Part shown: in pieces, positions 1 through 64,000 of the stretch | How positions within the stretch are numbered: the stretch's first letter is position 1 | How the letters are laid out: the number at the start of each line of letters is the position of its first letter | NCBI GenBank assembly: GCA_028710985.1 | Contig: JAQTTB010000001.1 | Span: forward strand, 19,280 to 83,279 | Reading direction: 5' to 3' | DNA: 64,000 nt | Source: Patescibacteria group bacterium | GTDB lineage: Bacteria; Patescibacteriota; Patescibacteriia; JAHJFT01 | Program-made: the position numbers and the translations under genes | The notes under the pieces: generated by a model | What the model was told of the DNA's origin: nothing | The model's database searches: none | What the model saw: the letters and a program-made list of their open reading frames with translations, nothing else

Positions 1-752
1 TTTGATGAAACCGCGCTTTTTTGCGTCCGCTCAACAAGAGACGCGCCGATTTTAAATCCGCGTGCCGCGAGCGCACTGTTCGCCAGTCCGCCCCCGAGTA
101 TGAGCCAATCCGCTTTTTTAACAAATTTTTTTATCAAATTAATTTTTGTGGAAATTTTCGCGCCGCCAAGAACCACAACAAGCGGACGCTTCGAACCCTG
201 TACCGCGCGCTCAAGATTCTCCACTTCATCCGCCAAATCAAACCCGGCATAACTCGGTAAAAACTTTGTCACCGCGGCCACACTCGCGTGCGCCCGGTGC
301 GAGGAGGCAAAGGCGTCATTCACGAAATAATCAAACGGTCGGGCGAGTTCCCGCGCCCAGTTCGCGCTATTTGCTTCTTCTCCGGCGTAAAAACGAATAT
401 TTTCAAGGAGCGTCACCTGGCCGTCCCAGGTTTCCCAGGCGTTGCCAAAAAATTCTGACCCCGGAATCGGAGCGTCGCAGAAATAAACTGATTTTTTTAA
501 AAGCTTCGAAAGCCGTGCTCCGATCGGCCGGAGCGAATATTTTGGGTTCCGCTTTCCTTCGGGCCTCCCAAAATGAGACACGAGCACCACGCCGCCGCCA
601 CGCGCTGTAAGATAACGAATCGTCTTAAGCGAACGCCGAATCTTAGTGTCATCCAAAATACGGCTGTGCGCAATCGGCACGTTGTAATCAACGCGAACTA
701 AAAAAAGCTCGCCCCTAATTTCTTTAATGTCCGTAATTTTTCTGAGTTTCAT
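1..752 (-). CDS. pgk: Phosphoglycerate kinase, N-terminal about 250 aa; the gene continues past the window start
   Basis: Hand translation from the ATG at 752 shows no stop down to position 3. The product (MKLRKITDIKEIRGELFLVRVDYNVPI...VVLVSHFGRPEGK...ENIRFYAGEE...FVNDAFASSHRAHAS...VVLGGAKISTKI...ILGGGLANSA) carries classic PGK motifs. It is not in the supplied ORF track, presumably because it has no stop in the window. Confidence 0.88.
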   Translation of the reverse strand, partial: MKLRKITDIKEIRGELFLVRVDYNVPIAHSRILDDTKIRRSLKTIRYLTARGGGVVLVSHFGRPEGKRNPKYSLRPIGARLSKLLKKSVYFCDAPIPGSEFFGNAWETWDGQVTLLENIRFYAGEEANSANWARELARPFDYFVNDAFASSHRAHASVAAVTKFLPSYAGFDLADEVENLERAVQGSKRPLVVVLGGAKISTKINLIKKFVKKADWLILGGGLANSALAARGFKIGASLVERTQKSAVSS

Positions 753-767
753 GCTGTTATTATATCA

Positions 768-1688
768 CTAGAAAGAGATATTCAAAACCGAAATTTCCGG
801 CGGATCAAAAAGCCTGGCTCTCGGCCCAATCTCTCCAAGTCCTGGTGTGACAAACATATTTTTGCCCTTCCACTCCAGGAGCCCCCGGGCATAAGTCCGC
901 GGCAAATCGGACGGCAATTCAACCACCGAACCGATATAAGGCAGCCTGATTTGACCGCCATGCGTATGCCCGGAAATCAGCAAATCAACTCGGAGCGGCG
1001 CCGGCAGATACCGCACCACGTCCGGATTATGGGCAAGTAAAATCACGCTTTGGCCCGGCCGCTGACCGACCAGTGCGCGGGTTAAATCCATGTTGCCAAA
1101 CCAGTAATCATCCACTCCGGCGATGTAAAATTCCCGACCGCTGATCTTTATCGTTGAACCCTGATTGCGTAAAAATATAATATTTAATTTTTGCAATTTT
1201 TCAACAACCCCGTCAATGCCCCCGCCCTGATAATCATGGTTTCCGGTAACCGCGAACACGCCGAGCGGCGCCTGGAGCTCTCCAAGTTTGGCAAATTTAT
1301 CAATCTGCCCATTGTCAAAAGAAATAAAATCGCCGACCAAAAAAATAATGTCCGGCCGCACGCGATTTACGCGACGCACGACATTGTCAATCAAATATTC
1401 ATCATTATATGGACCGAGATGAAAGTCTCCCAGCACCACGGCCTTAATCATATTCTCCCCGCTTCCGCTGCTGATCGGATAATCATAGTTGCGCGTCACG
1501 ATAAAACGCGGTTCAACGAAACTGCCATAAAAAACCGTGAGCCACGCAATTGCTAATGACAAAACAAAAAAATGAAATAACGCTCTTTTGTTTTTCTTTG
1601 CCCGATCGCGGAGCTCGAGAATACCGGCGCCCGAGGCGATCAAAAAAAAGAAAATTATTCCGTCAAATAGCAGATTTTCCCAACGCAT
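768..1688 (-). CDS. Calcineurin-like metallophosphoesterase with an N-terminal membrane anchor
   Basis: Contains the metallophosphoesterase signature blocks GDFHLG, GDFISFD, GNHDY and GHTHGGQ. The N-terminus (FFFLIASGAGIL) is hydrophobic. Confidence 0.8.
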   Translation of the reverse strand: MRWENLLFDGIIFFFLIASGAGILELRDRAKKNKRALFHFFVLSLAIAWLTVFYGSFVEPRFIVTRNYDYPISSGSGENMIKAVVLGDFHLGPYNDEYLIDNVVRRVNRVRPDIIFLVGDFISFDNGQIDKFAKLGELQAPLGVFAVTGNHDYQGGGIDGVVEKLQKLNIIFLRNQGSTIKISGREFYIAGVDDYWFGNMDLTRALVGQRPGQSVILLAHNPDVVRYLPAPLRVDLLISGHTHGGQIRLPYIGSVVELPSDLPRTYARGLLEWKGKNMFVTPGLGEIGPRARLFDPPEISVLNISF

Positions 1689-1691
1689 AAT

Positions 1692-2699
1692 TTATTTCCT
1701 GATCGCCTTACCGACAACTAGCGCCATTTCCGCGAGCCGGTGAGAATATCCCCATTCATTGTCATACCAGGCAATGATCTTTAAAAGATCTCCGTCAACA
1801 ACTTCGGTCAGGCTTAAATCAACGATCGAAGAATGATCGTTACCAATAAAATCCGACGACACCAGCGGCTCGTCGGTCACGTCAATGATGCCGCGGTAGT
1901 GCGGAGCCCCGGCCATTTTTTTCAAATGACTATTCACCGCCTCGGCGGTTGCTTTTTTCTTCAAGACGAAAGTAAAATCCGCGAGTGAAACCACCGGAAC
2001 CGGCACGCGAATGGACATGCCATCAAACTTGCCCGCGAGCGATTTTATAACCTTGCCGGTCGCGATCGCCGCGCCGGTTGTGGTCGGAATAATATTCTGC
2101 GGAGCGGTACGGGCGCGGCGCAAATCATTATGCGGACCGTCCACCAGCACCTGGTCCGAAGTCATTGCGTGGATGGTGGTCATATACGCCTTCTTGATGC
2201 CCCACTTCGCCTCAACAATCGCCGCAATTGGAGCGATGCAGTTTGTGGTGCATGAAGCATTATCAATTATATCTTCACCCTTATATTGATGCGCGTTCAC
2301 TCCCTGCATGTATGTATTCACTCCCTCGCCCTTGGCCGGCGCCGAAATAATTACCTTCTTCGCACCCGCGCTAAGATGCATCGCCGCCTGCTCTTTTGAG
2401 CGAAAAAAACCGGTGCATTCAAGCACCACATCAACTCCAAGCTTCCCCCACGGTAATTTACTCGGGTCCTTTTCCATGAATGCCCATACCTTCTTGCCGT
2501 CAACCGCGAGCGAATCCTTAGTGCTTGAAATCCTATGCCCCCATTTTCGATAAACCGTGTCGTATTTAAGCAAATGCGCCAGAGTCGCGGTATCAGTAAG
2601 ATCATTAATCGCCACGAACTCTATCCCCTTTTTGTCCCAGCCGGCCTTGAATGTTGTCCGGCCGATCCGACCGAAACCGTTTATTGCTACTTTTATCAT
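1692..2699 (-). CDS. gap: Glyceraldehyde-3-phosphate dehydrogenase, type I
   Basis: Has the N-terminal Rossmann motif INGFGRIGR and the active-site block SCTTNC. Length is 335 aa. Confidence 0.93.
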   Translation of the reverse strand: MIKVAINGFGRIGRTTFKAGWDKKGIEFVAINDLTDTATLAHLLKYDTVYRKWGHRISSTKDSLAVDGKKVWAFMEKDPSKLPWGKLGVDVVLECTGFFRSKEQAAMHLSAGAKKVIISAPAKGEGVNTYMQGVNAHQYKGEDIIDNASCTTNCIAPIAAIVEAKWGIKKAYMTTIHAMTSDQVLVDGPHNDLRRARTAPQNIIPTTTGAAIATGKVIKSLAGKFDGMSIRVPVPVVSLADFTFVLKKKATAEAVNSHLKKMAGAPHYRGIIDVTDEPLVSSDFIGNDHSSIVDLSLTEVVDGDLLKIIAWYDNEWGYSHRLAEMALVVGKAIRK

Positions 2700-2705
2700 A
2701 ATATT

Positions 2706-3326
2706 TTAGTTATTATTAATAAATGAAAAATTATATAAAACGTTATCGAAAATATCTTGAGAATCTTCGTTCAAAACCCGACTAATTAAATCAACCGACC
2801 ACAATTCGCCGTTCCTCAGGACAAATGCGCTCTGGATTACCGACCCGCCTTCCAAATCGGTTGAGGCTTGGATAATCACCGACGGCAAACCGCCGAGCGC
2901 CGCCGGATGGCGCGCGATGAGTGCATAGCTCGGATCGGATGATATATTCTGATTTAAATATTCGCTCACGTATTCATCGAGCCCTAAATCGGTCGTCACT
3001 TTACCCACCACGAGCCGCAAACCTCTCTCCCCCCGTTCCGGGGTCGTATTTGGATCCCAACTCGTGAATACCAAAAAATCCTCTTCTTGACCCTCAAACC
3101 ATTTGGACGGATGCTTAAATGAAATACTCTGATTTTTATAGCTCACAAATTCAATCGGTTCGAGCTCTTCAGATGGTTCCGAAACCGGCGCCTCGACGGA
3201 CAGGGGGGCCGGCAGCGTCTCCATGGCCGGCTCAAGGCGTGATTTTTGGAAAAAATAAAGACCCAGCGCCATGGCCAAAGCCAGGACGACGATGAATATC
3301 ACTCCGGCTCGTTCCGATCCTTTCAT
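2706..3326 (-). CDS. Hypothetical protein with an N-terminal membrane anchor or signal
   Basis: A 206-aa ORF with one N-terminal hydrophobic helix (VIFIVVLALAMALGLYFF). I recognised no motif. Confidence 0.45.
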   Translation of the reverse strand: MKGSERAGVIFIVVLALAMALGLYFFQKSRLEPAMETLPAPLSVEAPVSEPSEELEPIEFVSYKNQSISFKHPSKWFEGQEEDFLVFTSWDPNTTPERGERGLRLVVGKVTTDLGLDEYVSEYLNQNISSDPSYALIARHPAALGGLPSVIIQASTDLEGGSVIQSAFVLRNGELWSVDLISRVLNEDSQDIFDNVLYNFSFINNN

Positions 3327-3406
3327 AATGCATATATTTTATCATAAAACACCGCTATCGCATATACGCAATGGCGGTGTTTATTTATTTCGTATTTATC
3401 TATTAT

Positions 3407-3991
3407 CTATATCGAAATCCGACAAAATCGACGAATTTCCACTTTCTCCCCAAGCGTCACGATCCGGTCATTGATCAAGTCCGCAATCGTCTTATCTTCG
3501 TCCTTTATAAATACCTGGTTCATAAGGCAAACCTCGCTGTAATACTTGGCAAGCTTGCCCTCCATAATTTTATCCATGATTGCTTCGGGTTTTCCTTCGG
3601 CCACGAGTTCTTCGCGGTACATCTCCTTCTGTTTTTCCAGAATCTCCGCGGGAATATTTTCGGGCTTGAGATACAGCGGCTCGGTTGCCGCAACCTGCAT
3701 GGCAATGTCATGCGCCAGTTCTTTGAATATTTCGTTACGGGCAACGAAATCGGTTTCGCAAAGAATCTCAATCATGGCTCCGACCTTGCCGTTTGCATGT
3801 GTATAAGCGTGCACTATTCCTTCCTTCGTCACCCTTTCGGCGCTCTTTTTCGCCGCCTTGATCTGGCCTTTTTTCTTTAAAATTTTCACCGCTTCGTCGA
3901 TATCGCCAGCGGCTTCATCCAGCGCCTTCTTGCAATCAAGCATGCCCGCGCCAGTAATTGTACGCAATTTTACCACTTCTTGTGTTTCCAT
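3407..3991 (-). CDS. tsf: Translation elongation factor Ts, short form
   Basis: Has the N-terminal UBA-like EF-Ts motif LRTITGAGMLDCKKALDEAAGDIDEAVKILKKKG. It lies directly downstream of rpsB in the conserved rpsB-tsf arrangement. Confidence 0.9.
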   Translation of the reverse strand: METQEVVKLRTITGAGMLDCKKALDEAAGDIDEAVKILKKKGQIKAAKKSAERVTKEGIVHAYTHANGKVGAMIEILCETDFVARNEIFKELAHDIAMQVAATEPLYLKPENIPAEILEKQKEMYREELVAEGKPEAIMDKIMEGKLAKYYSEVCLMNQVFIKDEDKTIADLINDRIVTLGEKVEIRRFCRISI

Positions 3992-4012
3992 ATTTTTTAT
4001 TTTTATTAGTGC

Positions 4013-4732
4013 TTATTTTTTACTCTCCGGAGCCGCACCCCGCTTTGCCTCTTCCCGCCCCTCTTTCACCGCCTCGGCAACATACCGGGTCATGAGCTCA
4101 ATTGATTTAACCGCGTCATCATTTGCCGGTATGCAATAAGCAACGCCGGTTGGATCAATATTCGTGTCACAGAGCGCAACCAGTTTGACGCCGCGGTTAT
4201 CGGATTCGGCGCGCGCGGTTTTTTCGTATTTCAGATCAACCACGAAAATCGCATCCGGAATTTTATTGAGTTCCTGGATACCGCCGATTCTCTGGCGCAA
4301 TGTTTCAATCTCGCGCGCGAAAACCAATTGCTCCTTTTTTGTATATTTCTTAAGTTCGCCTTTTTCCTGGCGCTTCTGCAGATCACGGAACTTCCGGAGC
4401 AATATGAGAATCTCACTAAAATTCGTAAGCATTCCGCCGAGCCACCGCTCGGTAAGATACGGCGCCCCGCATTCAATGGCGTAGCGCTTCACGATATCCT
4501 TGGCCTGGCGCTTCGTGCCGAGAAATAGCACGACTCCGCCGCGCGCCACGGTTTGGCGCACGAAATCCAGAGCCTTCTCCAGGTATTTCTGCGTTTCCTC
4601 CAGATTGATGATGTGTACATTATTTCTCGCGCCGAAAATGTACGGTTCGGCTTTGGGATGCCATCGGCCGGTCTGGTGCCCAAAATGCACGCCGGCTTCA
4701 AGCATCTCCAATATTGTTGGTAGTTTTGGCAT
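4013..4732 (-). CDS. rpsB: 30S ribosomal protein S2
   Basis: The N-terminus LEAGVHFGHQTGRWHPKAEPYIFGARNNVHIINLEETQ is a typical uS2 signature. Length is 239 aa. Confidence 0.93.
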   Translation of the reverse strand: MPKLPTILEMLEAGVHFGHQTGRWHPKAEPYIFGARNNVHIINLEETQKYLEKALDFVRQTVARGGVVLFLGTKRQAKDIVKRYAIECGAPYLTERWLGGMLTNFSEILILLRKFRDLQKRQEKGELKKYTKKEQLVFAREIETLRQRIGGIQELNKIPDAIFVVDLKYEKTARAESDNRGVKLVALCDTNIDPTGVAYCIPANDDAVKSIELMTRYVAEAVKEGREEAKRGAAPESKK

Positions 4733-4897
4733 ATTAAAAAAATATTCCTTTTTACCGCTGTCTCGGACTCGCTAAGGGGCCCCGTGGGGCAGGATCTTAA
4801 CTTACTCGCCCAAAACATGAGAGATTAATTAATTTAATTGTGGCTGTATTATATATATAAGCCCCGACCCTGTCAAGAGAGGGGTTGATATGTTAAA

Positions 4898-4975
4898 ATA
4901 GCTTGTAGGAAGTAGCTTGTAGCTTGTAGGACGCGACCTATTAAGATCCTACAAGCTACAAGCTACAAGCTAATA
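4898..4975. promoter_or_regulatory. Perfect inverted repeat forming a hairpin with a 19-bp-or-longer stem and a 15-nt loop, built from tandem AGCTTGT units, in a divergent intergenic region
   Basis: TAGCTTGTAGCTTGTAGGA at 4913-4931 pairs with TCCTACAAGCTACAAGCTA at 4947-4965. Further AGCTTGT / ACAAGCT units extend both arms. It abuts the ATG at 4975. Confidence 0.6.
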
Positions 4976-7071
4976 TGCTCGTCACCCGCACAACCTATCT
5001 CATTACAATTGCCATCCTGATAGTACTGGAGGCCGTCTTCCAGCTATTGTGGCCCAGCCCGCTCTTCGGACTCCTGATATTTGCCGCCGGGCTCGGTCTG
5101 ATCGGGCTGGTTATCGGCGCGCGCCTCCTTCCGAACTGGCGCCGCGCCGAACAGGTGCTTTGGGGCGCAATGTTTGTTTTTTCAATGATTGCGATCGCGG
5201 TCGCGATTTTTTATTATTTCTGGTCCATGAATCCCTTGGCCCTCTCCCTCGCCTGGCTTCCGCCCGCGGTTGCCGGATTCTTTTCTCTGCCAACGCCGAT
5301 CATGATCAATGACGAAGAAAAGAAAAATTCTATTCTTGTAAAAATTCTTTTGGCCGCGCTTTTTATTATCATCACCGCCATCGTCCTCAAGACCGCCGAC
5401 CTGCTCTGGGATTCCGGCACGCTGGAAGCAATCCGCTCGCCATGGACCGTTGTTCCGAAAAACTTTTTTATTCTTTTTTATCTCGCCACTGCCGCCGCTC
5501 TTATCTTTCTCGCGAAATCCAAATCAACAAAATTCGCCTGGCTTACTGCCGGCGCTCTGACGTTCCTGTTTCTGGGCATCAATCTTTTTATTTACAAAAT
5601 CGGCTACGGCTTTGACCCGTTCATCCATCAGGCCACGGAAAAATACCTAGCCGAACACGGCACTATCACTCCAAAGCCGTTCTATTACATCGGCCAATAT
5701 TCATGGGTTGTGTTTTTAAATTACTTTACCCATCTCGGCATCAATCTGCTCGATAAGCTTCTCCTGCCCATCCTCGCAGCCGCCGCGCTGCCGGCCGCGG
5801 TCTATACCGGCCTGCGTCGGGGATTCGGTCTCGCGGAAAGCAAAAGCCGGCTCGCCGCGCTCCTCATCCTTCTCATTCCCCTCTCCTCAATGATCGCGAC
5901 CACGCCGCAGGGGCTCGCCAATCTTTTTACCCTGATAATCATTTTTCTTTCGCTCGCCCATCTCCGTTCCAAAACCCCGCCGCTCATACTTCTCGTTGTT
6001 CTTGCGGCCGCGACCGTGTTCATCCATCCGCTTTCCGGCATTCCGACCGCCATCTATCTCACCCTGATTGTAATAATTAAAATTAAAAAATCAAAAATCC
6101 GGATTCCGCTCGTTGCCGCGGCCGCGGGTTTAGGCGCCATTGCCCTACCCCTGCTTTTTATTTTGAATTCCCTGCTCTCCGGCACGGCGGTTGAAGCCAC
6201 TACCGCGATCCTCCAAAGTCCGGCCGTACTCTTTAGTAATCTCCAATTGCCGGCGTTTTATACCGCGAGCCACTTTTCAAGTATTTTGGATTTTATCTAC
6301 ATCTACGGATACAATCTCGCCTGGATTATTCCGCTCCTTGCCATACTTGCCATTATTTTTATCGCCCGCAAAAAAATTCCGTACTGGTGGCTCGCGCTCG
6401 TGATGTTTGCCATACTGCTGGTCAACTATTTTTTCTTACAAAATGCGGTTGAATTTTCTTTTCTTATTTCCTACGAGCGCGGCGCCTATGCCGAGCGCGT
6501 GCTTGCGCTCGCGCAATTTTTTCTATATCCGTTTTTCATTCTCGGCGTAATCGCCTGGGTTGGCCGGGCCTGGCGCGGACCGTGGGCCGTACGCGCGGTT
6601 ATTATTCTCTTTCTCGCCGCCTGCCTTAGCGCCTCCCTCTATCTCTCCTACCCGCGGCAAGACGCCCTGGAAATCTCAAAGGGCATTAATGTTTCAAAAA
6701 GCGATTTGGCCGCCGTGCAATGGGTTGAACGCGACGCACCGAATGATGAGTTCATCGCGCTCGCGAATCAAACTGTGGCCGCCGCCGCTTTGCATGAATT
6801 TGGATTTAAAAAATATTTTGGCGACAAATTCTACTATCCCATCCCGACCGGCGGCGAACTCTACCAGTATTATCTCAAAATGTCATATGAATCACCCTCG
6901 GCCGTAACCATGCGCCAGGCAATGGACTTGGTCGGAGTAAATTACGGATATTTTATCATCAACGATTATTGGTGGAATTCGGAAAAAATAATTGAAGATG
7001 CTAAACTCCAGGCCGGCTCGTGGCAGGAGATTGACGAAGGGAAAATTTATATTTTCAAATATAAAAAATAA
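4975..7071 (+). CDS. Large polytopic membrane protein with a C-terminal extracytoplasmic domain; candidate GT-C-type glycosyltransferase
   Basis: A 698-aa ORF with more than 12 predicted TM helices, then about 170 aa of soluble C-terminal domain. This architecture is typical of GT-C enzymes. I recognised no catalytic motif, so the function is inference. Confidence 0.4.
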   Translation: MLVTRTTYLITIAILIVLEAVFQLLWPSPLFGLLIFAAGLGLIGLVIGARLLPNWRRAEQVLWGAMFVFSMIAIAVAIFYYFWSMNPLALSLAWLPPAVAGFFSLPTPIMINDEEKKNSILVKILLAALFIIITAIVLKTADLLWDSGTLEAIRSPWTVVPKNFFILFYLATAAALIFLAKSKSTKFAWLTAGALTFLFLGINLFIYKIGYGFDPFIHQATEKYLAEHGTITPKPFYYIGQYSWVVFLNYFTHLGINLLDKLLLPILAAAALPAAVYTGLRRGFGLAESKSRLAALLILLIPLSSMIATTPQGLANLFTLIIIFLSLAHLRSKTPPLILLVVLAAATVFIHPLSGIPTAIYLTLIVIIKIKKSKIRIPLVAAAAGLGAIALPLLFILNSLLSGTAVEATTAILQSPAVLFSNLQLPAFYTASHFSSILDFIYIYGYNLAWIIPLLAILAIIFIARKKIPYWWLALVMFAILLVNYFFLQNAVEFSFLISYERGAYAERVLALAQFFLYPFFILGVIAWVGRAWRGPWAVRAVIILFLAACLSASLYLSYPRQDALEISKGINVSKSDLAAVQWVERDAPNDEFIALANQTVAAAALHEFGFKKYFGDKFYYPIPTGGELYQYYLKMSYESPSAVTMRQAMDLVGVNYGYFIINDYWWNSEKIIEDAKLQAGSWQEIDEGKIYIFKYKK

Positions 7072-7108
7072 AAAAGTACGAGTCGTCTATATGCAACCCG
7101 TACTTTTT

Positions 7109-8275
7109 TTATTTTACCAACTCCAGCAATTTGCTGATATAATTTTCCAGTCCATATTCCGCCACCGTCTTCCGACAGGCCTCGCTCATGCCCGCAAGCC
7201 GCGCCGGATCCGCTATGAACGGCTTAATTTTCGCAAGCAGCTCGTCTTTCGCCCCCGGCGTAAAAGTCCACCCGTTCTCCCCTTGGCGCACGAGCTCCCC
7301 GGCTCCGCCAATGCGCGATACAAGCACCGGCACTCCGGCAGCCAGGCTCTCGGAGATTACGGCCGGCGAATTCTCGTAGCAAAATGACGGCACGATGGCG
7401 AGATCCGCCCCGGAAAAAAGTCGTCCAATCTCTTCACGCGGCCGCGGACCTAAAATATTTATTCGCGCATCGCCCGCGGCGATTTTTTTTATTTCTCCAA
7501 GATCCGAACCACCACCCGCAACCGCAAGATGCCAATCGCCGGGCAGATCCTTAAGGGTTTCAACCAGCCACCGCGCGCCCTTGTGTTTCTCAATCTGGCC
7601 GAGATACAGCAGATTAAGCCCGGGGTGCAATATTTTTTCCGCCATCCCTGCCAGGGGCGCGGGATTCGGCAAAACCTCAACGCGCGAGTCTTTAAAAAAT
7701 CCCTTATTTTTATAAAATTCCGCGAGCCAGCGCGACGGCGAAACAATGAGCCGCGGCGAACCAAAAAGCCGGCGCGAGTACGCTTCCCAGATCTTCCGCA
7801 CGAACGAACGCTCCGCCTTTGCTTCTTCCCCCCAGAGCATGAGTCCGTTCGGCGCAGAAAGCTGAATGTCGTGTGCCACGTGCACCCAGCGCTCGCTCTC
7901 TGCCTTGAGCGCCAAAACTCCGAGCATGCCCAGGCCCCTAAGATTATGGCTTACGATAAGATCCGGCACTTCTTCCCTAATCGCGCGCCGCATCATGCCC
8001 AAACCCGCAAGGCTCATGGCGTCCAGCGCGTGCCAGATCGCGCGCGCCGCAAAACCGTGCTCTCCGATATTTTTATACCAAAAAATATTAAGCGGAAAAA
8101 AGCGGCAAATTTTAATGCCATCCGCCTTGTCGCAGGCAAAACCGCGCGGACCGCTCGAGAGCACCGCCACCTCGTGCCCGGCATCGCGAAACCCGCGCGC
8201 CTGGAGTTCAGCCACCCGCTCGGCTCCGCCCCGCGCCTCGGGCGGATACAAATTTGAGACAATCAGAATCTTCAT
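7109..8275 (-). CDS. Glycosyltransferase family 4
   Basis: The N-terminus MKILIVSNLYPPEARGGAERV and a C-terminal Glycos_transf_1-like block (GGGSDLGEIKK...LAIVPSFCYENSPAVISESLAAGVPVL) are typical of GT4. Confidence 0.8.
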   Translation of the reverse strand: MKILIVSNLYPPEARGGAERVAELQARGFRDAGHEVAVLSSGPRGFACDKADGIKICRFFPLNIFWYKNIGEHGFAARAIWHALDAMSLAGLGMMRRAIREEVPDLIVSHNLRGLGMLGVLALKAESERWVHVAHDIQLSAPNGLMLWGEEAKAERSFVRKIWEAYSRRLFGSPRLIVSPSRWLAEFYKNKGFFKDSRVEVLPNPAPLAGMAEKILHPGLNLLYLGQIEKHKGARWLVETLKDLPGDWHLAVAGGGSDLGEIKKIAAGDARINILGPRPREEIGRLFSGADLAIVPSFCYENSPAVISESLAAGVPVLVSRIGGAGELVRQGENGWTFTPGAKDELLAKIKPFIADPARLAGMSEACRKTVAEYGLENYISKLLELVK

Positions 8276-9420
8276 AATTTAAAATATTGCCCACGCATCT
8301 TCCCGACGATTACCGGCCAGGTAAATTCCGCCTCAATCCTCTCGCGCGCCCGCTCCCCCATTTCTTTTACACTCTCCGGATCCGCGGCCATATCGTTAAT
8401 CGCCTTGGCAAGGCCGTTAACATCCTTCGGCGCCACCAGCGCGCCGGTTCTGCCGTCCTGCACCACATAGCGCACGCCCGGAAGACTGCTCGCGATCACC
8501 GGTTTTCCGCAGGCGCCGGCTTCGAGCGCCACGAGCCCGTAGGCTTCGGATTTATCAACCGAAGGAAATGTGAGCGCGTCGGCCAAATTATAATATTGCG
8601 GCAATTCGCGGTCATCCACTCCCCCGGCAAAAAATACGCGCTCCCCCAGGCCGGCGGAGGCGACGATCTGCTCAAACTCCGGCCGGCGGTCGCCGTCTCC
8701 CACGACAAGCAATTTAATCTTTTTATCTTTGACTGTCTTTACTGCCTCAATCAATTTATCCAGTCCCTTGAAATAATGCGCGCGGTCCAATCCGCCGACA
8801 AAGAGCAGGACAAAATCGCTGGCTAGAATATTATATTTTACGGCGAGCGTCTCCAGCCGGTGGCCGGGCGAAAAAAATTTCTCGTCCACCCCGAGATTTG
8901 AAACCACGAATTTTTCCGGATCCTGAGCCACGAATTTCGCCAGATCCCCGGCCTGGGCGTAATCAAGCGTGGATACAAAAACCTTATCCGCGGCCGCGAG
9001 AATCCGCCGCAAAAATAACCGCCGGTATAATCTGAAAAACAACCCTATTGCTCCCCTTCCTACCGTATCCATATGATACGTAACAACCAGTTTGTTCTTT
9101 TGTTCTTTTGTTCTTTTGTTCTTTTTCCAAAAAAGAGCCGCTTCCGCTCCGCCAAAAAACGGATAGTGCAAATGAACGACATCAAATCCGTCCAGCATGT
9201 CCGCAAGATGCGGCACCCAGGCGGCATTGCCGTAGCGGATGACCGGCTTAAGATAAATTACGTTAAAATCAAACTTCAGCCGCTCGGCTCCCCGGGGCGT
9301 CGGGCAAAACACCGTCACCTCGTCGCCGAGACGCGCGAGCTCGCGCGCGTGCGCGTATGCCACGTTGCCCATACCGCCGCGATAAGGAGGAAATGTCGAT
9401 GTGATTATCGCTATCCTCAT
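8272..9420 (-). CDS. Glycosyltransferase family 4
   Basis: MRIAIITSTFPPYRGGMGNVAYAHARELARLGDEV is typical of GT4. The C-terminus reads VVGDGDRRPEFEQ...FPSVDKSEAYGLVALEAGACGKPVIAS. It overlaps the downstream GT4 gene by 4 nt, which suggests an operon. Confidence 0.8.
   Translation of the reverse strand: MRIAIITSTFPPYRGGMGNVAYAHARELARLGDEVTVFCPTPRGAERLKFDFNVIYLKPVIRYGNAAWVPHLADMLDGFDVVHLHYPFFGGAEAALFWKKNKRTKEQKNKLVVTYHMDTVGRGAIGLFFRLYRRLFLRRILAAADKVFVSTLDYAQAGDLAKFVAQDPEKFVVSNLGVDEKFFSPGHRLETLAVKYNILASDFVLLFVGGLDRAHYFKGLDKLIEAVKTVKDKKIKLLVVGDGDRRPEFEQIVASAGLGERVFFAGGVDDRELPQYYNLADALTFPSVDKSEAYGLVALEAGACGKPVIASSLPGVRYVVQDGRTGALVAPKDVNGLAKAINDMAADPESVKEMGERARERIEAEFTWPVIVGKMRGQYFKL
9092..9123. 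repeat. Four tandem copies of the octamer TTGTTCTT inside the GT4 coding sequence
   Basis: Visible directly as ttgttcttttgttcttttgttcttttgttctt. On the minus strand it encodes the low-complexity stretch KKNKRTKEQKNK. Confidence 0.7.
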
Positions 9421-9450
9421 AAATTAATCAGCTTCGATGCCTTGTTTGGT

Positions 9451-9581
9451 TTAGTCAAAAGTTAAAAGTCAAAAGTCCAAAGTCAAGTCTAAAATTTTTT
9501 AGTCCAATCTCTCCAGCTGAATGTATCTATAACTTTTTGACTTTTAACTCAACTTTTAACTTTAGACTTTAGACTTTTAAC
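9451..9581. repeat. Long imperfect inverted repeat with about 45-nt arms made of iterated AAAAGTC / GACTTTT units, in the intergenic region
   Basis: The left arm TTAGTCAAAAGTTAAAAGTCAAAAGTCCAAAGTCAAGTCTAAAA runs 9451-9494. The right arm CTTTTTGACTTTTAACTCAACTTTTAACTTTAGACTTTAGACTTTTAAC runs 9533-9581. It sits between the stop of the GT2 gene and the start of the GT4 gene. Confidence 0.65.
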
Positions 9582-9593
9582 TACAAAACAAAC

Positions 9594-10712
9594 CTACCAA
9601 AATATAATTAGTCGTGCAATTAAAAAATAAAGATTAAACAACGGATTAGCGATTTTAAGCGCCCAATTATTAATTTCCTGATACTCAATCTTCCCTGTGA
9701 AATGACGAAGCACTTCTTTATCCCCGATACTTCTCGCGCGCGCGATTCTCGCGTGCTTGACGAAGAGATACGGCCAGTGCCACGGCGCGATCATCCAAAG
9801 ATATGCCTTAAGCTTCTCGCGCCACCAGCCGGACTTGATGGAAAAAATAAACTGCCCGAGCTCCATCGCGAGAAAGGCCGGCAGAAACACGAGCTGGGTC
9901 AGAAATTTATAATCGCAAAAATATAAAATAAAACGATTTCGCTCCATCCAGTAATATTTTGAAATACTCCGGCTGAATTCATATTCGTGATACACAACCG
10001 ACCGCGGCGCGAGCACGTTCACGAACCCGCCAAGCCGGAGCCGCCAGCCCAGATCCAGGTCTTCGTGATACGCAAAAAGTTTTTCATCAAAAAGCCCGGC
10101 ATCGCGCAAGGCGCCGATCTTGTATAAAACCCCGGCTCCGGAGCCGTAAGCAATTTCCGGAAGCCCGATAAAATCGCGTTCGCTCCGCGCCGCGCGCGAA
10201 CCGCCGCAAAATCCGAATCCCAGATAATGAATCATGTTGCCCGACGAATTAATGAGTCCGCGCTCGGGCCAGAGCGCGAGCAGAGACTGCACCGAACCGA
10301 TTTTCTGATTTGATTCCGCCGCATCGACGGCATGGCGCAAAAAATCCGGCTCAACCCGCGTATCGTAATTTATTAAATAAACATAATCAAAACCCTGCAC
10401 CTGCCTGCCGGTAGGCAGGGCCATTGCATACTCAATCGCGCGGTTGTTTCCGCCGGCAAAGCCGAGATTCGTGTTCATGGGCATAAAGTGAATCTTCGGC
10501 AGCCCCTGGGGCGGCGACTGCATTATCTCCAGAATGCGCTCGCGCGACCCGTCGGTTGACGCATTGTCAACAATAACAAGCTCAACCGCCTCCCGCGGAT
10601 AATCCAAGAGCGCGAGCGATTCAATCCAGGCATCTAAAAAACGCCGCGCCTTCCAGAGCACGGCGATAATTGCCACTCGTTTTACATCCTGATTATTCAT
10701 GCTTTTTTGCAT
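9594..10712 (-). CDS. Glycosyltransferase family 2
   Basis: The GT2 A-fold N-terminus reads VAIIAVLWKARRFLDAWIESLALLDYPREAVELVIVDNASTDGS, with a DxD-like region further on. I chose the internal Met (MQKSMNNQ) at 10712 as start rather than the ORF-track start at 10838. That Met is the first after the upstream overlap. Confidence 0.75.
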   Translation of the reverse strand: MQKSMNNQDVKRVAIIAVLWKARRFLDAWIESLALLDYPREAVELVIVDNASTDGSRERILEIMQSPPQGLPKIHFMPMNTNLGFAGGNNRAIEYAMALPTGRQVQGFDYVYLINYDTRVEPDFLRHAVDAAESNQKIGSVQSLLALWPERGLINSSGNMIHYLGFGFCGGSRAARSERDFIGLPEIAYGSGAGVLYKIGALRDAGLFDEKLFAYHEDLDLGWRLRLGGFVNVLAPRSVVYHEYEFSRSISKYYWMERNRFILYFCDYKFLTQLVFLPAFLAMELGQFIFSIKSGWWREKLKAYLWMIAPWHWPYLFVKHARIARARSIGDKEVLRHFTGKIEYQEINNWALKIANPLFNLYFLIARLIIFW

Positions 10713-11037
10713 CTTCACTCTTCTCTCCCACCGCGATTTCGCGGGTAATTTTTGTGATATTTTTTTCGATTGACTGAATTTTAATGAATATTCTGAACGC
10801 GAGATAAAATAACAGCACGATTGAAAGATATGTCGCAAGATCCGCGCCGCGCTCGACTCCGAACCAGGCCGCCGCCACGTCGGTTTTCTTTGGGATTACC
10901 GCCGCCGCGCTGACCGCAATCCAAAACAAAAGCCAAACCGCGAGCCATCCGGCGGTAATGTCTTTTGATCGGTACTTGCGGAACGCTCTCCAGGCCGCAA
11001 TCGCCGCAAATAATATAATAACCGCTTGAATTATCAC
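10693..11037 (-). CDS. Small DUF2304-like membrane protein that partners GT2 enzymes
   Basis: It is 114 aa with 3 to 4 TM helices and a charged C-terminal tail. It lies between two GT2 genes and overlaps both, which matches the DUF2304 family context. Confidence 0.55.
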   Translation of the reverse strand: MIIQAVIILFAAIAAWRAFRKYRSKDITAGWLAVWLLFWIAVSAAAVIPKKTDVAAAWFGVERGADLATYLSIVLLFYLAFRIFIKIQSIEKNITKITREIAVGEKSEDAKKHE

Positions 11038-11705
11038 AAAAATTTATTTAATAAATAATCCCAGACTATTTTTAACGAGCCGAGCGATCTCTGTCCTTTC
11101 GCCAGGCTTTCCGGCGTGTATTTAACCGTTACCGGCACTTCGACATATCTTAATTTGTTCCTTCCGATTTCGTCAAGAATTTCCGAAGCGTGAGCCATTC
11201 TGTCCTGGGTAATTTTAATCTTCTCGGCCGCCTCACGGCTCAATGCGCGGAATCCGTTATGCGTGTCTGTGACCCTAAGCCCGGAAGTCAAACGGGTAAA
11301 AATTATACCACCCATAAGCACGAGCTGGCGCAAAGCCGGCACATTGGATTTTTTTCCCAAAAACCGCGAGCCCAGCGCCACATCCGCCCCGCCAAGAATA
11401 ATCGGCTTCACCATCTCGTCAATCTCTTCGGCCAGATGCTGGCCGTCAGCATCATAATGCACGATAATATCCGCGCCCAGGCTCCGGAGAGTGAATTCGG
11501 TACCCGTGGCAAGAGCCGCCCCCTGTCCACGGTTAATCACGTGACGCAGTACCACCGCTCCGGCCGTTCTTGCGACTTCAGCCGTCGCGTCGGTTGAACC
11601 GTCATCAACAACTACGGCGGCATCAATATGCGGCTTTATATCTTCTATGACTTTCGTGATAGAAGCCTCCTCGTTGTAAGCTGGTATTACTGCTACTATT
11701 TTCAT
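11034..11705 (-). CDS. Glycosyltransferase family 2, soluble DPM1/GtrB-like catalytic domain
   Basis: MKIVAVIPAYNEEASITKVIEDI...VVVDDGSTDATAEVAR...IVHYDADGQH is a classic DPM1-like GT2 signature. Length is 223 aa. Confidence 0.82.
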   Translation of the reverse strand: MKIVAVIPAYNEEASITKVIEDIKPHIDAAVVVDDGSTDATAEVARTAGAVVLRHVINRGQGAALATGTEFTLRSLGADIIVHYDADGQHLAEEIDEMVKPIILGGADVALGSRFLGKKSNVPALRQLVLMGGIIFTRLTSGLRVTDTHNGFRALSREAAEKIKITQDRMAHASEILDEIGRNKLRYVEVPVTVKYTPESLAKGQRSLGSLKIVWDYLLNKFL

Positions 11706-11731
11706 AAAACTACTTTCGCATCAATATTATC

Positions 11732-11961
11732 GTCATTCCCGCGAAGGCGGGAATCCAGAAACAGTATACCTTGCGGATTCGATTTATAAACTGTCACACA
11801 AATCACTCCAAAGCGGATTGCAGTCTTCAATGAATTTAATCTTTTAGACCCTTTCCACTTATTGGAGGATGCAAATATAGAACTGCCGATAATCGGACAT
11901 AGCATAAATAAGTAGCCCCGAGATTAATTGGTTGTGGATTCCCGCCTTCGCGGGAATGACA
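11732..11961. repeat. REP/BIME-like element: two inverted copies of a 26-bp hairpin motif flanking about 180 bp
   Basis: GTCATTCCCGCGAAGGCGGGAATCCA at 11732-11757 and its inverted copy GGATTCCCGCCTTCGCGGGAATGAC at 11937-11961 flank the region. The same motif recurs at 43.24 kb and 57.17-57.25 kb. Confidence 0.7.
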
Positions 11962-11964
11962 GTT

Positions 11965-12978
11965 CTAAATCCCAACCAACCCCTTCTGCACCCTTGAAAA
12001 ATCAATCGTCTTTTGAAGGCCCTCCTCAAGCCGCACGAGCGGAATCCAGTCTAGCCTCTCTTTGGCTTTGGTGATATCCGGAAGCCCAAGTTCGGTCATG
12101 AAAAGAAGCGGGGGTTCATGTTTGATTTCCGAGGATGAATTCACCATGGCGATTATTTTCTTTGCCACGTCGGCGAGCAGGAAATCCTGGTCCGATCCGA
12201 GATTCACGGGCCCGATATCCGCCGGCGCCTGCATCAGGCGCTTCAGCCCGTCAACAATATCCGAGACAAAACACAGGCTTGTTTTAAAACTTTCATCGCC
12301 GTAAATAACCAGTTCTTTGCCGTCAAGCGCGTCGGTGATAAAATCCGGTATCATCTGGCCGTCAAAAAGTTTCATGCGCGGCCCGTAGGTGCGGAAGATA
12401 CGCGCAATTTTCGCGTCGATCCCAAAAACTTGACTATAAGTCGCGACCATTGCTTCAGCGAAGCGCTTTCCCTCATCATAACAGGCGCGAGGCGAAATGG
12501 TTGAAACCCCGCCGATTTCATCTTCCCGAAAAGAAAGATGCTCTTCTTTGCGCCCTCCATAAATTACCGAACTGGATGTAAAGAGAAATTTTGCTTTGTA
12601 CTTCACCGCGATATCCAGGGCGTGCCTTGTTCCGACCGAGTTGGAAAGCGCGGTCTGCAGCTTAAATTCATCAAATCGTTTCGCCGATGTCGGACAGGCC
12701 AGATGATAAACTTCCTGAATTCCCTGAAAACGCAATTTGAACCTCTCAAGCTCGGGAAATGATTCCAGATCAAACGGTTCGTTGGTATCCAGCCGCAGAA
12801 ATTCAAAATCCGGATTCTGCATCAACCGGTCAATGTTTGATTCCGAGCTCGTCACAAAATTATCAATACAAATAACCTTGGCTTCATCCAAAAGCGACTC
12901 GCAGAGGTGTGAACCGATAAATCCGGCCCCGCCGGTGACAAGCACATTTTTCTTCTCAAATATGGGCGAAATTGGCAT
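11965..12978 (-). CDS. NAD-dependent epimerase/dehydratase, UDP-glucuronate decarboxylase (UXS)-like
   Basis: Has VLVTGGAGFIGSHLCESLL, a catalytic YxxxK region (CYDEGKRFAEAM), and extended-SDR length. Confidence 0.7.
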   Translation of the reverse strand: MPISPIFEKKNVLVTGGAGFIGSHLCESLLDEAKVICIDNFVTSSESNIDRLMQNPDFEFLRLDTNEPFDLESFPELERFKLRFQGIQEVYHLACPTSAKRFDEFKLQTALSNSVGTRHALDIAVKYKAKFLFTSSSVIYGGRKEEHLSFREDEIGGVSTISPRACYDEGKRFAEAMVATYSQVFGIDAKIARIFRTYGPRMKLFDGQMIPDFITDALDGKELVIYGDESFKTSLCFVSDIVDGLKRLMQAPADIGPVNLGSDQDFLLADVAKKIIAMVNSSSEIKHEPPLLFMTELGLPDITKAKERLDWIPLVRLEEGLQKTIDFSRVQKGLVGI

Positions 12979-13096
12979 AATTTTTGTATTTATTTTATCA
13001 AGTTTATATGTATATTTTAGACGAAATCACGCTTTTTGGCAAGGAGCGAGAATAATAATAAAACGAGCCGATTAAAGCCCGCTTTGTTCCATTGTT

Positions 13097-13552
13097 CTAT
13101 TGTTTTATTGTTCTCTTAAAAATGAATATTTTCTGAAAAAAGAAATTAATAAAATAGAGAATGGCATACACCACAAATTTTGCCGCCACGTCCCAGATTC
13201 CGAGGTAATGCACCGTGACAAACAGCAGGCCTTCGCCGATCAAAAAAACCACAAGCGCGTTAATCCAATAAACCGCATACTGCCTGACCACGCGCTTATC
13301 CGTATCGCCGAAAGTATAAGTCTTGTTAAACCAATAACCCACGATCGCGCCGAGCGTCATGCTCACAAAATTCGCCAAAAGATAATGTATGCCGAAAATT
13401 TTTGTGAGCAATAGATACGTCCCAAAATCAACGCCGGTCGCCCCGGTCCCCACGATCGTGAACCGCCACAGCTGTTTGATGGTTTGAAAAAGATTTGATT
13501 TTTGAGATATATTTTTGAGATTTGAGATTTGAGATTTGAGATTATCTTCCAT
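13097..13552 (-). CDS. GtrA-family membrane protein
   Basis: It is 151 aa with 4 TM helices. The N-terminal block RFTIVGTGATGVDFGTYLLL and the central block NFVSMTLGAIVGYWFNKTYTF are typical of GtrA. Confidence 0.7.
   Translation of the reverse strand: MEDNLKSQISNLKNISQKSNLFQTIKQLWRFTIVGTGATGVDFGTYLLLTKIFGIHYLLANFVSMTLGAIVGYWFNKTYTFGDTDKRVVRQYAVYWINALVVFLIGEGLLFVTVHYLGIWDVAAKFVVYAILYFINFFFQKIFIFKRTIKQ
13517..13543. repeat. About 3.5 tandem copies of the heptamer GAGATTT within the first 15 codons of the GtrA gene
   Basis: Visible directly as gagatttgagatttgagatttgagatt. The unit length is not a multiple of three. Confidence 0.7.
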
Positions 13553-13613
13553 ACTCTTGAAATTTTATCTAATATTAGTTAATATATGCCCACAAGCACA
13601 TATATTATCTCCT

Positions 13614-14993
13614 ATGACCGACACCATTGTCAAAGTAAAGAAAGCCCTGCTCGTGCTCGGCGACCTCGCGGCCGCCTATTCTTCGCTTTATCTTACCCTG
13701 CTTTTACGCTACCGCGACGGCCTGAATCTTGAAGCCTGGCAGAGCCATCTCGTCCCGTTCACCGCAATTTACCTTGCCTGGATTGTGGTATTTTTTATAA
13801 GCGACCTTTATAACCTGAACACCGCGCGAAACACCGTGGATTTCCGCCGACGCTTCTTCCAGGCTCTGGCAATCAACGCCCTGATCGCGGTCGCCTTCTT
13901 CTACCTCAATCCCGCCGTCGCTATTGCGCCAAAAACCAACCTTATTATCAACATCGCAGTTTTTGCGATTCTCGCCTACTTTTGGCGCGCGATTTTCAAC
14001 CTCGCGGCTTCACATTCAATTTTCGCGAACCGCGTGCTCTTTATTGGTTCACAGAAAAAATTTCAAGACATCATGCCCGACCTCGCACGAGGCGCCTATC
14101 ACGACTGGAAGGTCGTTGCCGTTGTCGACCCGCAGGAGATTAAAGAATACCGCCGCGACAACGTCAGTTTTTATAAAAACACCACCCCGCTTTCCGAAAT
14201 CATTAACCAGGAAAAAATCAGCACCATCGTGCTCGGCCTCTCCCCGGAAGAGCACCCGCGTCTCGGAAGAGAACTCTACGACTGTATCTTTGCCCATTCA
14301 ATCGCAGTCGTGAATTTGCCGAAATTTTATGAAATCGTCACCCAGCGCCTGCCGGCCGATTTGCTTTCAGAATACTGGTTTTTGGAAAATATCAAAGAAA
14401 TGGACAAAAAATTCCACGACTCGGCAAAGGCCATCGCCGATATCGCCCTCTCAATCGCCTTTGGCGCATTTTTCCTCGCCACCCTACCGATTATCGCGGC
14501 CGCGACACTGATCGACAGCGGCTGGCCAATTTTTTACACCCAGAACCGCGTCGGCCGCCGAGGCAAAATTTTCAAAATCATCAAATACCGCACCATGTAC
14601 CGCGATGCCGAGCTCCAGGGCGCGCTCTGGGCTAAGCGCAACGATGCACGCATTACCCGCGTCGGCCGCTTGCTCCGCAAAACCCGGCTGGACGAACTGC
14701 CGCAGATTATCAATGTCCTCAAGACCGACATGAGCTTCATTGGCCCGCGGCCGGAACGCCCGGAATTTGTAGCTGATTTGGAACGCATGATGCCGTTCTA
14801 CGCTCTCCGCCACTTAACCCGGCCCGGACTCACCGGTTGGGCGCAAATCAATTATGAATACGCCGCGAGCTACGAGGAAAATTTGAAAAAACTACAATAC
14901 GATTTATACTATATCAAGAACCGGTCACTCCTCTTGGACTTTAAAATACTTTTAAAGACCGCCGGGATTGTAATAAGCAGGAAGGGGCAATAA
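13614..14993 (+). CDS. Polyprenyl-phosphate sugar phosphotransferase, WbaP/EpsL-type initiating bacterial sugar transferase
   Basis: N-terminal TM helices are followed by a C-terminal Bac_transf domain (TDMSFIGPRPERPEF...LRHLTRPGLTGWAQINYEYAASYEENLKKLQYDLYYIKNRSLLLDFKIL). I set the start at MTDTIVK (13614) rather than 13536. Confidence 0.85.
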   Translation: MTDTIVKVKKALLVLGDLAAAYSSLYLTLLLRYRDGLNLEAWQSHLVPFTAIYLAWIVVFFISDLYNLNTARNTVDFRRRFFQALAINALIAVAFFYLNPAVAIAPKTNLIINIAVFAILAYFWRAIFNLAASHSIFANRVLFIGSQKKFQDIMPDLARGAYHDWKVVAVVDPQEIKEYRRDNVSFYKNTTPLSEIINQEKISTIVLGLSPEEHPRLGRELYDCIFAHSIAVVNLPKFYEIVTQRLPADLLSEYWFLENIKEMDKKFHDSAKAIADIALSIAFGAFFLATLPIIAAATLIDSGWPIFYTQNRVGRRGKIFKIIKYRTMYRDAELQGALWAKRNDARITRVGRLLRKTRLDELPQIINVLKTDMSFIGPRPERPEFVADLERMMPFYALRHLTRPGLTGWAQINYEYAASYEENLKKLQYDLYYIKNRSLLLDFKILLKTAGIVISRKGQ

Positions 14994-15002
14994 AAAAATA
15001 AC

Positions 15003-15036
15003 AAAAAATAGGTGTTTGCAGACACCTATTTTTTTA
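15003..15036. terminator. Bidirectional rho-independent terminator between convergent genes
   Basis: AAAAAATAGGTGTTTGCAGACACCTATTTTTTT has a 9-bp stem flanked by an A-run and a T-run. Confidence 0.75.
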
Positions 15037-15038
15037 CA

Positions 15039-15956
15039 CTATTTATTTTCCAATCCCCACCGTTCAAACAAATCTTTCATCCCGTCGATGAACTTTACCT
15101 GCGGCTCCCAGCCAAGAAGTTCTTTGGCGCGCCGGATGTCCGCCCGCGTATGCTTGGCCTCAATGCGCGGCGGCAAAAATACTTTTTCCCCGCCGAACAT
15201 GGCCGCGATTTCATTGACCGAATGGTTATCTTCGGCACCGATATTTATCACTTCGCCTTTCCCCACCTTCATGGATTCAAGCGCTAGAATATTGGCGTTA
15301 ACCACATCGTTTATATGCGTAAAATCGCGCGTCTGCTCACCGTCGCCGATTATGGTCAAGGGTTTACCGGCGTCATAGAGCTGCTTAAAAATACTCATTA
15401 CCGTCACATAGGCCCCCTTATCCGCCATGCCCTGGCCATAGACATTAAAATAACGTAAAGAAACCGTAGGTAGTTTGTAGATATTGGCAAAAATTTTCGC
15501 GTACAGCTCACCAATGTATTTCTGAAGGCCATATGGATGCATCGGTTGAGCCGGCAGTCCTTCGTGGAGCGGCAATGTCTCCTGCTCGCCATAAGCCGAT
15601 GACGAGGCGGAATAAACTAACTTCTTGACACCCGCATCACGGGCCGCGATTAACACGTTCAATGTTCCACCAACATTTGCTTCGTGCGTCTCCTGCGGCT
15701 TCTCGATTGAAAGCGGCACCCTCGGAAGAGCCGCGACGTGAAAAACCCCCTCAACGCCAGTAAAGTGCGGCTTTATCTCATCAAGTTTAGTTATATCGGC
15801 AAACACAAATTCCGCATCCGGATGCAAATTTTCTTTTTTACCGGTAGACAAATTATCAATAATCTTCACGGCGTAGCCGCGGCTGATTAATTCTTTTACC
15901 AAATTATGGCCGATAAATCCCGCGCCGCCAGTGACTAAAACTTTTTTATAATTCAT
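15039..15956 (-). CDS. NAD-dependent epimerase/dehydratase, UDP-sugar 4-epimerase-like
   Basis: Has VLVTGGAGFIGHNLVKELISRGYAV and a YSASSSAYG / YxxxK region. Length is 305 aa. Confidence 0.75.
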   Translation of the reverse strand: MNYKKVLVTGGAGFIGHNLVKELISRGYAVKIIDNLSTGKKENLHPDAEFVFADITKLDEIKPHFTGVEGVFHVAALPRVPLSIEKPQETHEANVGGTLNVLIAARDAGVKKLVYSASSSAYGEQETLPLHEGLPAQPMHPYGLQKYIGELYAKIFANIYKLPTVSLRYFNVYGQGMADKGAYVTVMSIFKQLYDAGKPLTIIGDGEQTRDFTHINDVVNANILALESMKVGKGEVINIGAEDNHSVNEIAAMFGGEKVFLPPRIEAKHTRADIRRAKELLGWEPQVKFIDGMKDLFERWGLENK

Positions 15957-16054
15957 ATTACCGATCTTTATTTATTTAAATTATTGTAGCATAGACTGAA
16001 TCTTTTGACAAGGGCGGCTAATTCGGATAAAATATTGAATATTCATAAAGACCC

Positions 16055-17308
16055 ATGGAAATCAAATTAATAAAAATCGCTGAAAAATTTTTCAAAACCG
16101 ACATTAATTATTTAATTAAGGGCGGCTTTTGGCTTACTTCCGGGCAAATCCTTACTTCGCTGTCATCTCTAATTTTAGCAATCGCTTTTGCCAATTTGCT
16201 GGAAAGAGAATCTTATGGCACCTATAGATATATTCTTTCCGCAATCGGCATCATTTCGCTCTTTACTCTTCCGGGAATAAATACCTCTTTGATAAGATCG
16301 ATAGCGAATAATTTTTCCGGATCCTACCTGAAGGCAATTAAGACAAAGTTTAAATTTTCACTGATTGCCACTATAGCTTGCTTAATAGTCGGAATATATT
16401 ATTTTTATTGCCAAAATAATGAAATTGCCTTTTGTTTCTTTATTATTGCATCCATTATCCCTTTCAATAAATCATCCGAACTCTATTTGTCTGTACTGAA
16501 CGGCCAGAAAAGATTTAAACTCTATACTATTCTATATGCGAGTTCAAATATTATTGCAACGTTGTCAATAATCTTAACTTTATTTTTCACGGATAGTTTA
16601 GCGCTAATTTTAACGTCGTATTTCTTATCTTATACGATCCTGCAATTAATATTTTCTTTGTACGTAAAAAAATACCTAAACAACAATGAGGCTGATAATA
16701 CCGTTGAATATGGCATTCATTTGAGCATAATGGATGTAATCAAAACGATCGCCGGACATCTCGACAGGATACTCATATTCAACGCAATGGGACCGTTAGA
16801 GGTGGCTATTTACTCTTTTGCCGTTGTCCCGCATAGCCAGGCAAAAAGTTTCCTCGAAAATATTAAAGTCCTCGCTTTCCCCAAACTTAGCGCGTCCAAC
16901 GAGGAGGATATAAGAAAATTTTTACCAAAAAAAATTCTAAAAATGGAGCTCATAATCGCAATCTTGGTAATCATCTACATCTTCGCCGCTCCGACCCTAT
17001 TCCAAATATTTCTCCCGAAATACATGGATTCGGTCCTCTATTCCCAAGTGTACTTTATCTCGTTGATATTTTTCCCAAGAACAATTTTATCTACCGCAAT
17101 GACCGCAAAAATAAAAAAGAAAGAACTTTATTCCATAAGAATCCTCAGTCCAATACTAAGAATTATACTGATGGTCGTCGGATTAAAATTCTTTCAACTT
17201 TGGGGCGTACTCGTCGCGGGTATGGCGGCAAATGCGCTCATGATGTTAATCTACGGCTATTACTTTAAAAAAGCATTCAAGCAAATCACTTATCAATCAT
17301 CTCTCTAG
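16055..17308 (+). CDS. Oligosaccharide flippase, Wzx / MOP superfamily
   Basis: It is 417 aa with about 12 TM helices. The N-terminus KGGFWLTSGQILTSLSSLILAIAFANLL is typical of polysaccharide biosynthesis (Wzx-like) proteins. This is the first gene of the AT-rich block. Confidence 0.7.
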   Translation: MEIKLIKIAEKFFKTDINYLIKGGFWLTSGQILTSLSSLILAIAFANLLERESYGTYRYILSAIGIISLFTLPGINTSLIRSIANNFSGSYLKAIKTKFKFSLIATIACLIVGIYYFYCQNNEIAFCFFIIASIIPFNKSSELYLSVLNGQKRFKLYTILYASSNIIATLSIILTLFFTDSLALILTSYFLSYTILQLIFSLYVKKYLNNNEADNTVEYGIHLSIMDVIKTIAGHLDRILIFNAMGPLEVAIYSFAVVPHSQAKSFLENIKVLAFPKLSASNEEDIRKFLPKKILKMELIIAILVIIYIFAAPTLFQIFLPKYMDSVLYSQVYFISLIFFPRTILSTAMTAKIKKKELYSIRILSPILRIILMVVGLKFFQLWGVLVAGMAANALMMLIYGYYFKKAFKQITYQSSL

Positions 17309-18071
17309 AAAAAAGACTGTTGCGGGGATATATCAGCAAGATCTGAAATAGCAAATATACTATCGAAAAAATGATATATAGACCATACATCCATACTCCA
17401 TATCTAATATCGTACAAGCAAACCAATAATATCAATAAATACCATATCCATACGAAGTCGTAGATCATACTTACCGAATAGTTAAGAAATTTCATAAAAA
17501 CCTTTTTACCCGTAAAGAGGTTTTTATTATAATCCCTGAGGACATCCTGATGATTTTCAAGAGTAACTTTATATTTGATATGATGCCTCAACTTACCTAG
17601 CATTTTATAGTTAGTGAGCAATATGGAAAAAACAATGCTCGAAATTAATATCAGCATGTTCTGCGTAAGAACATAAAGAAAAACGCCCGTAGAAAAAGTC
17701 AAGGCAAACGGATAATAGAAATGAAATAATATCTCGTAATATATTCCCCTCTGAGTATAATGCTCACGATATCGGGCAATACCACCGTCTACCTTATCCA
17801 ACATTGATGATATTCTCATCAAAATAAGCTGGATAAAATATATCCAGAAAGGATCTACGGCAAATAACAGTAAATTAATAAAAAGGGAGATAATCAATAA
17901 CGCCACATTCAAAACGGACACGAAGTTGGGCGAAATTTTTGGAAAAATATTTAACAAAATAAATGTTATATACAAGGCCAGATAGCGTTCTGCGCGGTAT
18001 ATAATACCGCTCTTTTTTATTTTTTCCTGCTTGCCCAAGAAACATTTATCCCTCAGCTCAGAAAATGTCAT
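17286..18071 (-). CDS. Polytopic membrane protein with a partial CDP-alcohol phosphatidyltransferase-like motif
   Basis: DKVDGGIARYREHYTQRGIYYE resembles the D-G-x2-A-R-x8-G-x3 core of the CDP-OH transferase motif, but the final Asp is not evident. It has multiple TM helices and is very AT-rich. Confidence 0.35.
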   Translation of the reverse strand: MTFSELRDKCFLGKQEKIKKSGIIYRAERYLALYITFILLNIFPKISPNFVSVLNVALLIISLFINLLLFAVDPFWIYFIQLILMRISSMLDKVDGGIARYREHYTQRGIYYEILFHFYYPFALTFSTGVFLYVLTQNMLILISSIVFSILLTNYKMLGKLRHHIKYKVTLENHQDVLRDYNKNLFTGKKVFMKFLNYSVSMIYDFVWIWYLLILLVCLYDIRYGVWMYGLYIIFSIVYLLFQILLIYPRNSLFSREMIDK

Positions 18072-19177
18072 ATAAATTTAAATAATTTAATTAGTTTATC
18101 CGTCTGCTGTGATAAGGAAAAATTATCACGGACATGGGAAAATGCCGCCATCCCCATTTTATTTCTAGTTTCACTATCCAGCATTTTCTTTATAGCATTA
18201 CTGATTTGATCTTCATTGCCACGCTCAATAATAAACCCATTCACATTATCAAGCACTATCTTATTTATTCCCCCTACGGCAGTTGAAATAACCGGCAATC
18301 CACATGACATGGCCTCCAGTACGGCATTTGGACAACCCTCATTTTTAGAGTATAAAATAAAAATATCGGCCAATAGATACTGTTCTTTTAATTCCTCTCT
18401 ATCCAATAAACCGGTAAAAATAACTTTTTCTGCCAGCCCTAAATCAAGCGCAATTTTTTCGAAATGCTGCCGCAATTGACCCTCGCCGACGAGAACAAGT
18501 CTGGCGATAGGCAGACCCCGATCCACCATTTTTTTAAAAAAATAAATTAATTGTTCCTGGCCCTTGTTCTCATTTTTCATCGAGCCCACATTCAATAACG
18601 TTACCCGGTCAATTTTTTTACCTTTTCTTAATTCCCCCAATGCTCCTTCGGATATTTCAATTTCGACTCCATTATTAATAACAATCATCCGGTTTCGATA
18701 GAATGGCTGATACTTGACTAGGCTGTTCATTACTTCTTCTGAAACGGCGATTATCCTATAGCAACAAAAATTTAAAAAAACATCGATTATCCTTAAAAAC
18801 AAACTCTTTCGATCCGCCATCCCCGATTCTCGAATTAAAACCCTCAGCCTCGGATTAAAAATTTTCAAAAGTCTAGCAACGACGTTCGCCACATCTAGGG
18901 TAGAATAAACAAATTTTATATTGTTAGTTTTCACAAAAAGCAGGGTTCGATAAAATGATCTAACGTCAAATAAATACTTAAAATTAAAACTCACTACTTC
19001 ATTTTTTATTCGTAATTTGGAAACGAAGGTCTGTTCGGCGCGAAAAATCGTAGCAAAAAAAATATTAAATCCCTGCGCCGATAAATAGTTAGCCTGTTTT
19101 ATAAAATAAGTTTCGGCGCCGCCGACACCCAATCCGTTTATCAAAAGTAATATATTTTTAGTTGCAGATTCTTTCAT
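18068..19177 (-). CDS. Glycosyltransferase family 4
   Basis: LLINGLGVGGAETYFIKQANYLSAQG is typical of GT4. The C-terminus reads VLVGEGQLRQHFEK...ILYSKNEGCPNAVLEAMSCGLPVIST. Confidence 0.8.
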   Translation of the reverse strand: MKESATKNILLLINGLGVGGAETYFIKQANYLSAQGFNIFFATIFRAEQTFVSKLRIKNEVVSFNFKYLFDVRSFYRTLLFVKTNNIKFVYSTLDVANVVARLLKIFNPRLRVLIRESGMADRKSLFLRIIDVFLNFCCYRIIAVSEEVMNSLVKYQPFYRNRMIVINNGVEIEISEGALGELRKGKKIDRVTLLNVGSMKNENKGQEQLIYFFKKMVDRGLPIARLVLVGEGQLRQHFEKIALDLGLAEKVIFTGLLDREELKEQYLLADIFILYSKNEGCPNAVLEAMSCGLPVISTAVGGINKIVLDNVNGFIIERGNEDQISNAIKKMLDSETRNKMGMAAFSHVRDNFSLSQQTDKLIKLFKFI

Positions 19178-19178
19178 A

Positions 19179-19847
19179 TCAGTTACACCGCACCACGGCC
19201 CATATTTCCCCCCAATTTATTTTGTAATCCGATATAGACATTCCGGCTGAATTCAGCTCTTCGGAAAAGTCATTAAAAGTATATTCAATAAAATGATTCC
19301 GATCCAATCGATATTCAAGTCCAAGCTCTTTTTTATACGGCACTAACCAATCCCGATTAATCATCGGCACGCGTATTAAAGCGATATCGCAAATATTTTT
19401 TATTTGCTTTAAAAGAGAAGTCCTATCATCTATATGCTCCAGTACATTAGATACTACGACGCGATCAAATTTTTCATTAAAACTATACTGTGTCGCATCG
19501 GCGACAATATATTCAACGTTTGGCAACGCGCAGTGCGATTTTGCATACTCAATACTGGTTTTATTCATATCAATCCCCACGACTCTTTTGGCCTTTTTGG
19601 CAATCTCGCGGGTCAAAATACCATTACCGCAGCCAATATCAAGGACGGTGTGCGATGGCTCGATATTATTTAGAAAAAAATCGTGATATTCAGTGAGGCG
19701 ATGCTTTGGATGTATCCCCCCCTCTCGCAATGAAGCGACCGTGACAATTTTATGCAATGCCCAATCGTGCAAATAAAATAATCGCCTCAGGATCCAGAGG
19801 GATAAATTTTTATTTTTAAACGCTCTTTTTAATAAATCCTTTAGCAT
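19179..19847 (-). CDS. Class I SAM-dependent methyltransferase
   Basis: Motif I is VLDIGCGNGILTREIAKKAKRVVGIDMN. Confidence 0.75.
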   Translation of the reverse strand: MLKDLLKRAFKNKNLSLWILRRLFYLHDWALHKIVTVASLREGGIHPKHRLTEYHDFFLNNIEPSHTVLDIGCGNGILTREIAKKAKRVVGIDMNKTSIEYAKSHCALPNVEYIVADATQYSFNEKFDRVVVSNVLEHIDDRTSLLKQIKNICDIALIRVPMINRDWLVPYKKELGLEYRLDRNHFIEYTFNDFSEELNSAGMSISDYKINWGEIWAVVRCN

Positions 19848-20775
19848 ATTCTTTTAATGTGGAACTAATAATACTTTTTTTCTTTGAAAAAATCAGCATC
19901 TTTTCAAACAAATCATAAAAATGTTCCAATTCCTGTTCATTTTTCACATAAGGGCTTCCGCCGATCATCAGCTCGCTTGAATGCACCATAAAAACAGCTA
20001 CGGGAAAATTTTGTCTGAGTAAAGCTTCGAGCACAGACCTTATTTCATCAAAACTTGAGTTTGAGAATATCCTCAACCACCGCTGTTTAAAAAATAATTT
20101 ATTTAATACTTTTTTCAATAACGAATCCGGCAATAAAGCAAATGACCTAGAAATATATGAGGCCTCTCCAACGAAAGGTGAGGTAAACGCAACTGTCATC
20201 GGCACCTCCAATACCCCGTCCACTACCGAGGGCATCAGCGACGAACCGCGAAAATCCGGTCCCCGTCTATCGTGGCCGCCGGAAGAATTATTCTTCCATG
20301 ATATCTTTGGGGTTACCGAGCTGTCGGCGATATAGCCCAATTTATTCAAAAATCGCATTATCCGAATATCATAACCCCAGCGTCCGGCTCGATGAGTCTT
20401 TGGACTTATGCCAAAATTTTCCGCAATCGCCTTTGTTAAAGATGATAATTTTTTGTACAGCTCTTCGTCTTCAAGCTCATTAGGAAAACGATGCTTCAGC
20501 ATTTCCCATTCCCTGTCCTTCACACAAGGCGGTGTTGTCCAAGGATGCAAATGAGCCCCAACTTCCGCTGACCCGGAATCCTGAAAAGGCTTAAGAATAT
20601 TTACCGATTCTCTATCTACCGCAACCTCATAAGTTATAAAATATGTCGGTTTAAAGCGATATTTTTGGCAAAGCTCCTGGAAGCGAGGCAGAAATTTAAT
20701 ATTTTCAAGTGTAATTTCCTCAGATCTTTTCCACTGGTTGTCCGCCTCAACATCAACGGTTATTATTAATTTCAT
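19816..20775 (-). CDS. Polysaccharide deacetylase/deformylase-like protein, CE4 / ArnD-like
   Basis: MKLIITVDVEADN and a His-containing block (VGAHLHPW) resemble CE4-type deacetylases. The similarity is weak. Confidence 0.35.
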   Translation of the reverse strand: MKLIITVDVEADNQWKRSEEITLENIKFLPRFQELCQKYRFKPTYFITYEVAVDRESVNILKPFQDSGSAEVGAHLHPWTTPPCVKDREWEMLKHRFPNELEDEELYKKLSSLTKAIAENFGISPKTHRAGRWGYDIRIMRFLNKLGYIADSSVTPKISWKNNSSGGHDRRGPDFRGSSLMPSVVDGVLEVPMTVAFTSPFVGEASYISRSFALLPDSLLKKVLNKLFFKQRWLRIFSNSSFDEIRSVLEALLRQNFPVAVFMVHSSELMIGGSPYVKNEQELEHFYDLFEKMLIFSKKKSIISSTLKEYAKGFIKKSV

Positions 20776-22406
20776 ACATTTTTAAAACCCCTGATTCGCA
20801 TCCAATATTTGATAACGCTTGAATACACCTTGTAATAATAGTAACATTGTTTTCTTTCACCGCCAAATGCTTCCTTGAATTCAGCGATTGACCTGAGCCC
20901 CCTCTGATTTGAATCCGGACTTATGCCGCCTAAGTCAAAAATTTCATGATCCGTTAATTTCGCGTATCGAATTGCCTCCCAAACGATCATCCGATTTGCC
21001 TGCCCCACAATCTCGCACTGCTGGCTATCGGAAAAACGCAGTGAGGAAAGAGCCCAAGCACGAATATTCCTAGTATCGCTGATAAAAATACCGCCGGCGA
21101 TCATTTCGTTTTTATAATAAGCGGAAAAAAGTAAGCCGTTTTCTAGATAATGGTTGACTCTTTCGATGGGCAAACCTTTTTCTGAGCGAAAAATACTATA
21201 AATTCTTCTAAATTCCTTATGATTTAGGTCATTTTTTACGATAATCCCATTTCTTTCCCCTCTTTGAATCTGTTTACAGATATAATTTTTCCTCATCTTG
21301 CTCCAAATCGTTTCAATGCTCTGTCTTAAATCAATTACCGTGGTTAAACCCGCTCGTTTATGAAAATCTGGCTTATCAATATTGTGATAGGAAAAAAAAT
21401 TGATCATTCCAACGCCTGGAATGTCTTGCGGATCCTCAAACCATCGCCAGCACTTTTTTAAAAAATTAGTGTCAAATAAACCATAGCAAATCCGGCTAGA
21501 AATTACCGGCTTATGCGCCTTTATTAATATAAGATGTGAAAAACCTCTGATTATCGGCAAGTGTTCAGCGAGGCGAAAAAGCGTTGGATAAATTTTTTTT
21601 AAAAAACCCATCCTCTGTTCAAACGGAAGCGCTATGTCAATGAAACTAACATTGTCGATAAAAAAATTTTTGTTAAATAAATTTATTATATCTTTCGCGG
21701 AAAAATAATAATAATAAATACCCGAAGGATGAACTCCCTCTTTTGGTAATTTCTTTAATCTCCTCCTTAAATCAAGATGATACGCCGATAAAATCAACGG
21801 CTTGCCCGGCGCAAGGGTGAAATTAATGTTTTGGAGAAACTGATTACGATACGCATCGGATGGCAAATGCTCTAAGACTTGGGCAGAGAAAGCAATATCA
21901 AAAAAACCTTTTGCTGTTTTAAACGACGTTACGTCAGCCCAGACCAAACCAACATTATTGGATTTTAATTTGCACGAAAGTATCTCCAGCGAATTAAACG
22001 AGATATCCACCCCCAATAAACAACTATAATCAACAAATTCCTCTGTAAAACGACCTGTTCCGCAGCCATACTCAATTATTTTTTTTCCCGATACGTCGCC
22101 GACTTGCGCAAGCGTTGAGGGAATTTCCCTATCATGCCTCGCAGACAATCTAGCGTCATAACCGCCAGCTTGCGCATCTCTAACGGCTATCTCAGAACCT
22201 ATTTTTTCATCATTGACCGTCTGCTCCGGCAATATAAACAAAATCCCATTTTTAATTTGATATGCTTTCCCACAACGAACGCATTTTAGAAAACCATTAA
22301 ATATTGCCTCGTCATTGCCGCTTTCCATGCCACCAATTTCAAGACGAGCGTTATCAGATTGACAGACCAGGCAAGCAATAAGTTTTTTCGAAAATCCTAT
22401 CCTCAT
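20772..22406 (-). CDS. Fusion protein: Trm112-like zinc ribbon, class I SAM methyltransferase, and a FemAB/Acetyltransf_6-like acyltransferase domain
   Basis: A CxxC...C..C ribbon (CLVCQSDN...CVRCGKAY) is followed by IIEYGCGTGRFTEEF (motif I). The C-terminal roughly 250 aa resemble the FemAB-like GNAT fold (GLLFSAYYKNEMIAGGIFISD...EFKEAFGGE). Confidence 0.55.
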   Translation of the reverse strand: MRIGFSKKLIACLVCQSDNARLEIGGMESGNDEAIFNGFLKCVRCGKAYQIKNGILFILPEQTVNDEKIGSEIAVRDAQAGGYDARLSARHDREIPSTLAQVGDVSGKKIIEYGCGTGRFTEEFVDYSCLLGVDISFNSLEILSCKLKSNNVGLVWADVTSFKTAKGFFDIAFSAQVLEHLPSDAYRNQFLQNINFTLAPGKPLILSAYHLDLRRRLKKLPKEGVHPSGIYYYYFSAKDIINLFNKNFFIDNVSFIDIALPFEQRMGFLKKIYPTLFRLAEHLPIIRGFSHLILIKAHKPVISSRICYGLFDTNFLKKCWRWFEDPQDIPGVGMINFFSYHNIDKPDFHKRAGLTTVIDLRQSIETIWSKMRKNYICKQIQRGERNGIIVKNDLNHKEFRRIYSIFRSEKGLPIERVNHYLENGLLFSAYYKNEMIAGGIFISDTRNIRAWALSSLRFSDSQQCEIVGQANRMIVWEAIRYAKLTDHEIFDLGGISPDSNQRGLRSIAEFKEAFGGERKQCYYYYKVYSSVIKYWMRIRGFKNV

Positions 22407-22408
22407 AT

Positions 22409-23521
22409 TTATCCTAAAATCTTCATTAAATCATTATAAAACCGATCGGGGTTATACTGATTCTTTATCAATTCAAAGCCGGCATTTCCCATTTTTATTA
22501 AGTTGTGCTGATCCGAAATAGTCAGGCGAATCTTATCTATTAAATCGACCAAATTTTTACTTTCAAAGATGTAACCATTCACGCCATTCTCAATATATTC
22601 CTTCGTTCCATTTTCGCTCGAACTAATAACCGCCAGTTTGCAACTCATTGCTTCAACTATCGAAAAAGCCGCGGCTTCACCATAGCTCGGTAAAATGAAT
22701 ACATCATTTACTTTATATTCTTCATAAACATCCTTCCAATTAATATCAAATTTCACCTTCACAATTTCCGATAAATTATTAACTTTAATGTACTCTAATA
22801 ATTCATTTGTATATTCATTCTCATCCCTTTCGCCGACTAATGTAAGATTAATATTAAAATTATCTTTTAATTTTTCAACGGCCTTAACTAATAAAATCTG
22901 ATTCTTGCGCTCTTGGAATTTACCTACGCAGATAATATTAACCCATCCGCCAATAAAATACTCCTTGTTGAAGTCAAGCGCTTCATGAACAAATGGAATA
23001 TAAAAAAGATTCTTATTCTTACTTGCATAAGCGTCGTTACCCCTCAATGGAGTAATTACCGACGCCTTCCACAAAAAACCAACCAGCCAAATCGAGAAAC
23101 TCTTGATTTTTTTTCTAAATTTTTCAATTTGAATTAAAAAAATAATTTTTTTAACACCCAGGAACCGACTTAGAAGCGCGCCAAGGATTGAATAAAGACT
23201 ATCAATATTTTTTATCAGCACAACGTTCGGCCGATATTCCTTTATCAAATGATATAGTGAAAATATGGGTGGATAGCTATATCGTATCTCGAACCGATTC
23301 TTAATTGTGCGTCCACCCCGCTTATTGAATATTCTATTAAATAGCTTAAAAATATTCGAATATCCAACAACTCGCGGTTCTAGAATATCATAGCATTCTG
23401 ATTTTCCGCGATACATAACAAACATGGCCACTTCGTGTCCAAATGACTGAAGGGCCTCAATCATGTAGAAAAAATTTGTATGATATCGCGGGGTAAGAAA
23501 TAAAAATTTCATTGATTTCAA
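22409..23521 (-). CDS. Glycosyltransferase family 4
   Basis: The C-terminal block LTLVGERDENEY...FILPSYGEAAAFSIVEAMSCKLAVISS...NGVNGYIF is typical of GT4. Confidence 0.75.
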   Translation of the reverse strand: MKSMKFLFLTPRYHTNFFYMIEALQSFGHEVAMFVMYRGKSECYDILEPRVVGYSNIFKLFNRIFNKRGGRTIKNRFEIRYSYPPIFSLYHLIKEYRPNVVLIKNIDSLYSILGALLSRFLGVKKIIFLIQIEKFRKKIKSFSIWLVGFLWKASVITPLRGNDAYASKNKNLFYIPFVHEALDFNKEYFIGGWVNIICVGKFQERKNQILLVKAVEKLKDNFNINLTLVGERDENEYTNELLEYIKVNNLSEIVKVKFDINWKDVYEEYKVNDVFILPSYGEAAAFSIVEAMSCKLAVISSSENGTKEYIENGVNGYIFESKNLVDLIDKIRLTISDQHNLIKMGNAGFELIKNQYNPDRFYNDLMKILG

Positions 23522-25224
23522 ATTTTTAAAATTTTATAATCCTTATTACTGAAAACTTCCTCCAGTCCGTCTGCTGAATTCGAACTATAGTATAAATCCA
23601 TATATTTACCGCGCGGCAAAAGAATATATGAACAATCAAGCCTAACGGCAAAATTTACAATCTCTTTGAAGTCAGCCGCTTTTTCAACGATCTGATTATA
23701 TGCCTGTCTCTCCTCATACCATCTTTTAGCATTTTCGAAATTTGAAGTAACCCAAATAGAACCTTCTTTTTCAGTCAGATTAGTATTCTGCCTACTTAAT
23801 ACTTTGAATTTAAATTCATTTTGAAAGTCATCAAAAACAAAAATCCGGTTCTCACTAACGGAAAGCGCGCTTTTTGCCCAAATTGCCGCCTCATAAAGAT
23901 TGTTAAAGTTATTTGTATTCGATTCATCCACCACGGGGGCTAAATTATATTTTATTCTTATGCCTTCGGGCACCAATGCCCTTACTACCGGCCTAATAAC
24001 GGGCGCAAAAAAATAAATTGGCGTAACCACAACGATCAAAGATAATGCTACGGACAGCCATTTTTTATTCATCCTAGAATAAAGCAAATAAACAACTAGA
24101 GCGAACTGCATGATTAGAATGAAGCCCAACACCCTCATTAGCCGAATGTGCTCCACGAAAAATGGCAGCTCTCCATTTTTCATTAAAAAATAATTAGTAA
24201 CATCAACACCGATAACGAATAAAATGGTTATAATCATCAGTATGGTGCTGATTTTATGAACTGCCCGTTTCTCCGAATCTAATGAGGACCCGTAGATACG
24301 CATGATAAAAAACGATAAAAAAAACATTAAGATCATTGTAAAACTATCCCACATCGAACGTTTAATTCTGGCCAAGTCGACTGTCGCGAGAAAACCGTTC
24401 GCTTCAAACCTATATTGAACAATTTCAGAATGCAAAGCAACGTCCTCGGCGCTCAAATACTCCTCGGCCGGAATCATGCCGGTACTCGAATTAGTAAAAT
24501 GGTTTATCAAAAATGGCAAAGCTACTATAAAATAAATGACAGCAAAAATAATTATCGGCTTGAAATATGCCCTATGTTGCTTCGCATAAAAAATCAAAGC
24601 GCCCAAGATAAATAAACCGATAACTACGCTTCCGACGGGCGGATATAAGTAAAGCAAAATGCCGGCAGATATTGCCAATAAAATATTATATTTATTATTT
24701 TTTAAACCATAAATTATCCAATAGTAGCTAAGCAAAAAATAAAAAGGAAAGGCGAATGTATTGCCGCGCAAATTCCCAAGATCGAGCAAGCCAATTCTTG
24801 TAAAGAATACATTACGCGGTACTACGCACAAAAGTCCCACCAATGCCGCTAGGGACCAGCTTTTAAATATTTTTTTAGCAATTAATCCGCTCGCAAGATA
24901 GGTTATGGCAATTATAAGAATAGTAAATAGATGATAGCTCACTAAATCATACTTCAAGCCTGGATTGAAATAATAAAAAACCGGGAACGCTGCATATAGC
25001 TCCTCCTGATTATAAGCCGACGGCACGTCTGTCCATACTCCATCATTTTTTTGTATCATCAATAATTGATAACACCAAAGATCGCTGCTCAAATCGCCAA
25101 GATTACTACCATAATTAGTAAAAATATAATAAAAAATTATGACTACAAGTATGATAGTAAAAAAAAGTTTAGAATTGAAAAATTTTAACATTTTATTTAC
25201 GTTGTTTAAATAGAAGATCAGCAA
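23518..25224 (-). CDS. Large polytopic membrane protein; candidate O-antigen polymerase or GT-C-like enzyme
   Basis: A 568-aa ORF with more than 10 TM helices, then a soluble domain of about 150 aa. It is embedded among GT genes. I recognised no motif. Confidence 0.35.
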   Translation of the reverse strand: MLIFYLNNVNKMLKFFNSKLFFTIILVVIIFYYIFTNYGSNLGDLSSDLWCYQLLMIQKNDGVWTDVPSAYNQEELYAAFPVFYYFNPGLKYDLVSYHLFTILIIAITYLASGLIAKKIFKSWSLAALVGLLCVVPRNVFFTRIGLLDLGNLRGNTFAFPFYFLLSYYWIIYGLKNNKYNILLAISAGILLYLYPPVGSVVIGLFILGALIFYAKQHRAYFKPIIIFAVIYFIVALPFLINHFTNSSTGMIPAEEYLSAEDVALHSEIVQYRFEANGFLATVDLARIKRSMWDSFTMILMFFLSFFIMRIYGSSLDSEKRAVHKISTILMIITILFVIGVDVTNYFLMKNGELPFFVEHIRLMRVLGFILIMQFALVVYLLYSRMNKKWLSVALSLIVVVTPIYFFAPVIRPVVRALVPEGIRIKYNLAPVVDESNTNNFNNLYEAAIWAKSALSVSENRIFVFDDFQNEFKFKVLSRQNTNLTEKEGSIWVTSNFENAKRWYEERQAYNQIVEKAADFKEIVNFAVRLDCSYILLPRGKYMDLYYSSNSADGLEEVFSNKDYKILKI

Positions 25225-26050
25225 TTAGAGAAATGAAAAATATGAGCACGGCGCTTAACATGAGGAATATGCTGAAATTACCAACAAAATTATCGCCTAC
25301 AAGATCATATATACCCTTGGCGAAACCGACTGTAAAGAATGCAATTCCAAACGGTATTAAAAATTTTAATGGTTGAAAATAGAAGGCAATTTTAAAAATT
25401 AAATTTATGTAAGTAAAAAAATTCCACGGCCTAATACCAGACTCGCCCACCCTTTTGTGATAGTCGATTGGCAGGAATTTGACTAAGTAATCATTCTTTA
25501 AAAACGCCATAGTAATGGTTGACGTAAATGAATATCGGCTGGGATACAATCCCCAAAACTCAAAACAGATATCTTTTTTGAAAAGCCTCATCCCCGAATT
25601 CAAGTCAGGTATTTTTCTATTGACAAGCCATCCCGCAAACCAATTTACAAATTTTTTCGGAACCCGTCTAATAAATTCGGTATGGTTAACCTTCGTCACT
25701 CTTGCACCGACAATCATGTCATAAGAATCCATGAACGGAAAAAAATCCGATAGCTTCTCTACGGGATAAGTGCCATCGGCATCGATAATAAAAATCCACT
25801 TGCCGGCTGCGGTTTTAATCCCCCTTTTCAAGGAGGCTCCGTAACCTAAATTATATGGATTGCGAATAATCTTTATATCTGATCGTGATTCTAATGTTTT
25901 CAGAGTGCCATCCTCGCTCTTATCATCAATGGCAATTATTTCAAAAGTATGTGATGTACACTTTTCGGCAACTCGTGCCAGTCCATCCAAAACATTCGCA
26001 ACCGTCGCTTCTTCGTTATAACATGGGATAACAATTGAAATTTCACTCAT
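25193..26050 (-). CDS. Glycosyltransferase family 2, GtrB/DPM1-like with C-terminal TM helices
   Basis: ISIVIPCYNEEATVANVLDGL...IIAIDDKSEDGT...FIIDADGTYP is typical of GT2. It has 2 C-terminal TM helices. Confidence 0.8.
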   Translation of the reverse strand: MSEISIVIPCYNEEATVANVLDGLARVAEKCTSHTFEIIAIDDKSEDGTLKTLESRSDIKIIRNPYNLGYGASLKRGIKTAAGKWIFIIDADGTYPVEKLSDFFPFMDSYDMIVGARVTKVNHTEFIRRVPKKFVNWFAGWLVNRKIPDLNSGMRLFKKDICFEFWGLYPSRYSFTSTITMAFLKNDYLVKFLPIDYHKRVGESGIRPWNFFTYINLIFKIAFYFQPLKFLIPFGIAFFTVGFAKGIYDLVGDNFVGNFSIFLMLSAVLIFFISLIADLLFKQRK

Positions 26051-26054
26051 ATAA

Positions 26055-26981
26055 TTATTTATTTATTGCAATTATTCGAATATTGGAGGTGGCATATAGA
26101 GCCCCGAGAACAAAATCAATTAACGAAAAAAATAGTGTTAAAAATAAATTATTTATATTAAACCAACCGGCAATTTTTTTATGTTTGTCATCGAAATAAT
26201 GATGCAATGACTGAATCCAGAAAGTCGGGCTCAGCAAAAATTGAATTCCAATAACAGCGAAATTGCACTCATTCAACAAACCCACGAGGATATTTTTATT
26301 AAAAATATGCCAATGTCGTGGTATATGATAGCCTCCCCAATATCTCTTTCTAAAAATTCTCGCATCTAGAGAATCGTAATTTGGGGTTTCGATAATAAGC
26401 AAGCCGTTCCGTTTAAGCATCCTCCTGGCCTTTAAAATAATTTCGCGTGGATTATGAAGGTGCTCAATCGTTTGATTCAAAATGATTGCGTCAAAATAAT
26501 CATAATAACCCCCCATTTCTTCGAATCTTCCTGCAATGAATTCGATACCATGCCGATTTAATATATCACCAGTTGCAGAATTAATATCATTGCCATACAA
26601 TTTCCATCCGCTACCCCTGTGTTTCTTAATAATTCTGAGCAATTCTCCGTTGCCGCACCCACCGTCGAGAATTCTAGCATCATCCGAAAGATTAGCAAGC
26701 AAAGGACGAACCTTCAATCTTTGCACAAAATTCCGCGCAATCTTTGTAATAAAATTTAACCCCTCTTCAAATTTATAAGGAAAATAATTTGCTGGATAAA
26801 TCTTTTCAATTTCTCCGACGGTCGGATTGGGATTTAGGTATATCACACCGCACTTTAAACACTTTACGTAACAATATTCCTGATCGGATGTGTGATATTC
26901 AAAATCTTTTCCATGCGCCCAAACTTTGTACAGATCCGATCCGCATACACCACGACAAGCTTTTTGGGTCCTTATTTCCAT
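26055..26981 (-). CDS. Class I SAM-dependent methyltransferase with an N-terminal Cys-rich region
   Basis: ARILDGGCGNGELLRIIKKH is motif I. The N-terminus reads CRGVCGSD...CYVKCLKCG. Confidence 0.7.
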   Translation of the reverse strand: MEIRTQKACRGVCGSDLYKVWAHGKDFEYHTSDQEYCYVKCLKCGVIYLNPNPTVGEIEKIYPANYFPYKFEEGLNFITKIARNFVQRLKVRPLLANLSDDARILDGGCGNGELLRIIKKHRGSGWKLYGNDINSATGDILNRHGIEFIAGRFEEMGGYYDYFDAIILNQTIEHLHNPREIILKARRMLKRNGLLIIETPNYDSLDARIFRKRYWGGYHIPRHWHIFNKNILVGLLNECNFAVIGIQFLLSPTFWIQSLHHYFDDKHKKIAGWFNINNLFLTLFFSLIDFVLGALYATSNIRIIAINK

Positions 26982-27080
26982 ATTTTTTTATAATCCACCG
27001 GAAACTGCTTCTCATAAATTGGCAATAAATAATCAAATTTTCCCCACTGATATCCGAATCTCTCTTCAGAACCCATACAT

Positions 27081-28913
27081 TTATAATTCAAGCTTATTTT
27101 TACGGTAAAATTTTACAAAACTTATCAAACCCCACAACTCTCTACTATAATCTTTCTTATTCCCCATATGATCCGCAACCATTTTTTCAATCGCTTTACC
27201 ATTTAAAAATGCTATATCCGCAATATTCTTTTTATCTAAAATATCCATCATGAAATCCTTTAATTCATTCTTCAGCCAATCCGCGATCGGAAAGCTGAAT
27301 CCCTGCTTCTTTGTATAAATTAACTTTTTCGGTAAATACCTCTCTAGAAGCTTTTTTAAAATATACTTAGTGGTGATACCGCGAATTTTTAATCCCGGCG
27401 CCAAGGAATTGCTAAACTTTATTACTTCGTTGTTCAAGAAAGGAACACGTACCTCTAAAGAATTAGCCATGCTCATTCGATCGACCTTGACTAAATACTC
27501 CCCTTCCAGCACGGTTTTCTGATCAACATACAATAGCTGATTCAGCACATCTTCCCCCTCCACGACTTTAAAATACTCTGCAAAATCGTCGCAAACATTG
27601 TTAAAAAAATCTTCAACTAGGATATCCGCATTATGCATTATTCTATAATAAAAATGAGATTTTGTAAATGGATACTTGGCCGCATAAACAAACCTTTTTA
27701 ACTTATAATCAAAGCTCATTTTTCTGTAAGAAGACGGCAAATAATGAACCATTTTTTCCACCAATGTTTTTATGGGCAGGTGGCGATAAATTTGACTAAT
27801 TCTAGGCAAATAATAGATAGGGTAACCCCCAAATAACTCATCCCCGCCGTCGCCGGATAAGCAGACTGTCGCTCGCTCTTTTGCAAAATGGCACAAGAAA
27901 TATGTGGGAATCGCGCTGCTGTCACCAAAAGGCTCCTGAAAATAATCAAAAATATCCGGAATGGCATTTATGACCTCCCTCTTCTCTAGATAAATCGAAT
28001 TATGATTAGTGCCAATAATCTTTGCGATTTTACTGGCGTTCTTTGATTCGTCATAAGAATTCTCACCGAAATTAAATCCAACCGTAAATGTATTCAGGTT
28101 TCCTACATGCTCCTTGGCGATGGCGGTGATTAAACTAGAATCAACGCCGGAGGATAAGAATACCCCCAATGGCACATCGCTGACCAAGGATTGTTCGATT
28201 GATTCATCGAGCACGCACCGTAGGGCATCGATTGAATTATTAAGATCTTGATAATTATTTGTAAATGTCGGTTTCCAATATTCCTGAATATTAATTTGCT
28301 CTTTCTGCAAATCAAAAATCGCAAAACTAGCCGGTGGCAATTTAAAAACGTTTTCAATTATGGACTCATTGCCATAAATGTAATTTTGATAAAAAAATCT
28401 TCTGACTGCCCTTAAATTAATTTTTTTGTTGATCTGGAGCGATGCCAGCTCAGAGGCGAATTGAAATATCCCGTCATGAAAACTATAGTAAAGTGGTTTT
28501 ATTCCCATTCGATCTCTGGCCAAAATTAATTGATTTTTAACTTCATCGTAAATTGCCAGGGCGAACATGCCATCGAATAATTTGAAGGCTTCTGGTCCAT
28601 ATTTAATATAGGCCCTTAATACAACCTCCGTATCGGAATCGGAGAAATAGTCACCGGGCAAATCTTTTTTTAATTTTTTAAAATTATATACTTCACCATT
28701 GTAGACAATCGCATAGGCGCCAATTCTCATGGGTTGGCTCGCCCTTTGAGAAAGATCAATGATAGAAAGACGCCGGTGTCCTAATTTGACCCTCTGATCT
28801 TCGGATATAAAAAAACCTGCCGCATCCGGACCGCGGTGGAGCATTGAATCTCTTCTCTTCAAAAAAATTTCCTTATCAAATTTCGATGAATATTCTCCGA
28901 TAATTCCGCACAT
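27081..28913 (-). CDS. asnB: Asparagine synthase (glutamine-hydrolysing)-family amidotransferase
   Basis: The N-terminal nucleophile is MCGIIG, and the synthetase domain carries the PP-loop SGGVDSS (LSSGVDSSLITAIA). Length is 610 aa. Confidence 0.85.
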   Translation of the reverse strand: MCGIIGEYSSKFDKEIFLKRRDSMLHRGPDAAGFFISEDQRVKLGHRRLSIIDLSQRASQPMRIGAYAIVYNGEVYNFKKLKKDLPGDYFSDSDTEVVLRAYIKYGPEAFKLFDGMFALAIYDEVKNQLILARDRMGIKPLYYSFHDGIFQFASELASLQINKKINLRAVRRFFYQNYIYGNESIIENVFKLPPASFAIFDLQKEQINIQEYWKPTFTNNYQDLNNSIDALRCVLDESIEQSLVSDVPLGVFLSSGVDSSLITAIAKEHVGNLNTFTVGFNFGENSYDESKNASKIAKIIGTNHNSIYLEKREVINAIPDIFDYFQEPFGDSSAIPTYFLCHFAKERATVCLSGDGGDELFGGYPIYYLPRISQIYRHLPIKTLVEKMVHYLPSSYRKMSFDYKLKRFVYAAKYPFTKSHFYYRIMHNADILVEDFFNNVCDDFAEYFKVVEGEDVLNQLLYVDQKTVLEGEYLVKVDRMSMANSLEVRVPFLNNEVIKFSNSLAPGLKIRGITTKYILKKLLERYLPKKLIYTKKQGFSFPIADWLKNELKDFMMDILDKKNIADIAFLNGKAIEKMVADHMGNKKDYSRELWGLISFVKFYRKNKLEL

Positions 28914-28919
28914 AGATAC

Positions 28920-29399
28920 TTAATTCTCTTTAAAGCAAAAAACGAATCTTTTATTAATTAAAAATGTAAAAAAGGACATTAATAATCCGACCAGGGCAAC
29001 GGATAAAAGGTAATAAAAACCTAAAATAGTTGTTAGCAAATAGACCAAAGTGAAGGTAATTAATCCTATTGCGCCATATATCGCGAGATAACCAAGGTAC
29101 CTTGCAACATAACCTGATTTTCCATGACCAGAAAATGTAAATAATGAATTCATTATAAAACTAAAAGTCCAGGTAATAAAAGTTGCGATTACAAAAGATA
29201 ACATGTACCAAAAATGCAGTGATTCAGTAAAAATGAAAGTTAATAATAAATTCAACAAAAAAGAACTGACTCCAATGATGAAAAATATCGGATATCTCCT
29301 AAAGATATTTATTATATTCAAAGCCATCTTGAAAAAATTAATAAAGTCACGCTTCAACAATTTTCTTTTTACGACCTCCGAATTTCCATGAATTGCCAT
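28920..29399 (-). CDS. GtrA-like small membrane protein
   Basis: It is about 135-159 aa with 4 TM helices. The true start may be the internal Met at 29327, which would remove the 53-nt overlap with the upstream gene. Confidence 0.5.
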   Translation of the reverse strand: MAIHGNSEVVKRKLLKRDFINFFKMALNIINIFRRYPIFFIIGVSSFLLNLLLTFIFTESLHFWYMLSFVIATFITWTFSFIMNSLFTFSGHGKSGYVARYLGYLAIYGAIGLITFTLVYLLTTILGFYYLLSVALVGLLMSFFTFLINKRFVFCFKEN

Positions 29400-30783
29400 T
29401 TCTCATCTGAATATAAATTGAATTCAAATCAATTTCTGAATTACTTCTCAACCATCGTTCGATAAGATCCCTTGATAAATATGTAGTTGTTGGCGTTACC
29501 AATTGGTCAAAAACAATGTGGTGAAAAAAAATAAAGTTCTCCTCGGAAATCCAAACGGTATATTGATATAATGGTAATTTTTTTACAAAAGAAATACTTT
29601 TAAGTATATTGATTATTTTAGAGTAAAGAAAAAATAAAATAGCCAATGGGCCAGCGATAAAATATTTATTTAACCACCATGGTGTATGACAAACAATGCG
29701 ACGAAGTCGATCGATGACGTTTATTATTATCCAATTGCCTTCTTCCGCATAAACCCAGCAATGAAAACGACCGCCGGGTATAGTATTTTTAATTACAAAA
29801 TTAAAACCCAACTCCGGCTCCTTTAAATGATGGAGAACGCCAATACAATAAACAACATCGAACCCACCTTCGCTGAATTGTAAAATATCATCCTGAATAA
29901 TCCTATATTTTGTATTTTTGATATCTTCTAAATTTTTTCTCGCCGAATCGACGGAAGCACCTAAGTCAACCCCAACCATTTCACGCGGCTGCCAATTTGC
30001 TAAATGCACCATCAGGCTGCCATTGCCGCAGCCGAGCTCTAATATTTTATTTCCAGAAAAATCATTCTTGGTCAGTGGATGCATCCAATCCTCGAACTGT
30101 TTAAATGTATATATTGAACCAGCGACCAGATGATTCCACGATTTGGCAAATGCATCTGCCGTACCCTGATCCGGACTAGCAATAGCTTCATTCAGCTCCT
30201 TGGAGTGTGATTTTACACAAACGAATTCAAACGAAATCTCATCAAATCCCCCAACCCAAAAGCACCATATTCTGCTGCAAAAAACCTGGTTAAAATTAGC
30301 TAAACCGCTAATAAATTTATCTACTATTTTCAGTAGTTGCGTGGAAATTTCGCCATAACCCAAATATTGCAATAAATGCGGAAAAGCCATCCACCGCAGT
30401 TCCATTCTTTTCAGCCTAAATTCGACGCCGATATATCCAGATGAAGTATACTTTTCATTAAAGTAAAGGGGGAAAGCAACATCAAAACCGTGTGCATGTT
30501 GAGCGTGCGTAAAGCCGCGAGAAAAATGCGGCACTTTCAATTTTAAAATGCCGCCGTCTCTTAAAATTCTGTGCATCTCTTTCATCACCTCGAACGGTTT
30601 ATCGAGATGCTCCAAAACATGATAAGCCTCAATCAAATCAAAGCTATTCGATTCAAATGGATAAGGCAAACTGTTCAGGTCATGGATAACATCCGGTGAA
30701 ACTAACGGATTGATGTCAACATTGATATAATCGCTCTTTTTTGACGCACCGCATCCTAAATTTAATTTGTTCGTACTTTTCAT
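29347..30783 (-). CDS. Tandem double class I SAM-methyltransferase protein
   Basis: There are two separate motif-I regions: LNLGCGASKKSDYINVD...LIEAYHVLEHL in the N-terminal half and ILELGCGNGSLMVHLAN...VVYCIGVLHHL in the C-terminal half. Confidence 0.65.
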   Translation of the reverse strand: MKSTNKLNLGCGASKKSDYINVDINPLVSPDVIHDLNSLPYPFESNSFDLIEAYHVLEHLDKPFEVMKEMHRILRDGGILKLKVPHFSRGFTHAQHAHGFDVAFPLYFNEKYTSSGYIGVEFRLKRMELRWMAFPHLLQYLGYGEISTQLLKIVDKFISGLANFNQVFCSRIWCFWVGGFDEISFEFVCVKSHSKELNEAIASPDQGTADAFAKSWNHLVAGSIYTFKQFEDWMHPLTKNDFSGNKILELGCGNGSLMVHLANWQPREMVGVDLGASVDSARKNLEDIKNTKYRIIQDDILQFSEGGFDVVYCIGVLHHLKEPELGFNFVIKNTIPGGRFHCWVYAEEGNWIIINVIDRLRRIVCHTPWWLNKYFIAGPLAILFFLYSKIINILKSISFVKKLPLYQYTVWISEENFIFFHHIVFDQLVTPTTTYLSRDLIERWLRSNSEIDLNSIYIQMRNGNSWKFGGRKKKIVEA

Positions 30784-30800
30784 AACTGGATTTAAAATGT

Positions 30801-31754
30801 CTAAAAATTAATTTTAGATTTTAAAACGTACGGTTTCTCCCCTCGCGATTCATAATAAGTGCGCATGATCAATTCCGCTAAAACACCCATGGCGATAAGC
30901 TGTATGCCGACAATGATAAATAAAGCAGTCAATATCGGCAATGGAGTCTCCACGAAACTTCTTAATCCAAAAATTTTAAGCACAATCGCAGATAGGCCGG
31001 CCATAATCCCGACAAAAAGCGCGATAAACCCCATCCCTCCAAAAAAATGCATCGGCTTATTCAAATACTTTTCAAAAAATTTTATAACTACCAAATCCAG
31101 TAAAACTCTAAAAATTCTAGATAAACCATAATTGCTCCGACCGGCTTTTCTTGGACGATAGTTTACCTCCACTTCTGTCAGATTAGCGCCTTGGCGTACG
31201 GCATAAGCCGGTATAAACCGATGCATTTCTCCATAGAGGGAAAACCCGTGTAATATTTTTTTTCTATATGCCTTCAATGTGCATCCATAGTCATGCAACT
31301 TAACATTAGTAATTCTTGAAATCAACCAGTTCGCCATGAGGGAGGGCAGTCTACGACTTAATTTATTCTTTTGCCAACGCCCGCGACGCCACCCGGAAAC
31401 AACGTCATACCCGTTATTAATACGCTCCAAGAGCCTTGGAATATCGGCCGGGTCATTTTCTAAATCACTATCCATGGTCACGATTATATCACTGCTCGCA
31501 TATTCAATCCCGGCTTGAAGCGCGGCGGTTTGTCCGCGATTTACCGCAAAACTTAAAACCTTAATTTTATTATTATCGCCCGCTAGTGATTTTAACACGG
31601 CCAAAGAATTGTCGCTCGACCCATCGTCAACCAGAATTATTTCATAATCATAACTATTCCTCTCCATTACGGACACGATCTCTCGGACCAATTCCAATAA
31701 ATTTTTTTCCTCATTATAGACTGGTATAACAATCGATAAATGCATATTTCCCAT
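30801..31754 (-). CDS. Glycosyltransferase family 2, GtrB/DPM1-like with C-terminal TM helices
   Basis: LSIVIPVYNEEKNLLELVREI...IILVDDGSSDNS...VTMDSDLEND is typical of GT2. It has 2 C-terminal TM helices. Confidence 0.82.
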   Translation of the reverse strand: MGNMHLSIVIPVYNEEKNLLELVREIVSVMERNSYDYEIILVDDGSSDNSLAVLKSLAGDNNKIKVLSFAVNRGQTAALQAGIEYASSDIIVTMDSDLENDPADIPRLLERINNGYDVVSGWRRGRWQKNKLSRRLPSLMANWLISRITNVKLHDYGCTLKAYRKKILHGFSLYGEMHRFIPAYAVRQGANLTEVEVNYRPRKAGRSNYGLSRIFRVLLDLVVIKFFEKYLNKPMHFFGGMGFIALFVGIMAGLSAIVLKIFGLRSFVETPLPILTALFIIVGIQLIAMGVLAELIMRTYYESRGEKPYVLKSKINF

Positions 31755-33418
31755 TAAAATTTAATTAAAACAAAATATTCATTTTGCGATATGGGAAGAT
31801 CCCCTTGATCCCCTTCTTTCACCACTCCGGCTAACGCTGAGTTCGAACGCAATAGCGCATAATTTGCCCCATATTTACGACCAAAATCTATCAACTTAAC
31901 GATATCGTCACCGTGTAGGGCATTGTTTTGTTCTTCAAATACTCTGCGCCATTCTACCAATTGATTCTTGCCCGACATTAAATATGCGGATCCCTCTTCA
32001 AAGGAAGTAACTATATTAACCCTGCAGAAATAACGCAAATTAAAATCATTACTAATCACGGTATCCCCGTCGCCGACACCGCCGTTTTTAAGTTGCTGGC
32101 AAACTATATTATATATCTTTTCCTGGTCTTCAAACACCTTATTTTGAAATACCCTGGGTATATATTCCTCCTGATAATTCTCATAACCTAATAAAAATTG
32201 AAACCATTCGAAGCCAAAGGAGGAGCTCAAAAAGCCCAAAATGAGCAGGGCGGATAAGAAAATTACTCGAACTTTTTTTTGTAAAAAATATCTATTGCGT
32301 CTAAATAATTCTTCCAGTGAAACAGCCACTAATAAAAATATACCAAAGTAAACAAATTTAAAAAATCGACTAGTTTGCTGAAAAATAAACGGACCATCCA
32401 AATGGATCATCGCTATTTGTAGTATTGGAAAAAATACACTAAAAAATATTGAGAGCAGTATAAATAAAATTGACCACTTTGCGATAAGATAATCCAAGGA
32501 TTCTTTTATGATTAACCTCTTTTTCAAGAGGTACAAAACATATGCAACGAATGGCGCAAAGAAAACAAGAATAATTATCATATGCCGTATCCACATAAGG
32601 CTCTCCGGCGGATAATCCCATGGCGTCCTAAAAATTATCGCTTCCAAGAAGTCTAAGCTTGAGTATTCAACATTAGATAAAAATTTGGAATTTATTGCAT
32701 CTAAACGAAAAATTATTTCATACAACAGCAAGGATGAACCAAGAATAAATGCAGCTGACGCTGATGCGGTCTGTTTCAAAACACCAAAAAAATTATTGCG
32801 CCAAAATAAAAGAAATAAAGATATTACGAGAGCTAGAAAAGTAAAAAATAATATGCTTACCGGATGAATATAAGAGACTATACCGAGCAATAAGAACAAC
32901 GGCCAAATTTTCTTATTGTCGTAAATAAATTTAATAATTAATGCACCGATTATCCATAAGAATGGCATCGCCGTCGAACGTCCCAAAACTTCATAATTCG
33001 TGAGAACTCCGAATATTTCGTTCCCGACCGAAAAGCGCGGGGCAAGGGCTACTATAGCTACAACGATCGCGATTGAACGCCGTATGCCCAATATTCTAAG
33101 CGCAATATACGCCGAATAACCAGTAAAAAAAACCATAGAAAATAATAGTATATTGCGGCTGGTAAATGGATCAAAGAAATAACTCAACGCATTAATAATA
33201 TATGGATAAACGTAGTATCGATACGTCATCGTGGACAATAATTCATTTCCTGGATAAGAACTATCCATTAAAGCCCGGTTAGACGCCATAATGGCAATCT
33301 CATCGCCATTGAGTCTAAACGGCAGGGAAAAATTATAAACAACCGACAGAGCGGCAATAAACAAAAAAATCAATATTACACATAAATTGACGATTCCAAC
33401 ATTTTTACGCTCTGACAT
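31754..33418 (-). CDS. Large polytopic membrane protein; candidate GT-C-like enzyme
   Basis: A 554-aa ORF with more than 10 TM helices and a soluble C-terminal domain of about 150 aa. I recognised no motif. Confidence 0.35.
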   Translation of the reverse strand: MSERKNVGIVNLCVILIFLFIAALSVVYNFSLPFRLNGDEIAIMASNRALMDSSYPGNELLSTMTYRYYVYPYIINALSYFFDPFTSRNILLFSMVFFTGYSAYIALRILGIRRSIAIVVAIVALAPRFSVGNEIFGVLTNYEVLGRSTAMPFLWIIGALIIKFIYDNKKIWPLFLLLGIVSYIHPVSILFFTFLALVISLFLLFWRNNFFGVLKQTASASAAFILGSSLLLYEIIFRLDAINSKFLSNVEYSSLDFLEAIIFRTPWDYPPESLMWIRHMIIILVFFAPFVAYVLYLLKKRLIIKESLDYLIAKWSILFILLSIFFSVFFPILQIAMIHLDGPFIFQQTSRFFKFVYFGIFLLVAVSLEELFRRNRYFLQKKVRVIFLSALLILGFLSSSFGFEWFQFLLGYENYQEEYIPRVFQNKVFEDQEKIYNIVCQQLKNGGVGDGDTVISNDFNLRYFCRVNIVTSFEEGSAYLMSGKNQLVEWRRVFEEQNNALHGDDIVKLIDFGRKYGANYALLRSNSALAGVVKEGDQGDLPISQNEYFVLIKF

Positions 33419-33430
33419 ATTTTATGAAAA

Positions 33431-34159
33431 TTATTTTCTACATATCGCCATCAACGAAACGCCGAATGGAAAATTAAAACGCTTCAATACAAACGCTTCC
33501 AGGGAAAACACCCAAAATAATATACGAGATAAGGGGCCGCCGCTGCCGACAAATTCGATTTTCTTAACAGAAAAAAAAGCTTTTTCGAAAAAACGGAAAA
33601 ATAATATTGGCAAAAATAAAATGGTATTAAAATACGAAGAACGTACAACGTGCAAACCCAAACTCCGTAATTTTACAAAAATTTGATTGTAGGTATAACG
33701 GCGAAAATGATGTCCCGCCTCATCGGCCCAGCCCCACAAAAAATTAAAAGCAGGAACAAAAATAATAATTATTCCTTCTTTTTTTACTACACGTTTCAAT
33801 TCACTAATAGCTTTATTATCATCAGACACGTGTTCTAATACATCGAGGCAAATCACAACATCAAAAAAATTATCTGGAAATTGAATATTCGTAATATCTC
33901 CCAAATCGACATTCTCTAAAAAATTTTGTTTACAAAAATTAACGGCCAACGGGCTATTATCAACGCCATAACAAACACCGAATTTTTTGAGCTCCTTCAT
34001 CAGCATACCCGTGCCACAACCGACATCGAGCATCTTCAATGCACCACTATGGTCAGAAAAAAAATTACTGATTATATCAGCTACAATTCTTCGCCTCACC
34101 CTATACCACCAATTATCTTTTTCAGCTGTATAAATTAATTTATAGACGTCAGATCGCAT
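33431..34159 (-). CDS. Class I SAM-dependent methyltransferase
   Basis: MLDVGCGTGMLMKELKKFGVCYGVDNS and LDVLEHV are methyltransferase motifs. Confidence 0.75.
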   Translation of the reverse strand: MRSDVYKLIYTAEKDNWWYRVRRRIVADIISNFFSDHSGALKMLDVGCGTGMLMKELKKFGVCYGVDNSPLAVNFCKQNFLENVDLGDITNIQFPDNFFDVVICLDVLEHVSDDNKAISELKRVVKKEGIIIIFVPAFNFLWGWADEAGHHFRRYTYNQIFVKLRSLGLHVVRSSYFNTILFLPILFFRFFEKAFFSVKKIEFVGSGGPLSRILFWVFSLEAFVLKRFNFPFGVSLMAICRK

Positions 34160-34166
34160 AACTTTA

Positions 34167-35237
34167 TTAAATATTCTTATCTGGATAAAAATTATCCATC
34201 AAACGCTCAATTAAAAAATCCAAACTATGCTCGCGGATTATAATTTCTCTCAATCCCTTGCCTAACGCCACCCGCCTGTCTACATCCATAGTCAATAAAT
34301 TTATCAATTTATTCTTAAAATCATTCACGTCATCCTCCTCAAAAACCATCGGCTCAGGCAAAACATCCTTTAGCGCCCTATTTGATACCAGCACCGGCAT
34401 TTCACAGGCCATGGCTTCAAAAATTGTCTTATCCATGCTCCCGCTCTGTGTAAAATTAACATAAAGCGCGTGTTGGTTATAAATGTTCGATGTCTCACGA
34501 TATGGCACGCCAGGATAAAAAGAAAGCATTCCTGCGCCCTCCAGCTCCTTGCCCGCTCCCCTGACTCTTTGATAATATTCCGCATCGGAATCGGTCGGAT
34601 CGCCATAGATACTCGCCGTAAAGCCAATTCCTTGGCCATGCAGATCAGACAAAGCGTTAACAAACATTTCGACTTTCTTAACTGGCGATATTCTCCCCAG
34701 AAACAATACGGATTTTTCATATTTCGCCGATGGATCGAAACCTTTAAATATATCTGTGTCGATCCCAACGGGCATAATCCTTGCTTTTTTATACCGCGAG
34801 CAAAACGAATTTGGTGAAGTGTAGAATACGTTATTGGAAAATAAGACGCCAAACCTAGTTATGATATTACCAATCTTGTGATTGTGCCATAGAAAAATTT
34901 TTTTATTAAAAATTCTCCACAATATACCGGCCATAACAATATATTCCGGATTCATATGGACAAAAATAACGTCGTAATCCCTAATTAGAAAAATAATATT
35001 TTTATAAAATTCGATAATATAGCCAACCCGACTCTTCCTTTTTTCCTTTTCCAGGGATATAACTCGCACATTGTTTGGCAAATTATATTTTCCTGACTCT
35101 AGACAAACTACGTTAACAGTATCAAACGATGGGCTAATCTTCATAATCCAGTTATGAAAAAATCCAAGCACTTTATCGTCCCTGTCAACCTTCTGAGTAA
35201 TAATTAGCAGATTTATTTTTTTATCGCCTTGTCCCAT
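34167..35237 (-). CDS. Glycosyltransferase, GT4/GT1-like Glycos_transf_1 domain
   Basis: The C-terminal block LFLGRISPVKKVEMF...TQSGSMDKTIFEAMACEMPVLVSN is typical of this domain. Confidence 0.7.
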   Translation of the reverse strand: MGQGDKKINLLIITQKVDRDDKVLGFFHNWIMKISPSFDTVNVVCLESGKYNLPNNVRVISLEKEKRKSRVGYIIEFYKNIIFLIRDYDVIFVHMNPEYIVMAGILWRIFNKKIFLWHNHKIGNIITRFGVLFSNNVFYTSPNSFCSRYKKARIMPVGIDTDIFKGFDPSAKYEKSVLFLGRISPVKKVEMFVNALSDLHGQGIGFTASIYGDPTDSDAEYYQRVRGAGKELEGAGMLSFYPGVPYRETSNIYNQHALYVNFTQSGSMDKTIFEAMACEMPVLVSNRALKDVLPEPMVFEEDDVNDFKNKLINLLTMDVDRRVALGKGLREIIIREHSLDFLIERLMDNFYPDKNI

Positions 35238-36337
35238 GTTTCGTTATAAAGTTTTAATGTCGCCTCCTTGCCCGGAAGTCGCTCTAACGCGTTCTTGGCA
35301 TTTTGACTAAACTTCATTTTTAATTCAGGGTTATTCTTTACTTTGACCAATGCGTCAGAAATCGCACTTATATTATTTACCGGGACCACGATACCATTCT
35401 CATAGTTTTTTACCACCTCTCCGGCGCAACCGACGTCGGTCATGATAACTGCGCAGCTGCAAGCCAGGGATTCAATAGCCACCCTGCTCCATCCTTCGTA
35501 TTCAGAGGTCAATAAAACACAATCCGCTCCCTTAAAAAAACTCACAACGTCCTGGGTCCAGGGAATGAAAATCACCGATTCACCCAAGCCCAATTCGCCT
35601 ACCAATCTTTTTAATTCTTTTTCCTGACTCCCCTCGCCAACAATGAGCAAGCCGCTCTTAGGACTTTTTTTTAAGAACATTAAAAATGCTTTTAAGGCAA
35701 CGTCTATTCTTTTTACCCTCTCCAATCGCCCCATAACCAGAGCGATAAAATCAAATTGTGAATATTTTTCCTTTAGATTAAAATCCGGCTCCTTTAATTC
35801 CAGACTTTTCCAAGGTGTGCAAATCGGCAGAACCGTTATCTTTTCTTGATTAATCCCTCTCTTGATTAAGTCCCGCTTGATTCTCTGACTAACCGCTCTG
35901 ATAGAATCGGCCTTTTTTATAATTCCCAAGCCAAGATACCATCGTAGATTGTTCAAAAAATTTTCTCCGCGCCAATGAGGATTACTAAAAAAATCGCCAT
36001 GGAGTTGAATATTCAAACCTAAACCGAATTTTCTTTTAGCGAAATATCCGATTAACCCGATGGCAAACGGGTCTTGAACCGAAACGACATTAATATTGCT
36101 GCGCTTAATAATGCTGGCTGCTTCCCTCCACAATTTTAACCAGCCAAAAAATTTATTATTAACTCCCACGGATCGTACGAATACGTTGTCGGTTAATTGT
36201 ATATTCGTGCTACAACCAGCCGGCAGCAAAATATAAAATTTATTACCAATAAAATTGGCGTAACTCTTAAATCTCTCCTGTGTCTCGCTACCCGACTTTA
36301 AAATTCTTGCATCGGTGCCAATTATCAAAATGTTCAT
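35213..36337 (-). CDS. Glycosyltransferase family 4
   Basis: MNILIIGTDARILKSGSE and the C-terminal block LLIVGEGSQEKELK...LLTSEYEGWSRVAIESLACSCAVIMTDVG are typical of GT4. Confidence 0.75.
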   Translation of the reverse strand: MNILIIGTDARILKSGSETQERFKSYANFIGNKFYILLPAGCSTNIQLTDNVFVRSVGVNNKFFGWLKLWREAASIIKRSNINVVSVQDPFAIGLIGYFAKRKFGLGLNIQLHGDFFSNPHWRGENFLNNLRWYLGLGIIKKADSIRAVSQRIKRDLIKRGINQEKITVLPICTPWKSLELKEPDFNLKEKYSQFDFIALVMGRLERVKRIDVALKAFLMFLKKSPKSGLLIVGEGSQEKELKRLVGELGLGESVIFIPWTQDVVSFFKGADCVLLTSEYEGWSRVAIESLACSCAVIMTDVGCAGEVVKNYENGIVVPVNNISAISDALVKVKNNPELKMKFSQNAKNALERLPGKEATLKLYNETWDKAIKK

Positions 36338-37338
36338 TTCAGCTTCAAATTAATTGCTTTAATTATCGGCTTATTGGCAATGCTGCAGTTTTTGCATACC
36401 GGCAATTCCTGCTCAATGACTGCTCTTCTGATTTTTGCGTATTTATCGCTCTGCCAAATTTTATTAAAACTTCTTTCTTCAAAAACATTACCAACCACGA
36501 TGCTCCCCTCAAGATCGGTGCAGCATACACCCACATCACCGTTCCAAAGTATCACACTGCGCCAAATCCAGGGGCATGTCTTTGGCTTATCTATATTCAC
36601 GAGTCTACCCTCCTTCAGGCGATAGCGACTATTTTTTAAATCCGTTGGCAGAAACTCCAAGGCATTTGCTAGAAGCTTTTCCTGAAGTTCGGCCGTTGAC
36701 CCGATATTGAAAGAAGCGCTTTTAAACCACAGGGCGTCAACTCCGAGCTTGCGGCCCAAATCCTCAATCGCTCCCATCTCACGCTCATTGAACTTCATTA
36801 CCAAGAATTGAATAATAATCCTTGTCTTGCGGTTTTTGATGCCCGCTATCTGCCGCAGGGTTCCAACTATTTTATTAAAATCGCTATTGACACGATATTT
36901 CTGCTGCGTCTCGGCCGATGCTCCGTCCATGGCAAAAATCAAATTATCAATTCCATAGCCGACCGCCTCGCGATACCTTTCAACCGGCATGGTCCCATTA
37001 GTACTAACTGTCAATATATAACCGTGGTCTTTGAGATACTTCACCATCGCCGGAAACTCAGGATTGGCGAATGATTCGCCGGAAAAGTGCAAAGTAATTT
37101 TTTTGATGCTCCTGGGCAAATAACTTTCTATTTCCTCGAGCTGTTTCAAGGTTAAAAATCCTCTCGGCTTGGTTGACGTTCTCTGAATGCAAAACGGACA
37201 ACGCAAATTACAAAAACTCGAGGCCTCAATAATTATTTCTTTAAGCGGCCTAACCCTCCGAATCCAGGCATCTGGAAGCAATAACAGCGCTCTGTTGAAC
37301 AGAGTCGATTTACTTATTTTATCTTTCAGCCAATACAT
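36334..37338 (-). CDS. Radical SAM protein with a C-terminal SPASM/twitch-like Cys-rich domain
   Basis: CNLRCPFC is the CxxxCxxC radical-SAM cluster motif, and GESF is the SAM-binding GGE-like block. The C-terminus reads CPWIWRS...VGVCCTD...CKNC. Confidence 0.75.
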   Translation of the reverse strand: MYWLKDKISKSTLFNRALLLLPDAWIRRVRPLKEIIIEASSFCNLRCPFCIQRTSTKPRGFLTLKQLEEIESYLPRSIKKITLHFSGESFANPEFPAMVKYLKDHGYILTVSTNGTMPVERYREAVGYGIDNLIFAMDGASAETQQKYRVNSDFNKIVGTLRQIAGIKNRKTRIIIQFLVMKFNEREMGAIEDLGRKLGVDALWFKSASFNIGSTAELQEKLLANALEFLPTDLKNSRYRLKEGRLVNIDKPKTCPWIWRSVILWNGDVGVCCTDLEGSIVVGNVFEERSFNKIWQSDKYAKIRRAVIEQELPVCKNCSIANKPIIKAINLKLK

Positions 37339-38449
37339 ATCGTTTTATTATATTCAGGGTATCGGTCGCCGTATCTTTCCACGTGCGGTTTAATTCACCT
37401 TCTTTTATATCTGGACAAATTCTTTCATAATCAGATTCCTCGGCCAAACGAGCAATGTCTTTTTTTATTTCTTCGCGATCCATTGGATTAGTCAAAGTGG
37501 ATCTACCTTCAAAAATTTCTTCCATACCATTATCCCTGGTAATAATCAGGGGTTTCCCGAGTTTCATGCATTCCATGCCAAAATTCGGGCTGATTTCCGA
37601 AAACGAAGGCAGGATGCAGGCATAGGCCAATTTTATCCTTTCAATAACCCCTTGATGCGGAATGCCGTCAAATATTTTTATATATTCATCTGACCGGCTC
37701 TCTCGAACAATTCGTTTTAAATTATCTTTTTCGGGACCATCGCCATAAACACTCAAAAAAATCTTTTTTCCCTCGGTACGAAGCTCGACAAAAATTTTAA
37801 TTAAATCAGCCAGATTTTTTAATTTTATCAATCTGCCAGCAAATAAAAATATTTTATCCGGTTCAGCGTAACTCAATGACTGCCCTTTTAAAATCTGAGG
37901 GAATGGATTTAAAATAACGCTGCTCTTGGCCTCAATGAAAGGAAATACTTTCAAATAAATATTTCTCTGAAAATCGGTAGAAAAAATAATATGGGAACTG
38001 CGTGTTAAAACCAATTTAATAAGACGAAAGGCCATGCCACGCGTATATAAGTTTCTGCCGTAATATTCCGATAGCGTAACCCTTTGGCCGGATTCAGCCG
38101 CTTTCTCCCAAAGATAATCTCCACCGAGACGCAAAAATATTTTTTTTCTTAAATATACATTGGCAATTGCGGTTGGCAAACCAGCGCTCAATATATCAAA
38201 TGTATAAATGAGATCCGCCTTTCGTCCGTGTCGCAAGACATTAATAAAAAAGGTGAAATATCTAATATAAACACACGGCTTTCTTGAAACACCGTGGATT
38301 CTCATCCCCTCCACCGCATTTGGCTGGCCATATGTAATTATTTCGATCTCATGGCCTAATTTTTTTAGCTCCGCAGATAAATTTTCTACATACGTTGCTG
38401 GCCCGCCAATATCCGGTGGAAATATGCCCGTTGTGATCAATATCTTCAT
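37319..38449 (-). CDS. Glycosyltransferase family 4
   Basis: MKILITTGIFPPDIGGPATYVENLSAELKKLGHEI is typical of GT4. The C-terminus reads FLSVYGDGPEKDNLK...ILPSFSEISPNFGMECMKLGKPLI. Confidence 0.78.
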   Translation of the reverse strand: MKILITTGIFPPDIGGPATYVENLSAELKKLGHEIEIITYGQPNAVEGMRIHGVSRKPCVYIRYFTFFINVLRHGRKADLIYTFDILSAGLPTAIANVYLRKKIFLRLGGDYLWEKAAESGQRVTLSEYYGRNLYTRGMAFRLIKLVLTRSSHIIFSTDFQRNIYLKVFPFIEAKSSVILNPFPQILKGQSLSYAEPDKIFLFAGRLIKLKNLADLIKIFVELRTEGKKIFLSVYGDGPEKDNLKRIVRESRSDEYIKIFDGIPHQGVIERIKLAYACILPSFSEISPNFGMECMKLGKPLIITRDNGMEEIFEGRSTLTNPMDREEIKKDIARLAEESDYERICPDIKEGELNRTWKDTATDTLNIIKRYVLAER

Positions 38450-39558
38450 TTTAAATATTTATCATATTCCCCGCTCACTTGCCGAACAACCTTATCCCAG
38501 TTGAATCTTCCCAACCCCTGAAAAGCATTATTTCTTAATCGTTCGCGCAGTTCCTGGTCGCTAAGAAGACGCTTTATGGCCGCAGCGATGGCTTCCGAAT
38601 CTCGCGGCGCAATTAAAAGCCCGGTTTGATTATCGGAAATAACATCCGGAATTCCGCCGACTCGCGTTCCTATAACTGGCGCCCCGCACGCCTGGGCTTC
38701 AATAAAGACAATACCTAAACCCTCAGCGAGCGATGGACAAATAAATATTTGAGCCTTGCCCATCTCCCTAAGTGTCTCTTCGTGCGGCAGTTTACCCAAG
38801 AGCGTAACCCTGCTCCCCAAATTCAATTCCTTTATCATCCGCTCAATTTCCTGTCTTTTATTTCCCTCCCCAACCATAACCAAATGAGCATTGGGAAATT
38901 CTTGAAAAACCGAGGGCAACGATTTTATTAAATAATCCAATCCTTTTTCCCAGGAGAGTCGCGCCACGCAGACGATTCTTCCCGGGATCGGTTCGGCCTG
39001 ACTTTGTTTTGCCAGCTCAAGGTCAACCCCATTCGGAATAATTACAACCTTGCCCTGATCGGTCCTCAATTTCTTCGCGCGTTCAGCAAGCGACGAGCTA
39101 ATCGCAGTTACAAGATCGGGCGTAGAGTGAATTCTTTTCCAAAGAAATGCGGGAATTTTCTTGCTCGGATCGTCCAGATCGCCGCTTTGTAAAGTCAGGA
39201 TTGTTGTAATTTTTTTATTAAAAATTGAAAAAAGCCACAACGCGATGCCGGCATAGCTCTCCATAACTGCATGAACCAAGTCCGGCTTTAATTTTTTGGC
39301 TAAAATTACAGCAAAAATCGGATACAGCCATTTATCAAAAGAACTGCCGATTCCAACGCGGTAGTACTTAAACTTGTCCCGCTGTTCAAATTTTGGCAGT
39401 TTCTTATCTAATCGAGCGCTGATGATTGTAAAATCATATTCTCCAGCCAGCCGTTCAACCACTTCTTTCACAAACATCTCCGCACCGCTGATAAATGGGT
39501 CGTAAAAGCAAGAAAAAATTACAATTTTTTTTTGTCCATTCATTCTATAAAAAATCAC
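38446..39558 (-). CDS. Glycosyltransferase family 4
   Basis: CFYDPFISGAEMFVKEVVERL and the C-terminal block LVMVGEGNKRQEIE...ICPSLAEGLGIVFIEAQACGAPVIGTRVGGIPD are typical of GT4. Confidence 0.8.
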   Translation of the reverse strand: MIFYRMNGQKKIVIFSCFYDPFISGAEMFVKEVVERLAGEYDFTIISARLDKKLPKFEQRDKFKYYRVGIGSSFDKWLYPIFAVILAKKLKPDLVHAVMESYAGIALWLFSIFNKKITTILTLQSGDLDDPSKKIPAFLWKRIHSTPDLVTAISSSLAERAKKLRTDQGKVVIIPNGVDLELAKQSQAEPIPGRIVCVARLSWEKGLDYLIKSLPSVFQEFPNAHLVMVGEGNKRQEIERMIKELNLGSRVTLLGKLPHEETLREMGKAQIFICPSLAEGLGIVFIEAQACGAPVIGTRVGGIPDVISDNQTGLLIAPRDSEAIAAAIKRLLSDQELRERLRNNAFQGLGRFNWDKVVRQVSGEYDKYLK

Positions 39559-40265
39559 TTAATTACTTTTTCCTGAATTGAACTATATTGACTACTCTTC
39601 AAAGCCTCCAGCCCCTTCATTTCGTTCTCCAGTCTTTTTATCATTTCCGGATGGGCATAGGCCTTATCAATTAACTCTTTCCATCGAGGCTCCTGCTCGA
39701 TTAATACATCTTCCGCGGAAATGAAATCCACGTCGACATCGCTATATATTGGATTGTCTTTCTGAAACTTTTTACAAAAAGCTTCCGATCTCGGAACATG
39801 ATAAGCATTCGTAACGATTAAAATATGGTTCCAAAAATTTTCCTTTGCTATCCTGAATAGTTCTTCAAAATTCTGCTTGGTATTTTTGGAAACTTTTTCA
39901 ACAAAAATCGATTCTTCCGGTATTCCTCTTCCCACTAACTCTTTTTTCATCAACTCACTTTCCTCCGGCGTCTCCGGTGGCTCGCTTTCAAGATAGTTAG
40001 GCTTTCCAGTGACAGTCAAAACGTTCTTTGCCGTGTCGCCCTTTTTAAAGAGATACTCCGTGGCAATAACTCTAATCCGGCCACCTAAGGCGCCGAATGC
40101 ATCGCCTTCGGAATAGGCCGTCGTGCGCCATCCGAATTTTTCATGCTTTCTCATTGCGCCACTCAACGTGATAATGGCGTCATAGCGATATTTATTTTCC
40201 TTTTCAACGTTAGTCTCATCAAATATTTCGCCGGTCACCGATGAGACTCCTTCGGATAATGGCAT
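39555..40265 (-). CDS. DUF218 (YdcF/ElyC/SanA-like) domain protein
   Basis: The central block YDAIITLSGA...VTNAYHVPRSEA is consistent with the DUF218 fold. This family is often linked to envelope biogenesis. Confidence 0.45.
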   Translation of the reverse strand: MPLSEGVSSVTGEIFDETNVEKENKYRYDAIITLSGAMRKHEKFGWRTTAYSEGDAFGALGGRIRVIATEYLFKKGDTAKNVLTVTGKPNYLESEPPETPEESELMKKELVGRGIPEESIFVEKVSKNTKQNFEELFRIAKENFWNHILIVTNAYHVPRSEAFCKKFQKDNPIYSDVDVDFISAEDVLIEQEPRWKELIDKAYAHPEMIKRLENEMKGLEALKSSQYSSIQEKVIK

Positions 40266-40267
40266 AT

Positions 40268-41254
40268 CTATGTTGCCGAATTATTATAGATACTTTTATA
40301 CCACTCATAAGTACGCCGCAATCCTTCGTCCAGTCCGACTTGCGGCAAGAAATCCAAAAGTTCCTTCATGCGCGTTACATCCGGACAGCGATAACGGATA
40401 TCAGCCCTTTTTCCTTCAACGAACACGGGTTGAAGATCTTCACGGCCCGAAATTTTGATAATCTTTTCCGCCAAATCCAATATCGTGGTCTGCCGACCCA
40501 TTCCAATATTTATAACCTGACCATTTGTCTTTTCCGTAAGAAGCGCCCGAACTTGTGATTCAATATTATCATCAATATAAATAAAATCACGCGTCATCAT
40601 ACCATCACCATAAACTGTGGGCGATTTACCATCCAAAACCTGACGGATAAACACTCCGGTTACAAATCCATAGGCCGAGGACTCTTGGCGCGGTCCGTAA
40701 ACATTAAAGAAGCGCAGGGCTGTGGCCGGCAGATTAAACTTATCGTTATATCCTAAAAACATATTCTCACCAATTAGCTTGGTCAATGCGTAAGTATCGC
40801 GCGAACGCGGATTATGCACTCCGTCCTCTTTCTCCGGCAAAGTCACCGGCTCACCATAAGCTTCGGATGACGATGAAAAAACAATCTTCTTAACACCCTT
40901 AATGAGCGACAACTCCAAAATATTTTTATATCCATCGATATCACGAAGCGGCAAAAGCGGATTTTCTTGAACTCGCTTCACTCCGACCACGGCTGCTAAA
41001 TGAAAAACATAATCAATCGGATTCATCAAAAAAACATCCCTGAGTTCTTCGTAGACGCAAACATCGCCTTCAATGAATTTAAAATTCGGATTTTCGCGAA
41101 AACTAGAAAAATTTTCCAGTTTGCCCGTGCTCAAATCGTCAATAACTATTACCTTAGCTCCTTCACGGAGCAAGCGATCCGTCAAGTGTGAACCCACGAA
41201 CCCGGCCCCGCCGGTCACAAGAACACTCTTGTCTTTTAGTTGAGAATAGTCCAT
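40268..41254 (-). CDS. NAD-dependent epimerase/dehydratase, UDP-sugar epimerase-like
   Basis: Has VLVTGGAGFVGSHLTDRLLREGAKVIVIDDLSTGKLENF, SSSEAYG and YALTK (YxxxK). Confidence 0.78.
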   Translation of the reverse strand: MDYSQLKDKSVLVTGGAGFVGSHLTDRLLREGAKVIVIDDLSTGKLENFSSFRENPNFKFIEGDVCVYEELRDVFLMNPIDYVFHLAAVVGVKRVQENPLLPLRDIDGYKNILELSLIKGVKKIVFSSSSEAYGEPVTLPEKEDGVHNPRSRDTYALTKLIGENMFLGYNDKFNLPATALRFFNVYGPRQESSAYGFVTGVFIRQVLDGKSPTVYGDGMMTRDFIYIDDNIESQVRALLTEKTNGQVINIGMGRQTTILDLAEKIIKISGREDLQPVFVEGKRADIRYRCPDVTRMKELLDFLPQVGLDEGLRRTYEWYKSIYNNSAT

Positions 41255-41396
41255 ATTTTGAGTAGAATTAGCTGTTTTATTGACTTGAAATTAATATAAC
41301 ATTAGACTATTATATATATATTGAGTATAATCGTCAAGAACGAATTTTTGGCTATATCAAGAGAAAAAACAAAAAAAAGAAATAGAGAAAAAGACT

Positions 41397-41789
41397 ATGG
41401 GCGAAACTATCAAATCATTTGAGGACTTGCTCGTTTGGCAAGAGTCGCACAAGCTCATGATTGACGCTTATGGGTTCGCGGACCGCTATTTGCCGCCGGA
41501 AGAAAAATACAATCGCATTTCTCAAATAAAACGCTGTTCAAGCTCAATCCCTGCCAATATCGCCGAAGGTTATGGTCGATTTCATTTCTTGGAAAATATC
41601 CAATATTGCCGGCAAGCCCGAGGTTCACTTGATGAACTTAAAAACCACATCATCGCCGCCCGAGACCTAAAGCAGGCTCCTCCGGAAGAATGTGCCAAAT
41701 TTATCCAAAAATGCAATTATGTACGGGCTATCCTAAATAACTACATTAACAAAACTCATGATCTCTATATTGAAAATAAGCAAAAATAG
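41397..41789 (+). CDS. Four-helix-bundle protein of the 23S rRNA intervening-sequence protein family
   Basis: LLVWQESHKLMIDAY...IPANIAEGYGRFHFLENIQYCRQARGSLDELKNHIIAARDL matches the four-helix-bundle family often encoded in 23S rRNA intervening sequences. Here it stands alone among GT genes. Confidence 0.8.
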   Translation: MGETIKSFEDLLVWQESHKLMIDAYGFADRYLPPEEKYNRISQIKRCSSSIPANIAEGYGRFHFLENIQYCRQARGSLDELKNHIIAARDLKQAPPEECAKFIQKCNYVRAILNNYINKTHDLYIENKQK

Positions 41790-41854
41790 TATATCACCCG
41801 TTTGACCACATTTTTCTTCTTTTCTCTTTTTCCTTATTTCTCAATACAACCCTC

Positions 41855-43021
41855 ATGCCACCAAATTCCCCAAAAAAGAAATTATTGCATCTCATTACTC
41901 AACCAACGTGGGGCGGCGCCCAGCGCTATATTTTTGATTTGGCCTCAAGCCTCAAGGACGAATTCGACATCACGGTCGCGTCCGGCCCGCTTCGCCAAAG
42001 CGAAAGCGAGGCGAGCGAAATTAAGGATGGCCGCGAGCTCCTTGACCGTCTTGAGGCCCAGGGCATAAAGACACGTGTTTTCCCTCACCTTATCCGTGCC
42101 ATCAATCCAATAAGAGATTTGCAGGCTTTTATACAAATCTTCGTATATCTATACGCCAATAAATTCGATACCATCCACTTAAATAGCAGCAAAGCCGGCG
42201 TCCTCGGCTCCATCGCCGCTAATATTCAGTCGGTTCCGAAAATAATTTATACCGCACATGGCTGGGTTTTTAATGAACCCATGCCAACCTGGAAAAAGAG
42301 ATTCTATAAATGGGCCGAACGCCTGAGCGCCAAACATAAAACAAAGATTGTCACCCTTTCCCGTTTAGAAACCGAGATCGGGGTACTTGAGCGCATTGCG
42401 CCGGCTGAAAAATTTGTACAAATCTATCACGGCGTAAAACCGATTGAATTTCTTTCATCCGATCAGGCCCGCGACGAACTAAAAATACCGCGCCAGATTC
42501 CGGTAATCGGTTGCATTGCCAATTTTTATGAAACCAAGGGCCTGGAATATATCGTCAAAGCCTGGCCGCAAATCATCGCCGCAATTCCTGACGCCCAGCT
42601 CGTGATTATCGGCGATGGCGCGCTTCGAAAAAAACTTGAATCGCTGATTAAAAAATTAAATCTTGATGAAAACATTGCGCTTGCCGGCTCCCGGCCCGAT
42701 GCTTCAAAATATTTAAAAGCTTTTGATGTTTTCGCGCTCCCGTCGGTTAAAGAAGGCCTTCCCTACGTGATTCTTGAGGCCATGCAAGCCGGTGTTCCGA
42801 TCGTGGCGACGCGCGTCGGCGGCATTCCAGAGATGATTGAGGACGGCGCAAGCGGCCGGCTCGTCCCGCCGGCTGATTCGGCCGCCCTTGCAACCGCGAT
42901 TATAAAAATTCTGCAAAACAAAAATCTCGGCGAGTCATACGCCGAGAACGCGCGCCAAACGCTGACGCAAAAATTCAGCTTTGAAAGAATGATCGAACAA
43001 ACCCGATCGTTATACAACTGA
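41855..43021 (+). CDS. Glycosyltransferase family 4
   Basis: KKLLHLITQPTWGGAQRYIFDL and LVIIGDGALRKKLE...FALPSVKEGLPYVILEAMQAGVPIVATRVGGIPEMI are typical of GT4. Confidence 0.82.
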   Translation: MPPNSPKKKLLHLITQPTWGGAQRYIFDLASSLKDEFDITVASGPLRQSESEASEIKDGRELLDRLEAQGIKTRVFPHLIRAINPIRDLQAFIQIFVYLYANKFDTIHLNSSKAGVLGSIAANIQSVPKIIYTAHGWVFNEPMPTWKKRFYKWAERLSAKHKTKIVTLSRLETEIGVLERIAPAEKFVQIYHGVKPIEFLSSDQARDELKIPRQIPVIGCIANFYETKGLEYIVKAWPQIIAAIPDAQLVIIGDGALRKKLESLIKKLNLDENIALAGSRPDASKYLKAFDVFALPSVKEGLPYVILEAMQAGVPIVATRVGGIPEMIEDGASGRLVPPADSAALATAIIKILQNKNLGESYAENARQTLTQKFSFERMIEQTRSLYN

Positions 43022-43050
43022 GCATCAATAAAATCCCTCTCTGCCTCTCC

Positions 43051-43264
43051 CTTCCTGCCTGCCGGCAGGCAGGTTGCATACTTTTGGTTACAAAAGTATG
43101 TCCTGCTGAAAGCAAACAAGAGTGGTGCTAGAAAAGATAATTATTGCCCAGACAGGTGGCAGGCAAGAACTTAAAAATCCCAATATTAAAACAACTTGTA
43201 CGATAATATATAATAGGATTCCCCCGGTACATTGAACCTGGATTCCCGCCTTCGCGGGAATGAC
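43051..43264. repeat. Copy A of a 214-bp structured three-hairpin REP/BIME-like repeat
   Basis: It contains the palindromes CCTGCCTGCCGGCAGGCAGG, ATACTTTTGGTTACAAAAGTAT and GGATTCCCGCCTTCGCGGGAATGAC. It is about 90% identical to 56984-57198, judged by eye alignment. Confidence 0.8.
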
Positions 43265-43370
43265 AAAAGTAAGGCAGGAATGACAAATGGCGCTAAGATT
43301 TTTATAGCAAGATTCCCGCCGGAGCCTGCCCTCATGCAAATGGGGGGGGTGGCTAAAAATATCGTCAACC

Positions 43371-43405
43371 AAAAAACCACTCCGACGTTACGTCGAAGTG
43401 GTTTT
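43371..43405. terminator. Bidirectional rho-independent terminator
   Basis: AAAAAACCACTCCGACGTTACGTCGAAGTGGTTTT has a 13-bp stem with one mismatch and an A-run and T-run on either side. It is immediately 3' of the 43417 minus-strand gene. Confidence 0.7.
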
Positions 43406-43416
43406 GAATTTTAATC

Positions 43417-45660
43417 TTATTGCCCCGCCTTCGCTTCTTTCTCGTCAATCATTTTCAGAAACTCATCCGTATCCGCGGATATTGAGGGATCCAACTGTTT
43501 GGCAATATTCGCGTACAACCGCGCGAGCTCATACTCCCCGACTTCAAAATATGCCGCCGCAATACCGGCATATAACCGCGGATCGTTTTCATCAATATTG
43601 TCAATCGCAAAATTATAAAGTTCAATCACCCTCGGCATATTGCCGGCTTTAGCATTAAGTTCAACCATCGCCGCCACTTCCGGAAGATTTACCGGATGTC
43701 CGCCGATTGATGCCGATTTTTCAAATGCCTCAAGTGCTTTATCTTCCCACTCGGCCTCATAGTATGCAATACCTAAATTCCACCATGACTCCGTGACATT
43801 GGGATCGAGGTTCACTGTCTCCAGATAATACTGGACAGCCTCATCGGTGCGGCCAAGATTCAAGAGCGCCTTACCGCGCACAAAACGCAACTGCTGACGA
43901 TCGGGAGAATACCTTAGCGCCTCATCAATGTCCGCGAGCGCCTGTTCATGGTGCGTCGGATCAATCTTACCAAGCTCGAGCTGAATCAAGCTCATGAGAT
44001 AATAATTATATATATTCATGGGATGAAGCGGCACAGTTGCCTTTAGCGCATCGTATGATCGCTCAAGATACTCAGCGAGCTCATCGCTTGGCATTTGCAT
44101 TGAGCGGCTAATTTGCGCCATCTCTCGGCTATAGTAAAGAGGAACCAAATCCGGATATTGGTTTGAGATAGCCATGCCTTTTTCAAATGCTGCGGCCGAA
44201 CCTTTATAATCCCCTGCCTGTGACGCAATCACTCCGCTCCGCACCCAGGTGGAAGCAAACGCGGTCCGAAAAGTAAATAAATACAAAACCGCAAACGAAA
44301 AAATTATCAAGACCGCGAGCCACGCTCCGGCAACGGCTGGAGTATTGATAAACAATCTTCCCTCTTTTTTCGGTTCGGTTGTCTCGCTCTGCCACCAGGC
44401 CAGGCAGAAATAAAACATAATCAATGCATTCGGCTGGTCAAAGATAAAAAGATTTTGCACGAAATATCCGATCAGAATTCCAATTGAGCCGCAATAAATA
44501 TGGGTATCGATTTTACCGCCCTTGAAGGCTTTGGTGAGCTGAATGATTATGAGAGCGAATAAGGCGAGATATGCCGCCGTACCGACCACGCCCGTATTAT
44601 TCAGCATATCCATCATCTGGTTATGCGCATGGTCAAACCATGTTTCGTAGAACGAAAACTCCAGTGACTTTGGATTGTAGTATTTATTGAAAGTATAAAA
44701 ATAATTTTCCGGACCCCAACCAAAAACCGGACGCTCCAAGAATCCCTTCCACGCGATTTCCCAAGCAATAAAGCGCGTCGCCGCCGTGCCACCGGTTAAC
44801 GAAATATCTCGGAAGCGATTGAGGCCGGGAACCTGCGCGGTCCAGGCCTGATCTTTAATCAGCCAAAATCCAGCCGACGCAAGGATTATTGCCAAAAATA
44901 TACCCGCGGAAATTATGCGGATCTTTTTATTATTTTTAAGTATTGCGTAAAGCGCGAGATACACGAGCCCGGCGAGAAAAACTCCAACCATTGCGCCGCG
45001 TGTTTCGGCGAAAAGAAAAGCCAAGAACTGTATTGCGAGCATGGCTCCCCACATTGCCTTGGTTGACCACCGCACGGCTTTTTGCAGAAGAACGAGCGTA
45101 ATGAACATAGTGAAAATCAAATACGCAGCCAAGAAAATCGGATTATTCATAAACGCGCCGGTACGAGCGCCGGTTTGCAGCACCAATTCCGGCGCCACGC
45201 GCTGGATAAAAGCGACAAACGACAGCGCCACGCTCACACCCACATTGAAAATTAAAACTTTTTTCCATTCGCGCCAGCCGCGGAAAACCGAAATTGCCAT
45301 AAAATAAAACAGGAGATAATGGAGAAGCGGCCAAAAACCGGTCATACGTTCGTGATAACTCCAGAAGCTGCGATTCGAATCAACGCCAAAAATCACGGCT
45401 AAAAAAAGTCCGATGAAATACGCCGCAAGCCCGTACATAATAAGCGACCGCCGCGGCCGGTATTCCGGCTTGCGCGCGAGAAGATATATATACCACGGCA
45501 ACGCGCTCATGAGCACGATCATAAGATAGACCGTCTTGCCAAAAATATACGGGTAAACCGTCCATGGCAAAAAAATAAACGGCATCACGAGAGCCGCATA
45601 TACGCTAATTTTTACCCACCAATATGCGATGCGGTCCATTGTTTCAAGATTGTTATTCAT
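43417..45660 (-). CDS. O-antigen ligase family (Wzy_C) membrane protein with C-terminal TPR repeats
   Basis: About 12 TM helices. RFIAWEIAWKGFLERPVFGWGPENYF matches the Wzy_C ligase loop motif (R..W....P.GxGxxxF). The C-terminal roughly 300 aa carry TPR-like repeats (AEWEDKALEAFEK..., RTDEAVQYYLETVNLDPN...). Confidence 0.75.
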   Translation of the reverse strand: MNNNLETMDRIAYWWVKISVYAALVMPFIFLPWTVYPYIFGKTVYLMIVLMSALPWYIYLLARKPEYRPRRSLIMYGLAAYFIGLFLAVIFGVDSNRSFWSYHERMTGFWPLLHYLLFYFMAISVFRGWREWKKVLIFNVGVSVALSFVAFIQRVAPELVLQTGARTGAFMNNPIFLAAYLIFTMFITLVLLQKAVRWSTKAMWGAMLAIQFLAFLFAETRGAMVGVFLAGLVYLALYAILKNNKKIRIISAGIFLAIILASAGFWLIKDQAWTAQVPGLNRFRDISLTGGTAATRFIAWEIAWKGFLERPVFGWGPENYFYTFNKYYNPKSLEFSFYETWFDHAHNQMMDMLNNTGVVGTAAYLALFALIIIQLTKAFKGGKIDTHIYCGSIGILIGYFVQNLFIFDQPNALIMFYFCLAWWQSETTEPKKEGRLFINTPAVAGAWLAVLIIFSFAVLYLFTFRTAFASTWVRSGVIASQAGDYKGSAAAFEKGMAISNQYPDLVPLYYSREMAQISRSMQMPSDELAEYLERSYDALKATVPLHPMNIYNYYLMSLIQLELGKIDPTHHEQALADIDEALRYSPDRQQLRFVRGKALLNLGRTDEAVQYYLETVNLDPNVTESWWNLGIAYYEAEWEDKALEAFEKSASIGGHPVNLPEVAAMVELNAKAGNMPRVIELYNFAIDNIDENDPRLYAGIAAAYFEVGEYELARLYANIAKQLDPSISADTDEFLKMIDEKEAKAGQ

Positions 45661-45661
45661 A

Positions 45662-47620
45662 TTATTTTATTTCAACGGCATTAATATTGTCAAAAACGCC
45701 ACTGATAAAGCGCAGATTAATTTTATTATTATAAATTTCCGCGATGGCGATTCTCACCTCTCCGACAATATAGTCATAAAATGCTTTCAAGTCAAACTGA
45801 TTCGCCTGCGTCGCCCAGTTTGCGCTGCGGAGGAACGCGCCATTCCGATCGAATGATTTTATATATATATTTCCGTCTGTTTTATAAGTAACCAGTATCT
45901 CTTCTTCTTCGCCCGTATCCAAATTTTGCGTCGCAACGAATATTGGCCCCGTGATTTTCTCTGCCGCTTGAAAATTTGAAACCAAGACGCCACTCTTCCT
46001 AAATATCTTAATATGCAAAACACCGGCATCAATAAATCCCACGATTATTTCATCCGTGTCATCGGCATCAATATCTCCAGCCGTGACCGTAACGCCGCCG
46101 CGAAAACCAGAAGTATACGCCATAAAATTACCCTGAATTTCCCCTCTTTCATTAAACACTAGTATATGCGGACCGCCGCCCGGACCCGGCGCGGTGATAA
46201 TTTCATCGTTCACCGTCCGGCTGTCCACATTTCCGACGGCGATATTCACGCCACCGCGGAAAAGCGAATTATACGCAAAAAATTGTCCGTACAATTTCCC
46301 TGTCTCGCTAAAAATACGCACCTGCGGACCGCCGCCCGGACCCGCGCCGACCACAATTTCTTTTTGACCGTCATTATTTACGTCGCCGCTCTGAGCCGTG
46401 AACCCCTTTTTGAAACTATCCGGAAACACCGCGAAGCTATCTTTGACTTCCCCGCCGCTCCCAAGCTCACGGACAACCGGCGTAAAACCAAGCGGCGCAC
46501 CGATTACAAGCGATGAACCGCTCTTTGCCGCTTCAAGCGCCAACTCAAGCGCAGCGCGCGCATCCACGCGCGTTCCCAAGCCTCCGGCAAAATCCGGATT
46601 GATCCCGTCAATTATCACGCCGCTTTTTACCAAAATTTCATTGATTTCACGAGCCGAGAGCCCGGGCGCGATTGATTTCACGAGTGCGGACACGCCGGAA
46701 ACAATCGGCGCCGCAAACGAAGTGCCCGACCAATCGTCATCATAGAATGTATCAAAATCCGCAATTGCCGAGTTATAAACACGCGCGCTCCATATATCCA
46801 TGCCCGGTGCCGAAACATCAACGCAGGCTTTGCCAAAATTTGAAAATTTCGCTTTTTGATCCAACGTGTCGGTTGCCGCGACTCCAAGTACGTATATTTC
46901 ATTCTCATATTGATCAATGCACACCGGAAATTCATCGTACATATCCAAGTTCGAGCCGCCCGATTCGTCCGGCGTATTGCCGGCCGCCGCCACTACTACT
47001 ACTCCCGCTTCCCAGGCGCGGCGCACCGCAGTTGACATATCCTCGCTAAAATTAAAACCTACAAAACTCAAATTAATCACATCCGCACCATTTCGAATGG
47101 CGTAATAAATCGCTTTTGCCACATTGTCCGAGAATCCGTTACCCGTGGCATCGAGCACCTGAAGCGGCATTATCTTGCTCTCCCAGGTGATTCCGGCCAT
47201 GCCGTTCCGATTATTCCCTTCGGCTGCGATGATGCTCGCCACCGCCGTGCCATGGCTAATTCCCTCTTCCGCATATCCGTTGGAAAAATTCGGCAATATA
47301 TTTCCGTTATTATCCGAGAAATTCCATCCATTCACATCATCAATATAATCATTCTTATCATCATCGATTCCGTTTGCCGGAATTTCATCTTCATTGATCC
47401 AAGCATTGCCATCCAATTCCGGATGCGAAATATCCACGGCCGTATCAATCACTGCGACAATCACCTTCGGACTGCCGGTCGAAATATCCCAGGCGCGTTC
47501 GGCATCAATCTGACGCAAATACCACTGACGCGAAAAATCCGTATCGTTTGGGGTGAAAGCCTGCGCGCCTTGAACCGCAACGAATACAAAAATTATTGTG
47601 CAGAATATAAACTTTTTCAC
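45662..47620 (-). CDS. S8-family (subtilisin-like) serine peptidase with C-terminal FG-GAP-like repeats
   Basis: A signal peptide is present. The catalytic-triad contexts are VAVIDTAVDISHPEL (Asp), HGTAVASIIAA (His) and GTSFAAPIVSGVSALV (Ser). The C-terminus repeats GDxNxDGxxEIVVGAGPGGGPQVRIF. Confidence 0.85.
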   Translation of the reverse strand: MKKFIFCTIIFVFVAVQGAQAFTPNDTDFSRQWYLRQIDAERAWDISTGSPKVIVAVIDTAVDISHPELDGNAWINEDEIPANGIDDDKNDYIDDVNGWNFSDNNGNILPNFSNGYAEEGISHGTAVASIIAAEGNNRNGMAGITWESKIMPLQVLDATGNGFSDNVAKAIYYAIRNGADVINLSFVGFNFSEDMSTAVRRAWEAGVVVVAAAGNTPDESGGSNLDMYDEFPVCIDQYENEIYVLGVAATDTLDQKAKFSNFGKACVDVSAPGMDIWSARVYNSAIADFDTFYDDDWSGTSFAAPIVSGVSALVKSIAPGLSAREINEILVKSGVIIDGINPDFAGGLGTRVDARAALELALEAAKSGSSLVIGAPLGFTPVVRELGSGGEVKDSFAVFPDSFKKGFTAQSGDVNNDGQKEIVVGAGPGGGPQVRIFSETGKLYGQFFAYNSLFRGGVNIAVGNVDSRTVNDEIITAPGPGGGPHILVFNERGEIQGNFMAYTSGFRGGVTVTAGDIDADDTDEIIVGFIDAGVLHIKIFRKSGVLVSNFQAAEKITGPIFVATQNLDTGEEEEILVTYKTDGNIYIKSFDRNGAFLRSANWATQANQFDLKAFYDYIVGEVRIAIAEIYNNKINLRFISGVFDNINAVEIK

Positions 47621-47701
47621 AGGCTAAAAATTCATAAGTTATACGGATATGATACCATTTTTGCGCAAAAAATACACACTCATGCCATCCATCCCCAACC
47701 T

Positions 47702-47739
47702 AAATCCCGCCCCCGGGCGTCCCCAGGGGCGGGATTTTT
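47702..47739. terminator. GC-rich hairpin downstream of the giant-protein gene
   Basis: AAATCCCGCCCCCGGGCGTCCCCAGGGGCGGGATTTTT. The stem CCCGCCCC/GGGGCGGG is flanked by an A-run and a T-run. Confidence 0.55.
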
Positions 47740-47777
47740 GAGTTACTGAATATTGCCGATTACTCGGCCAGTCAAGA

Positions 47778-50700
47778 CTAGAAGGTCAATACCACGTTTT
47801 CGGTGAGATCCTTGACGAGATACTCGTCAGTCCAATCACCGGTTGACAACGTATCTAATTGAGCGTTGTGCGGTATTGCCGCCTTGTCTGACCAGACAAG
47901 GTAAGCAGCAACTTCGCCACCCACTACACCGGTTGCATCCAAGTTCGGACCACGTACGGTGCCGACCGCGGCTGCATTCAGGTGATAGGTGTAGATGGTT
48001 GAGCTGCCAGTCTTAATAGTTACGTTAAGCGACTCGCTGGAGCCTGCACCGCCAACCGTACCCTTGAGGGTAAAGATGTGGCCGGAGCCAGAAATGCTCT
48101 GCTCTGTGCCGCTCGTGTAACTAATAAAGATTGTGCCCGAGGCATCGGTTGCGCCTTCAACAGTATTGCCGAGGTTATCAGTGATGGTAACCAAATCGGA
48201 AATATCTGTACCGTCCTGGAACCACTTCAAGGTATCAACCGTGAACGCACCGCTCTTAGTGAATTCGAATGTGAGTTTCGCGACACCCGCATCGCCTGCA
48301 CTGTCTGCGGTAACCTTGGTCTTGTAGAGTTCAATCGTACCGTTGGCCAGGCTCGAGCTAGCTAACGCTTGCTTGGCAAAAGTAAGCTTGGTCTTGCGGA
48401 TAACCATTGGGTTGCCCGCGAGGACCGCCGAGGCCGCCGCGTACACGCGCTCGCCGGACATGGCGCCCGTGCCCTTCACATTGTAACTATTGGTATAGTT
48501 CGCATCCCACTCGCCGGTCGTAACATTGTATTCAACCGCGAGTTTCGGGTTGTTGCCCGAGGTTGCGCCTGCGTCAATCGCGTTCAGCTTGCCAACCACC
48601 TGGAAGGTCACACTGCCGTCAGCCGGCACGGTGATCGGGGTGGAAAGCGTGATGTCGGTCGCCGTCGCCGAACCCGGGAACACATCCGTGCCCGAGGAGA
48701 CGATTACGCCGTCCTTCTGAATCGCGAGGTACTTGAAGTCACTATTTGCGCCGCCGCTATAGCGTTGCAGGCGGATCTTGTCAACGGAGATATTTTCGTA
48801 CTGTGAAGTAATCTTGGCTTGGGCAAAGGTTGTCCAAGCATCCTTACCGGCAATGACAATGTCGGTTGACGGATTTGATTCCGCCGCGATTGTCAATGTA
48901 CCGGAATTCTTCACAGTCTGGAAGATTGTCGGACCGTTGTTGATCGGATTGCTCCAAGTCACGTCGCCGTCAGTCGCAGTAACTGAATTGGCATCTGCGT
49001 CTTCGGCCGAAATATCGGTTTCGAGAGCAATACCGACCCAGAATGTGTCATCCGTACCGCCGGAAGTCGCCACTGAATCAAGTATTGCCTTGACAACCAA
49101 TGTCTTGGTTTCACCCGCCGGAATGCTATAGCTGAGACCGTCAAATGTGGCGGTACCCGCCGTTGCATCCGGGCTCTCGGCCGTGCCGAGCTGAGTCGTG
49201 CCATCCCACAGCGTAAGCTGGGTAATGACATCGTCCAGTTGAGCCGCGGTATAACCCGCACCGTTCACATTGCCCTGACCAGTGACTTTAACGCTCGTCA
49301 CTTTGATTGCGCTCTGTGAACCAGCTGTGAACACAAAACCAGATGAAGCAACATCTGATGTCTTCTTGACATAGGTGTCACTCACCGGAGTCGCGGCCAG
49401 CTGAACTGTCAGACTCGATGTCTTGACCGTCATGGTGTTGCCGGTAATAACCGCATTCGGCACGATTTGGGTTACAGCGAGATATTCGCCTGTGGCATTG
49501 TTCTTCACATAATCGGCAGCAAAGGCATTCAACTTGGCCACATATTGGCGATCGCTGTTGAACCAGGCGTTGTTTGCCACATCGGCCTTGAGGGCCAAAT
49601 TCTTGGTTGTGCCCGCGTTCACATAAAATGAATCGCTAACCACCCAAGTGCAAGTAGTTGCATCCTCACCACAGGCGGGACTTCCGCTTGAAAGTTGAGT
49701 CGGACCGGCGACAACTTCGCCGGAATCGGTATCAACTAATTTGATGTCAGTGAACAGATCTGTGGTGGATGCGTCAATGTAGTCATCACCATTGATACCT
49801 GCCAGTGTGAAGCTGATCTTGCGGACCTCGAGAGTGTTCTCGGCCGCAGTCATGCCAAACTGGAAGAAGATCTGATCCTGGCCGGCCTTTGGCATAGTGC
49901 CAGTCGCCGGACCATTGTAAGCGATCGTCAATTGACCGCCCTCGGTATTCGTGGTTACTGAATCGCCGCTATCAAAATCATCAATGTTCACTGCCGCGCC
50001 CCAGCCATAGGTATTATCTGTGGCATCGACATCGGTAGTGTACTCAAGATAGGTAATGATAGAGCGGCCGCCCTTGCCCACGACATCGGCCTTGACATAA
50101 AGAGTCTTGGTTGTGCCGTTGGAAATGAGATAAGGCGTGGCGAGGATAAAGTTTATCTTATCGCCGACAATTGTCGCTGTTTCGGCCACTAATTCTGTAC
50201 CAACATACAGCTTCAGGTTGGTAACGTCGCTGTTCACGACCGTACCGGCCTGAGCGATGCTGATTTGATTAAGCTTAATATCCGCGCTTGCGGCAGTAAG
50301 CTTAAATGAAGAAATCGTGGCTGCAAGTGATCCAACTGTTACGTTGGCCGGATCTGAACCTTCATTCACCGTCAGAGTGGCGGCATCCTGTGCACCAACC
50401 GTGAAGGTGTTGCCGCGTATCGGGAAACTGCCCGAAACCGTGGCGGTTGTGCCAACCTTACTCGTCGCAACGAGCTCTAGGGCATGTTCATCCGCAGCTA
50501 TTGCGGTTGAACTCAAATCGCCGCGGACCGTGAGATACTTGGTCGTGCCGGCGGTAATCGTCAAGTTCAGGTTGTTGAATTGAGCCTCGTTTGAGCTGGT
50601 ATTGATACTGCGACCGCTCGTCAGTCTTGTTGAACCCTCATAGAGGTAGACGTTCGTGAAGTCGCTCGCTGTACCAACGCCAAGGCGATGGAATGTCAGG

Positions 50701-51557
50701 GTATTAAGAATGACATTGCCGTCCGAGCTCGCGGTCACAGCGACCTTAATAAGCTGCACGCTTGACGAACCCTGGGCGACAGTTGCGCCCGCCGGGGTGT
50801 CAGAGGCCAAGGCCACGGCAAGACCGGTGCCTGTGCCGGAAACGCCGGCTACAAGATCCGTAATGCCCGCTTCACCGCCGGTAACCGCGGTTCCGTCCGC
50901 ATAAGTTACATCGGCCGCGACTGGGCTAATTACGAAACGCCATTGGAACATGTTGGCATCAAATGCCGCCTCGTTCGCAATTGCGCGCTTCTGACCATCC
51001 TGAATGTAGTAGACGGATGCACCAGAAGCATACTTAATCAAGCATCCATTCGGATGCACATAAGTGCTGATTGAGGTGCCGATTGAATAGTTGGTGAAGA
51101 ATGAATCCGGAACGTCAACTACCCAGCTGGCCCAATTTGTTCCCCAGAGTTTCTGGGCAACGGCCTCGGTCTCAACCCAATGCAAAACACCGCCGGTCGT
51201 CACGGCATAAACCTTGGGATCGGTGGTAATTTTGATTAGGAATGTACCTGGGCGGATTGTGATATTTCCGCCGATAGAGACTGCCGCGAGTTCCGCGTCA
51301 GTGATCTCTTTCAGGGTTGAGAAATCGGGGTACCATGAATAATAGGTGTTCTCGTTCGGGAAAACGTATCTCTTACCATCTGCTGCGTAATAATACACCG
51401 CCGGTTGGCTGGCCTTAATAAGGTCGCCTGCGGACAAGGTCGCTGCTTCCGCTGCCAAAGGCATTATGAAAGCCGCAAAACCGATTGACCACGCCATGGT
51501 GGTGATAACTACGCCAACGGTAAGGATCCTCTTTGAAATGCGTAGAACTTCAGTCAT
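47778..51557 (-). CDS. Giant (1259 aa) secreted Thr/Ser/Gly/Ala-rich beta-rich surface protein; putative S-layer, adhesin-like and possible glycoprotein
   Basis: It has an N-terminal signal/TM (ILTVGVVITTMAWSIGFAAFIMPLAAEA) and a roughly 200-aa N-terminal domain with repeated aromatic blocks (YYYAADGKRYVFPNENTYYSW / YYIQDGQKRAIANEAAF). Then come about 1000 aa of Ig-like low-complexity T/S/G/V repeats. GC content is higher than in the surrounding genes. Confidence 0.6.
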   Translation of the reverse strand: MTEVLRISKRILTVGVVITTMAWSIGFAAFIMPLAAEAATLSAGDLIKASQPAVYYYAADGKRYVFPNENTYYSWYPDFSTLKEITDAELAAVSIGGNITIRPGTFLIKITTDPKVYAVTTGGVLHWVETEAVAQKLWGTNWASWVVDVPDSFFTNYSIGTSISTYVHPNGCLIKYASGASVYYIQDGQKRAIANEAAFDANMFQWRFVISPVAADVTYADGTAVTGGEAGITDLVAGVSGTGTGLAVALASDTPAGATVAQGSSSVQLIKVAVTASSDGNVILNTLTFHRLGVGTASDFTNVYLYEGSTRLTSGRSINTSSNEAQFNNLNLTITAGTTKYLTVRGDLSSTAIAADEHALELVATSKVGTTATVSGSFPIRGNTFTVGAQDAATLTVNEGSDPANVTVGSLAATISSFKLTAASADIKLNQISIAQAGTVVNSDVTNLKLYVGTELVAETATIVGDKINFILATPYLISNGTTKTLYVKADVVGKGGRSIITYLEYTTDVDATDNTYGWGAAVNIDDFDSGDSVTTNTEGGQLTIAYNGPATGTMPKAGQDQIFFQFGMTAAENTLEVRKISFTLAGINGDDYIDASTTDLFTDIKLVDTDSGEVVAGPTQLSSGSPACGEDATTCTWVVSDSFYVNAGTTKNLALKADVANNAWFNSDRQYVAKLNAFAADYVKNNATGEYLAVTQIVPNAVITGNTMTVKTSSLTVQLAATPVSDTYVKKTSDVASSGFVFTAGSQSAIKVTSVKVTGQGNVNGAGYTAAQLDDVITQLTLWDGTTQLGTAESPDATAGTATFDGLSYSIPAGETKTLVVKAILDSVATSGGTDDTFWVGIALETDISAEDADANSVTATDGDVTWSNPINNGPTIFQTVKNSGTLTIAAESNPSTDIVIAGKDAWTTFAQAKITSQYENISVDKIRLQRYSGGANSDFKYLAIQKDGVIVSSGTDVFPGSATATDITLSTPITVPADGSVTFQVVGKLNAIDAGATSGNNPKLAVEYNVTTGEWDANYTNSYNVKGTGAMSGERVYAAASAVLAGNPMVIRKTKLTFAKQALASSSLANGTIELYKTKVTADSAGDAGVAKLTFEFTKSGAFTVDTLKWFQDGTDISDLVTITDNLGNTVEGATDASGTIFISYTSGTEQSISGSGHIFTLKGTVGGAGSSESLNVTIKTGSSTIYTYHLNAAAVGTVRGPNLDATGVVGGEVAAYLVWSDKAAIPHNAQLDTLSTGDWTDEYLVKDLTENVVLTF

Positions 51558-51782
51558 AAATAATTTATATCCTTTTGAATTTAATTCTTATCACGCAAGC
51601 GGCCATTGGCCCCGACCTTTTAGCCTGCGCGTTAATTAACTCTGGTACAAGTTCCGACGCCCCAACATAAAGTTGGCGGTCGGAATCCCGACTTCCGCCT
51701 GCGGCGGAATGTCGGGACATCAGCCCATACCCCGGAAACGGCTTCCATAAAAACCGCCTTCGGGGTATTTCCGATGATTAAT

Positions 51783-52991
51783 TTAATTCGTTACCGCTTT
51801 TGTCGTGGTTGCGGCTCCAGCCACTGCTGGCGTAGATGAAGTCTGAATTACGGGAATGATTGGGTCAGTCGATGAAACCCCAACCGGTTCGGTTATAATC
51901 GGCGTCTCGCTTGCTTCACTCTGATTTTCGGCTCCAACCGCCGAAGCCAGGGTATTCACTTCTTTTACCGCCGCAATCGCCCCGACTAAATCATTATTTT
52001 CCAAAAGTTCCCGTGCCTCCACAACTTTTTCCGCCAGTTGATCGGCAGTCGCGGTTGATGCTCCCGTTACCCCGATAACTTCACCCGTGCCGCTCGCCGC
52101 ACCAGTAATCACCTCTCCGGTCGAAGACGCGGCCTCCGAACCCACCGGGGTAGAAATTACCTCCGCGGTACCCGAAGCGCTCGTTACTCCAACCAACGCT
52201 GCCGCGGCTTCGGCTCTTTCCAGCTTGCTCGTAATTTTTTCAATTACTTCTTCCTCGGTGATTCCTTCGGCCTGACCCTGGGCGTGTTTCTCTACGATGA
52301 CTTCAACGGCCTTAACTGCCGTTACCTCAACAACCGCTTTCGCTTCTTGGACATCATTCTTATTGACATCGGAAAGCTTGTCCATGGTTTCCTGCAATTT
52401 ATTTTCAAACTCTTCAGATTTTTCATCAACGATTTTCGCCACCTCAACCGCCTTCTTTGAAGAACTTTTTTGTTTAATTTCTTCCAGATCATCCTGAACT
52501 GTTTTCATGCCTTTTTTAAAATCCGCCATGGACTTGGTTAGCTTTTCTTCCTTCCTTATATCGGGTTTCTCAATCAACTTAGTCGCTTCTTCCAGCCGCC
52601 GTCCGGCAAAATCAATGCGCAGTTTTGTTTTAACTTCCCGGGCCGGCGAAAGGGTTATTTGCGCGCCTTCGGAAAATAATTTTACGCCGTAAAGCGCATC
52701 ACCCGGCAAGCTGCCAAAAGACGCACTCACTGTCGCGGTCCAGCTGCCAAATACCAGAAATACGATAACCATGGCTGCGACAACCGGACGAAACGCCTTA
52801 GACCAGCCGGTGCTTACATCCACTGCCAATGAAAAATTTTCAAGCAGACTGCCGGTTTTCTCCGCCGCCGGCGCGTCCTGTCTTGCGTGAGCAAGCATGC
52901 TTTCGCGCGTTGACAATACCCAAGCCTCACGCGCTTTGCCGCCCGCTTTCGTCTTACCGAGATTATTCAATTGTTCTACCAATTTATCCAT
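51783..52991 (-). CDS. Membrane-anchored putative anti-sigma factor / regulator
   Basis: It lies immediately downstream of the ECF sigma gene. It has a single TM helix (VVAAMVIVFLVFGSWTATV), then a segment GDALYGVKLFSE and a long coiled-coil, Ala/Glu/Lys-rich region. The anti-sigma role is inferred from position only. Confidence 0.4.
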   Translation of the reverse strand: MDKLVEQLNNLGKTKAGGKAREAWVLSTRESMLAHARQDAPAAEKTGSLLENFSLAVDVSTGWSKAFRPVVAAMVIVFLVFGSWTATVSASFGSLPGDALYGVKLFSEGAQITLSPAREVKTKLRIDFAGRRLEEATKLIEKPDIRKEEKLTKSMADFKKGMKTVQDDLEEIKQKSSSKKAVEVAKIVDEKSEEFENKLQETMDKLSDVNKNDVQEAKAVVEVTAVKAVEVIVEKHAQGQAEGITEEEVIEKITSKLERAEAAAALVGVTSASGTAEVISTPVGSEAASSTGEVITGAASGTGEVIGVTGASTATADQLAEKVVEARELLENNDLVGAIAAVKEVNTLASAVGAENQSEASETPIITEPVGVSSTDPIIPVIQTSSTPAVAGAATTTKAVTN

Positions 52992-53000
52992 TTATCGGGT

Positions 53001-53546
53001 TTATTTATTGTCTTGCTGCTCCATAATTTCACGTAATGCCGCGAGCGAGCGGTGAAGCAGAACCCGCACATTGTTTCCGCTTTTCTGCAAAATACTCGCG
53101 ATTTCGCCAGCTGTCATATTATCCAGATACTTCATCACCACAATCTCGCGATACTCATCCTTTAGTTTATTCAGCGCACGGTAAATCCTCGCCAAGTCAG
53201 ACTGCTTCTCCAGTTCCGCCAGTCCAACGATGTCCACTTCTCCGGCCGTCTCTTCCATGAGCTGAATATCGCTCTTTCTCTGCCGATAATGGTCAATGAC
53301 CAAATTCCGCGCAATTGTGTAGAGTAGGGCTCCCACACTTTTCACCGGCTGGCTGCCTGCAAGATAATCCCAGGCTTTTAAAAAAACCTCTGAACTCAAG
53401 TCTTCAGCTTCTTGTTCCGAGGATACTTTAAAAAAAATAAATCTATATATCTTGGCGCCGTAATCATCATATAACTCTGCAAATGCCCCTGCGTCCTGCT
53501 TCGCCTTGATCTTATAGACCAGTATTTTTTCTTTGAATTTATTCAT
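53001..53546 (-). CDS. RNA polymerase sigma-70 factor, ECF subfamily
   Basis: Region 2 reads FLKAWDYL and region 4 reads EYREIVVMKYLDNMTAGEIASILQKSGNNVRVLLHRS. Length is 181 aa. Confidence 0.85.
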   Translation of the reverse strand: MNKFKEKILVYKIKAKQDAGAFAELYDDYGAKIYRFIFFKVSSEQEAEDLSSEVFLKAWDYLAGSQPVKSVGALLYTIARNLVIDHYRQRKSDIQLMEETAGEVDIVGLAELEKQSDLARIYRALNKLKDEYREIVVMKYLDNMTAGEIASILQKSGNNVRVLLHRSLAALREIMEQQDNK

Positions 53547-53638
53547 CTATATTGACGATAAGATGATACGAATGTTACACAATCCGCCTTCATTTGTAAA
53601 GTCTTTTAGTCTCAAATTCGGTTAAATCACCCGTTTTC

Positions 53639-53667
53639 TTGACAAACTTTCAAGCTGCACATATAAT
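53639..53667 (+). promoter_or_regulatory. Consensus sigma-70-type promoter (TTGACA-17-TATAAT) upstream of the HTH gene
   Basis: ttgacaAACTTTCAAGCTGCACAtataat has both hexamers perfect and the optimal 17-nt spacer. It sits about 35 nt upstream of the 53703 ATG. Confidence 0.55.
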
Positions 53668-53702
53668 AAGTCTAAACTAGCCTAGACTTTTAATATAAGC
53701 CC

Positions 53703-53999
53703 ATGTCTTCATCCATTCGCTTATCCGTATCCGAAGCCGCCCGGCTTTTTGGCATTAGTGAAAAAACCCTGCGCCGCGCCATCATTAATAAGGAAATCAA
53801 CTATATCGTGGTTGCCGGCCGGTACAAGCTAAATTTTGAAAGCCTGGTCAAGTGGTCCCAGCAAAAAACCACGGTGCGCCGCAAATCCGAAAAATACGGC
53901 ATCGACCAATTTGTGGATAAATGGCGCCTCTCCGCCACCCTCTACTCCCCCAACCCACCCGCCACGGAACAAGAGAACAATTCAACAATACAACAATAG
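53703..53999 (+). CDS. Helix-turn-helix (excisionase/MerR-like HTH_17) DNA-binding protein
   Basis: SVSEAARLFGISEKTLRRAIINKEINYIVVAGRYKL is a typical HTH_17 or excisionase-family DNA-binding helix. Confidence 0.6.
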   Translation: MSSSIRLSVSEAARLFGISEKTLRRAIINKEINYIVVAGRYKLNFESLVKWSQQKTTVRRKSEKYGIDQFVDKWRLSATLYSPNPPATEQENNSTIQQ

Positions 54000-54061
54000 A
54001 ACGACCTATAAAAAAACAAGCGTTTTACCTATGCTTGTTTTTTTGTTGTATTGTTGAATTG
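53978..54061. terminator. Nested inverted repeats forming a bidirectional terminator between convergent genes
   Basis: The outer arms CAATTCAACAATACAACAA (53978-53996) and TTGTTGTATTGTTGAATTG (54043-54061) enclose an inner hairpin AAACAAGC-11nt-GCTTGTTT, which is followed by a T-run. Confidence 0.7.
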
Positions 54062-54074
54062 TTGCGTTGTCCGC

Positions 54075-55229
54075 TTACGCCGTTTCCAGCGCGAACTTGC
54101 ATTCCGGCTTCAGATCGAAATAAAGTCCGGAAATGTCGCGGCAGATGTCTTTCCAGTTATATTTTTCATTCACGAAAATCTTCGCGCGCGCGCCCAGCTC
54201 TTTCAGATTTTCGGTTTGCGGCAAATACGTCTCAAGCTTACGGATTAAATCTTCAACATTCTTATTTTCAAAACTGATTCCCGCTTCACTCACGACTTCC
54301 ATATTTTCCGGGATATCGCTCGCGATCACCGGCAAACCCCAGCCCATCGCTTCAAGCAAAGCGATCGGCAAACCTTCGGATTCGGACGGATGAACCAGCG
54401 CGTAAGCGTTGCCAAAAAGCGCATTCAACGGCTCGCCGTTCTGAAAACCGGTAAATACAATAGATTCGTCGCCGGCCGCCATCTCATGAAGTTCTTTCAC
54501 GTAATCATCTGTAAAAGCCGAGTCGCCGACGATCACGAGTTTTTTATTGCCAATTATCTCCGGATTACGGAATTTTAGAGTTTTATAAGCATCAATCAAA
54601 TAATGGGCGCCCTTATGACGCACCAGCCGCGAAACCATAATAATATACTCTTTAGGCTCAAGACCAAACTTTTTAAGATACTCGGTGTCGGCCGGATTCT
54701 GCATCCTAACGCCGTTCGGAATATATTGAGTCATGGAATCATAAGCTTCGGAGCAATACTGATTCAAAGTACGCGAAACCGTAATGGTGCGGTCCGCGAA
54801 ACGGCACGCTGACCATTCGCCAAGGCGAAGCATAGCGCGGGCAATAAATCCCCATTTTTGATGCTTGCGATCAATGCAGTGAAAAGTCACCACCACTTTG
54901 GTGCTGGGTCGCAAAATTTTCGGAAGCCACGAGAGTAGCGCCGGCCCGACGCCGTGAATGTGGATAATCTCAAAACCGCTCCGGCAGGCATGAATAATGC
55001 TCAAGAAAGTATGGCTAATGGCATCAAGATGCTTGGTCTTAAGGCTCGGGGTATAAATAAGATGCACCCCGTTAATCTGTTCCTCGTGGCCCTTTGAGTA
55101 CCACGGGCGACAGTATACAAAAACCTCCAGGCCGAGTTCAGCCAGGCCGCGCGAAAGCTCATCCACGTGGCGTTCAATACCACCGAAGATAGCCGGGATG
55201 CCTTTTTGTCCGATCATTGCTATTCTCAT
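54075..55229 (-). CDS. Glycosyltransferase family 4
   Basis: MRIAMIGQKGIPAIFGGIERHVDELSRGLAELG and LVIVGDSAFTDDYVKEL...VHPSESEGLPIALLEAMGWGLPVIASD are typical of GT4. Confidence 0.82.
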   Translation of the reverse strand: MRIAMIGQKGIPAIFGGIERHVDELSRGLAELGLEVFVYCRPWYSKGHEEQINGVHLIYTPSLKTKHLDAISHTFLSIIHACRSGFEIIHIHGVGPALLSWLPKILRPSTKVVVTFHCIDRKHQKWGFIARAMLRLGEWSACRFADRTITVSRTLNQYCSEAYDSMTQYIPNGVRMQNPADTEYLKKFGLEPKEYIIMVSRLVRHKGAHYLIDAYKTLKFRNPEIIGNKKLVIVGDSAFTDDYVKELHEMAAGDESIVFTGFQNGEPLNALFGNAYALVHPSESEGLPIALLEAMGWGLPVIASDIPENMEVVSEAGISFENKNVEDLIRKLETYLPQTENLKELGARAKIFVNEKYNWKDICRDISGLYFDLKPECKFALETA

Positions 55230-55413
55230 ACCATGATTATTTGTAATGCGATTAATTTGTTATGTAATCTCATTAAATCCTCGTCTTGCCCGCCGAAATC
55301 CCGACCGAACGAAGTGAGCGTCGGGACGAAGGAGGGTCATTGCTATTCTCATATTAAACAACCCACTATACCACATTTTTGCGTTTTTGTCAACTCTCGA
55401 GTCCGGCCAGCTC

Positions 55414-55442
55414 TTGACAAAACCCGCAATTTATGATATACT
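55414..55442 (+). promoter_or_regulatory. Near-consensus sigma-70-type promoter (TTGACA-17-TATACT) upstream of the GC-rich lipoprotein gene
   Basis: ttgacaAAACCCGCAATTTATGAtatact. A GGAGG ribosome-binding site at 55652-55656 lies 8 nt before the ATG at 55665. Confidence 0.5.
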
Positions 55443-55664
55443 TTACCGTTAAAGTCAAAATGGAACAGTCGTATCTTATGACAAATTTTGGCTAAAGCAA
55501 GCCCTTTACAACCTTCTCCCAAGCGTCGAATCTACATTTTCTGGCTATTTTCAGCAATGGTTGGCACACAGTTCAACCCCACCTGCTCGGCTTATATTAT
55601 GCAGATTCATCGCTTAGGAGAAGCAAAACAACCTAAACGCAAAAAACACCGAGGAGGGTGTAAA

Positions 55665-56699
55665 ATGAAGAACTCCAGGATAGTGCTGATTCTCTGCGCC
55701 CTGGTACTGATGGCCTGCGAGACGAGGTACGTGGACGTGGGCGGCGAGCCCGACACCTCCATCGACACCGCGTCCGACAGCGTGGAGCTCTGCTCCGACG
55801 GCCTGGACAACGACATGGACGGCCTGGTCGACTGCAACGACAACGACGGCGACGAGAACTGCCCGCCGTGCGCGGACGCGTCAACCGACGCCGTGGCCGA
55901 CGAGATCGAGGACAGCGCAGAAACCGACGTCCCGCCCGTGGAGCTCTGCTCCGACGGCCTGGACAACGACTTCGACGGACTCGTGGACTGCAACGACGGG
56001 GACGACTGCTGCGATGAAGCAGTGTGCGTTACGAGCGAGCACTGCGCTTCGGAAGACGCTTCAAGCGACTCCGAAGAGGAAGCCGACGCAGTCTCCGACT
56101 CGGGTGCGGATTCGGATCCCGCCGAGGACCCCGTGCCTGACACTGATCCCGACACCGCCTCCGACCCGGATAGCGCAAGCGATCCGGACGCGGTCTCTGA
56201 CCCGGACGTGGTGGACGCCGAAGCCGACGCAGCTGACATCCTCCACTCCGGCCTGGCCACGTTCAAGTGGTGCCGGCCCATGACCATGGCGCGCCCCGAC
56301 CACATTCTCGCGGAATGCTTTGTCTGGGGAAGCCTCTATGAAAGCTGGGATGACTCCTGGGAGCTGGCAACCGGCTCTCCGGACTTCGTCGCACCGGCCG
56401 ACAGCGACTGCATCGAGTTCACCCTGCCAGATCTGGATTACACGCTCCTCGGAATAAGCGTAGAGTGCAACATCACTGCCTATTCCGACTCGGCGTACGG
56501 GCCGTGGGGACGCATCTACGCTCTCGGCGAGTGCACGTGCGGCGGCAGCTGTGTCGTAAAAGGCACGCTTACCGTCCGTTCCGGTCCCGACGCTGATGAC
56601 GCAACCGCCTTGGATCTCACGAGCCTAGTCGTGCAGAATCCGCGATGCGCGTCCCTGAGCGACCAGGCCGGCAACTACGTCCTCTCACCTATTCCATAG
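55665..56699 (+). CDS. Acidic secreted lipoprotein with Cys/Asp-rich calcium-binding-like repeats; strongly GC-rich gene
   Basis: The start is set at [18 protein letters not shown], a signal peptide with lipobox L-M-A-C, preceded by GGAGG. There are two copies of [22 protein letters not shown] plus long D/S/E/A-rich tracts. GC content of about 65% contrasts with about 35-50% elsewhere. Confidence 0.65.
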
Positions 56700-56807
56700 G
56701 GGGTTCGTCTCTCCCCATGGGCAGGATAAGCAAGGTCCCCCCCTACCTTGCCCCTGCCCGCCTTTTTTCAGCGAATCATGCAAATGATTCATTGAAAAAA
56801 GGCAAAA

Positions 56808-56845
56808 ATAAAAAACGCCCCGTGTTTACCGAGGGCGTTTTTTTG
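56808..56845 (+). terminator. Rho-independent terminator of the lipoprotein gene
   Basis: AAAAAACGCCCCGTGTTTACCGAGGGCGTTTTTTT has an 8-bp GC-rich stem and a 7-T run. Confidence 0.75.
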
Positions 56846-56983
56846 TGCATCTTAGTCAGAACATGGGGTTCGGGGGCGCAACTGAGCATGGCGCTAGGAA
56901 GCAGTGAATTGCCTATTTGCCGAGAGCGAACCCGCCTGCCAACGCCTGGCGTAGGCCTGGCGGGCAGGTTTGCGACCCCGAAA

Positions 56984-57400
56984 CTTCCTGCCTGCCGGCA
57001 GGCAGGTTGCATACTTTTGGTTACAAAAGTATGTCCCGCTGAAAGCGAACAAGAGTGATGCTAGAAAACAATAATCAATACCCAGACAAGCGGCAGGCTG
57101 TGGCTAGAAAATCCCAATATTAAAACAACTTGCACGAAAATATTTAATAGGATTCCCCCGGTACATTGAACCTGGATCCCCGCCTTCGCGGGGATGACGA
57201 AGAGAGCACTTTGCCACTTACCGTCATTCCCGCGAAAGCGGGAATCCAGAAACAAAGCCCCTCCAAAATCCCTCTCTGACACGTCGCTCGCGAGCGACGT
57301 GTCTCTGTCTCCCCCTTCCTGCCTGCCGGCAGGCAGGTCAGCCACCCCGAAACTTTTTGGTTACTTTTTGGTTACAAAAAGTAACGCGCCGGAGGCAAGA
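56984..57400. repeat. Copy B of the 214-bp structured repeat (56984-57198), followed by further hairpin modules: a BIME-like array
   Basis: 56984-57198 aligns base-for-base with 43051-43264, with about 20 substitutions and small indels. Downstream modules are an inverted REP (CGTCATTCCCGCGAAAGCGGGAATCCAG), a perfect 13-bp palindrome (GACACGTCGCTCG/CGAGCGACGTGTC), a second CTTCCTGCCTGCCGGCAGGCAGG copy and ACTTTTTGGTTACAAAAAGT. Confidence 0.8.
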
Positions 57401-57459
57401 GACCAGAGGTAAAAAGATGCAAGAAAAAAATGGGAGGCCCAAACGATTGTAGGAGGAAC

Positions 57460-57490
57460 AAAAAGACGTGCCTTTAAGCACGCCTTTTTA
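57460..57490. terminator. Bidirectional rho-independent terminator 3' of the 57499 minus-strand gene
   Basis: AAAAAGACGTGCCTTTAAGCACGCCTTTTT is a short stem-loop flanked by an A-run and a T-run. Confidence 0.6.
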
Positions 57491-57498
57491 TAATATTT

Positions 57499-59394
57499 TT
57501 ATGGACGGACTTTTCCAAGACCCGCCGCCCGCGTGTCATGCGCAAGCTCGGTCGTAATCAACGGAGTGGCAAACGACAAATCTTTACCGATAAATTCATC
57601 ATGCGCCGTCACCTTTATCCAGTCAACGAGCGACGCCGCCGTGCCCGCCTGATCCGCGGTCGGCACAATTTCCACCTCAAAGCTCAGGCCGATCACGGCC
57701 CCGGATTCAGCTGTGGCCGAAAGCTCTTTAAGCGACCAGGTTATCATTCCGGTGTCCGGATTATAATTAATGCTGTCCCCGGCCGTCACGCTTGAAAGCC
57801 CGGCATATGTAACATTCGGGGCAAGTTTTGCCTGCAGAAACATGTTGGTCAGATCGCTTGTGGTTTTTGGCAAATTCCAGAAAACCCAATACTTGGTCGG
57901 TCTCTCGACCTTGGGCGGCATGGAACCACGGCCAAGCTGATCACCGGTTTCGGCCCAATAACGCGCGAATGCCTGACTCGCGAACGGCGTTATCATTTTT
58001 ATATCAATACGTCCAGTTTTATAAACCGCAGCCCCTTCTTCCCCTTCAACGCGGTAACTCGCCAAAACCGCGACAGGCATTGTTATATTCTTCTGCGACT
58101 CGAGCTGTGAAAAATCCGGATTACTTTTTAGATATAAGGCGCCGGATACTTTTTTTGTCTCGCCCGGCGCAAGGCCTGCCGCACTTTCTTTAAAATAAAA
58201 TCTTCCATCGCGAAATTCCATTCCCTCGATGCGCGCCGTATTTATTAAATAAGCATCGGCTTCAACCGCGAGAGCGACGTCGGAAAGCGCAAAGTCGCCA
58301 ATATTTTTATACGATACCACGACATCCATTTTCTCGCCCCAGCCGGCAACCGGTTCGGATGTATCATTTATACGTATAACCGCTTCAATCTGCGGCGGAA
58401 CAATCTGCGCCGAAGCGGCTAAAATCTCCTGGCGCGCTTTCTCTTCACCCGCGGTTACGTATGTTTCGAAATAAAAATTCGCGCGGCTGTCCGGACAGGC
58501 AAGATAGCCGCGAATTGTAATCTCACCCTCTTTCCCGGCCTCAAGGTCGCCAATTCTAAAAACATTTTCTAACATAGGGAGCGATGAACTCAAGTATTCA
58601 AACCCGGCGGGCCAATACGCGTGAACCTCAGCATTCACGAGAGCGGCGCTTCCTGTATTTTTATATTTAATCTTAACATCAATATCCTGATTATTTATCA
58701 GCTTTTCCGGAGCCTCAAGCTCGGCCCAGAACACGGAATCATCTATAGTATAGCTTGCGGTGAACGGCTTCTGCTCATTCTTGCCGTTCTCGGCCTGTGT
58801 GAATCCGAGCGTTGACCAGACGGTTTGTGAATCTCCAACCGTGCCCCAAACGCGTCCATGCAAACGCAGTCTCCCCTCTCCCCCTGGGGGCAGGGTTCCG
58901 ATATCCACAATATTTTTTGTTGCGTCGGTCTGCGCCGGAATCGTATCTAAAAGTTGAAAATTATTCGGCAGCCTGAAACTCCAATAAGCCTCGTCAAGTA
59001 TTGATTCCGAATCGTTCCGGTAAACCCAGACCACGCTCACTTCTCCGCCGCTCACGATCTCCTGCGGCATAACTGCGGTATCAATATGAATCTTGTCGGC
59101 AATCGAAGGCTTGTAAAAATAAATAAGTGTGACAAAAACCGAGAGCGCAATAATGAGTCCTAAAAGCGCCATATCCACCCAGAAAAGAATTTTGGCGCGC
59201 TTGTATTTGCCTTCATAGCGCGTTTCATAATGATCGCGAAGCCGCGAGGTAATGGCTTTCGCCGGCTGTAAGGCCACATTCAGTGTCCCAATAAAAATAT
59301 TACCTCGTCCTTTGTCGGCCGCGGATTTAAATTCCTGCGGAGTCATAACATCTTCCGACACATTGGTTAAATCAGTTGTTTTTTCTTCTGGCAT
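57499..59394 (-). CDS. Large membrane-anchored extracytoplasmic protein of unknown function
   Basis: It is 631 aa. An N-terminal cytoplasmic segment of about 60 aa is followed by one TM helix (ILFWVDMALLGLIIALSVFVTLIYF) and a large beta-rich ectodomain. I recognised no motif. Confidence 0.5.
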   Translation of the reverse strand: MPEEKTTDLTNVSEDVMTPQEFKSAADKGRGNIFIGTLNVALQPAKAITSRLRDHYETRYEGKYKRAKILFWVDMALLGLIIALSVFVTLIYFYKPSIADKIHIDTAVMPQEIVSGGEVSVVWVYRNDSESILDEAYWSFRLPNNFQLLDTIPAQTDATKNIVDIGTLPPGGEGRLRLHGRVWGTVGDSQTVWSTLGFTQAENGKNEQKPFTASYTIDDSVFWAELEAPEKLINNQDIDVKIKYKNTGSAALVNAEVHAYWPAGFEYLSSSLPMLENVFRIGDLEAGKEGEITIRGYLACPDSRANFYFETYVTAGEEKARQEILAASAQIVPPQIEAVIRINDTSEPVAGWGEKMDVVVSYKNIGDFALSDVALAVEADAYLINTARIEGMEFRDGRFYFKESAAGLAPGETKKVSGALYLKSNPDFSQLESQKNITMPVAVLASYRVEGEEGAAVYKTGRIDIKMITPFASQAFARYWAETGDQLGRGSMPPKVERPTKYWVFWNLPKTTSDLTNMFLQAKLAPNVTYAGLSSVTAGDSINYNPDTGMITWSLKELSATAESGAVIGLSFEVEIVPTADQAGTAASLVDWIKVTAHDEFIGKDLSFATPLITTELAHDTRAAGLGKVRP

Positions 59395-59411
59395 ACAAGT
59401 ATGATACCAAT

Positions 59412-61574
59412 TTATTTAATCATGGACAATGTAAAAACCCCGGTTGTCTCGGCGATAATCTCATCGCGTCCATCATTGTCAATATCCGTCGCCGCAACGC
59501 CGACTCCGGAATTATCGTGCACATCATAAGCAAAAAATCCGCCGCCGTCGAGCGCCTGCCCTTTTTCGTTGAACACGCGCACATGCGGACCGCCGCCCAG
59601 GCCCGGACCAGTGATTATTTCATCCGCGCCATCGCCATCCGTATCCCCGGCCGCGACATTCACTCCGCCACGAAAATTTTTATCATAAGCGAAAAATCCC
59701 GGATTGATCAGGCGTCCGTCCAGCCCAAAAACGCGCACATGCGGACCCCCGCCGACTCCGGCTCCGGCAATTATCTCTTTCCAGCCGTCGCCGTTCAAAT
59801 CTCCGATCGTCACATTCACCCCGCCACGAAAATTTTTATCATAAGCGAAAAATCCCGGATTGATTAAAACGCCATCGCGGTTAAAAATTCTAATTTGCGG
59901 ACCGCCGCCATTTTCCGTTCCGGTGACGATTTCCATAAAACCATCCTTGTCCAAATCTCCGGCTGTGATATTTATGCCACCGCGATATTTATCCGTATAG
60001 GGATAGAACTGGGCATGCACCTTGCCGGAGGCATCATAAATCGTCACGCGATTTATATCACCGACCACGGTTTCGTCCTGACCGTCACTATTCAAGTCAG
60101 CAATCGCCACATTACTTCCGCCCCGGTAATCCGCTTCGTAGGCAAAAAAACCGGTGCGATAAACTTCGCCGTAACGGTTGAATATTCTTACAAAACTTCC
60201 GTTTGTGAATGTCGTGTTGGCAATTTTTTCGATCGGCCGAATCAGCACAATGCCGTCGCGCGGCGCGACAACTGTGCCGCTCACGATGGACCCGTCGTTT
60301 TTTTTCGGATCCTGGACACCGTGAATTTTTTCATATTCTCCAAAAAATTCGGTTGACTGGTTGCTGTAAGTAGAATTCACCAGCACCAAGCCGTTTTGAA
60401 ATTCGCGCTTCCACAAACCCTCCATTAAATCCGAACCGGAAGAAGTGAGGTTTTCCGCCGGACCCTTGGGAGCGCCGAGATATGCACCGTATTCATCATA
60501 CCACCAGGTTTGGCCGTGATCCTGGTCACCGAAATCAAAACTGTAATATCCGTCAAAAAGCATAGCGCTCGTATAACCGAAACGCATTGTCTTGTAATCA
60601 TTCTGGCTGCCGGTATTGTTCGTATTGGAATTTAGAATATTGGACGATGGCTGCTGCGATTCCGTGACGGCATCGCGGTAGTTTTTAAGCGCGTACGTCC
60701 AATCTTTGCTCGAAAAATTCTCAACCGTCACACCGTCGGTATGGTTTGCGTAATACGGGCCATCATTCAGCATCACGAGATATTTGGAGCCAATCGCACT
60801 CGCGGTTGCATCTAATGCTTTCGCGATTCCTTCTTTCCACAGGCGATTTGCGTCGCTTGATCCCGCCGGCTGACCGTCGCGGTTAAAATCAAGATTTCCG
60901 CCGGCAAAATATGTTACATCCTCCCAGCCATTATCAAAAAAAACACCATCCCATTTTCCCGAAGCGATAATTTCATTCTTAACAAAACTCGGCAAATAAT
61001 CATTCCAGCGTTGACCGGCAACCGAAAGGCATTCGTTCGTGATATTCATTATCCAATTGCCCTGCCAGAATGATCTTTTGTTTCCGGATGTATCAACGAG
61101 GTACCATTCATTTTTAATTCCCTGGGCCAATTTACGCCGCAGCGAACTTGAGGCCAGGCCGTCAATACTTTGTCGCACTTCAACGAGCGGAATATAAGCG
61201 AATATTTTTATATCCGGATTGATTCGCCTCATCGTGTCAATGGCGGAGGGATTGGATGTCTGGATATCCATGTCCAAAATCACCACATCCCATTCTGCAA
61301 GATCTCGCGCCTTGTCGTCTGCCACGCTCCAATGCAAAAAAATATTGGCCAACCGCGGCGCGTCCGTATTCAAAGGCGCACTTGCCGCCAAACCAGGCCA
61401 ACTAATAAATATAATTAACAAAATAAAAAAGCCTTGAACCCAAAACTTTAATTTACGGAGAATTTTCATTTTTGAGTTTAAGCGATGACTCATATATCTC
61501 AAATATTTTTTTATAGTGATCCGCCGCGCCGTTTTCTTTCTCCACCCTCGCCCTCCCCTGTTTTCCGAACTCAA
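59412..61574 (-). CDS. Secreted protein with an N-terminal glycoside-hydrolase-like TIM-barrel (GH114/GHL-type) domain and C-terminal FG-GAP-like repeats
   Basis: A signal/TM is present. The N-terminal domain (WDVVILDMDIQ...IKIFAYIPLVEV) weakly resembles GH114/GHL-like hydrolases. The C-terminus holds at least four FG-GAP-type repeats (GDLNGDGWKEIIAGAGVGGGPHVRVF), including an internal tandem duplication of about 150 bp at the nucleotide level (59663-59863). Confidence 0.4.
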   Translation of the reverse strand: MSSENRGGRGWRKKTARRITIKKYLRYMSHRLNSKMKILRKLKFWVQGFFILLIIFISWPGLAASAPLNTDAPRLANIFLHWSVADDKARDLAEWDVVILDMDIQTSNPSAIDTMRRINPDIKIFAYIPLVEVRQSIDGLASSSLRRKLAQGIKNEWYLVDTSGNKRSFWQGNWIMNITNECLSVAGQRWNDYLPSFVKNEIIASGKWDGVFFDNGWEDVTYFAGGNLDFNRDGQPAGSSDANRLWKEGIAKALDATASAIGSKYLVMLNDGPYYANHTDGVTVENFSSKDWTYALKNYRDAVTESQQPSSNILNSNTNNTGSQNDYKTMRFGYTSAMLFDGYYSFDFGDQDHGQTWWYDEYGAYLGAPKGPAENLTSSGSDLMEGLWKREFQNGLVLVNSTYSNQSTEFFGEYEKIHGVQDPKKNDGSIVSGTVVAPRDGIVLIRPIEKIANTTFTNGSFVRIFNRYGEVYRTGFFAYEADYRGGSNVAIADLNSDGQDETVVGDINRVTIYDASGKVHAQFYPYTDKYRGGINITAGDLDKDGFMEIVTGTENGGGPQIRIFNRDGVLINPGFFAYDKNFRGGVNVTIGDLNGDGWKEIIAGAGVGGGPHVRVFGLDGRLINPGFFAYDKNFRGGVNVAAGDTDGDGADEIITGPGLGGGPHVRVFNEKGQALDGGGFFAYDVHDNSGVGVAATDIDNDGRDEIIAETTGVFTLSMIK

Positions 61575-62694
61575 TAAGTTTTTTCGGATTTTTTTCCGCG
61601 TCCAGGATTCTTGCCGCTAAATCGTCCGGATTTCTTGGTTCATAGAGATAACCGCTCATACCGTGCTCAACCATTTCCGGAATTCCACCAAGCCGCGACG
61701 CGATTATCGCCTTGCCGAGCGCTTGGGCCTCGAGCACGCCATATGGATAATTATCGTGCATGAGCGTCGGCACGATTACCGCGCGGCATCCGCCAATTTC
61801 AGCCTTGAGCGCGTCCGGCGCAAGATGTCCGAAAAATTCAATATTTTTCGCGCCGCTGGTTTTTACAAAATCCTTAAGTCCGTTCTCGAGCGGTCCGGAT
61901 CCGGCGATCTTCAATTTAATATTCTTGTGTTTGCAAAAAACGCTTACCAGATCGGAGACTCCCTTTTCGTGCGCCAGCCGCCCGGCATAGAGATAGTAGT
62001 CTCCGACTGCTTCGTGCGGCTCATATTCATCAAGGAAAACAAAGTTCGGCACTACCTCAATGCGCTTCACCCGTACCCCCCAATCCTTAATTTTTTTGGT
62101 AAAGAAACGGCTTGGGCTAACGTAGCAATCTACCACATTTTCGTATATTTGTCTAGTCTTGGCAATGGCCATTTCCGCGGCCGCGAGAGCGCTCGAGGCC
62201 AGCGAATTCTGCGCGCATCTGTAAATAATGGCATTGTAATATTTGTGTTTGAAACACCTCTCGCAGATTCTGCCGCGGGTGAATAATTTATAATTCGGAC
62301 AAATGAGTTTATAGTCATGGAGGGTCAGGATTTTTGGCGCCGGCGAATCGCGGAGCGCATCCAGCACCGATGTACTCAGCTGATGATAGATATTATGGAG
62401 ATGCACAATATCGGGTTTAAAATCCGCGAGCAGTTTTTTCAAATTACTGCGCGCTTCGAAATTATATAAATACCCTGCCGCCTTGCCGGCTTCTCTTAAG
62501 ATTCCTTCGCGGCGGGTGTAATCAACTTCGGAAACAAAATACTTGCTCCATACGGATTTATCATTTTCACGGCCCTTCATGGAGAAGAATGCGACTTCGT
62601 GGCCCTGCCGCTTCAGGAGCTCCGCTAGGTCAAAAAAATAAGTTTCCGCTCCGCCGCGCCGGTAAAAAAATTTATTAATTAATAATATTTTCAT
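61453..62694 (-). CDS. Glycosyltransferase family 4
   Basis: MKILLINKFFYRRGGAETYFFDLAELLKRQGHEV is typical of GT4. The C-terminus reads LKIAGSGPLENGLK...VPTLMHDNYPYGVLEAQALGKAIIASRLGGIPEMV. The ORF overlaps the upstream gene by about 120 nt, so the true start may be an internal Met. Confidence 0.8.
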   Translation of the reverse strand: MKILLINKFFYRRGGAETYFFDLAELLKRQGHEVAFFSMKGRENDKSVWSKYFVSEVDYTRREGILREAGKAAGYLYNFEARSNLKKLLADFKPDIVHLHNIYHQLSTSVLDALRDSPAPKILTLHDYKLICPNYKLFTRGRICERCFKHKYYNAIIYRCAQNSLASSALAAAEMAIAKTRQIYENVVDCYVSPSRFFTKKIKDWGVRVKRIEVVPNFVFLDEYEPHEAVGDYYLYAGRLAHEKGVSDLVSVFCKHKNIKLKIAGSGPLENGLKDFVKTSGAKNIEFFGHLAPDALKAEIGGCRAVIVPTLMHDNYPYGVLEAQALGKAIIASRLGGIPEMVEHGMSGYLYEPRNPDDLAARILDAEKNPKKLIEFGKQGRARVEKENGAADHYKKIFEIYESSLKLKNENSP

Positions 62695-63773
62695 AATTTT
62701 GTATACAGAGACTGGTATTCATACGCCATTTTCTGGATTGAAAATTCCTTCTCCGTGTAATCCTTGGCCTCTCTTGCCATAAAGAGCGCCTCGCTCGGAT
62801 GCTCGATCATCCATTCAATCGCCTTGGCAAGCGCCGCCTCGTCGCGCGGCGGAACAAGCAGGGCGTTCTTTTTATCTTGAAAAATATCTGCGAGTCCGCC
62901 GACCGCGGATGCGATTATCGGCAGGCCGCTCGCCGCCGCCTCGATCGCCGCGAGTCCCATGCCCTCCCAGAGCGACGGAAAAATAAAAATATCCGCTTGA
63001 GCAAGCAAACTCGGTACATCCTGACGGGCGCCCAGTAATTCGATACGATCCTCGAGACCTAATCCCCTCACGTCGGCAATAATCTTTTCCCGCAGTGCGC
63101 CCTCTCCGACAAGCCACAGCATCCACGGCGTGTCTTTTATTTTATAAAGCGCGCGCACCAAATATTCATGCCCCTTTTGCGGCTCAAGCCGCGCCACATT
63201 GATAAGAACCGGCGGTGATGAAAAGTTTTGTTTTTCCTTTTTTGAAAAACGCGAAAAATCAATACCGTTATATATAATTTTAATTTTATTACGCGGTGCG
63301 CCCTCATGCACCACGGCGTAATCCGCCACGGCCGGCGAGACGGCAATAATTTTTTTGAATATGCCGACCGTCATTTTTTTTATAATTTTCTTTAACATGC
63401 CTTCATTCAAATTCAAATTGTGTTCGGTCTTCACGATCGCCGGAACGCCGGCAAACCGCGCCGCGAGCCCGGCCCAGATATCCGCGCCAAAAAGATGCGT
63501 ATGCACGATTGCCGGTTTTTCTTTTTTGAATAACAGATACAGCGATAAAAAGACTCCAAGCCCCAGCCTGGTGCGCTTAACTAAAACGAGCGGCCTGATA
63601 CCCGCTGCGATAAAATCTTTTTCCAGATTGCCGCCGCGCACCATTGAAACGACTCTGACTTCAAAGATATTTTTATCCAATTTGGAAACCAAATCCAAAA
63701 CCAGCCGCTCCGCGCCTCCGTAGCCAAGAGTCGTAATCACCTGAATAATTTTAATTTTATCCCTCTTTTCCAT
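62691..63773 (-). CDS. Glycosyltransferase family 4
   Basis: IKIIQVITTLGYGGAERLVLDLVSKL is typical of GT4. The C-terminus reads LWLVGEGALREKII...IFPSLWEGMGLAAIEAAASGLPIIASAVGGLADI. Confidence 0.82.
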   Translation of the reverse strand: MEKRDKIKIIQVITTLGYGGAERLVLDLVSKLDKNIFEVRVVSMVRGGNLEKDFIAAGIRPLVLVKRTRLGLGVFLSLYLLFKKEKPAIVHTHLFGADIWAGLAARFAGVPAIVKTEHNLNLNEGMLKKIIKKMTVGIFKKIIAVSPAVADYAVVHEGAPRNKIKIIYNGIDFSRFSKKEKQNFSSPPVLINVARLEPQKGHEYLVRALYKIKDTPWMLWLVGEGALREKIIADVRGLGLEDRIELLGARQDVPSLLAQADIFIFPSLWEGMGLAAIEAAASGLPIIASAVGGLADIFQDKKNALLVPPRDEAALAKAIEWMIEHPSEALFMAREAKDYTEKEFSIQKMAYEYQSLYTKL

Positions 63774-63834
63774 TTTCTAGTATGGGTCGCATATATGCGA
63801 CCCCTTCCTTATTTCGTTTTTTTCGTTATTTCGT

Positions 63835-64000
63835 TTTTTCCTCTTTTCTTTTTTTCTTCTCCAGATGCGGCCGCTCTTCGTGACGAAAAACTTTGGTCGC
63901 CGCGAGCGCCAAAGCGAGCGGAATCCATAACTTTGGGCTGTAATAATTTGTATTAAATAATTGATAAGTCATACTTCCCGCGGCCATCACGAGGCACGAA
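63835..64000 (-). CDS. C-terminal fragment of a membrane protein whose gene begins beyond the window end
   Basis: The minus-strand frame reads ...MAAGSMTYQLFNTNYYSPKLWIPLALALAATKVFRHEERPHLEKKKRKEEKTK* with a stop near 63835. The palindrome GGGTCGCATATATGCGACCC at 63787-63806 lies just downstream. Confidence 0.35.

Follow-up and report, generated by a model that had tools for sequence, protein, structure and literature searches.

Two similar 214-bp repeats lie on either side of a 13.7-kb block of surface-protein and sigma-factor genes in a Patescibacteria genome. The analysed window is the whole 64-kb stretch of DNA around them. The question is whether the repeats delimit a block that was assembled or mobilised by recombination between them, as the original prediction proposed, or have an origin of their own. 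The two copies, A and B, align in direct orientation over 43051-43267 and 56984-57201 with 89.45% identity in 218 columns (E 3.5e-79), which bears out the predicted pair (43051-43264 and 56984-57198, 89% identical). The three palindromes named for it are all found in both copies. Of the 23 differences, 16 are transitions, 6 are transversions and one is an indel of 1 nt. Column 54 holds the first of them, and the perfectly matched initial 53 bp cover the hairpins hp1 and hp2; beyond them the copies differ by about 14%. Hairpin hp1 (CCTGCCTGCCGGCAGGCAGG) occurs exactly at 43054, 56987 and 57318 and with one mismatch at 10400, where shuffled sequences give an expectation of 0, while hp2 (ACTTTTGGTTACAAAAGT) has sites at 43080 and 57013.

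We consider, with a probability of roughly 0.6, that A and B represent the same composite intergenic repeat in two paralogous copies, inserted specifically in this lineage and forming a NIME/BIME-like mosaic around a candidate structured unit. Each copy consists of the 3' hairpin domain of that unit (hp1, hp2 and a tail hairpin), an AT-rich spacer and a dRS3/REP-type hairpin, ATTCCC-N8-GGGAAT. The features are collected in Table 1.

Table 1. Positions of the repeat modules, the structured unit and neighbouring features in the window.
Feature	Position	Strand	Remarks
hp1-like 20-mer (1 mismatch) and TTGCATAC	10400-10432		within GT2 ORF (9594-10838, minus)
dRS3 - 183-bp AT-rich core - dRS3 unit	11727-11961		26-bp perfect inverted ends; fills GT2/epimerase spacer
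Module X, CT-rich, AAAATCCCTCTCTGCCTCTCCCTTCC	43030-43053	+	left edge of copy A; common to copy C, absent from copy B
Copy A	43051-43264	+	5'-truncated and chimeric; hp1, hp2, small tail hairpin, AT-rich spacer, dRS3-type hairpin
Copy A hairpins	43054-43073 (hp1); 43077-43100 (hp2); ~43103-43117 (small tail hairpin)	+	
Copy A dRS3-type hairpin	43238-43264		GGATTCCCGCCTTCGCGGGAATGAC
Enclosed genes	43417-56699		Wzy_C-TPR, S8, 1259-aa protein, DUF5667 anti-sigma, ECF sigma, HTH_17, GT4/DUF1972, acidic repeat protein
Intrinsic terminator, bidirectional	56813-56848		3' of acidic lipoprotein gene; equivalent terminator in relatives
Complete structured unit (candidate small RNA or small element)	56865-57050	+	fold -89.8 kcal/mol, z -3.3
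Extra inserted hairpin, hp1 and hp2 of the unit	56929-56968 (insert); 56987-57006 (hp1); 57010-57033 (hp2)	+	
Tail hairpin of the unit	57037-57047	+	CGCUGAAAGCG
Copy B	56984-57198	+	3' tail of the structured unit, 120-bp AT-rich spacer, dRS3-type hairpin
Copy B dRS3-type hairpin	57172-57198		GGATCCCCGCCTTCGCGGGGATGAC; two mismatches to copy A, mutually compensatory
Second dRS3-type hairpin	57223-57247	-	GTCATTCCCGCGAAAGCGGGAATCC; inverted relative to 57172-57198
Module X'	57264-57317	+	split by 23-bp palindromic insert (57279-57301); from direct comparison with 43030-43053
Copy C, partial 'b'-type unit	57318-57397	+	nhmmer E 2.8e-12; hp1, CCACCCCGAAAC, TTTTTGGTTAC, hp2' GTTACTTTTTGGTTACAAAAAGTAAC, tail hairpin GCGCCGGAGGC
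Terminator of convergent DUF11 gene	57458-57490		right limit of repeat-filled spacer

The third hairpin fits the Neisseria dRS3/NIME consensus, as defined in PMC1797815, exactly. Over the 64-kb window the pattern ATTCCCGC-N4-GCGGGAAT is found at 11735, 11938, 43242, 57176 and 57226, five sites against 0.10 expected, and the two mismatches of the site at 57176 compensate each other. The inverted hairpin pair reported at 11732-11961 was confirmed. The region of the second hairpin beside copy B is 95% identical to 11727-11763; about 24 bp separate this hairpin from that of copy B, or 30 bp when the 20-bp dRS3 cores are considered. Almost identical 30-mers have many copies in other bacteria: at least 40 places per record in Neisseria gonorrhoeae and Photobacterium, 20 in Novosphingobium, and multiple copies in Azospirillum as well. 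A dRS3-type 37-mer hits N. gonorrhoeae records in at least 40 places, and the palindrome class is multicopy across many proteobacteria. In variants from other Patescibacteria assemblies the stems covary, whereas the GTCATTCC...GGAATCC flanks are kept. The earlier description of the repeats as REP/BIME-like stands in so far as they are extragenic, palindromic and mosaic, with a third hairpin of the dRS3 type. The 214-bp unit has no terminal inverted repeats and so, within the limits given for it, does not qualify as a MITE.

In copy B, hairpins 1 and 2 form the 3' end of a longer unit of some 185 nt. The 120 nt just 5' of copy B (56865-56983), which belong to the same conserved unit, had been missed earlier. 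The 5' strand of the closing helix, GGGGUUCGGGGGCGCAACU-GA-GC, pairs with GC-GA-...UUUGCGACCCCGAAACUUCC. Eleven units were found in Patescibacteria and Saccharibacteria assemblies, the most in one assembly being three (JAQUPG01); homologues of the unit in the window lie in L002, L004, L005, L006 (two), L007, L011, L022, L030 and L040. All eleven members fold alike (z-scores -2.3 to -4.3). The unit is closed by a G-rich helix that shows covariation and G-U pairs; it further has a tandem G-A internal loop that is invariant, a hypervariable apex of 36-56 nt and three hairpins on the 3' side. The covarying pairs are located in the closing helix and hp2. The closing helix and the G-A loop are the only features common to all eleven. 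That hp1 and hp2 are nearly identical from one assembly to another is in part an effect of ascertainment, as the search patterns required both. The 5' and 3' strands of a unit pair with each other 6 kcal/mol better than cross-pairs do, and the plus strand is the more stable one in 10 of the 11. A search of Rfam 15 with the unit gave no matching family, and tRNA and tmRNA were rejected as identities on search. The unit is a candidate for a new small structured RNA-like element. No convincing promoter was found for the unit in the window, and the terminator at 56813-56848 insulates it from upstream transcription. The original suggestion of structured small RNAs is partly right for copy B, whose hairpins 1 and 2 end the conserved unit.

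An unlikely alternative is that the unit and the 214-bp segment form a small non-autonomous mobile element, with copy A and the partial copy of L030 as 5'-truncated daughters that arose either through 3'-anchored copying (such as reverse transcription) or through insertion beside terminators. The several units per assembly, with subtypes, would agree with this, as would the 5'-truncated copies with intact 3' ends found upstream of a full copy in the window and likewise in L030. The units are located between two terminators, which in L030 form a near-identical pair. The distribution among equally related genomes is sporadic: L040 has a unit in the syntenic right spacer, and three relatives as close as L040 have none there. 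Units of Saccharibacteria and other Patescibacteria are nearly identical, yet the L040 unit, which has neither hp1 nor the GGGG start, is strongly diverged. The distribution is compatible with both vertical inheritance and repeated insertion. Against the mobile element, no target-site duplication was found at the unit ends, and terminal inverted repeats are missing from the 214-bp segment. Genes for a transposase or a reverse transcriptase are absent from the window, and no gene for these, a recombinase or a nuclease adjoins any of the eleven units; viral contigs gave no hits. Moreover, copy A is chimeric and not a simple truncation.

A third partial copy, at 57302-57397, had also been overlooked in the earlier description. 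Copy C within it has the same layout as the second unit of L006 (7228-7354). The palindromic insert in module X' is bordered by direct TCTCTG repeats (57273-57278 and 57302-57307), and the perfect 13+13-bp palindrome described earlier is present here as 26 bp at 57278-57303. At its left edge (43038-43074) copy A matches 57302-57338 of copy C with 95% identity. Copy A is therefore a 5'-truncated chimera, with its left 37 bp resembling copy C, the remainder resembling copy B and hp1 as the junction.

It is doubtful that A and B are both functional small-RNA genes or 3'-UTR elements, with A a shorter paralogue sharing protein-binding 3' hairpins. The complete identity of the hp1-hp2 segment, set against the divergence of the remainder, the dRS3 hairpin kept intact by compensatory changes and a sigma-70-like promoter match within copy A (43186-43214) speak for such a function. 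However, neither the closing helix nor the G-A loop is present in copy A, and the identical 53 bp may equally reflect gene conversion.

The predicted gene content of the enclosed block was found: GT4, Wzy_C-TPR, S8 protease, anti-sigma, ECF sigma, HTH and a second GT4. The giant 1259-aa protein had no match in a Pfam search, and the product of the lipoprotein gene is an acidic double-disulfide-repeat protein. In seven relatives the gene order is kept across both junctions, with flanking proteins 51-82% identical. Six of these loci (L039, L041, L043, L045, L047, L048) share the order of ten orthologues (GT4_L, Wzy_C-TPR, S8, giant protein, anti-sigma, ECF sigma, HTH_17, GT4/DUF1972, DUF11 and GHL15) at identities of 38-82%. 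L040 retains only the right-hand part (GT4s, GHL15, DUF11 and GT4/DUF1972) and has two response-regulator genes after GT4, in the place of HTH_17 and ECF sigma in the window. No dRS3 hairpin, hp1 or 214-bp repeat was found in the relatives' loci, and only L040 has a diverged unit, with an hp2-like hairpin. Repeats unrelated to those of the window are present in L041 and L043. Copy A comes after the GT4 stop (43021) and before the ancestral bidirectional terminator (~43376-43405), in a left spacer of 395 bp, against 51-184 bp, terminator-bearing, in relatives; the right spacer has 799 bp against 168-190 bp in L039, L053 and L054. Both copies lie between convergent genes. Because the equivalent spacers of relatives hold a bidirectional terminator only, the copies are insertions specific to this lineage, and the 13.7 kb that they enclose is an ancestral syntenic gene cluster, not a part of the repeat element.

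It is accordingly very improbable that the repeats are att-like or recombination borders of an island or composite element carrying the sigma-factor and surface-protein genes. The direct repeats on both sides, the HTH_17 gene (an excisionase-type fold) inside the block and the GC-rich acidic repeat protein gene (61%), which has no tblastn orthologue in relatives, would fit such an island. However, the synteny comparison proposed with the original prediction gave the same order without the repeats, and at the level of the relatives compared the island is refuted. There is no GC shift over 43-57 kb, and ORFs of at least 120 aa in the window encode no integrase, transposase or IS200/IS110 domain and none of the RAYT type that had been suggested as a check. 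The partial copy also lies upstream of the full unit, where insertion into the 3' end of an RNA gene requires it downstream. That the repeat encodes a small protein is negligibly probable: two minus-strand ORFs of equal length (94 aa, 43088-43372 and 57061-57345) overlap the repeats, but an indel of 1 nt puts the two copies in different frames, and their common translation is only the palindrome-derived FVIPAKAGIQ... stretch, with unrelated N-terminal parts.

For the composite intergenic repeat, the chimeric structure of copy A suggests an origin in which modules would spread and reshuffle, in a NIME/BIME-like manner, by recombination or gene conversion at their own palindromes. Such movement may depend on a hairpin-specific recombinase whose gene lies outside the window; the analysis covered about 71 kb of the 744-kb contig. 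As to function, the complete unit would be transcribed from the plus strand as a candidate small RNA, with a protein bound at the conserved stem and the tandem G-A loop and an apex of about 40 nt that would be free to vary. The hairpin arrays could add termination or insulation between convergent genes.

It is useful to compare the mosaic with known systems. REP/BIME elements and RAYT transposases are reportedly found in E. coli and Pseudomonas. The window repeats are likewise short, extragenic, imperfect palindromes between convergent genes, arranged as modular mosaics, with stems that covary between genomes. However, the window has no RAYT, no conserved 5' GTAG-type tetranucleotide was identified, and part of the repeat belongs to a unit that, unlike REPs, is conserved in distant lineages with only 1-3 copies per assembly. 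As with MITEs such as Correia elements, the window elements are small and non-coding, and that at 11727-11961 has a short AT-rich core between its perfect inverted ends; the absence of a detected target-site duplication and of inverted ends on the flagged unit separates them. Islands targeted to tRNA or tmRNA genes also show a full RNA-like gene with a direct partial copy of its 3' end, here with the identical 53-bp core, but the order of the copies, the lack of an integrase and the syntenic enclosed genes differ.

Guide-type RNAs (IS110 bridge RNA or seekRNA, omega RNA) combine a constant scaffold with a variable segment, and dRS3-type hairpins are known targets of IS110-family enzymes in Neisseria. 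The constant helical scaffold of the unit similarly encloses a variable segment, and dRS3-type hairpins lie near it in the window. In contrast, no recombinase or nuclease gene adjoins the units, local complementarity of the apex is not above chance, and Rfam has no match.

The NIMEs, Neisseria intergenic mosaic elements, consist of dRS3 inverted repeats flanking RS segments of 19-214 bp (PMC1797815). The window differs from them in its Patescibacteria host with five dRS3 copies in 64 kb, in having no Piv/IS110-type recombinase or filamentous prophage within it, and in a mosaic that also includes part of an unrelated structured unit. In both, however, the hairpins follow ATTCCC-N8-GGGAAT exactly and flank AT-richer segments, which at 30 bp and 183 bp are within the RS range, and the hairpins of the window form intergenic arrays adjoining surface and glycan genes.

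Copies A and B of the flagged repeat lie in direct orientation and align between 43051-43267 and 56984-57201, with an identity of 89.45% over 218 columns (E 3.5e-79). They are identical across the first 53 bp, and their 23 differences consist of 16 transitions, 6 transversions and one indel. The palindromes named in the original prediction were all found, at frequencies far above chance. The pattern ATTCCCGC-N4-GCGGGAAT has 5 matches in the window for 0.10 expected, CCTGCCTGCCGGCAGGCAGG has four sites for 0 expected, the perfect 26-bp palindrome is located at 57278-57303, and the inverted pair is present at 11732-11961. The flagged repeats are therefore real. They are also mosaic, and they represent lineage-specific insertions into terminator spacers, the genes between them being ancestral.

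Features of the repeats, their spacers and the structured unit (window coordinates)
Feature	Position	Description
dRS3-type element	11727-11961	26-bp perfect inverted ends, 183-bp AT-rich core
Copy A	43051-43264	CT-rich module X and hairpin 1 first (95% identical to copy C), then B-like sequence (89% identical)
Copy B	56984-57198	tail of the complete unit (56865-57050), 120-bp spacer, dRS3-type hairpin
Second dRS3 pair	57176-57245	30-bp segment between
Copy C	57318-57397	partial unit of the subtype in contig L006 (7228-7354), preceded by CT-rich module X
DUF11-type protein gene	57499-59394	
Left spacer, Wzy_C/GT4		395 bp in the window; 51, 68 and 184 bp in relatives, with a plain A-tract/hairpin/T-tract terminator
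Right spacer, DUF11/small protein		799 bp in the window; 168-190 bp in contigs L039, L053 and L054
Unit part 1		closing helix with two G-U pairs
Unit part 2		extension of variable length
Unit part 3		tandem G-A internal loop, invariant (5'-AAYU-GA-GC...GC-GA-AUU-3'), whose distance from the base varies
Unit part 4		apex of 36-56 nt, sequence not conserved
Unit part 5		hairpin 1, optional
Unit part 6		hairpin 2 (CUUUUG-loop-CAAAAG), outer pairs covary
Unit part 7		small GC tail hairpin

Copy A has neither the unit's closing helix nor its G-A loop. Its left part is like copy C and the remainder is like copy B, so that copy A is a chimera with hairpin 1 at the junction. The same geometry is seen in L030, a 763-kb Patescibacteria contig, with a full unit and, 4.2 kb upstream of it, a copy truncated at the 5' end. 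Hairpin 1 is missing in two units and found alone elsewhere, and the arm of copy B holds an extra GC hairpin; thus the palindromic modules appear to be inserted into one another. A Logan assembly of this organism has a break at 43239, within the dRS3 hairpin, which is consistent with repetition of this hairpin elsewhere in the genome, without proving it.

Comparison of 57273-57307 with 43037-43050 reveals a 23-bp palindromic insert, ACACGTCGCTCGCGAGCGACGTG, between direct TCTCTG repeats, while the version of this module at copy A has a single TCTCTG and lacks the insert. This resembles a mini-insertion that duplicated 6 bp, although the context is of low complexity. A 20-mer similar to hairpin 1 (1 mismatch) occurs together with a TTGCATAC linker inside a GT2 ORF at 10400-10432, where it is translated as ...ALPTGRQVQ...; this is either an in-frame insertion or a chance occurrence.

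The gene content of the 13.7-kb block is as originally listed, but the suggestion that the block was assembled or mobilised through the repeats did not survive comparison with relatives, which lack the repeats and keep the gene order over both borders, a result that the original prediction had itself named as refuting. These relatives are contigs with close homologues of the two repeat-adjoining genes, and synteny with the block neighbourhood is maintained in seven of them. On the right side (DUF11 homologues, 51-59% identical) the order in L039, L041 and L043/L044 is GHL15 - DUF11 -> <- small protein - GT4(DUF1972) - HTH_17 - ECF sigma - DUF5667 - 1260-aa protein; L039 begins within an FG-GAP gene, and no GHL15 domain was detected there. 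L040 contains GHL15 - DUF11 -> <- small protein - GT4(DUF1972) and then two response-regulator genes, soon after which the contig stops, so that the sigma factor part was not seen there. L053 and L054 match up to the small protein, where these contigs stop. On the left side (Wzy_C-TPR homologues, 63-66% identical) L045/L046, L047 and L048 have the order ...giant protein - S8 - Wzy_C-TPR -> <- GT4 - (23S_rRNA_IVP) - epimerase. Both borders of the block therefore sit within a conserved neighbourhood.

Hairpin 1, dRS3 hairpins and the 214-bp repeat are all absent from the syntenic loci in the relatives, and the right spacers of L041 and L043 contain unrelated repeats. The GC content over 43-57 kb is like that of the flanks (0.44-0.55 inside, 0.47-0.51 outside), the acidic-repeat gene excepted. 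Transposase, integrase, RAYT and IS110 domains are all absent from the window ORFs of at least 120 aa. The block thus has neither the variable presence nor the integrase nor the compositional deviation of integrase-type islands, and it is not an island. This removes a false lead, as the sigma factor/surface-protein cluster is core syntenic content of Patescibacteria and not a repeat-bounded island.

The window as a whole is a cell-surface glycan region with many GT1/GT2/GT4 genes, methyltransferases, a flippase and O-antigen-ligase-like genes; rpsB, tsf and gap are also encoded. Its DUF11-type protein (57499-59394) is identical to PHW53_00325, a protein of a Patescibacteria MAG in NCBI, encoded on a contig of 744,538 bp. 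The ~25 co-oriented glycan-synthesis genes at 16000-41000, with a GC content of 32-42% against 45-56% in the flanks, make a better case for horizontal acquisition than the flagged block does. Tandem repeats of 156 bp occur within the acidic double-disulfide-repeat gene (55781-56004), and FG-GAP-type 156-bp repeats are common to the S8 protease gene (46043-46363) and the GHL15 gene (59559-59933). Directly after the stop of the small/lipoprotein gene, at 56719-56760, there is a hairpin whose loop is rich in C (CCCCCC(U/A)AC); the weak ylbH match that it gave is spurious. It is kept at the equivalent position in L039, L040, L041, L043, L053 and L054, relatives in which the protein itself was undetected by tblastn.

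The structured unit was found at further loci. When one genome per species was scanned by pattern, four Patescibacteria/Saccharibacteria loci with hairpins 1 and 2 came up. In each of these, and in copy B, the two are preceded by a long irregular hairpin that starts with (A/U)GGGG-UYY-GGGGG and closes with CCCCC-RRAAC-UUCC. A pattern scan of metagenomes added L007, L011, L022 and L030, and further copies are located in L006 and, diverged but with a hairpin 2-like element, in L040, where the unit lies in the DUF11/small-protein spacer as it does in the window. The total is 11 units. Of the 32 metagenome hits, about 25 proved to be chance matches or ordinary terminators, as did L003 in the genome scan, and the near-identity of hairpins 1 and 2 between assemblies is partly imposed by the search patterns. 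A ~119-bp repeat array in L025 (Ga0247844_1001613, 6400-7133) was likewise a chance match of the pattern.

There is one unit in a 1.14-Mb Saccharibacteria chromosome and there are three in the assembly JAQUPG01. The neighbours vary by locus; no constant adjacent gene or tRNA was found across the loci, and the unit did not occur in the viral contigs searched. A TAAAAT box is located 6 nt upstream of the GGGG in the three JAQUPG01 units, and no good promoter was found for the window unit. Among other palindromes, the module CGCCGAAGCTT(Y)AGCG(K)AGGCGGG (L004 6350-6500, L005 5600-5630) recurs in Patescibacteria spacers and also inside the arm of one unit. L004 carries a tRNA-Cys gene followed by duplicated tRNA-Cys fragments.

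Every unit takes the shared predicted fold, with z-scores from -2.3 to -4.3. Compensatory pairs in the RNAalifold consensus include 10-121 (CG 4, UA 3, UG 2), 177-194 (CG 5, AU 4) and 178-193 (UA 5, CG 4). The two strands of a unit form better duplexes with their own partner (-26.7 kcal/mol) than with a cross-partner (-20.7 kcal/mol), a difference of 6 kcal/mol, and the + strand is the more stable in 10 of 11 units. A conserved fold, compensatory changes and strand asymmetry, the general marks of structured non-coding RNA, are thus all seen. Only the G-U asymmetry argues specifically for RNA, because palindromic DNA sites would covary too.

The complete unit would be a small RNA of the + strand or a small mobile element. 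Sporadic occurrence among equally related genomes, the existence of subtypes and truncated copies point to a mobile element, as does the duplicated terminator in L030 (5370-5700 and 9790-9860), where the unit is bounded by two terminators of near-identical sequence, AAAAGACAGCC(TAAT/AAAA)CGGCTGTTTTTTTG, perhaps a duplicated target. A functional RNA, as a vertically kept sRNA gene would be, is favoured by the low copy number, by the conserved G-A loop and by the G-U asymmetry. These two readings are mutually compatible. A bolder proposal is that the ~185-nt unit represents a so far undescribed RNA family of Patescibacteria, of which it would be the first member seen. Its closing helix, tandem G-A loop and 3' hairpins would form a scaffold that binds protein and presents a hypervariable segment of ~40 nt, and the RNA might guide, in a programmable way, a hairpin-directed recombinase by which adjacent dRS3-type palindromes are moved or reshuffled. 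This proposal would explain the mosaics and truncated copies, and we consider it a long shot, with a little less than one chance in ten. Local targets for the variable apex were limited to 9-12-mers at chance level.

Rfam 15 gave no match in the window at the gathering threshold, and permissive searches of 56700-57500 (E up to 10) and of four other units (E up to 5) brought up no relevant family; ARAGORN called the unit neither tRNA nor tmRNA. SRP, 6S, RNase P, tmRNA, tRNA and intron-split tRNA were ruled out on this silence and on inspection, in which their conserved motifs were missing. A hammerhead or K-turn reading of CUGA...GAA fails because the G-A pairs form a symmetric tandem, with no 3-nt bulge or CUGANGA core. 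A small ORF from CACC-ATG-GGG lacks its ATG in 5 of 10 units, and a frame-shifting indel rules out the repeat as coding sequence. Differences between copies are mostly transitions and not adenine-specific, which excludes the template/variable repeat pair of a diversity-generating retroelement; phage origin was set aside, the viral contigs searched having given no matches. The literature searches gave nothing relevant on Patescibacteria structured RNAs or REPs, or on palindrome-derived peptides. To our knowledge, almost no non-coding RNAs have been characterised in Patescibacteria. Found in 11 units and without an Rfam entry, this element is a candidate Patescibacteria-specific structured RNA or small mobile element.

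The whole can be described as a repeat mosaic of a known general kind in which a candidate RNA family is embedded. Of the original interpretation, the island part is lost. The REP/NIME-like part holds for the hairpin 3 module, given its dRS3 match, multicopy relatives and covarying variants, and the sRNA part holds partly, in that hairpins 1 and 2 of copy B belong to a unit with a conserved predicted fold. The modules would have spread through recombination at palindromes in the manner of NIMEs and BIMEs, and the hairpin arrays may strengthen termination between convergent genes.

Compared with MITEs, the 214-bp repeat has neither terminal inverted repeats nor a target-site duplication; the 11727-11961 element, which occupies the whole spacer from the GT2 start to the epimerase stop, has the inverted ends but no target-site duplication. 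Hairpin 1, hairpin 3 and the 26-bp palindrome fit the description of REP/BIME palindromes (extragenic, imperfect, 20-40 nt) and all lie within spacers of convergent genes, apart from one hairpin 1-like copy inside an ORF. However, REP/BIME systems include a RAYT (Y1_Tnp-like) gene flanked by REPs, and the window ORFs have no Y1_Tnp or other transposase domain.

The closest likeness of hairpin 3, GGATTCCCGCCTTCGCGGGAATGAC, is to the 20-bp inverted repeat dRS3 of Neisseria. This is defined as ATTCCCNNNNNNNNGGGAAT, and in NIMEs it flanks RS segments of 19-214 bp in intergenic arrays (PMC1797815). In the window, four sites match exactly and a fifth is a compensated variant (ATCCCC..GGGGAT), and the hairpin 3 sequences of copies A and B differ by two mutually compensatory mismatches. 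The pairs at 11735/11938 and 57176/57226 enclose 183 and 30 bp, within the NIME range, in short arrays of two dRS3 each. Variants in other Patescibacteria contigs (L006 5813, L008 673, L004 6170) keep GTCATTCC...GGAATCC with a covarying stem. A 37-mer containing the hairpin was matched at 40 or more places in each record of N. gonorrhoeae and Photobacterium, at 20 places in Novosphingobium and at several in Azospirillum, Legionella and others. In Neisseria, NIMEs number in the hundreds per genome and are accompanied by an IS110-family (Piv/irg) recombinase or Nf prophage; the window itself has neither the recombinase nor the prophage. Palindromes known as a Neisseria speciality are thus found with equal consensus and mosaic habit in an ultra-small CPR genome, which bears on the cross-phylum spread of such hairpins and on the enzyme that recognises them.

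Follow-up and report, generated by a model that had tools for sequence, protein, structure and literature searches.

A conserved locus of Patescibacteria pairs a giant secreted protein with a Wzy_C-TPR enzyme in a candidate surface-protein glycosylation module

Does a locus that places a WaaL-like membrane enzyme beside the gene of a giant secreted protein encode a system for glycosylating that protein? The window analysed here, a 64-kb stretch of a Patescibacteria contig, carries five co-directional open reading frames on the minus strand (43417-53546), which a sequence-only reading had taken for a sigma-regulated O-glycosylation and S-layer module. Profile searches against Pfam and NCBIfam upheld the domain calls of all five genes, which encode, in order, an ECF sigma factor, a DUF5667 membrane protein, the giant, an S8 peptidase and the Wzy_C enzyme with its TPRs. 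Number, order and strand stood as read, but the very short gaps ascribed to the genes exist at only two junctions, 9 nt between sigma and DUF5667 and 1 nt between S8 and Wzy_C, whereas 225 nt precede the giant gene and 157 nt follow it.

A core with the order HTH_17, sigma, DUF5667, giant, Wzy_C(-TPR) and GT4, in which the first and last genes point against the other four, recurs in about 80 Uhrbacteria/Patescibacteria loci, and gene order across relatives is thus conserved for sigma, DUF5667, giant, Wzy_C and GT4. Neighbours were counted at 72 evaluable loci on the upstream side and 54 on the downstream side. An ECF sigma gene lies upstream of the giant in 72/72 loci and a DUF5667 protein gene in 63/72 (BLAST); downstream, a Wzy_C gene follows within 3.5 kb in 46 of 54 loci, and the GT4 gene occupies the opposite strand in 52 of 54. 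With such counts for sigma, DUF5667 and Wzy_C, the arrangement is far beyond chance. The S8 peptidase, which had been counted as a member of the module, drops out of it, since it follows the giant in a single locus of the 54 evaluable (L001) and in a few divergent ones; it is an accessory, lineage-specific insert. This subtilase of 652 aa (45662-47620, minus strand; Peptidase_S8 E=3e-44) displays in its sequence the D/H/S motifs VIDTAVD, HGTAVAS and GTSFAAP, and its gene is translationally coupled to that of Wzy_C through the 1-nt gap. Its C-terminal FG-GAP beta-propeller is 39% identical to the propeller of a GHL15 protein encoded further upstream.

Related loci do not lack the giant: its pairing with Wzy_C is kept from Uhrbacteria to Portnoybacteria and beyond. 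Among five far more distant loci, four (L084, L086, L087 and L088) pair a giant homolog with a Wzy_C gene; the Wzy_C proteins are 25-31% identical and the neighbouring giant homologs match at E 1e-22 to 3e-47. The TPR forms a separate gene of about 230 aa in L084, L086 and L088. In L087, a PG_binding_1 domain occupies the position of the giant's N-terminal module and replaces it, and Wzy_C-TPR is still adjacent. Since the anchor is swapped there while Wzy_C-TPR stays, the pairing with Wzy_C follows the beta-sandwich body of the giant, not its anchor. At L087 no DUF5667 protein was called, and the sole ECF sigma gene lies 2 kb off in the opposite orientation. The Wzy_C-TPR homolog of L085 belongs to a teichoic-acid-like polysaccharide cluster, which includes a Glyphos_transf gene and two flippase genes, and no giant is found within the 10 kb viewed around it; L074 has the giant and a TPR gene, with no Wzy_C within 10 kb. 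The locus is best explained as a cell-envelope module shared throughout the Patescibacteria (CPR) lineage.

The enzyme at the end of the module (43417-45660, minus strand) is a GT-C, WaaL-like membrane protein of 747 aa with TPRs. It matches Wzy_C (PF04932) over residues 207-365 at E=3.8e-20, with 72.6 bits against a cutoff of 31.7, and WaaL (7tpg) by profile comparison at E=8e-16. Its R221, R296 and H346 align to R191, R265 and H313 of CmWaaL; R296 and H346 never vary in homolog alignments (n=87 and n=31), R221 hardly ever does, and R105, N173, R296, D343 and H346 are invariant in Wzy_C homologs. The catalytic His and Arg residues are therefore present, as a WaaL-type Arg/Arg/His set. They do not discriminate between functions, because lipid and polysaccharide ligases and polymerases share them. 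The AF2 model (pLDDT 95.9, pTM 0.92) contains 13 TM helices, which would place the TPR domain outside the cytoplasm, next to the catalytic loop; in this model, helix 441-481 leads from the membrane into the TPR domain. Foldseek aligned the enzyme with WaaL chain 7tpg_B at a TMt of 0.64 over 455 columns and found the TPR superhelix (~280 aa) structurally closest to the TPRs of OGT and SPY. Neither PglL_A (PF15864) nor Wzy_C_2 (PF11846) gave a match in the enzyme at E<=0.01. Wzy_C-TPR is a candidate oligosaccharyl:protein O-transferase.

The giant (47778-51557, minus strand; 1259 aa) carries a signal peptide, with AEA/A at 38/39, and contains 13.2% T, 12.1% A, 9.2% G, 8.3% S and 0.2% Cys at a pI of 4.5. 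Its description as T/S-rich holds to a moderate degree, with 21.5% S+T, but it is not mucin-like; the genuinely mucin-like stretch of the locus is found in the DUF5667 protein, where it forms the C-terminal tail. The giant has no Pfam or NCBIfam match and no PDB relative by sequence, and is a new family, with more than 1100 full-length homologs and relatives in at least 580 species-level genomes. Across these species, length (~1260-1320 aa) and sequence are unusually uniform, and the median identity of the giant is 41.5%, against 30-36% for its neighbours. The AF2 model (pLDDT 90.8) predicts an N-terminal, three-repeat alpha/beta module resembling a wall anchor (aa ~44-238), then about six large beta-sandwich domains; the C-terminal end is conserved as WSD...PH...DWT. 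The N-terminal module recurs in 5154 protein clusters, among them Big_1/Big_5 proteins and an S8, and stands at either the N- or the C-terminus. With its signal peptide, low pI, scarce Cys and this widely shared anchor-like module, the giant looks like a surface protein. The Ig-like arrays looked for in its structure were recovered in part: the beta-sandwich domains are there, but in fold they resemble Ig-like or cohesin-like domains in a generic way only, with matches to the adhesin-type arrays of PrgB, the fibrillar-adhesin CLIPPER domain, invasin-like and cohesin modules. Identification as an S-layer protein was not borne out, given that Pfam and NCBIfam revealed no SLH or CWB2 wall-anchoring domain and the model matched no solved S-layer protein; an S-layer role for the giant is a possibility. 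No recognisable glycosylation sequon or clear acceptor motif was seen in it. A literature search returned nothing on a glycosylated lattice-forming S-layer protein for this lineage.

The spacers on both sides of the giant gene are structured. Between the DUF5667 gene and the giant lies a 225-nt leader with four stem-loops (51558-51782, minus strand), whose fold reaches an MFE of -101.7 kcal/mol (z=-7.25). Its last stem-loop (51592-51631) is a conserved motif, in which an outer helix surrounds the unpaired AAAGGUCG (51613-51620) and an inner hairpin. AGGTCG of the leader is present in 75/78 loci and the motif architecture is commoner than in shuffles. A covariance model matched 61 loci, all directly upstream of the giant, and the covariation score of 0.647, versus 0.23, was reached by 0/500 shuffles. 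The window's own copy is divergent: it fits the motif by eye and by MFE, yet falls under the threshold of the covariance model. Searches of Rfam (4227 covariance models) gave no gathering-score match in the window and six loci, and none at E<=1 for one leader. The leader is a covarying structured RNA that is undescribed and absent from Rfam. On the other side, the 157-nt spacer (47621-47777; fold -67.3 kcal/mol, z=-6.0) holds a terminator-like, GC-rich hairpin of 16 bp (47702-47737, minus strand), 40 nt past the giant's stop codon.

How far does the regulation ascribed to this locus extend? The ECF sigma factor (53001-53546, minus strand; 181 aa) consists of regions 2 and 4 only (Sigma70_r2 and Sigma70_r4_2) and scores 87 bits with TIGR02937, over the cutoff. 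The DUF5667 protein (51783-52991, minus strand; 402 aa; DUF5667 E=2e-11) has a single TM helix (aa 70-88), an extracytoplasmic tail rich in S/T/A/G and, beginning 9 nt after the sigma gene, the position of an anti-sigma factor. Across 73 loci the last 120 aa of these tails have a median of 31% S+T and are of low complexity, as in STSTPAASPTSSTPLPTTSTGTPP. DUF5667 is its sole Pfam or NCBIfam match, and no anti-sigma domain such as zf-HC2 or RskA was found; position, topology and co-conservation suggest an anti-sigma role. An ECF-type promoter, GTAAC-N16-CGTC, precedes the sigma gene (53554-53578, minus strand) and recurs at the same place in eight related loci, including L001, L072, L074, L075, L077, L080 and L081. 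As 7 nt separate its -10 element from the ATG, the sigma mRNA may be leaderless. No other copy in the window is meaningfully placed: the motif scan of the 64 kb revealed no ECF promoter before the giant, S8 or Wzy_C, and no target beyond the sigma gene. The idea of a sigma-regulated system is supported by conserved synteny, which suggests that the sigma factor may control the giant or glycosylation, but not by promoters, the ECF-type one standing before the sigma gene itself. The pair resembles SigW/RsiW-type pairs in its two-domain sigma factor (2 + 4), in the single-pass membrane protein 9 nt downstream and in the AAC/CGT-type autoregulatory promoter. Unlike those pairs, the partner has no zf-HC2 or RskA match, its cytoplasmic N-terminal part is only about 65 aa long, and its external part consists of DUF5667 and the mucin-like tail. 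Divergent from the sigma gene is that of a small DNA-binding protein, HTH_17 (53703-53999, plus strand; E=1e-7), present and divergent in 46/72 loci (BLAST). It is the best-conserved protein of the module (median 53% identity) and is preceded by a perfect sigma-70 consensus, TTGACA-17-TATAAT (53639-53667, plus strand).

The glycan genes reported around the locus were all found, with 16 GT genes (12 GT4 and 4 GT2), a flippase, an initiating transferase, GtrA and GT2. Convergent with Wzy_C is the conserved GT4 member of the module (41855-43021, plus strand). A conserved upstream arm (54075-63773, minus strand; Pfam and NCBIfam) comprises a GT4 gene (54075-55229), a DUF11/CLIPPER-like, N-terminally anchored protein (57499-59394), the GHL15 glycosidase-like protein with its FG-GAP propeller (59412-61574) and two GT4 genes (61453-62694 and 62691-63773), all on the minus strand, and an acidic-repeat gene on the plus strand (55488-56699); its order is the same in L001-L003 and many other loci. 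At the other end, Pfam matches, composition and TM counts delimit a glycan-building island (7109-41254). It contains the PHPT gene (Bac_transf, 13536-14993, E=7e-62), a Wzx-type Polysacc_synt flippase (16055-17308), two GtrA genes (13097-13552 and 28920-29399) and 12 GT genes, including a GT2 (30801-31754). Methyltransferases, epimerases, a radical-SAM/SPASM gene and an AsnB-like amidotransferase complete it, together with two unassigned polytopic membrane proteins of at least 9 TM helices each. The GC content is 35-42% at 16-41 kb versus 46-56% elsewhere in the window. Among the window ORFs scanned there is no ABC transporter, such as Wzm/Wzt; the flippase is of the Wzx type instead.

Comparison with known systems helps to place the enzyme. 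WaaL of Cupriavidus metallidurans (PDB 7tpg/7tpj) is its only relative by sequence with a solved structure and the best fold match of the TM domain. However, WaaL is without the 13th helix and the TPR domain, and its acceptor, lipid A-core, is unexpected in Patescibacteria, which are described as having no outer membrane; the 64-kb window has no LPS genes. OGT and SPINDLY likewise fuse a TPR superhelix to a glycosyltransferase and present protein acceptors with it, and the eukaryotic TMTC1-4 combine a GT-C fold with lumenal TPRs. In both catalytic domain and donor these enzymes are unrelated to the present one (nucleotide sugar or Dol-P-Man versus Und-PP-oligosaccharide), and the resemblance is a design analogy, not catalytic homology. 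PglL, PilO (TfpO) and PglS share the Wzy_C/RfaL-type GT-C core and its catalytic His and Arg residues. In the O-OTase PglS, which has a catalytic His, the C-terminal domain is periplasmic; the odd number of TM helices in its model leaves this domain extracytoplasmic, as here (PMC12800693). A TPR motif is reported for PglL (PMC2943079). In contrast to these Gram-negative enzymes, which serve pilin or a general glycoproteome, the present one belongs to a Gram-positive-like envelope, has no PglL_A or Wzy_C_2, carries a far longer TPR superhelix and stands beside one dedicated candidate substrate.

The closest parallels are the slg loci of Geobacillus stearothermophilus NRS 2004/3a and Paenibacillus alvei (PMC2943079). 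Wzy_C is common to WsaB, WsfB, PilO and PglL; a C-terminal TPR is reported for WsfB and PglL, and wsaB is preceded by the gene of a 168-aa TPR protein, WsaA (PMC2943079). Thus the fused form resembles WsfB, and the small separate TPR gene of L084, L086 and L088, like that upstream of Wzy_C in WsaA/WsaB, gives the split form. In both settings the Wzy_C gene is adjacent or close to a monocistronic gene that encodes a large secreted surface protein, as with the Geobacillus S-layer gene beside its slg cluster, and a GT-rich cluster, lower in GC than the genome, contains PHPT, an AsnB homolog and methyltransferases (PMC2943079). The target protein here differs: it belongs to a new, unrelated family, has no SLH domain and carries a new module at its N terminus. 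The ECF sigma/DUF5667 pair, the HTH_17 gene and the RNA leader have no reported slg counterpart, and export there is by Wzm/Wzt rather than by a Wzx-type flippase. Here, glycosylation and lattice formation are putative.

On these grounds, the locus most likely encodes a surface-protein glycosylation system. The giant would be exported by Sec and fixed to the cell wall through the three-repeat module at its N terminus, and would project its six or so beta-sandwich domains as a major conserved surface protein, possibly an S-layer subunit. A lipid-linked glycan would be made by the neighbouring PHPT, GT4, GT2 and modifying enzymes and flipped by Wzx. Wzy_C-TPR, with the Arg/Arg/His site in its outer loop and its external TPR superhelix holding the acceptor, could then attach the glycan en bloc to Ser/Thr (or Tyr) residues of the giant, like WsfB or WsaA/WsaB. 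The sigma factor would autoregulate through GTAAC-N16-CGTC and, with the DUF5667 protein, couple envelope state to expression; the leader of the giant mRNA probably sets its stability or translation, and S8 may be an optional, lineage-specific protease for maturation or turnover. For the whole of this explanation, a wall-anchored giant O-glycosylated by Wzy_C-TPR, with sigma/DUF5667 coupling and a structured leader, we see about an even chance; within it, gene content, synteny, the catalytic residues, predicted topology and fold, the mobility of domains and the covariation of the RNA are demonstrated, while the acceptor, S-layer status, the anti-sigma function and the regulatory links are the parts that we infer. 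The moderate S/T content, the missing sequon, the missing PglL_A and Wzy_C_2, the indiscriminate catalytic residues, L085, L074, the missing match to a solved S-layer protein and the missing ECF promoter before the giant, S8 or Wzy_C were counted against it, as was the giant's higher conservation, which is unusual for S-layer proteins.

The acceptor may be other than a protein, since the cluster around the L085 homolog is teichoic-acid-like and no giant was seen there. Wzy_C-TPR would then ligate or polymerise a glycopolymer of the wall, either teichoic-acid-like or a secondary wall polysaccharide, onto lipid or peptidoglycan, and its link with the giant would exist only because the giant sits in or binds the matrix formed by that polymer. 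This is a doubtful though sizeable possibility. The enzyme's best solved-structure relative, the lipid A-core ligase WaaL, the Glyphos_transf gene and two flippases of L085 and the lack of a clear acceptor motif in the giant speak for it. Furthermore, the genes for an anchoring polymer often lie with those of the S-layer in Gram-positive bacteria, as in B. anthracis csaAB and the C. difficile AP locus. However, adjacency persists in L087, where PG_binding_1 has taken the place of the anchor, which speaks against a linkage via the anchor ligand; TPRs usually bind proteins, and those here are like the acceptor-binding TPRs of OGT/SPY; the two polytopic proteins of the island are other candidate polymerases; and the architecture of WsfB and WsaA/WsaB matches closely.

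If the enzyme is an O-oligosaccharyltransferase, its main or additional acceptor could also be the mucin-like, S/T/P-rich DUF5667 tail or many envelope proteins, with the giant linked for regulation. PglL-type enzymes favour disordered Ser/Ala/Pro-rich segments, a preference that the S+T-rich, low-complexity tails of 73 loci would suit, and the DUF5667 gene is linked to the module as tightly as the giant. We nevertheless hold this to be improbable: giant and Wzy_C-TPR are adjacent in L087, where no DUF5667 protein was called, and the tails may be mere wall-spanning spacers. As for the giant itself, an N-terminal anchor with a beta-sandwich stalk is typical of adhesins, and the adhesin-type Ig-like fold matches agree with a fibrillar adhesin by which an episymbiont holds its host, in place of an S-layer or structural protein, the glycan genes decorating the surface generally. 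Host-specific adhesins normally vary in repeats or sequence, whereas the giant hardly changes in length or sequence over at least 580 species, exceeds the adjacent enzymes in conservation and, in the loci examined, is a single gene at a fixed position with its own leader RNA; such a role is thus unlikely.

Beyond glycosylation of the giant by Wzy_C-TPR, the most far-reaching form of the proposal, to which we give only a slim chance, is a phylum-wide CPR circuit. Wzy_C-TPR would glycosylate both the giant and the DUF5667 tail, glycan supply or layer integrity would be sensed via glycosylation of the anti-sigma protein, and feedback would act through the ECF sigma factor and the leader onto synthesis of the giant. 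If true, this would be an undescribed envelope-biogenesis circuit of CPR bacteria, with a new class of structured RNA leader.

ORF calling placed five minus-strand genes exactly where the sequence-only reading had predicted them, namely an ECF-type sigma factor (53001-53546 (-)), a single-pass membrane protein with DUF5667 (51783-52991 (-)), a giant secreted protein of 1259 aa (47778-51557 (-)), an S8 subtilase with an FG-GAP-like C-terminus (45662-47620 (-)) and a Wzy_C enzyme with a TPR tail (43417-45660 (-)). Four of them were confirmed by Pfam and NCBIfam; the giant matched nothing in Pfam, NCBIfam or the PDB sequences. The intergenic gaps had been described as very short, but the giant gene is preceded by 225 nt and followed by 157 nt of strongly structured sequence, with a 16-bp GC hairpin on its 3' side. 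The S8 and Wzy_C genes are spaced by a single base.

The giant family comprises more than 1100 proteins in the collection searched. When one genome per species was scanned, relatives turned up in at least 580 of them; wherever such a genome has a meaningful name, it is Candidatus Uhrbacteria or Patescibacteria. The best 120 matches are nearly all 1256-1345 aa long, with 41-69% identity and query coverage of at least 93%, and none of them has an assigned name. An identical giant protein is on record from a Patescibacteria MAG, and its NCBI locus tag is PHW53_00295. ORFs were then called in 83 loci and compared to the window proteins by BLAST, which revealed a kept gene order: HTH_17 (divergent), sigma, DUF5667, giant, Wzy_C and a convergent GT4 glycosyltransferase gene, frequently with GT4-GT4-GHL15 further upstream. 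The sigma factor is present in 72/72 evaluable loci and the DUF5667 protein in 63/72, while Wzy_C lies within 3.5 kb downstream of the giant in 46 of 54 loci and the convergent GT4 is found in 52 of these 54. The giant itself is retained at a fixed place across the loci compared, and with a median identity of 41.5% it is better conserved than sigma (36%), GT4 (34%), Wzy_C (30%) or DUF5667 (30%). On the other hand, the S8 peptidase follows the giant in only 1/54 loci, plus three divergent ones, and was rejected as a core component since it is missing from most loci. Its FG-GAP beta-propeller (45662-46480 (-)) shares 39% identity (E=1e-30) with that of the GHL15 glycosidase-like protein (59412-60200 (-)), a resemblance that suggests a shared targeting or binding domain.

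Some loci depart from this organization. In L074, a homologous locus from another genome, a giant and a TPR gene are present, IS200-like elements have inserted, and the nearest 10 kb lack Wzy_C; the stretch after the giant (L074 14198-19714) encodes a TPR protein of 198 aa, two IS200-like transposases, a Big_1 protein and an S8 peptidase, and the whole looks like a rearranged locus of a divergent lineage. Two distant loci hold more than one Wzy_C gene, in tandem in L084 and as paralogous Wzy_C-TPR genes (737 and 744 aa) in L088, where a 1174-aa protein with an LCAT/lipase domain accompanies them (4277-10007). A gene for a 23S rRNA-intervening-sequence protein (PF05635; window 41397-41789 (+)) recurs in L001, L029, L032, L041 and L084, in several loci directly beside Wzy_C or in the giant/Wzy_C interval. 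Within the upstream arm of the module, the opposite strand codes for a membrane-anchored protein with acidic double-disulfide repeats (NF033662; 55488-56699 (+)), which has an opposite-strand counterpart in L001. Many public TPA MAG records carrying the module (L004, L009, L013, L016 and others) are titled 'uncultured Gammaproteobacteria bacterium', with one Methylomirabilis and one Halanaerobium, and are probably mislabelled or represent binning contaminants.

A single-sequence PDB search with the transmembrane (TM) domain of the Wzy_C enzyme alone gave no match, and the full-length search was dominated by TPR proteins, so that a TM-only profile was needed. This profile matched the WaaL structure 7tpg, the nearest solved structure, with E=8e-16 and aligned R221, R296 and H346 with WaaL R191, R265 and H313. 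Across the enzyme family, R296, D343 and H346 do not vary and R221 hardly does; the catalytic His/Arg residues are thus kept, and the first condition set for refuting the sequence-only reading does not hold. No PglL_A or Wzy_C_2 domain was detected in the enzyme by Pfam. Its AlphaFold model (pLDDT 95.9, pTM 0.92) contains 13 membrane helices, the last of which runs on into the TPR superhelix. This continuity would place the TPR domain on the extracytoplasmic side, beside the catalytic loop (aa 269-347). In Foldseek comparisons the membrane part resembles WaaL (TMt 0.64) and the TPR part resembles the acceptor-binding TPRs of OGT and SPINDLY.

The giant carries a signal peptide, has a pI of 4.5 and is rich in Thr (13%), Ala (12%), Gly (9%) and Ser (8%), with almost no Cys. 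In its AlphaFold model (aa 44-1243, pLDDT 90.8), three beta-beta-beta-alpha repeats make up an alpha/beta domain at the N-terminus (aa ~44-238). A short linker follows, then a series of about six large beta-sandwich domains, and the C-terminus closes with a conserved piece. The fold searches gave generic Ig-like, cohesin-like and CLIPPER-like matches only. The N-terminal 202 aa (aa 39-240; window 50838-51443 (-)) match 5154 protein clusters at E<=1e-3, and no Pfam model covers this three-repeat module. It is N-terminal in the giants and C-terminal in unrelated Big_1/Big_5 proteins and in one S8 peptidase, and by this sequence distribution it is a mobile domain. Furthermore, in the giant homolog of the distant locus L087 a bona fide PG_binding_1 domain stands in its place, and the module is likely a cell-wall anchor of the Patescibacteria (CPR). 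Since Wzy_C-TPR remains adjacent in L087 despite this swap, the enzyme more likely works with the beta-sandwich body of the giant than with the ligand of the giant's anchor.

The spacer upstream of the giant gene contains a structured RNA leader (51558-51782 (-), core 51592-51631), whose fold reaches -101.7 kcal/mol (z=-7.25). In the homologous loci the motif lies ~60-170 nt upstream of the giant ATG. Its hallmark is an invariant AGGTCG block, usually AAAGGTCGA, present in 75/78 loci; AAAGGUCGA stays single-stranded within an asymmetric internal loop that is flanked by an outer helix and an inner hairpin. The sequence of both helices varies from locus to locus, and both reach at least 5 bp in 45/72 loci versus 2.8% of shuffles under strict contiguous pairing. 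A covariance model whose structure was specified by hand was searched against 1.63 Mb (E<=0.01) and returned 61 matches, all immediately upstream of a giant gene and on its strand. In the resulting alignment 76% of cells pair versus 50% in shuffles, double changes occur at 11/11 pairs and the covariation score is 0.647 versus 0.23 when shuffled (0/500 shuffles; slid controls <=0.25), figures that are somewhat inflated because the alignment was fitted to the model. Independent single-sequence folds concur with this structure. RNAalifold found no pairs on two MAFFT alignments, in which the helix arms are out of register, and Rfam gave no match to the leader. The window copy (51592-51631) fits the architecture, its sequence being too divergent for the covariance model, and a similar element precedes a Portnoybacteria giant homolog. 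A promoter function for AAAGGTCGA was considered and rejected, since the covarying helices around it indicate that the element acts as RNA; it may serve in mRNA stability, in translation control or as a binding site for a protein.

Further conserved blocks, ATCCTCGCCA and CCTGACGGGCGGGGGAA, occur upstream in most loci. In most Uhrbacteria loci the 40-200 nt upstream of AGGTCG hold ATCCTCGCCA, GCCCGCTCGTGT and a CAGGG-hairpin-TCCTGACGGGCGGGGGAA element (e.g. L006 9650-9870 and L019 8000-8200), and GNRA-capped hairpins (GGATTCGCAAGGATCC) lie downstream in the leader. In these loci the entire 250-300-nt spacer may form a single large structured RNA; the version in the window lineage is different and reduced. 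As no sigma-70-type promoter was found in the window spacer, the giant may share a transcript with sigma and DUF5667 that is then processed at the spacer, or an unrecognised promoter of its own may drive it.

Regulation of the giant, S8 or Wzy_C by the sigma factor, as proposed earlier, is conjectural. In the window lineage an ECF-type promoter, GTAAC-N16-CGTC, precedes the sigma gene itself (53554-53578 (-)), its -10 element (CGTC) ending 7 nt before the ATG, whereas a motif search found none ahead of the giant, S8 or Wzy_C. The motif occupies the equivalent place with equal geometry in eight related loci and has no second meaningful copy in the 64-kb window, which makes sigma autoregulation plausible. 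With no Shine-Dalgarno visible before the sigma ATG, the mRNA may be leaderless. A GGAAC-N19-CGCG sequence upstream of the giant was rejected as an ECF promoter because its spacing does not fit. The DUF5667 protein has no recognised anti-sigma domain, and from its position, topology and co-conservation we infer an anti-sigma role. HTH_17, the best conserved module protein (median identity 53%), is preceded by a perfect 12/12 sigma-70 consensus, TTGACA-17-TATAAT (53639-53667 (+)).

The glycan-building surroundings predicted for the locus were recovered: 16 glycosyltransferase (GT) genes, a PHPT initiating transferase, a Wzx-type flippase and two GtrA genes, together with methyltransferases, a radical-SAM/SPASM enzyme, an AsnB-like amidotransferase and epimerases. 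The GT-rich island at 16-41 kb has a GC content of 35-42%, versus 46-56% in the remaining window. Such a low GC (16000-41000) matches reports for strain-variable or laterally acquired glycan clusters. Three predicted polytopic membrane proteins without Pfam match, at 31754-33418 (-) (at least 9 TM), 23518-25224 (-) (at least 9 TM) and 4975-7071 (+) (~15 TM), could be Wzy polymerases or GT-C glycosyltransferases; the first adjoins GT2 and GtrA genes, as a GtrC-type enzyme would.

The closest known system is the S-layer protein O-glycosylation of Geobacillus/Paenibacillus. There, WsaB and WsfB are Wzy_C-domain O-oligosaccharyltransferases, WsfB, like PglL, carries TPRs at its C-terminus, and the 168-aa TPR protein WsaA is encoded directly upstream of wsaB (PMC2943079). 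The S-layer gene is monocistronic and adjoins a glycan cluster low in GC, with a PHPT initiator and an AsnB homolog (PMC2943079). Each of these features has a counterpart in the Patescibacteria system; a separate ~230-aa TPR gene lies immediately 5' of a Wzy_C gene in three of the four distant loci where the enzyme is paired with a giant. The Patescibacteria system differs in that a Wzx flippase takes the place of an ABC transporter, that the putative target protein is unrelated and carries a new anchor module, and that the system is joined to an ECF sigma/DUF5667 pair, an HTH_17 gene and an RNA leader.

We consider it most likely, with roughly even confidence, that the locus is a dedicated module for surface-protein O-glycosylation and that the main wall-anchored protein on the surface of these bacteria stands at its centre. 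The enzyme could instead be a wall-polymer ligase or polymerase, which we find rather doubtful. In one distant locus, L085, the Wzy_C enzyme does lie within a teichoic-acid-like cluster, and the 10 kb covered there include no giant; the other four of the five distant Wzy_C(-TPR) homologs (25-31% identity to the window protein) are directly beside giant homologs of 1100-1270 aa (E 1e-22 to 3e-47), one of them in Portnoybacteria. WaaL is the nearest structural relative, and to our knowledge its acceptor is not expected in Patescibacteria.

The acceptor could also be the anti-sigma tail, or many proteins at once. The tail of the DUF5667 protein (aa ~265-402; window 51783-52190 (-)) is mucin-like, rich in S/T/A/G/P, as are those of its homologs in 73 loci (median S+T 31%). 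Such tails are no less plausible than the giant as O-glycan acceptors, and would be either an alternative or additional acceptor or a wall-spanning spacer. Glycosylation of the tail or of many proteins appears quite improbable as the explanation of the system. Whether the giant is an adhesin rather than a lattice protein is a separate question, and an adhesin seems unlikely. These alternatives are not mutually exclusive, since they concern either the acceptor of the enzyme or the nature of the giant.

The CPR constitute a large, almost uncultured share of bacterial diversity, and cryo-EM imaging suggests a distinctive surface layer on their cells. Our literature search found no study naming protein or glycan components of this layer, and nothing relevant on Patescibacteria/Uhrbacteria with S-layer, glycosylation, O-antigen ligase or DUF5667, in keeping with the view of a system so far uncharacterised in the lineage; two of its elements, the anchor module and the RNA leader, are new. 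The locus offers a concrete surface candidate, one ~1260-aa protein family that occupies a fixed place in the genomes of hundreds of species, along with a probable wall-anchor module common to thousands of other surface proteins, a dedicated Wzy_C-TPR enzyme and a candidate regulatory set with a new RNA motif among its members. Through these candidates the make-up, glycosylation and regulation of the CPR surface become experimentally testable. If confirmed, S-layer-type O-glycosylation would extend from Firmicutes to CPR, and the enzyme could provide a new O-oligosaccharyltransferase scaffold for glycoengineering.

Follow-up and report, generated by a model that had tools for sequence, protein, structure and literature searches.

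In a 64,000-nucleotide stretch of a contig from a Patescibacteria group bacterium (JAQTTB010000001.1; this whole stretch is referred to as the window), one open reading frame stands out by its G and C at third codon positions. This raised the question of whether the gene was acquired recently from a GC-rich organism, as held likely in the original prediction, or has long been a resident of the genome. The lipoprotein gene is genuine, and its odd GC content goes back a long way and does not point to a recent foreign origin. The explanation favoured here, with a probability of about 0.55, is that the ORF has been inherited vertically and codes for a surface lipoprotein, confined to its clade, of a Uhrbacteria-like member of the Patescibacteria, with a composition linked to selection by the mechanism proposed at the end.

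The gene, its signals and its base composition

The ORF has a GC content of 0.64, with 0.64, 0.48 and 0.80 at the first, second and third codon positions, whereas GC3 is 0.31-0.63 in the other 49 long ORFs of the window. The description as a GC-rich outlier with G or C in third positions was therefore correct. The neighbouring genes had been described as preferring A/T-ending codons; with a neighbour GC3 of 0.50-0.59 this was overstated, and it holds for two-fold codons only, where NNT is used over NNC. The first 100 codons of the lipoprotein gene have a GC3 of 0.94 and the later codons of 0.69-0.80, and its third-position spectrum is A.12, C.47, G.32 and T.09. For the same protein, a GC3 of 0.57 was expected with the codon usage of the host (z = 9.3) and of 0.62 when codon usage was taken from genes on the same strand alone (z = 7.4). 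Amino-acid content alone does not account for the GC3 of the gene. At two-fold codons, the NNC fraction is 0.85 versus 0.44, and the same-strand control gave an NNC odds ratio of 7 (p 4e-14).

Two narrower accounts of the bias were rejected. A bias specifically for C over T was dropped because, against same-strand controls, GC3 is raised across the board and most of all in two-fold NNY codons; the C-for-T reading was confounded, since the comparison genes lay on the other strand and a high C3 is in any case typical of plus-strand genes in the window. Avoidance of out-of-frame NTG starts was also discarded, the preference for C being barely stronger before G and the neighbours showing the same context effect. 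The mRNA structure beyond codon composition was inconsistent, with z = -1.9 in the window gene and -1.1 and -5.3 in its homologues at the related loci L011 and L014.

Table 1. Features of the lipoprotein gene and its surroundings, in window positions.
Feature	Position	Strand	Remarks
Sigma-70-type promoter, extended -10 (TTGACA-17-TGaTATACT)	55414..55442	+	11/12 consensus positions, plus TG
5' leader, about 215 nt	55449..55664	+	5'-proximal hairpin, long second hairpin, CA-rich AAACAACC stretch, then SD
Antisense ORF, 232 aa, Ser-rich	55607..56305	-	By-product of the Asp-rich sense sequence, not a gene
Lipoprotein ORF	55665..56699	+	ATG 55665 to TAG 56699, 344 aa
Lipoprotein signal peptide, lipobox L-M-A-C (Cys18)	55665..55718	+	Match to PS51257-type regular expression
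Acidic Cys repeat 1, residues 41-69	55785..55871	+	4 Cys: C43, C57, C66, C69
Acidic Cys repeat 2, residues 93-127	55941..56045	+	6 Cys, complete teneurin-C-rich-like module
Polyanionic D/S/E/A/P linker, residues 128-189	56046..56231	+	Assigned from composition
C-terminal Cys-containing domain, ~155 aa, predicted all-beta	56232..56696	+	Orphan, clade-restricted
Three consecutive 3' hairpins	56719..56846	+	MFE -71.8 kcal/mol, z = -8.3
Intrinsic terminator with U-tract, apparently bidirectional	56810-56846	+	Last hairpin; minus-strand scan called the same site

As originally predicted, the gene has its own promoter, ribosome-binding site and strong terminator (Table 1). The ATG is located 222 nt downstream of the promoter, and an SD sequence, GGAGG, at 55653-55657 precedes it by 7 nt. 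The TTGACAAA...TATGGTATATT promoter was also identified upstream of the homologues at L005, L009, L011/L012, L013/L010 and L014. The leaders have a GC content of 33-42%, and that of the window folds with z = -3.7. The same two-hairpin layout recurs in the leaders of L009, L011, L013 and L014, with differing stem sequences and covariation judged by eye; the L005 leader is shorter, and an RNAalifold consensus from a MAFFT alignment of the leaders was uninformative. Hairpin-plus-T-run sites are likewise present 3' of the homologues. The only repeats identified nearby are REP-like palindromes downstream, which are found elsewhere in the window too.

The lipoprotein and the relatives of its acidic repeats

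The predicted lipobox LMAC was borne out, and a lipobox is present at the same place in every family member (MAGC, AYGC, LTGC, LAAC and LSGC). No Pfam match to Lgt or LspA was found among about 30 of the roughly 50 long ORFs of the window. The protein contains 17% D, 81 D+E residues, 10 K+R residues and 20 Cys. Two Cys/Asp repeats and acidic tracts are present as described before, the corresponding DNA repeats (55781-55848 and 55937-56004) being 88% identical. The linker, probably disordered as judged from its sequence, resembles the Ser-Asp regions of SdrC and SdrD only weakly and by low complexity, and an equivalent D/P/T/V/E-rich linker is present in all family members.

The protein is matched by the NCBIfam model NF033662 (acidic double-disulfide repeat-containing proteins) in two stretches, with a score of 46.8 bits (cut-off 41; E 1.7e-12), and both repeats have the four Cys that this family calls for, four in repeat 1 and six in repeat 2. 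The homologue P0028 and that of L011 also score above the cut-off; the orthologues of L013 and L014 have diverged below detection. Many metagenomic lipoproteins bear 5-11 NF033662 repeats, whereas the window protein has only two, and behind them a long acidic linker leads to an orphan C-terminal domain of unrelated sequence. A literature search on the NF033662 name and on GC-rich acidic lipoproteins in Patescibacteria returned nothing relevant.

The closest relative of known structure is the teneurin C-rich domain. A profile of the repeats matched that of Teneurin-4 (human residues 834-871, PDB 7PLP) with E 1.1e-9, and teneurin-2, teneurin-3, teneurin-4 and Ten-m with E 3e-7 to 1.2e-4. Repeat 2 by itself matched 7PLP in a phmmer search of the PDB (E 0.0011), with all six Cys aligned and a one-residue gap. 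Both share the core C-x-D-x-x-DND-x-DGLVDC-x-D-x-D-CC-x4-C-x5-C. An AF2 model of the repeat reached a pLDDT of 76.6, and Foldseek with the 35-residue model placed 7PLP on top, a hit that is non-significant (E 1.7). In the 7PLP crystal structure, three Ca2+ ions are bound via conserved acidic residues, the Cys pair as 1-3, 2-5 and 4-6 disulfides, and Ca sites I and II are reported to match the coordination in the T3 repeats of TSP-1 (PMC9058538). Repeat 2 has counterparts of teneurin D840, D843, N844, D845, D847, D851, D854 and D856, which keeps the ligand positions, seven of them Asp and one Asn, in the alignment. Set against the teneurin consensus ExxCx(D/N)xxDx(D/E)xDxxxDCxxx(D/E)CCxxxxCxxxxxC (PMC3278476), repeat 2 agrees except at two places: E is at -2 instead of -3, which puts the counterpart of E835 one residue off, and one extra residue precedes CC. 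Repeat 1 is without the CC pair and contains four Cys, not six. In contrast to teneurin, the window protein is bacterial, tandemly repeated, probably lipid-anchored as its lipobox suggests, and does not belong to a YD-shell adhesion protein.

At E <= 1, no Pfam family matched the whole protein, and the repeat region alone gave just one match below threshold, to PF11617; neither TSP_3 (PF02412) nor TSP3_bac (PF18884) is thus among the matches. With thrombospondin repeats, the window repeats share Ca loops that are rich in Asp (DxDxDG type) and held by disulfides, but Cys spacing and repeat length differ, and the likeness to TSP type 3 is a functional resemblance and not family membership. The putative metal-binding motif of MopE type, PF11617, gave 11.9 bits (E 0.29), below its gathering score of 27. 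It has the core C-x-DG-x-DND-C-DG-x-x-D in common with the window repeats; unlike the window protein, PF11617 proteins carry an extra WYxDxDGDGYG half-repeat. A relation of the MopE-type motif to the teneurin motif has already been pointed out (PMC3278476). Relaxed EF-hand-like 12-residue loops occur at residues 48 (repeat 1) and 100, which under the strict 13-residue PROSITE pattern PS00018 fail at position 13 and in repeat 2 also at position 4. Taken together, the repeats probably bind Ca2+, as their sequence relationship to teneurin suggests. The earlier proposal of thrombospondin-like calcium binding is thus backed by the teneurin homology.

The C-terminal domain has no Pfam match, and a profile search gave no PDB sequence below E 1. 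AF2 on a two-sequence alignment gave an unusable model (pLDDT 39). The sole real homologue found for this domain is P0028 (E 1.9e-22); the three weaker matches listed are repetitive, unrelated proteins. Protein searches with the two-sequence alignment and with the C-terminal domain of L014 returned no homologue, but since the alignment missed its own member P0001, these negatives say little. Peptide patterns from the domain gave no match in metagenomes either. A tblastn search of 88 loci missed L010-L014, where the homology is visible only by synteny, alignment and HMM; an HMM from five members had no match outside the syntenic loci L005-8, L010, L011, L013 and L014.

Orthologues in the same slot and the origin of the composition

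The gene is located in a slot between a GT4 glycosyltransferase gene and a DUF11-like gene, and a homologous lipoprotein gene was identified in this slot in at least five related lineages. It is always divergent from GT4 and convergent with the DUF11-like gene. The presence of the gene at the same place in L005-8 and L009-14 is at odds with the absence from related genomes expected of a recent transfer. ORF and domain order are kept in the window, L005 (P0028), L011/L012, L013/L010 and L014, with a partial copy in L009. Identities to the window are 66-75% for GT4, 51-59% for the DUF11-like protein and 37-44% for the slot protein. The surrounding envelope genes code for GT4, Wzy_C/TPR, an S8 protease, an ECF sigma factor with DUF5667, DUF11 and GHL15 with FG-GAP repeats. 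Best homologues in high-GC phyla had also been expected; for the whole gene none was found, and among 1.84 billion representative proteins, P0028, from the same slot in Patescibacteria, is the only full-length or C-terminal-domain homologue, all other matches covering the repeats alone.

In the five members, the slot gene has GC3 values of 0.80, 0.61, 0.87, 0.83 and 0.79, and the flanking genes of 0.29-0.60 (GT4 in the same genomes, 0.29-0.57). At identical residues, use of the same codon is near chance, for example 0.49 observed versus 0.45 expected, and synonymous sites between the orthologues are therefore saturated. GC3 drops sharply at the ORF edges, with an abrupt change at the start codon, and the flanking genes are without a gradient towards the slot. 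Saturated sites together with sharp edges imply that the composition is actively maintained. G-ending codons are enriched as well in four of the five members (L005 has C enrichment without G), which points to a general GC3 enrichment and not purely to the C-over-U signature of translational selection.

The strongest alternative, though an unlikely one, is that the ancestor of the clade acquired the gene long ago from a GC-rich source, or that the allele in the slot has been replaced again and again out of a GC-rich gene pool such as that of high-GC Patescibacteria. Here, turnover and not selection would keep the foreign composition fresh. More distant relatives have DUF11 and GT4 adjacent, the slot gene being missing, so that the gene must have been inserted at some point, and in L019/L020 the slot holds a different acidic, GC-rich lipoprotein (PF11617). 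The C-terminal domain of the window is 46% identical to that of L005 and 29-36% identical to those of L011-14, whereas the flanking genes group the window with L011-14; this similarity, which does not simply follow the flanks, requires either rate acceleration or allele exchange. The third-position spectrum is also within the range of Patescibacteria relatives with 57-66% GC, which is compatible with a high-GC source. Nevertheless, the high-GC relatives sampled, L001, L002, L004, L022, L030, L055, L059 and L060, are without the slot gene and the C-terminal domain, the exhaustive protein search revealed no donor-like homologue, and no imported tracts are evident in the ends of the flanking genes. 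The promoter and leader conserved with the gene argue that the whole unit is long resident.

Less probable still is that a fast-evolving surface-antigen gene forms a hot spot of frequent recombination, where GC-biased gene conversion drives GC3 up. It would fit the faster evolution of the slot gene compared with its neighbours, the joint enrichment of C- and G-ending codons in most members, and the homogenisation of the internal repeats, which are closer to each other than corresponding repeats are between orthologues. This is opposed by the abrupt GC3 change at the start codon next to a leader of low GC, by the flanks without a gradient and by L005, where G is not enriched. To our knowledge, the shift at L011, where GC3 goes from 0.3 to 0.87 in the slot gene, is also far above the effects reported for biased conversion in bacteria.

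A recent acquisition from a high-GC donor, with a composition not yet ameliorated, is very improbable. The GC3 outlier itself, its sharp edges and a third-position spectrum like that of high-GC genomes speak for it, but the reading fails because GC-rich homologues occupy the same slot in related low-GC genomes. The orthologues persist where the flanking proteins are only 51-75% identical, GC3 is high in each lineage despite saturated synonymous sites, promoter and leader are conserved together with the gene, and the whole-protein homologue comes from Patescibacteria only. Chimeric contigs are an unlikely source of the orthologues, the assemblies and samples being independent. As to signs of mobility, the window contains no tRNA, and the neighbour genes scanned contain no integrase or transposase Pfam domain.

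That the minus-strand ORF is the real gene, kept open by high GC3, deserves next to no credence, and was called unlikely already in the original prediction: although long antisense ORFs (105-156 codons) also lie opposite the homologues, the stop-free antisense run of 223 codons is an artefact, since its length is predicted from the sense protein under either codon usage (simulated means of 234 with the gene's own usage and 203 with that of the host, where 18% of simulations were at least as long), and the lipobox, the NF033662 and teneurin-like repeats and the C-terminal domain conserved across loci are in the sense frame, with promoter, SD and terminator all on the plus strand.

Proposed role and meaning

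For the favoured vertically inherited surface lipoprotein, the following mechanism is proposed. After Sec export, lipidation of Cys18 would anchor the protein in the membrane, as suggested by the lipobox. Ca2+ would be chelated by each of the two acidic modules of the NF033662/teneurin C-rich type, locked by disulfides, to judge from homology and conserved ligand positions, and the polyanionic linker of ~60 residues would act as a stalk. The orphan beta-rich C-terminal domain would be displayed on the surface; speculatively, it is most likely a binding or adhesion module in a conserved cell-envelope cluster. The high GC results from an amino-acid make-up that is itself GC-rich, together with a gene-specific synonymous bias, which is kept in every lineage having the gene, whatever the GC3 of the genome.

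The bias would most likely stem from selection that acts on synonymous sites and is linked to mRNA stability or to very high expression, in keeping with the conserved consensus promoter, the structured leader, the strong SD and the strong terminator. Against selection for expression, so strong a codon regime in a single gene would be unusual, NNC enrichment being weak in rpsB, tsf and gap of the window (0.39-0.50). In E. coli, the envelope-protein genes ompA and lpp are highly expressed and have stabilising hairpins in their 5' UTRs. By analogy, the window gene may be of similar design, with a consensus promoter, a 5'-proximal stem-loop and a second hairpin before the RBS, a strong SD and terminator, and extreme codon bias. 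The likeness is one of design and not of sequence, and here the ribosomal and EF-Ts genes of the genome show little codon selection.

In other Patescibacteria, acidic lipoproteins rich in PF11617 lie close to the same GT4 gene and are also GC3-rich, and unrelated acidic Cys-repeat lipoproteins of the PF11617 type have GC3 values of 0.63-0.96 versus medians of 0.33-0.52. A synonymous composition specific for the class of acidic Cys-repeat lipoproteins, maintained by selection via mRNA stability, expression or export, is a tentative extension that we hold to be rather doubtful. If true, the slot gene would be kept at a GC3 of about 0.8-0.87 in Patescibacteria lineages with a background GC3 that has drifted from about 0.3 to 0.57, the offset would be common to the class, and codon selection would act in bacteria usually assumed to have almost none. 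Compositional outliers of this lipoprotein class would then be systematically misread as horizontal transfers. The present case is a caution for compositional transfer calls, as a strong GC3 outlier is here an old resident gene.

The synonymous composition of the slot gene has been decoupled from genome GC over a long time, which bears on selection versus biased conversion in reduced genomes. For the teneurin C-rich domain, a non-metazoan origin has been proposed (PMC3278476), and the presence of a complete six-cysteine module of teneurin type in bacterial lipoproteins is relevant to this proposal. For the Patescibacteria themselves, organisms with a poorly known cell surface and host attachment, the protein, with its orphan C-terminal domain, is a candidate for an abundant component of that surface.

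The slot gene and its homologues

The GC-rich lipoprotein gene and its homologues located between a GT4 glycosyltransferase gene and a DUF11-like gene, here called slot genes, are real, conserved and syntenic. In the window, the slot gene forms an uninterrupted frame of 344 codons, and its product has the same sequence as MDD4994911.1 ("hypothetical protein PHW53_00320"), encoded on a 744-kb contig of a Patescibacteria MAG. All features listed in the original prediction, namely the lipobox, the two repeats, the acidic tract, the promoter, the ribosome-binding site and the terminator, were found (see table), and the distance of the promoter shows that the gene has a long leader. The gene was also correctly described as a GC-rich outlier: its GC content is 0.64 (0.64, 0.48 and 0.80 at the three codon positions), compared to 44.8% GC for the whole window and a third-position GC (GC3) of 0.31-0.63 in the other 49 long ORFs. 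In a 300-nt profile, GC changes from 0.42-0.43 immediately 5' of the ORF to 0.66-0.68 within it and to about 0.5 beyond. The amino acid content does not explain this excess, since a GC3 of only 0.57 is expected for the same protein under the codon usage of the core genes of the window (z = 9.3) and of 0.62 under that of same-strand genes (z = 7.4).

The annotated neighbours are cell-envelope genes. The GT4 gene is divergent from the slot gene, and the gene for the DUF11-like protein (631 aa; closest species representatives in Candidatus Uhrbacteria, about 30% identity) is convergent with it. A GHL15 protein with FG-GAP repeats, an ECF sigma factor with a DUF5667 protein, an S8 protease and a Wzy_C/TPR protein are also encoded in the neighbourhood.

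In a search with the full protein, all matches except the protein itself spanned the repeats only. With the C-terminal 155 residues, a single real homologue was identified among 1.84 billion representative proteins (P0028, E 1.9e-22), a Patescibacteria protein of the same architecture. Its locus, L005, has the order GT4(-), slot gene(+), DUF11-like(-), with GHL15 further along, so that P0028 is encoded in the same slot. A metagenome scan with the GT4 protein as seed gave 80 loci, and the six closest (GT4 73-77% identical) contain a gene of 64-72% GC in the slot, which was missed by tblastn and found via synteny. The frames read in these loci encode lipoproteins in which one or two acidic Cys repeats and an acidic linker precede a C-terminal domain of about 150 aa; this domain aligns with that of the window protein and shares the terminal motif N-Y-x-x-x-(L/I)-P. 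An HMM of this domain matches only the syntenic slot-gene loci. The flanking proteins are 51-75% identical between the genomes. In more distant relatives the DUF11 gene is followed directly by GT4 and the slot gene is absent, indicating that it was gained once, in the ancestor of the clade.

Features of the window and of related loci (window numbering unless a locus is named)
Feature	Position	Strand	Remarks
Glycan block	16055-41254		25 kb, about 24 co-oriented genes
Gene for 1259-1261-aa protein	47778-51557	-	adjoins ECF sigma/DUF5667 pair
GT4 promoter	55393..55365	-	near-consensus, extended -10
Slot-gene promoter	55414-55442	+	TTGACA-17-TATACT with upstream TG, near-consensus, extended -10; 222 nt upstream of gene
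Shine-Dalgarno (SD) sequence	7 nt before ATG	+	GGAGG
Slot gene	55665..56699	+	
Repeats of slot gene	55781-55848, 55937-56004	+	
Terminator	3' of slot gene	+	three hairpins in series, U-tract at end; z = -8.3
REP/MITE-like elements	56850-57460		
Hairpins GGGGATGACG...GTCATTCCCGCGAAAGCGGGAATCC type	~57175-57250		
Palindrome CTTCCTGCCTGCCGGCAGGCAGGT	twice in 56850-57460; 10400-10419; 43054-43073		last two intergenic or genic
Slot gene, L014	5683-6603		
Large acidic Cys-rich lipoprotein, L019/L020	4877-6778		near orthologous GT4
Same, L027	11277-14012		near orthologous GT4
Same, L033	5209-7380		near orthologous GT4
Same, L046/L048/L050			near orthologous GT4
Same, L077	11156-13786		near orthologous GT4

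Synonymous composition and its possible causes

The GC3 of the slot gene, compared to that of the other genes of the same locus, is 0.80 (0.50-0.59) in the window, 0.61 (0.43-0.60) in L005, 0.87 (0.29-0.51) in L011, 0.83 (0.35-0.40) in L013 and 0.79 (0.44-0.49) in L014, while the GC3 of the GT4 gene across slot-bearing genomes, L009 and L010 included, ranges from 0.29 to 0.57. The composition is therefore a maintained trait of the slot gene. Further Patescibacteria loci of the GT4 search contain acidic Cys-repeat lipoproteins (L019/L020, L026, L027, L032, L033, L046/L048/L050, L077), with a GC3 of 0.63-0.96 versus locus medians of 0.33-0.52. The large ones, located within a few kb of GT4, have a D+E fraction of 0.24-0.31, with PF11617 (MopE-type) repeats in those scanned (L019, L027), and the L019/L020 gene sits in the exact slot of the window's gene. 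Since the strand has little influence on GC3, in contrast to the C/G split, the offset appears to be a trait of this gene class.

The window itself is strongly asymmetric: the minus strand carries about 44 of its 50 long ORFs, and the cumulative GC skew drops steadily over 50-62 kb, so that codon comparisons have to be strand-matched. In four-fold boxes, the fractions of C and G are 0.45 and 0.24 in plus-strand genes, compared to 0.29 and 0.36 in minus-strand genes. A first comparison, in which the bias was specifically C for T, was rejected as confounded, because the neighbours lie on the opposite strand and plus-strand genes are C3-rich anyway. Against same-strand controls, two-fold codons of the slot gene end in C at 0.85 versus 0.44 (odds ratio 7, p 4e-14), GAG is commoner and T at four-fold sites is rarer. 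The C preference is only slightly context-dependent, with the same effect in the neighbours. The bias begins at the signal peptide and peaks in the first 100 codons.

Selection tied to high expression or mRNA stability is the best explanation, but unproven. It fits the conserved consensus promoter, the strong terminator, and a leader in which two hairpins precede a CA-rich stretch and a strong SD. In rpsB, tsf and gap, the enrichment of C-ending codons is mild. Folding of the mRNA relative to synonymous permutations was inconsistent (z = -1.9 in the window, -1.1 in L011, -5.3 in L014); the far higher stability of the L014 mRNA than of its own permutations may come from internal repeats of the GAC-CCG-GAC type in the linker. 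The composition alone is also compatible with a GC-rich source long ago or with allele turnover in the slot, since at third positions the window gene falls within the spectrum of Patescibacteria relatives of 57-66% GC; however, the sampled high-GC relatives do not have the slot gene. Conversion tracts, as a source of the GC, are opposed by the bias ending at the ORF edges, with leaders of 33-42% GC, and by the flanking genes, in which no GC3 gradient towards the slot was found. A recent transfer from a high-GC donor, as originally proposed, is refuted: GC-rich homologues hold the same slot in related genomes (the P0028 locus and the six closest loci), the very finding the original prediction had named as refuting it. 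Identical residues of the slot proteins share codons at about chance expectation, so that synonymous sites are saturated, and a gene imported before the lineage split should by now have drifted to host composition, which has happened in no lineage. The antisense ORF was rejected as the gene, its length being predicted by the sense protein sequence under either codon usage.

Leader, intergenic elements and glycan island

The two divergent promoters form an imperfect inverted repeat and are almost identical base for base upstream in L005, L009 and L011-L014 (window region 55365-55664). The lipoprotein leader, for which no match was found in Rfam, retains two hairpins, one 5'-proximal and a long second one with a different stem sequence in each lineage, followed by a AAACAACC stretch and the SD; its role may lie in mRNA stabilisation or regulation. 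The gap to the DUF11-like gene is 800 nt in the window and 170-525 nt in relatives. The palindrome CTTCCTGCCTGCCGGCAGGCAGGT has 14 strand-wise matches in the window (0.01 expected); both copies within this gap are followed by TTTTGGTTACAAAA, and spurious ORFs of the '...LPAGRQ...' and '...FRGNDG...IPAKAGIQ' kinds overlap the REP/MITE-like elements.

The 1259-1261-aa protein has no Pfam domain, is encoded beside the ECF sigma/DUF5667 pair in all close relatives (homologues in L012/L014) and probably represents a further major protein of the envelope; its usage of C-ending codons (0.48) is the highest among the minus-strand neighbours examined. The glycan block (GC 0.29-0.44 and GC3 0.31-0.49, versus 0.47-0.57 in the remaining window) codes for polysaccharide biosynthesis, with a Polysacc_synt flippase, several GT4 enzymes, methyltransferases, an asparagine synthase and an NAD-dependent epimerase/dehydratase. 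Within the window, horizontal exchange is a better explanation for this low-GC island than for the GC-rich slot ORF.

A putative Ca2+-binding surface lipoprotein

The slot protein carries a lipobox at its N-terminus, two repeats (88% identical at the DNA level), and a D/S/E/A/P tract, a low-complexity polyanionic linker, with 81 acidic and 10 basic residues in total. The repeats belong to the NCBIfam class NF033662, the acidic double-disulfide repeat (46.8 bits, cut-off 41); P0028 and the L011 protein also score above the cut-off, and the repeats of L013 and L014 have diverged below detection. L014 has a single repeat. Repeats within one gene are closer than corresponding repeats between orthologues (L005, L011, L013), suggesting concerted evolution or independent duplication.

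A single-repeat profile (117 sequences) matched the C-rich domain of Teneurin-4 in the PDB (7PLP, E 1.1e-9), as well as teneurin-2, teneurin-3 and Ten-m. Repeat 2 alone aligned all six cysteines with 7PLP with a one-residue gap (E 0.0011). For repeat 1 (AF2 model, pLDDT 76.6), 7PLP was the top Foldseek match, non-significant for so short a query. In the 1.5 Å structure, three Ca2+ are held by eight acidic residues and one Asn, six cysteines are paired 1-3, 2-5 and 4-6, and two of the Ca2+ sites match thrombospondin type 3 repeats (PMC9058538). The aligned counterparts of these ligands in repeat 2 are seven Asp and the Asn, with a glutamate one residue off. Each repeat contains an EF-hand-like DxDxDGxVDxxD loop, which deviates from the strict PROSITE pattern. 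A resemblance between the teneurin motif and the MopE motif had been noted before (PMC3278476), and the PF11617 match of the slot-protein repeats is sub-threshold. Judged by sequence, the repeats are homologues of a module whose Ca2+ binding has been proven by structure, which supports the predicted Ca2+ binding. The proposed likeness to thrombospondin draws on the two Ca2+ sites of 7PLP that match its type 3 repeats; the whole protein gave no match in Pfam, type 3 models included, and the slot protein would work like these repeats without being a member of the family.

For the C-terminal domain, a beta-rich structure is predicted; no relatives were detected outside the clade, and no reliable model was obtained. 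The protein would be anchored by its lipid, both repeat modules would be loaded with Ca2+, the acidic linker would form an extended stalk, and the C-terminal domain would be a binding module displayed at the surface, as part of a cluster for envelope biogenesis. New here are the architecture of two modules, stalk and orphan domain, and a compositional offset that is shared by the whole clade.
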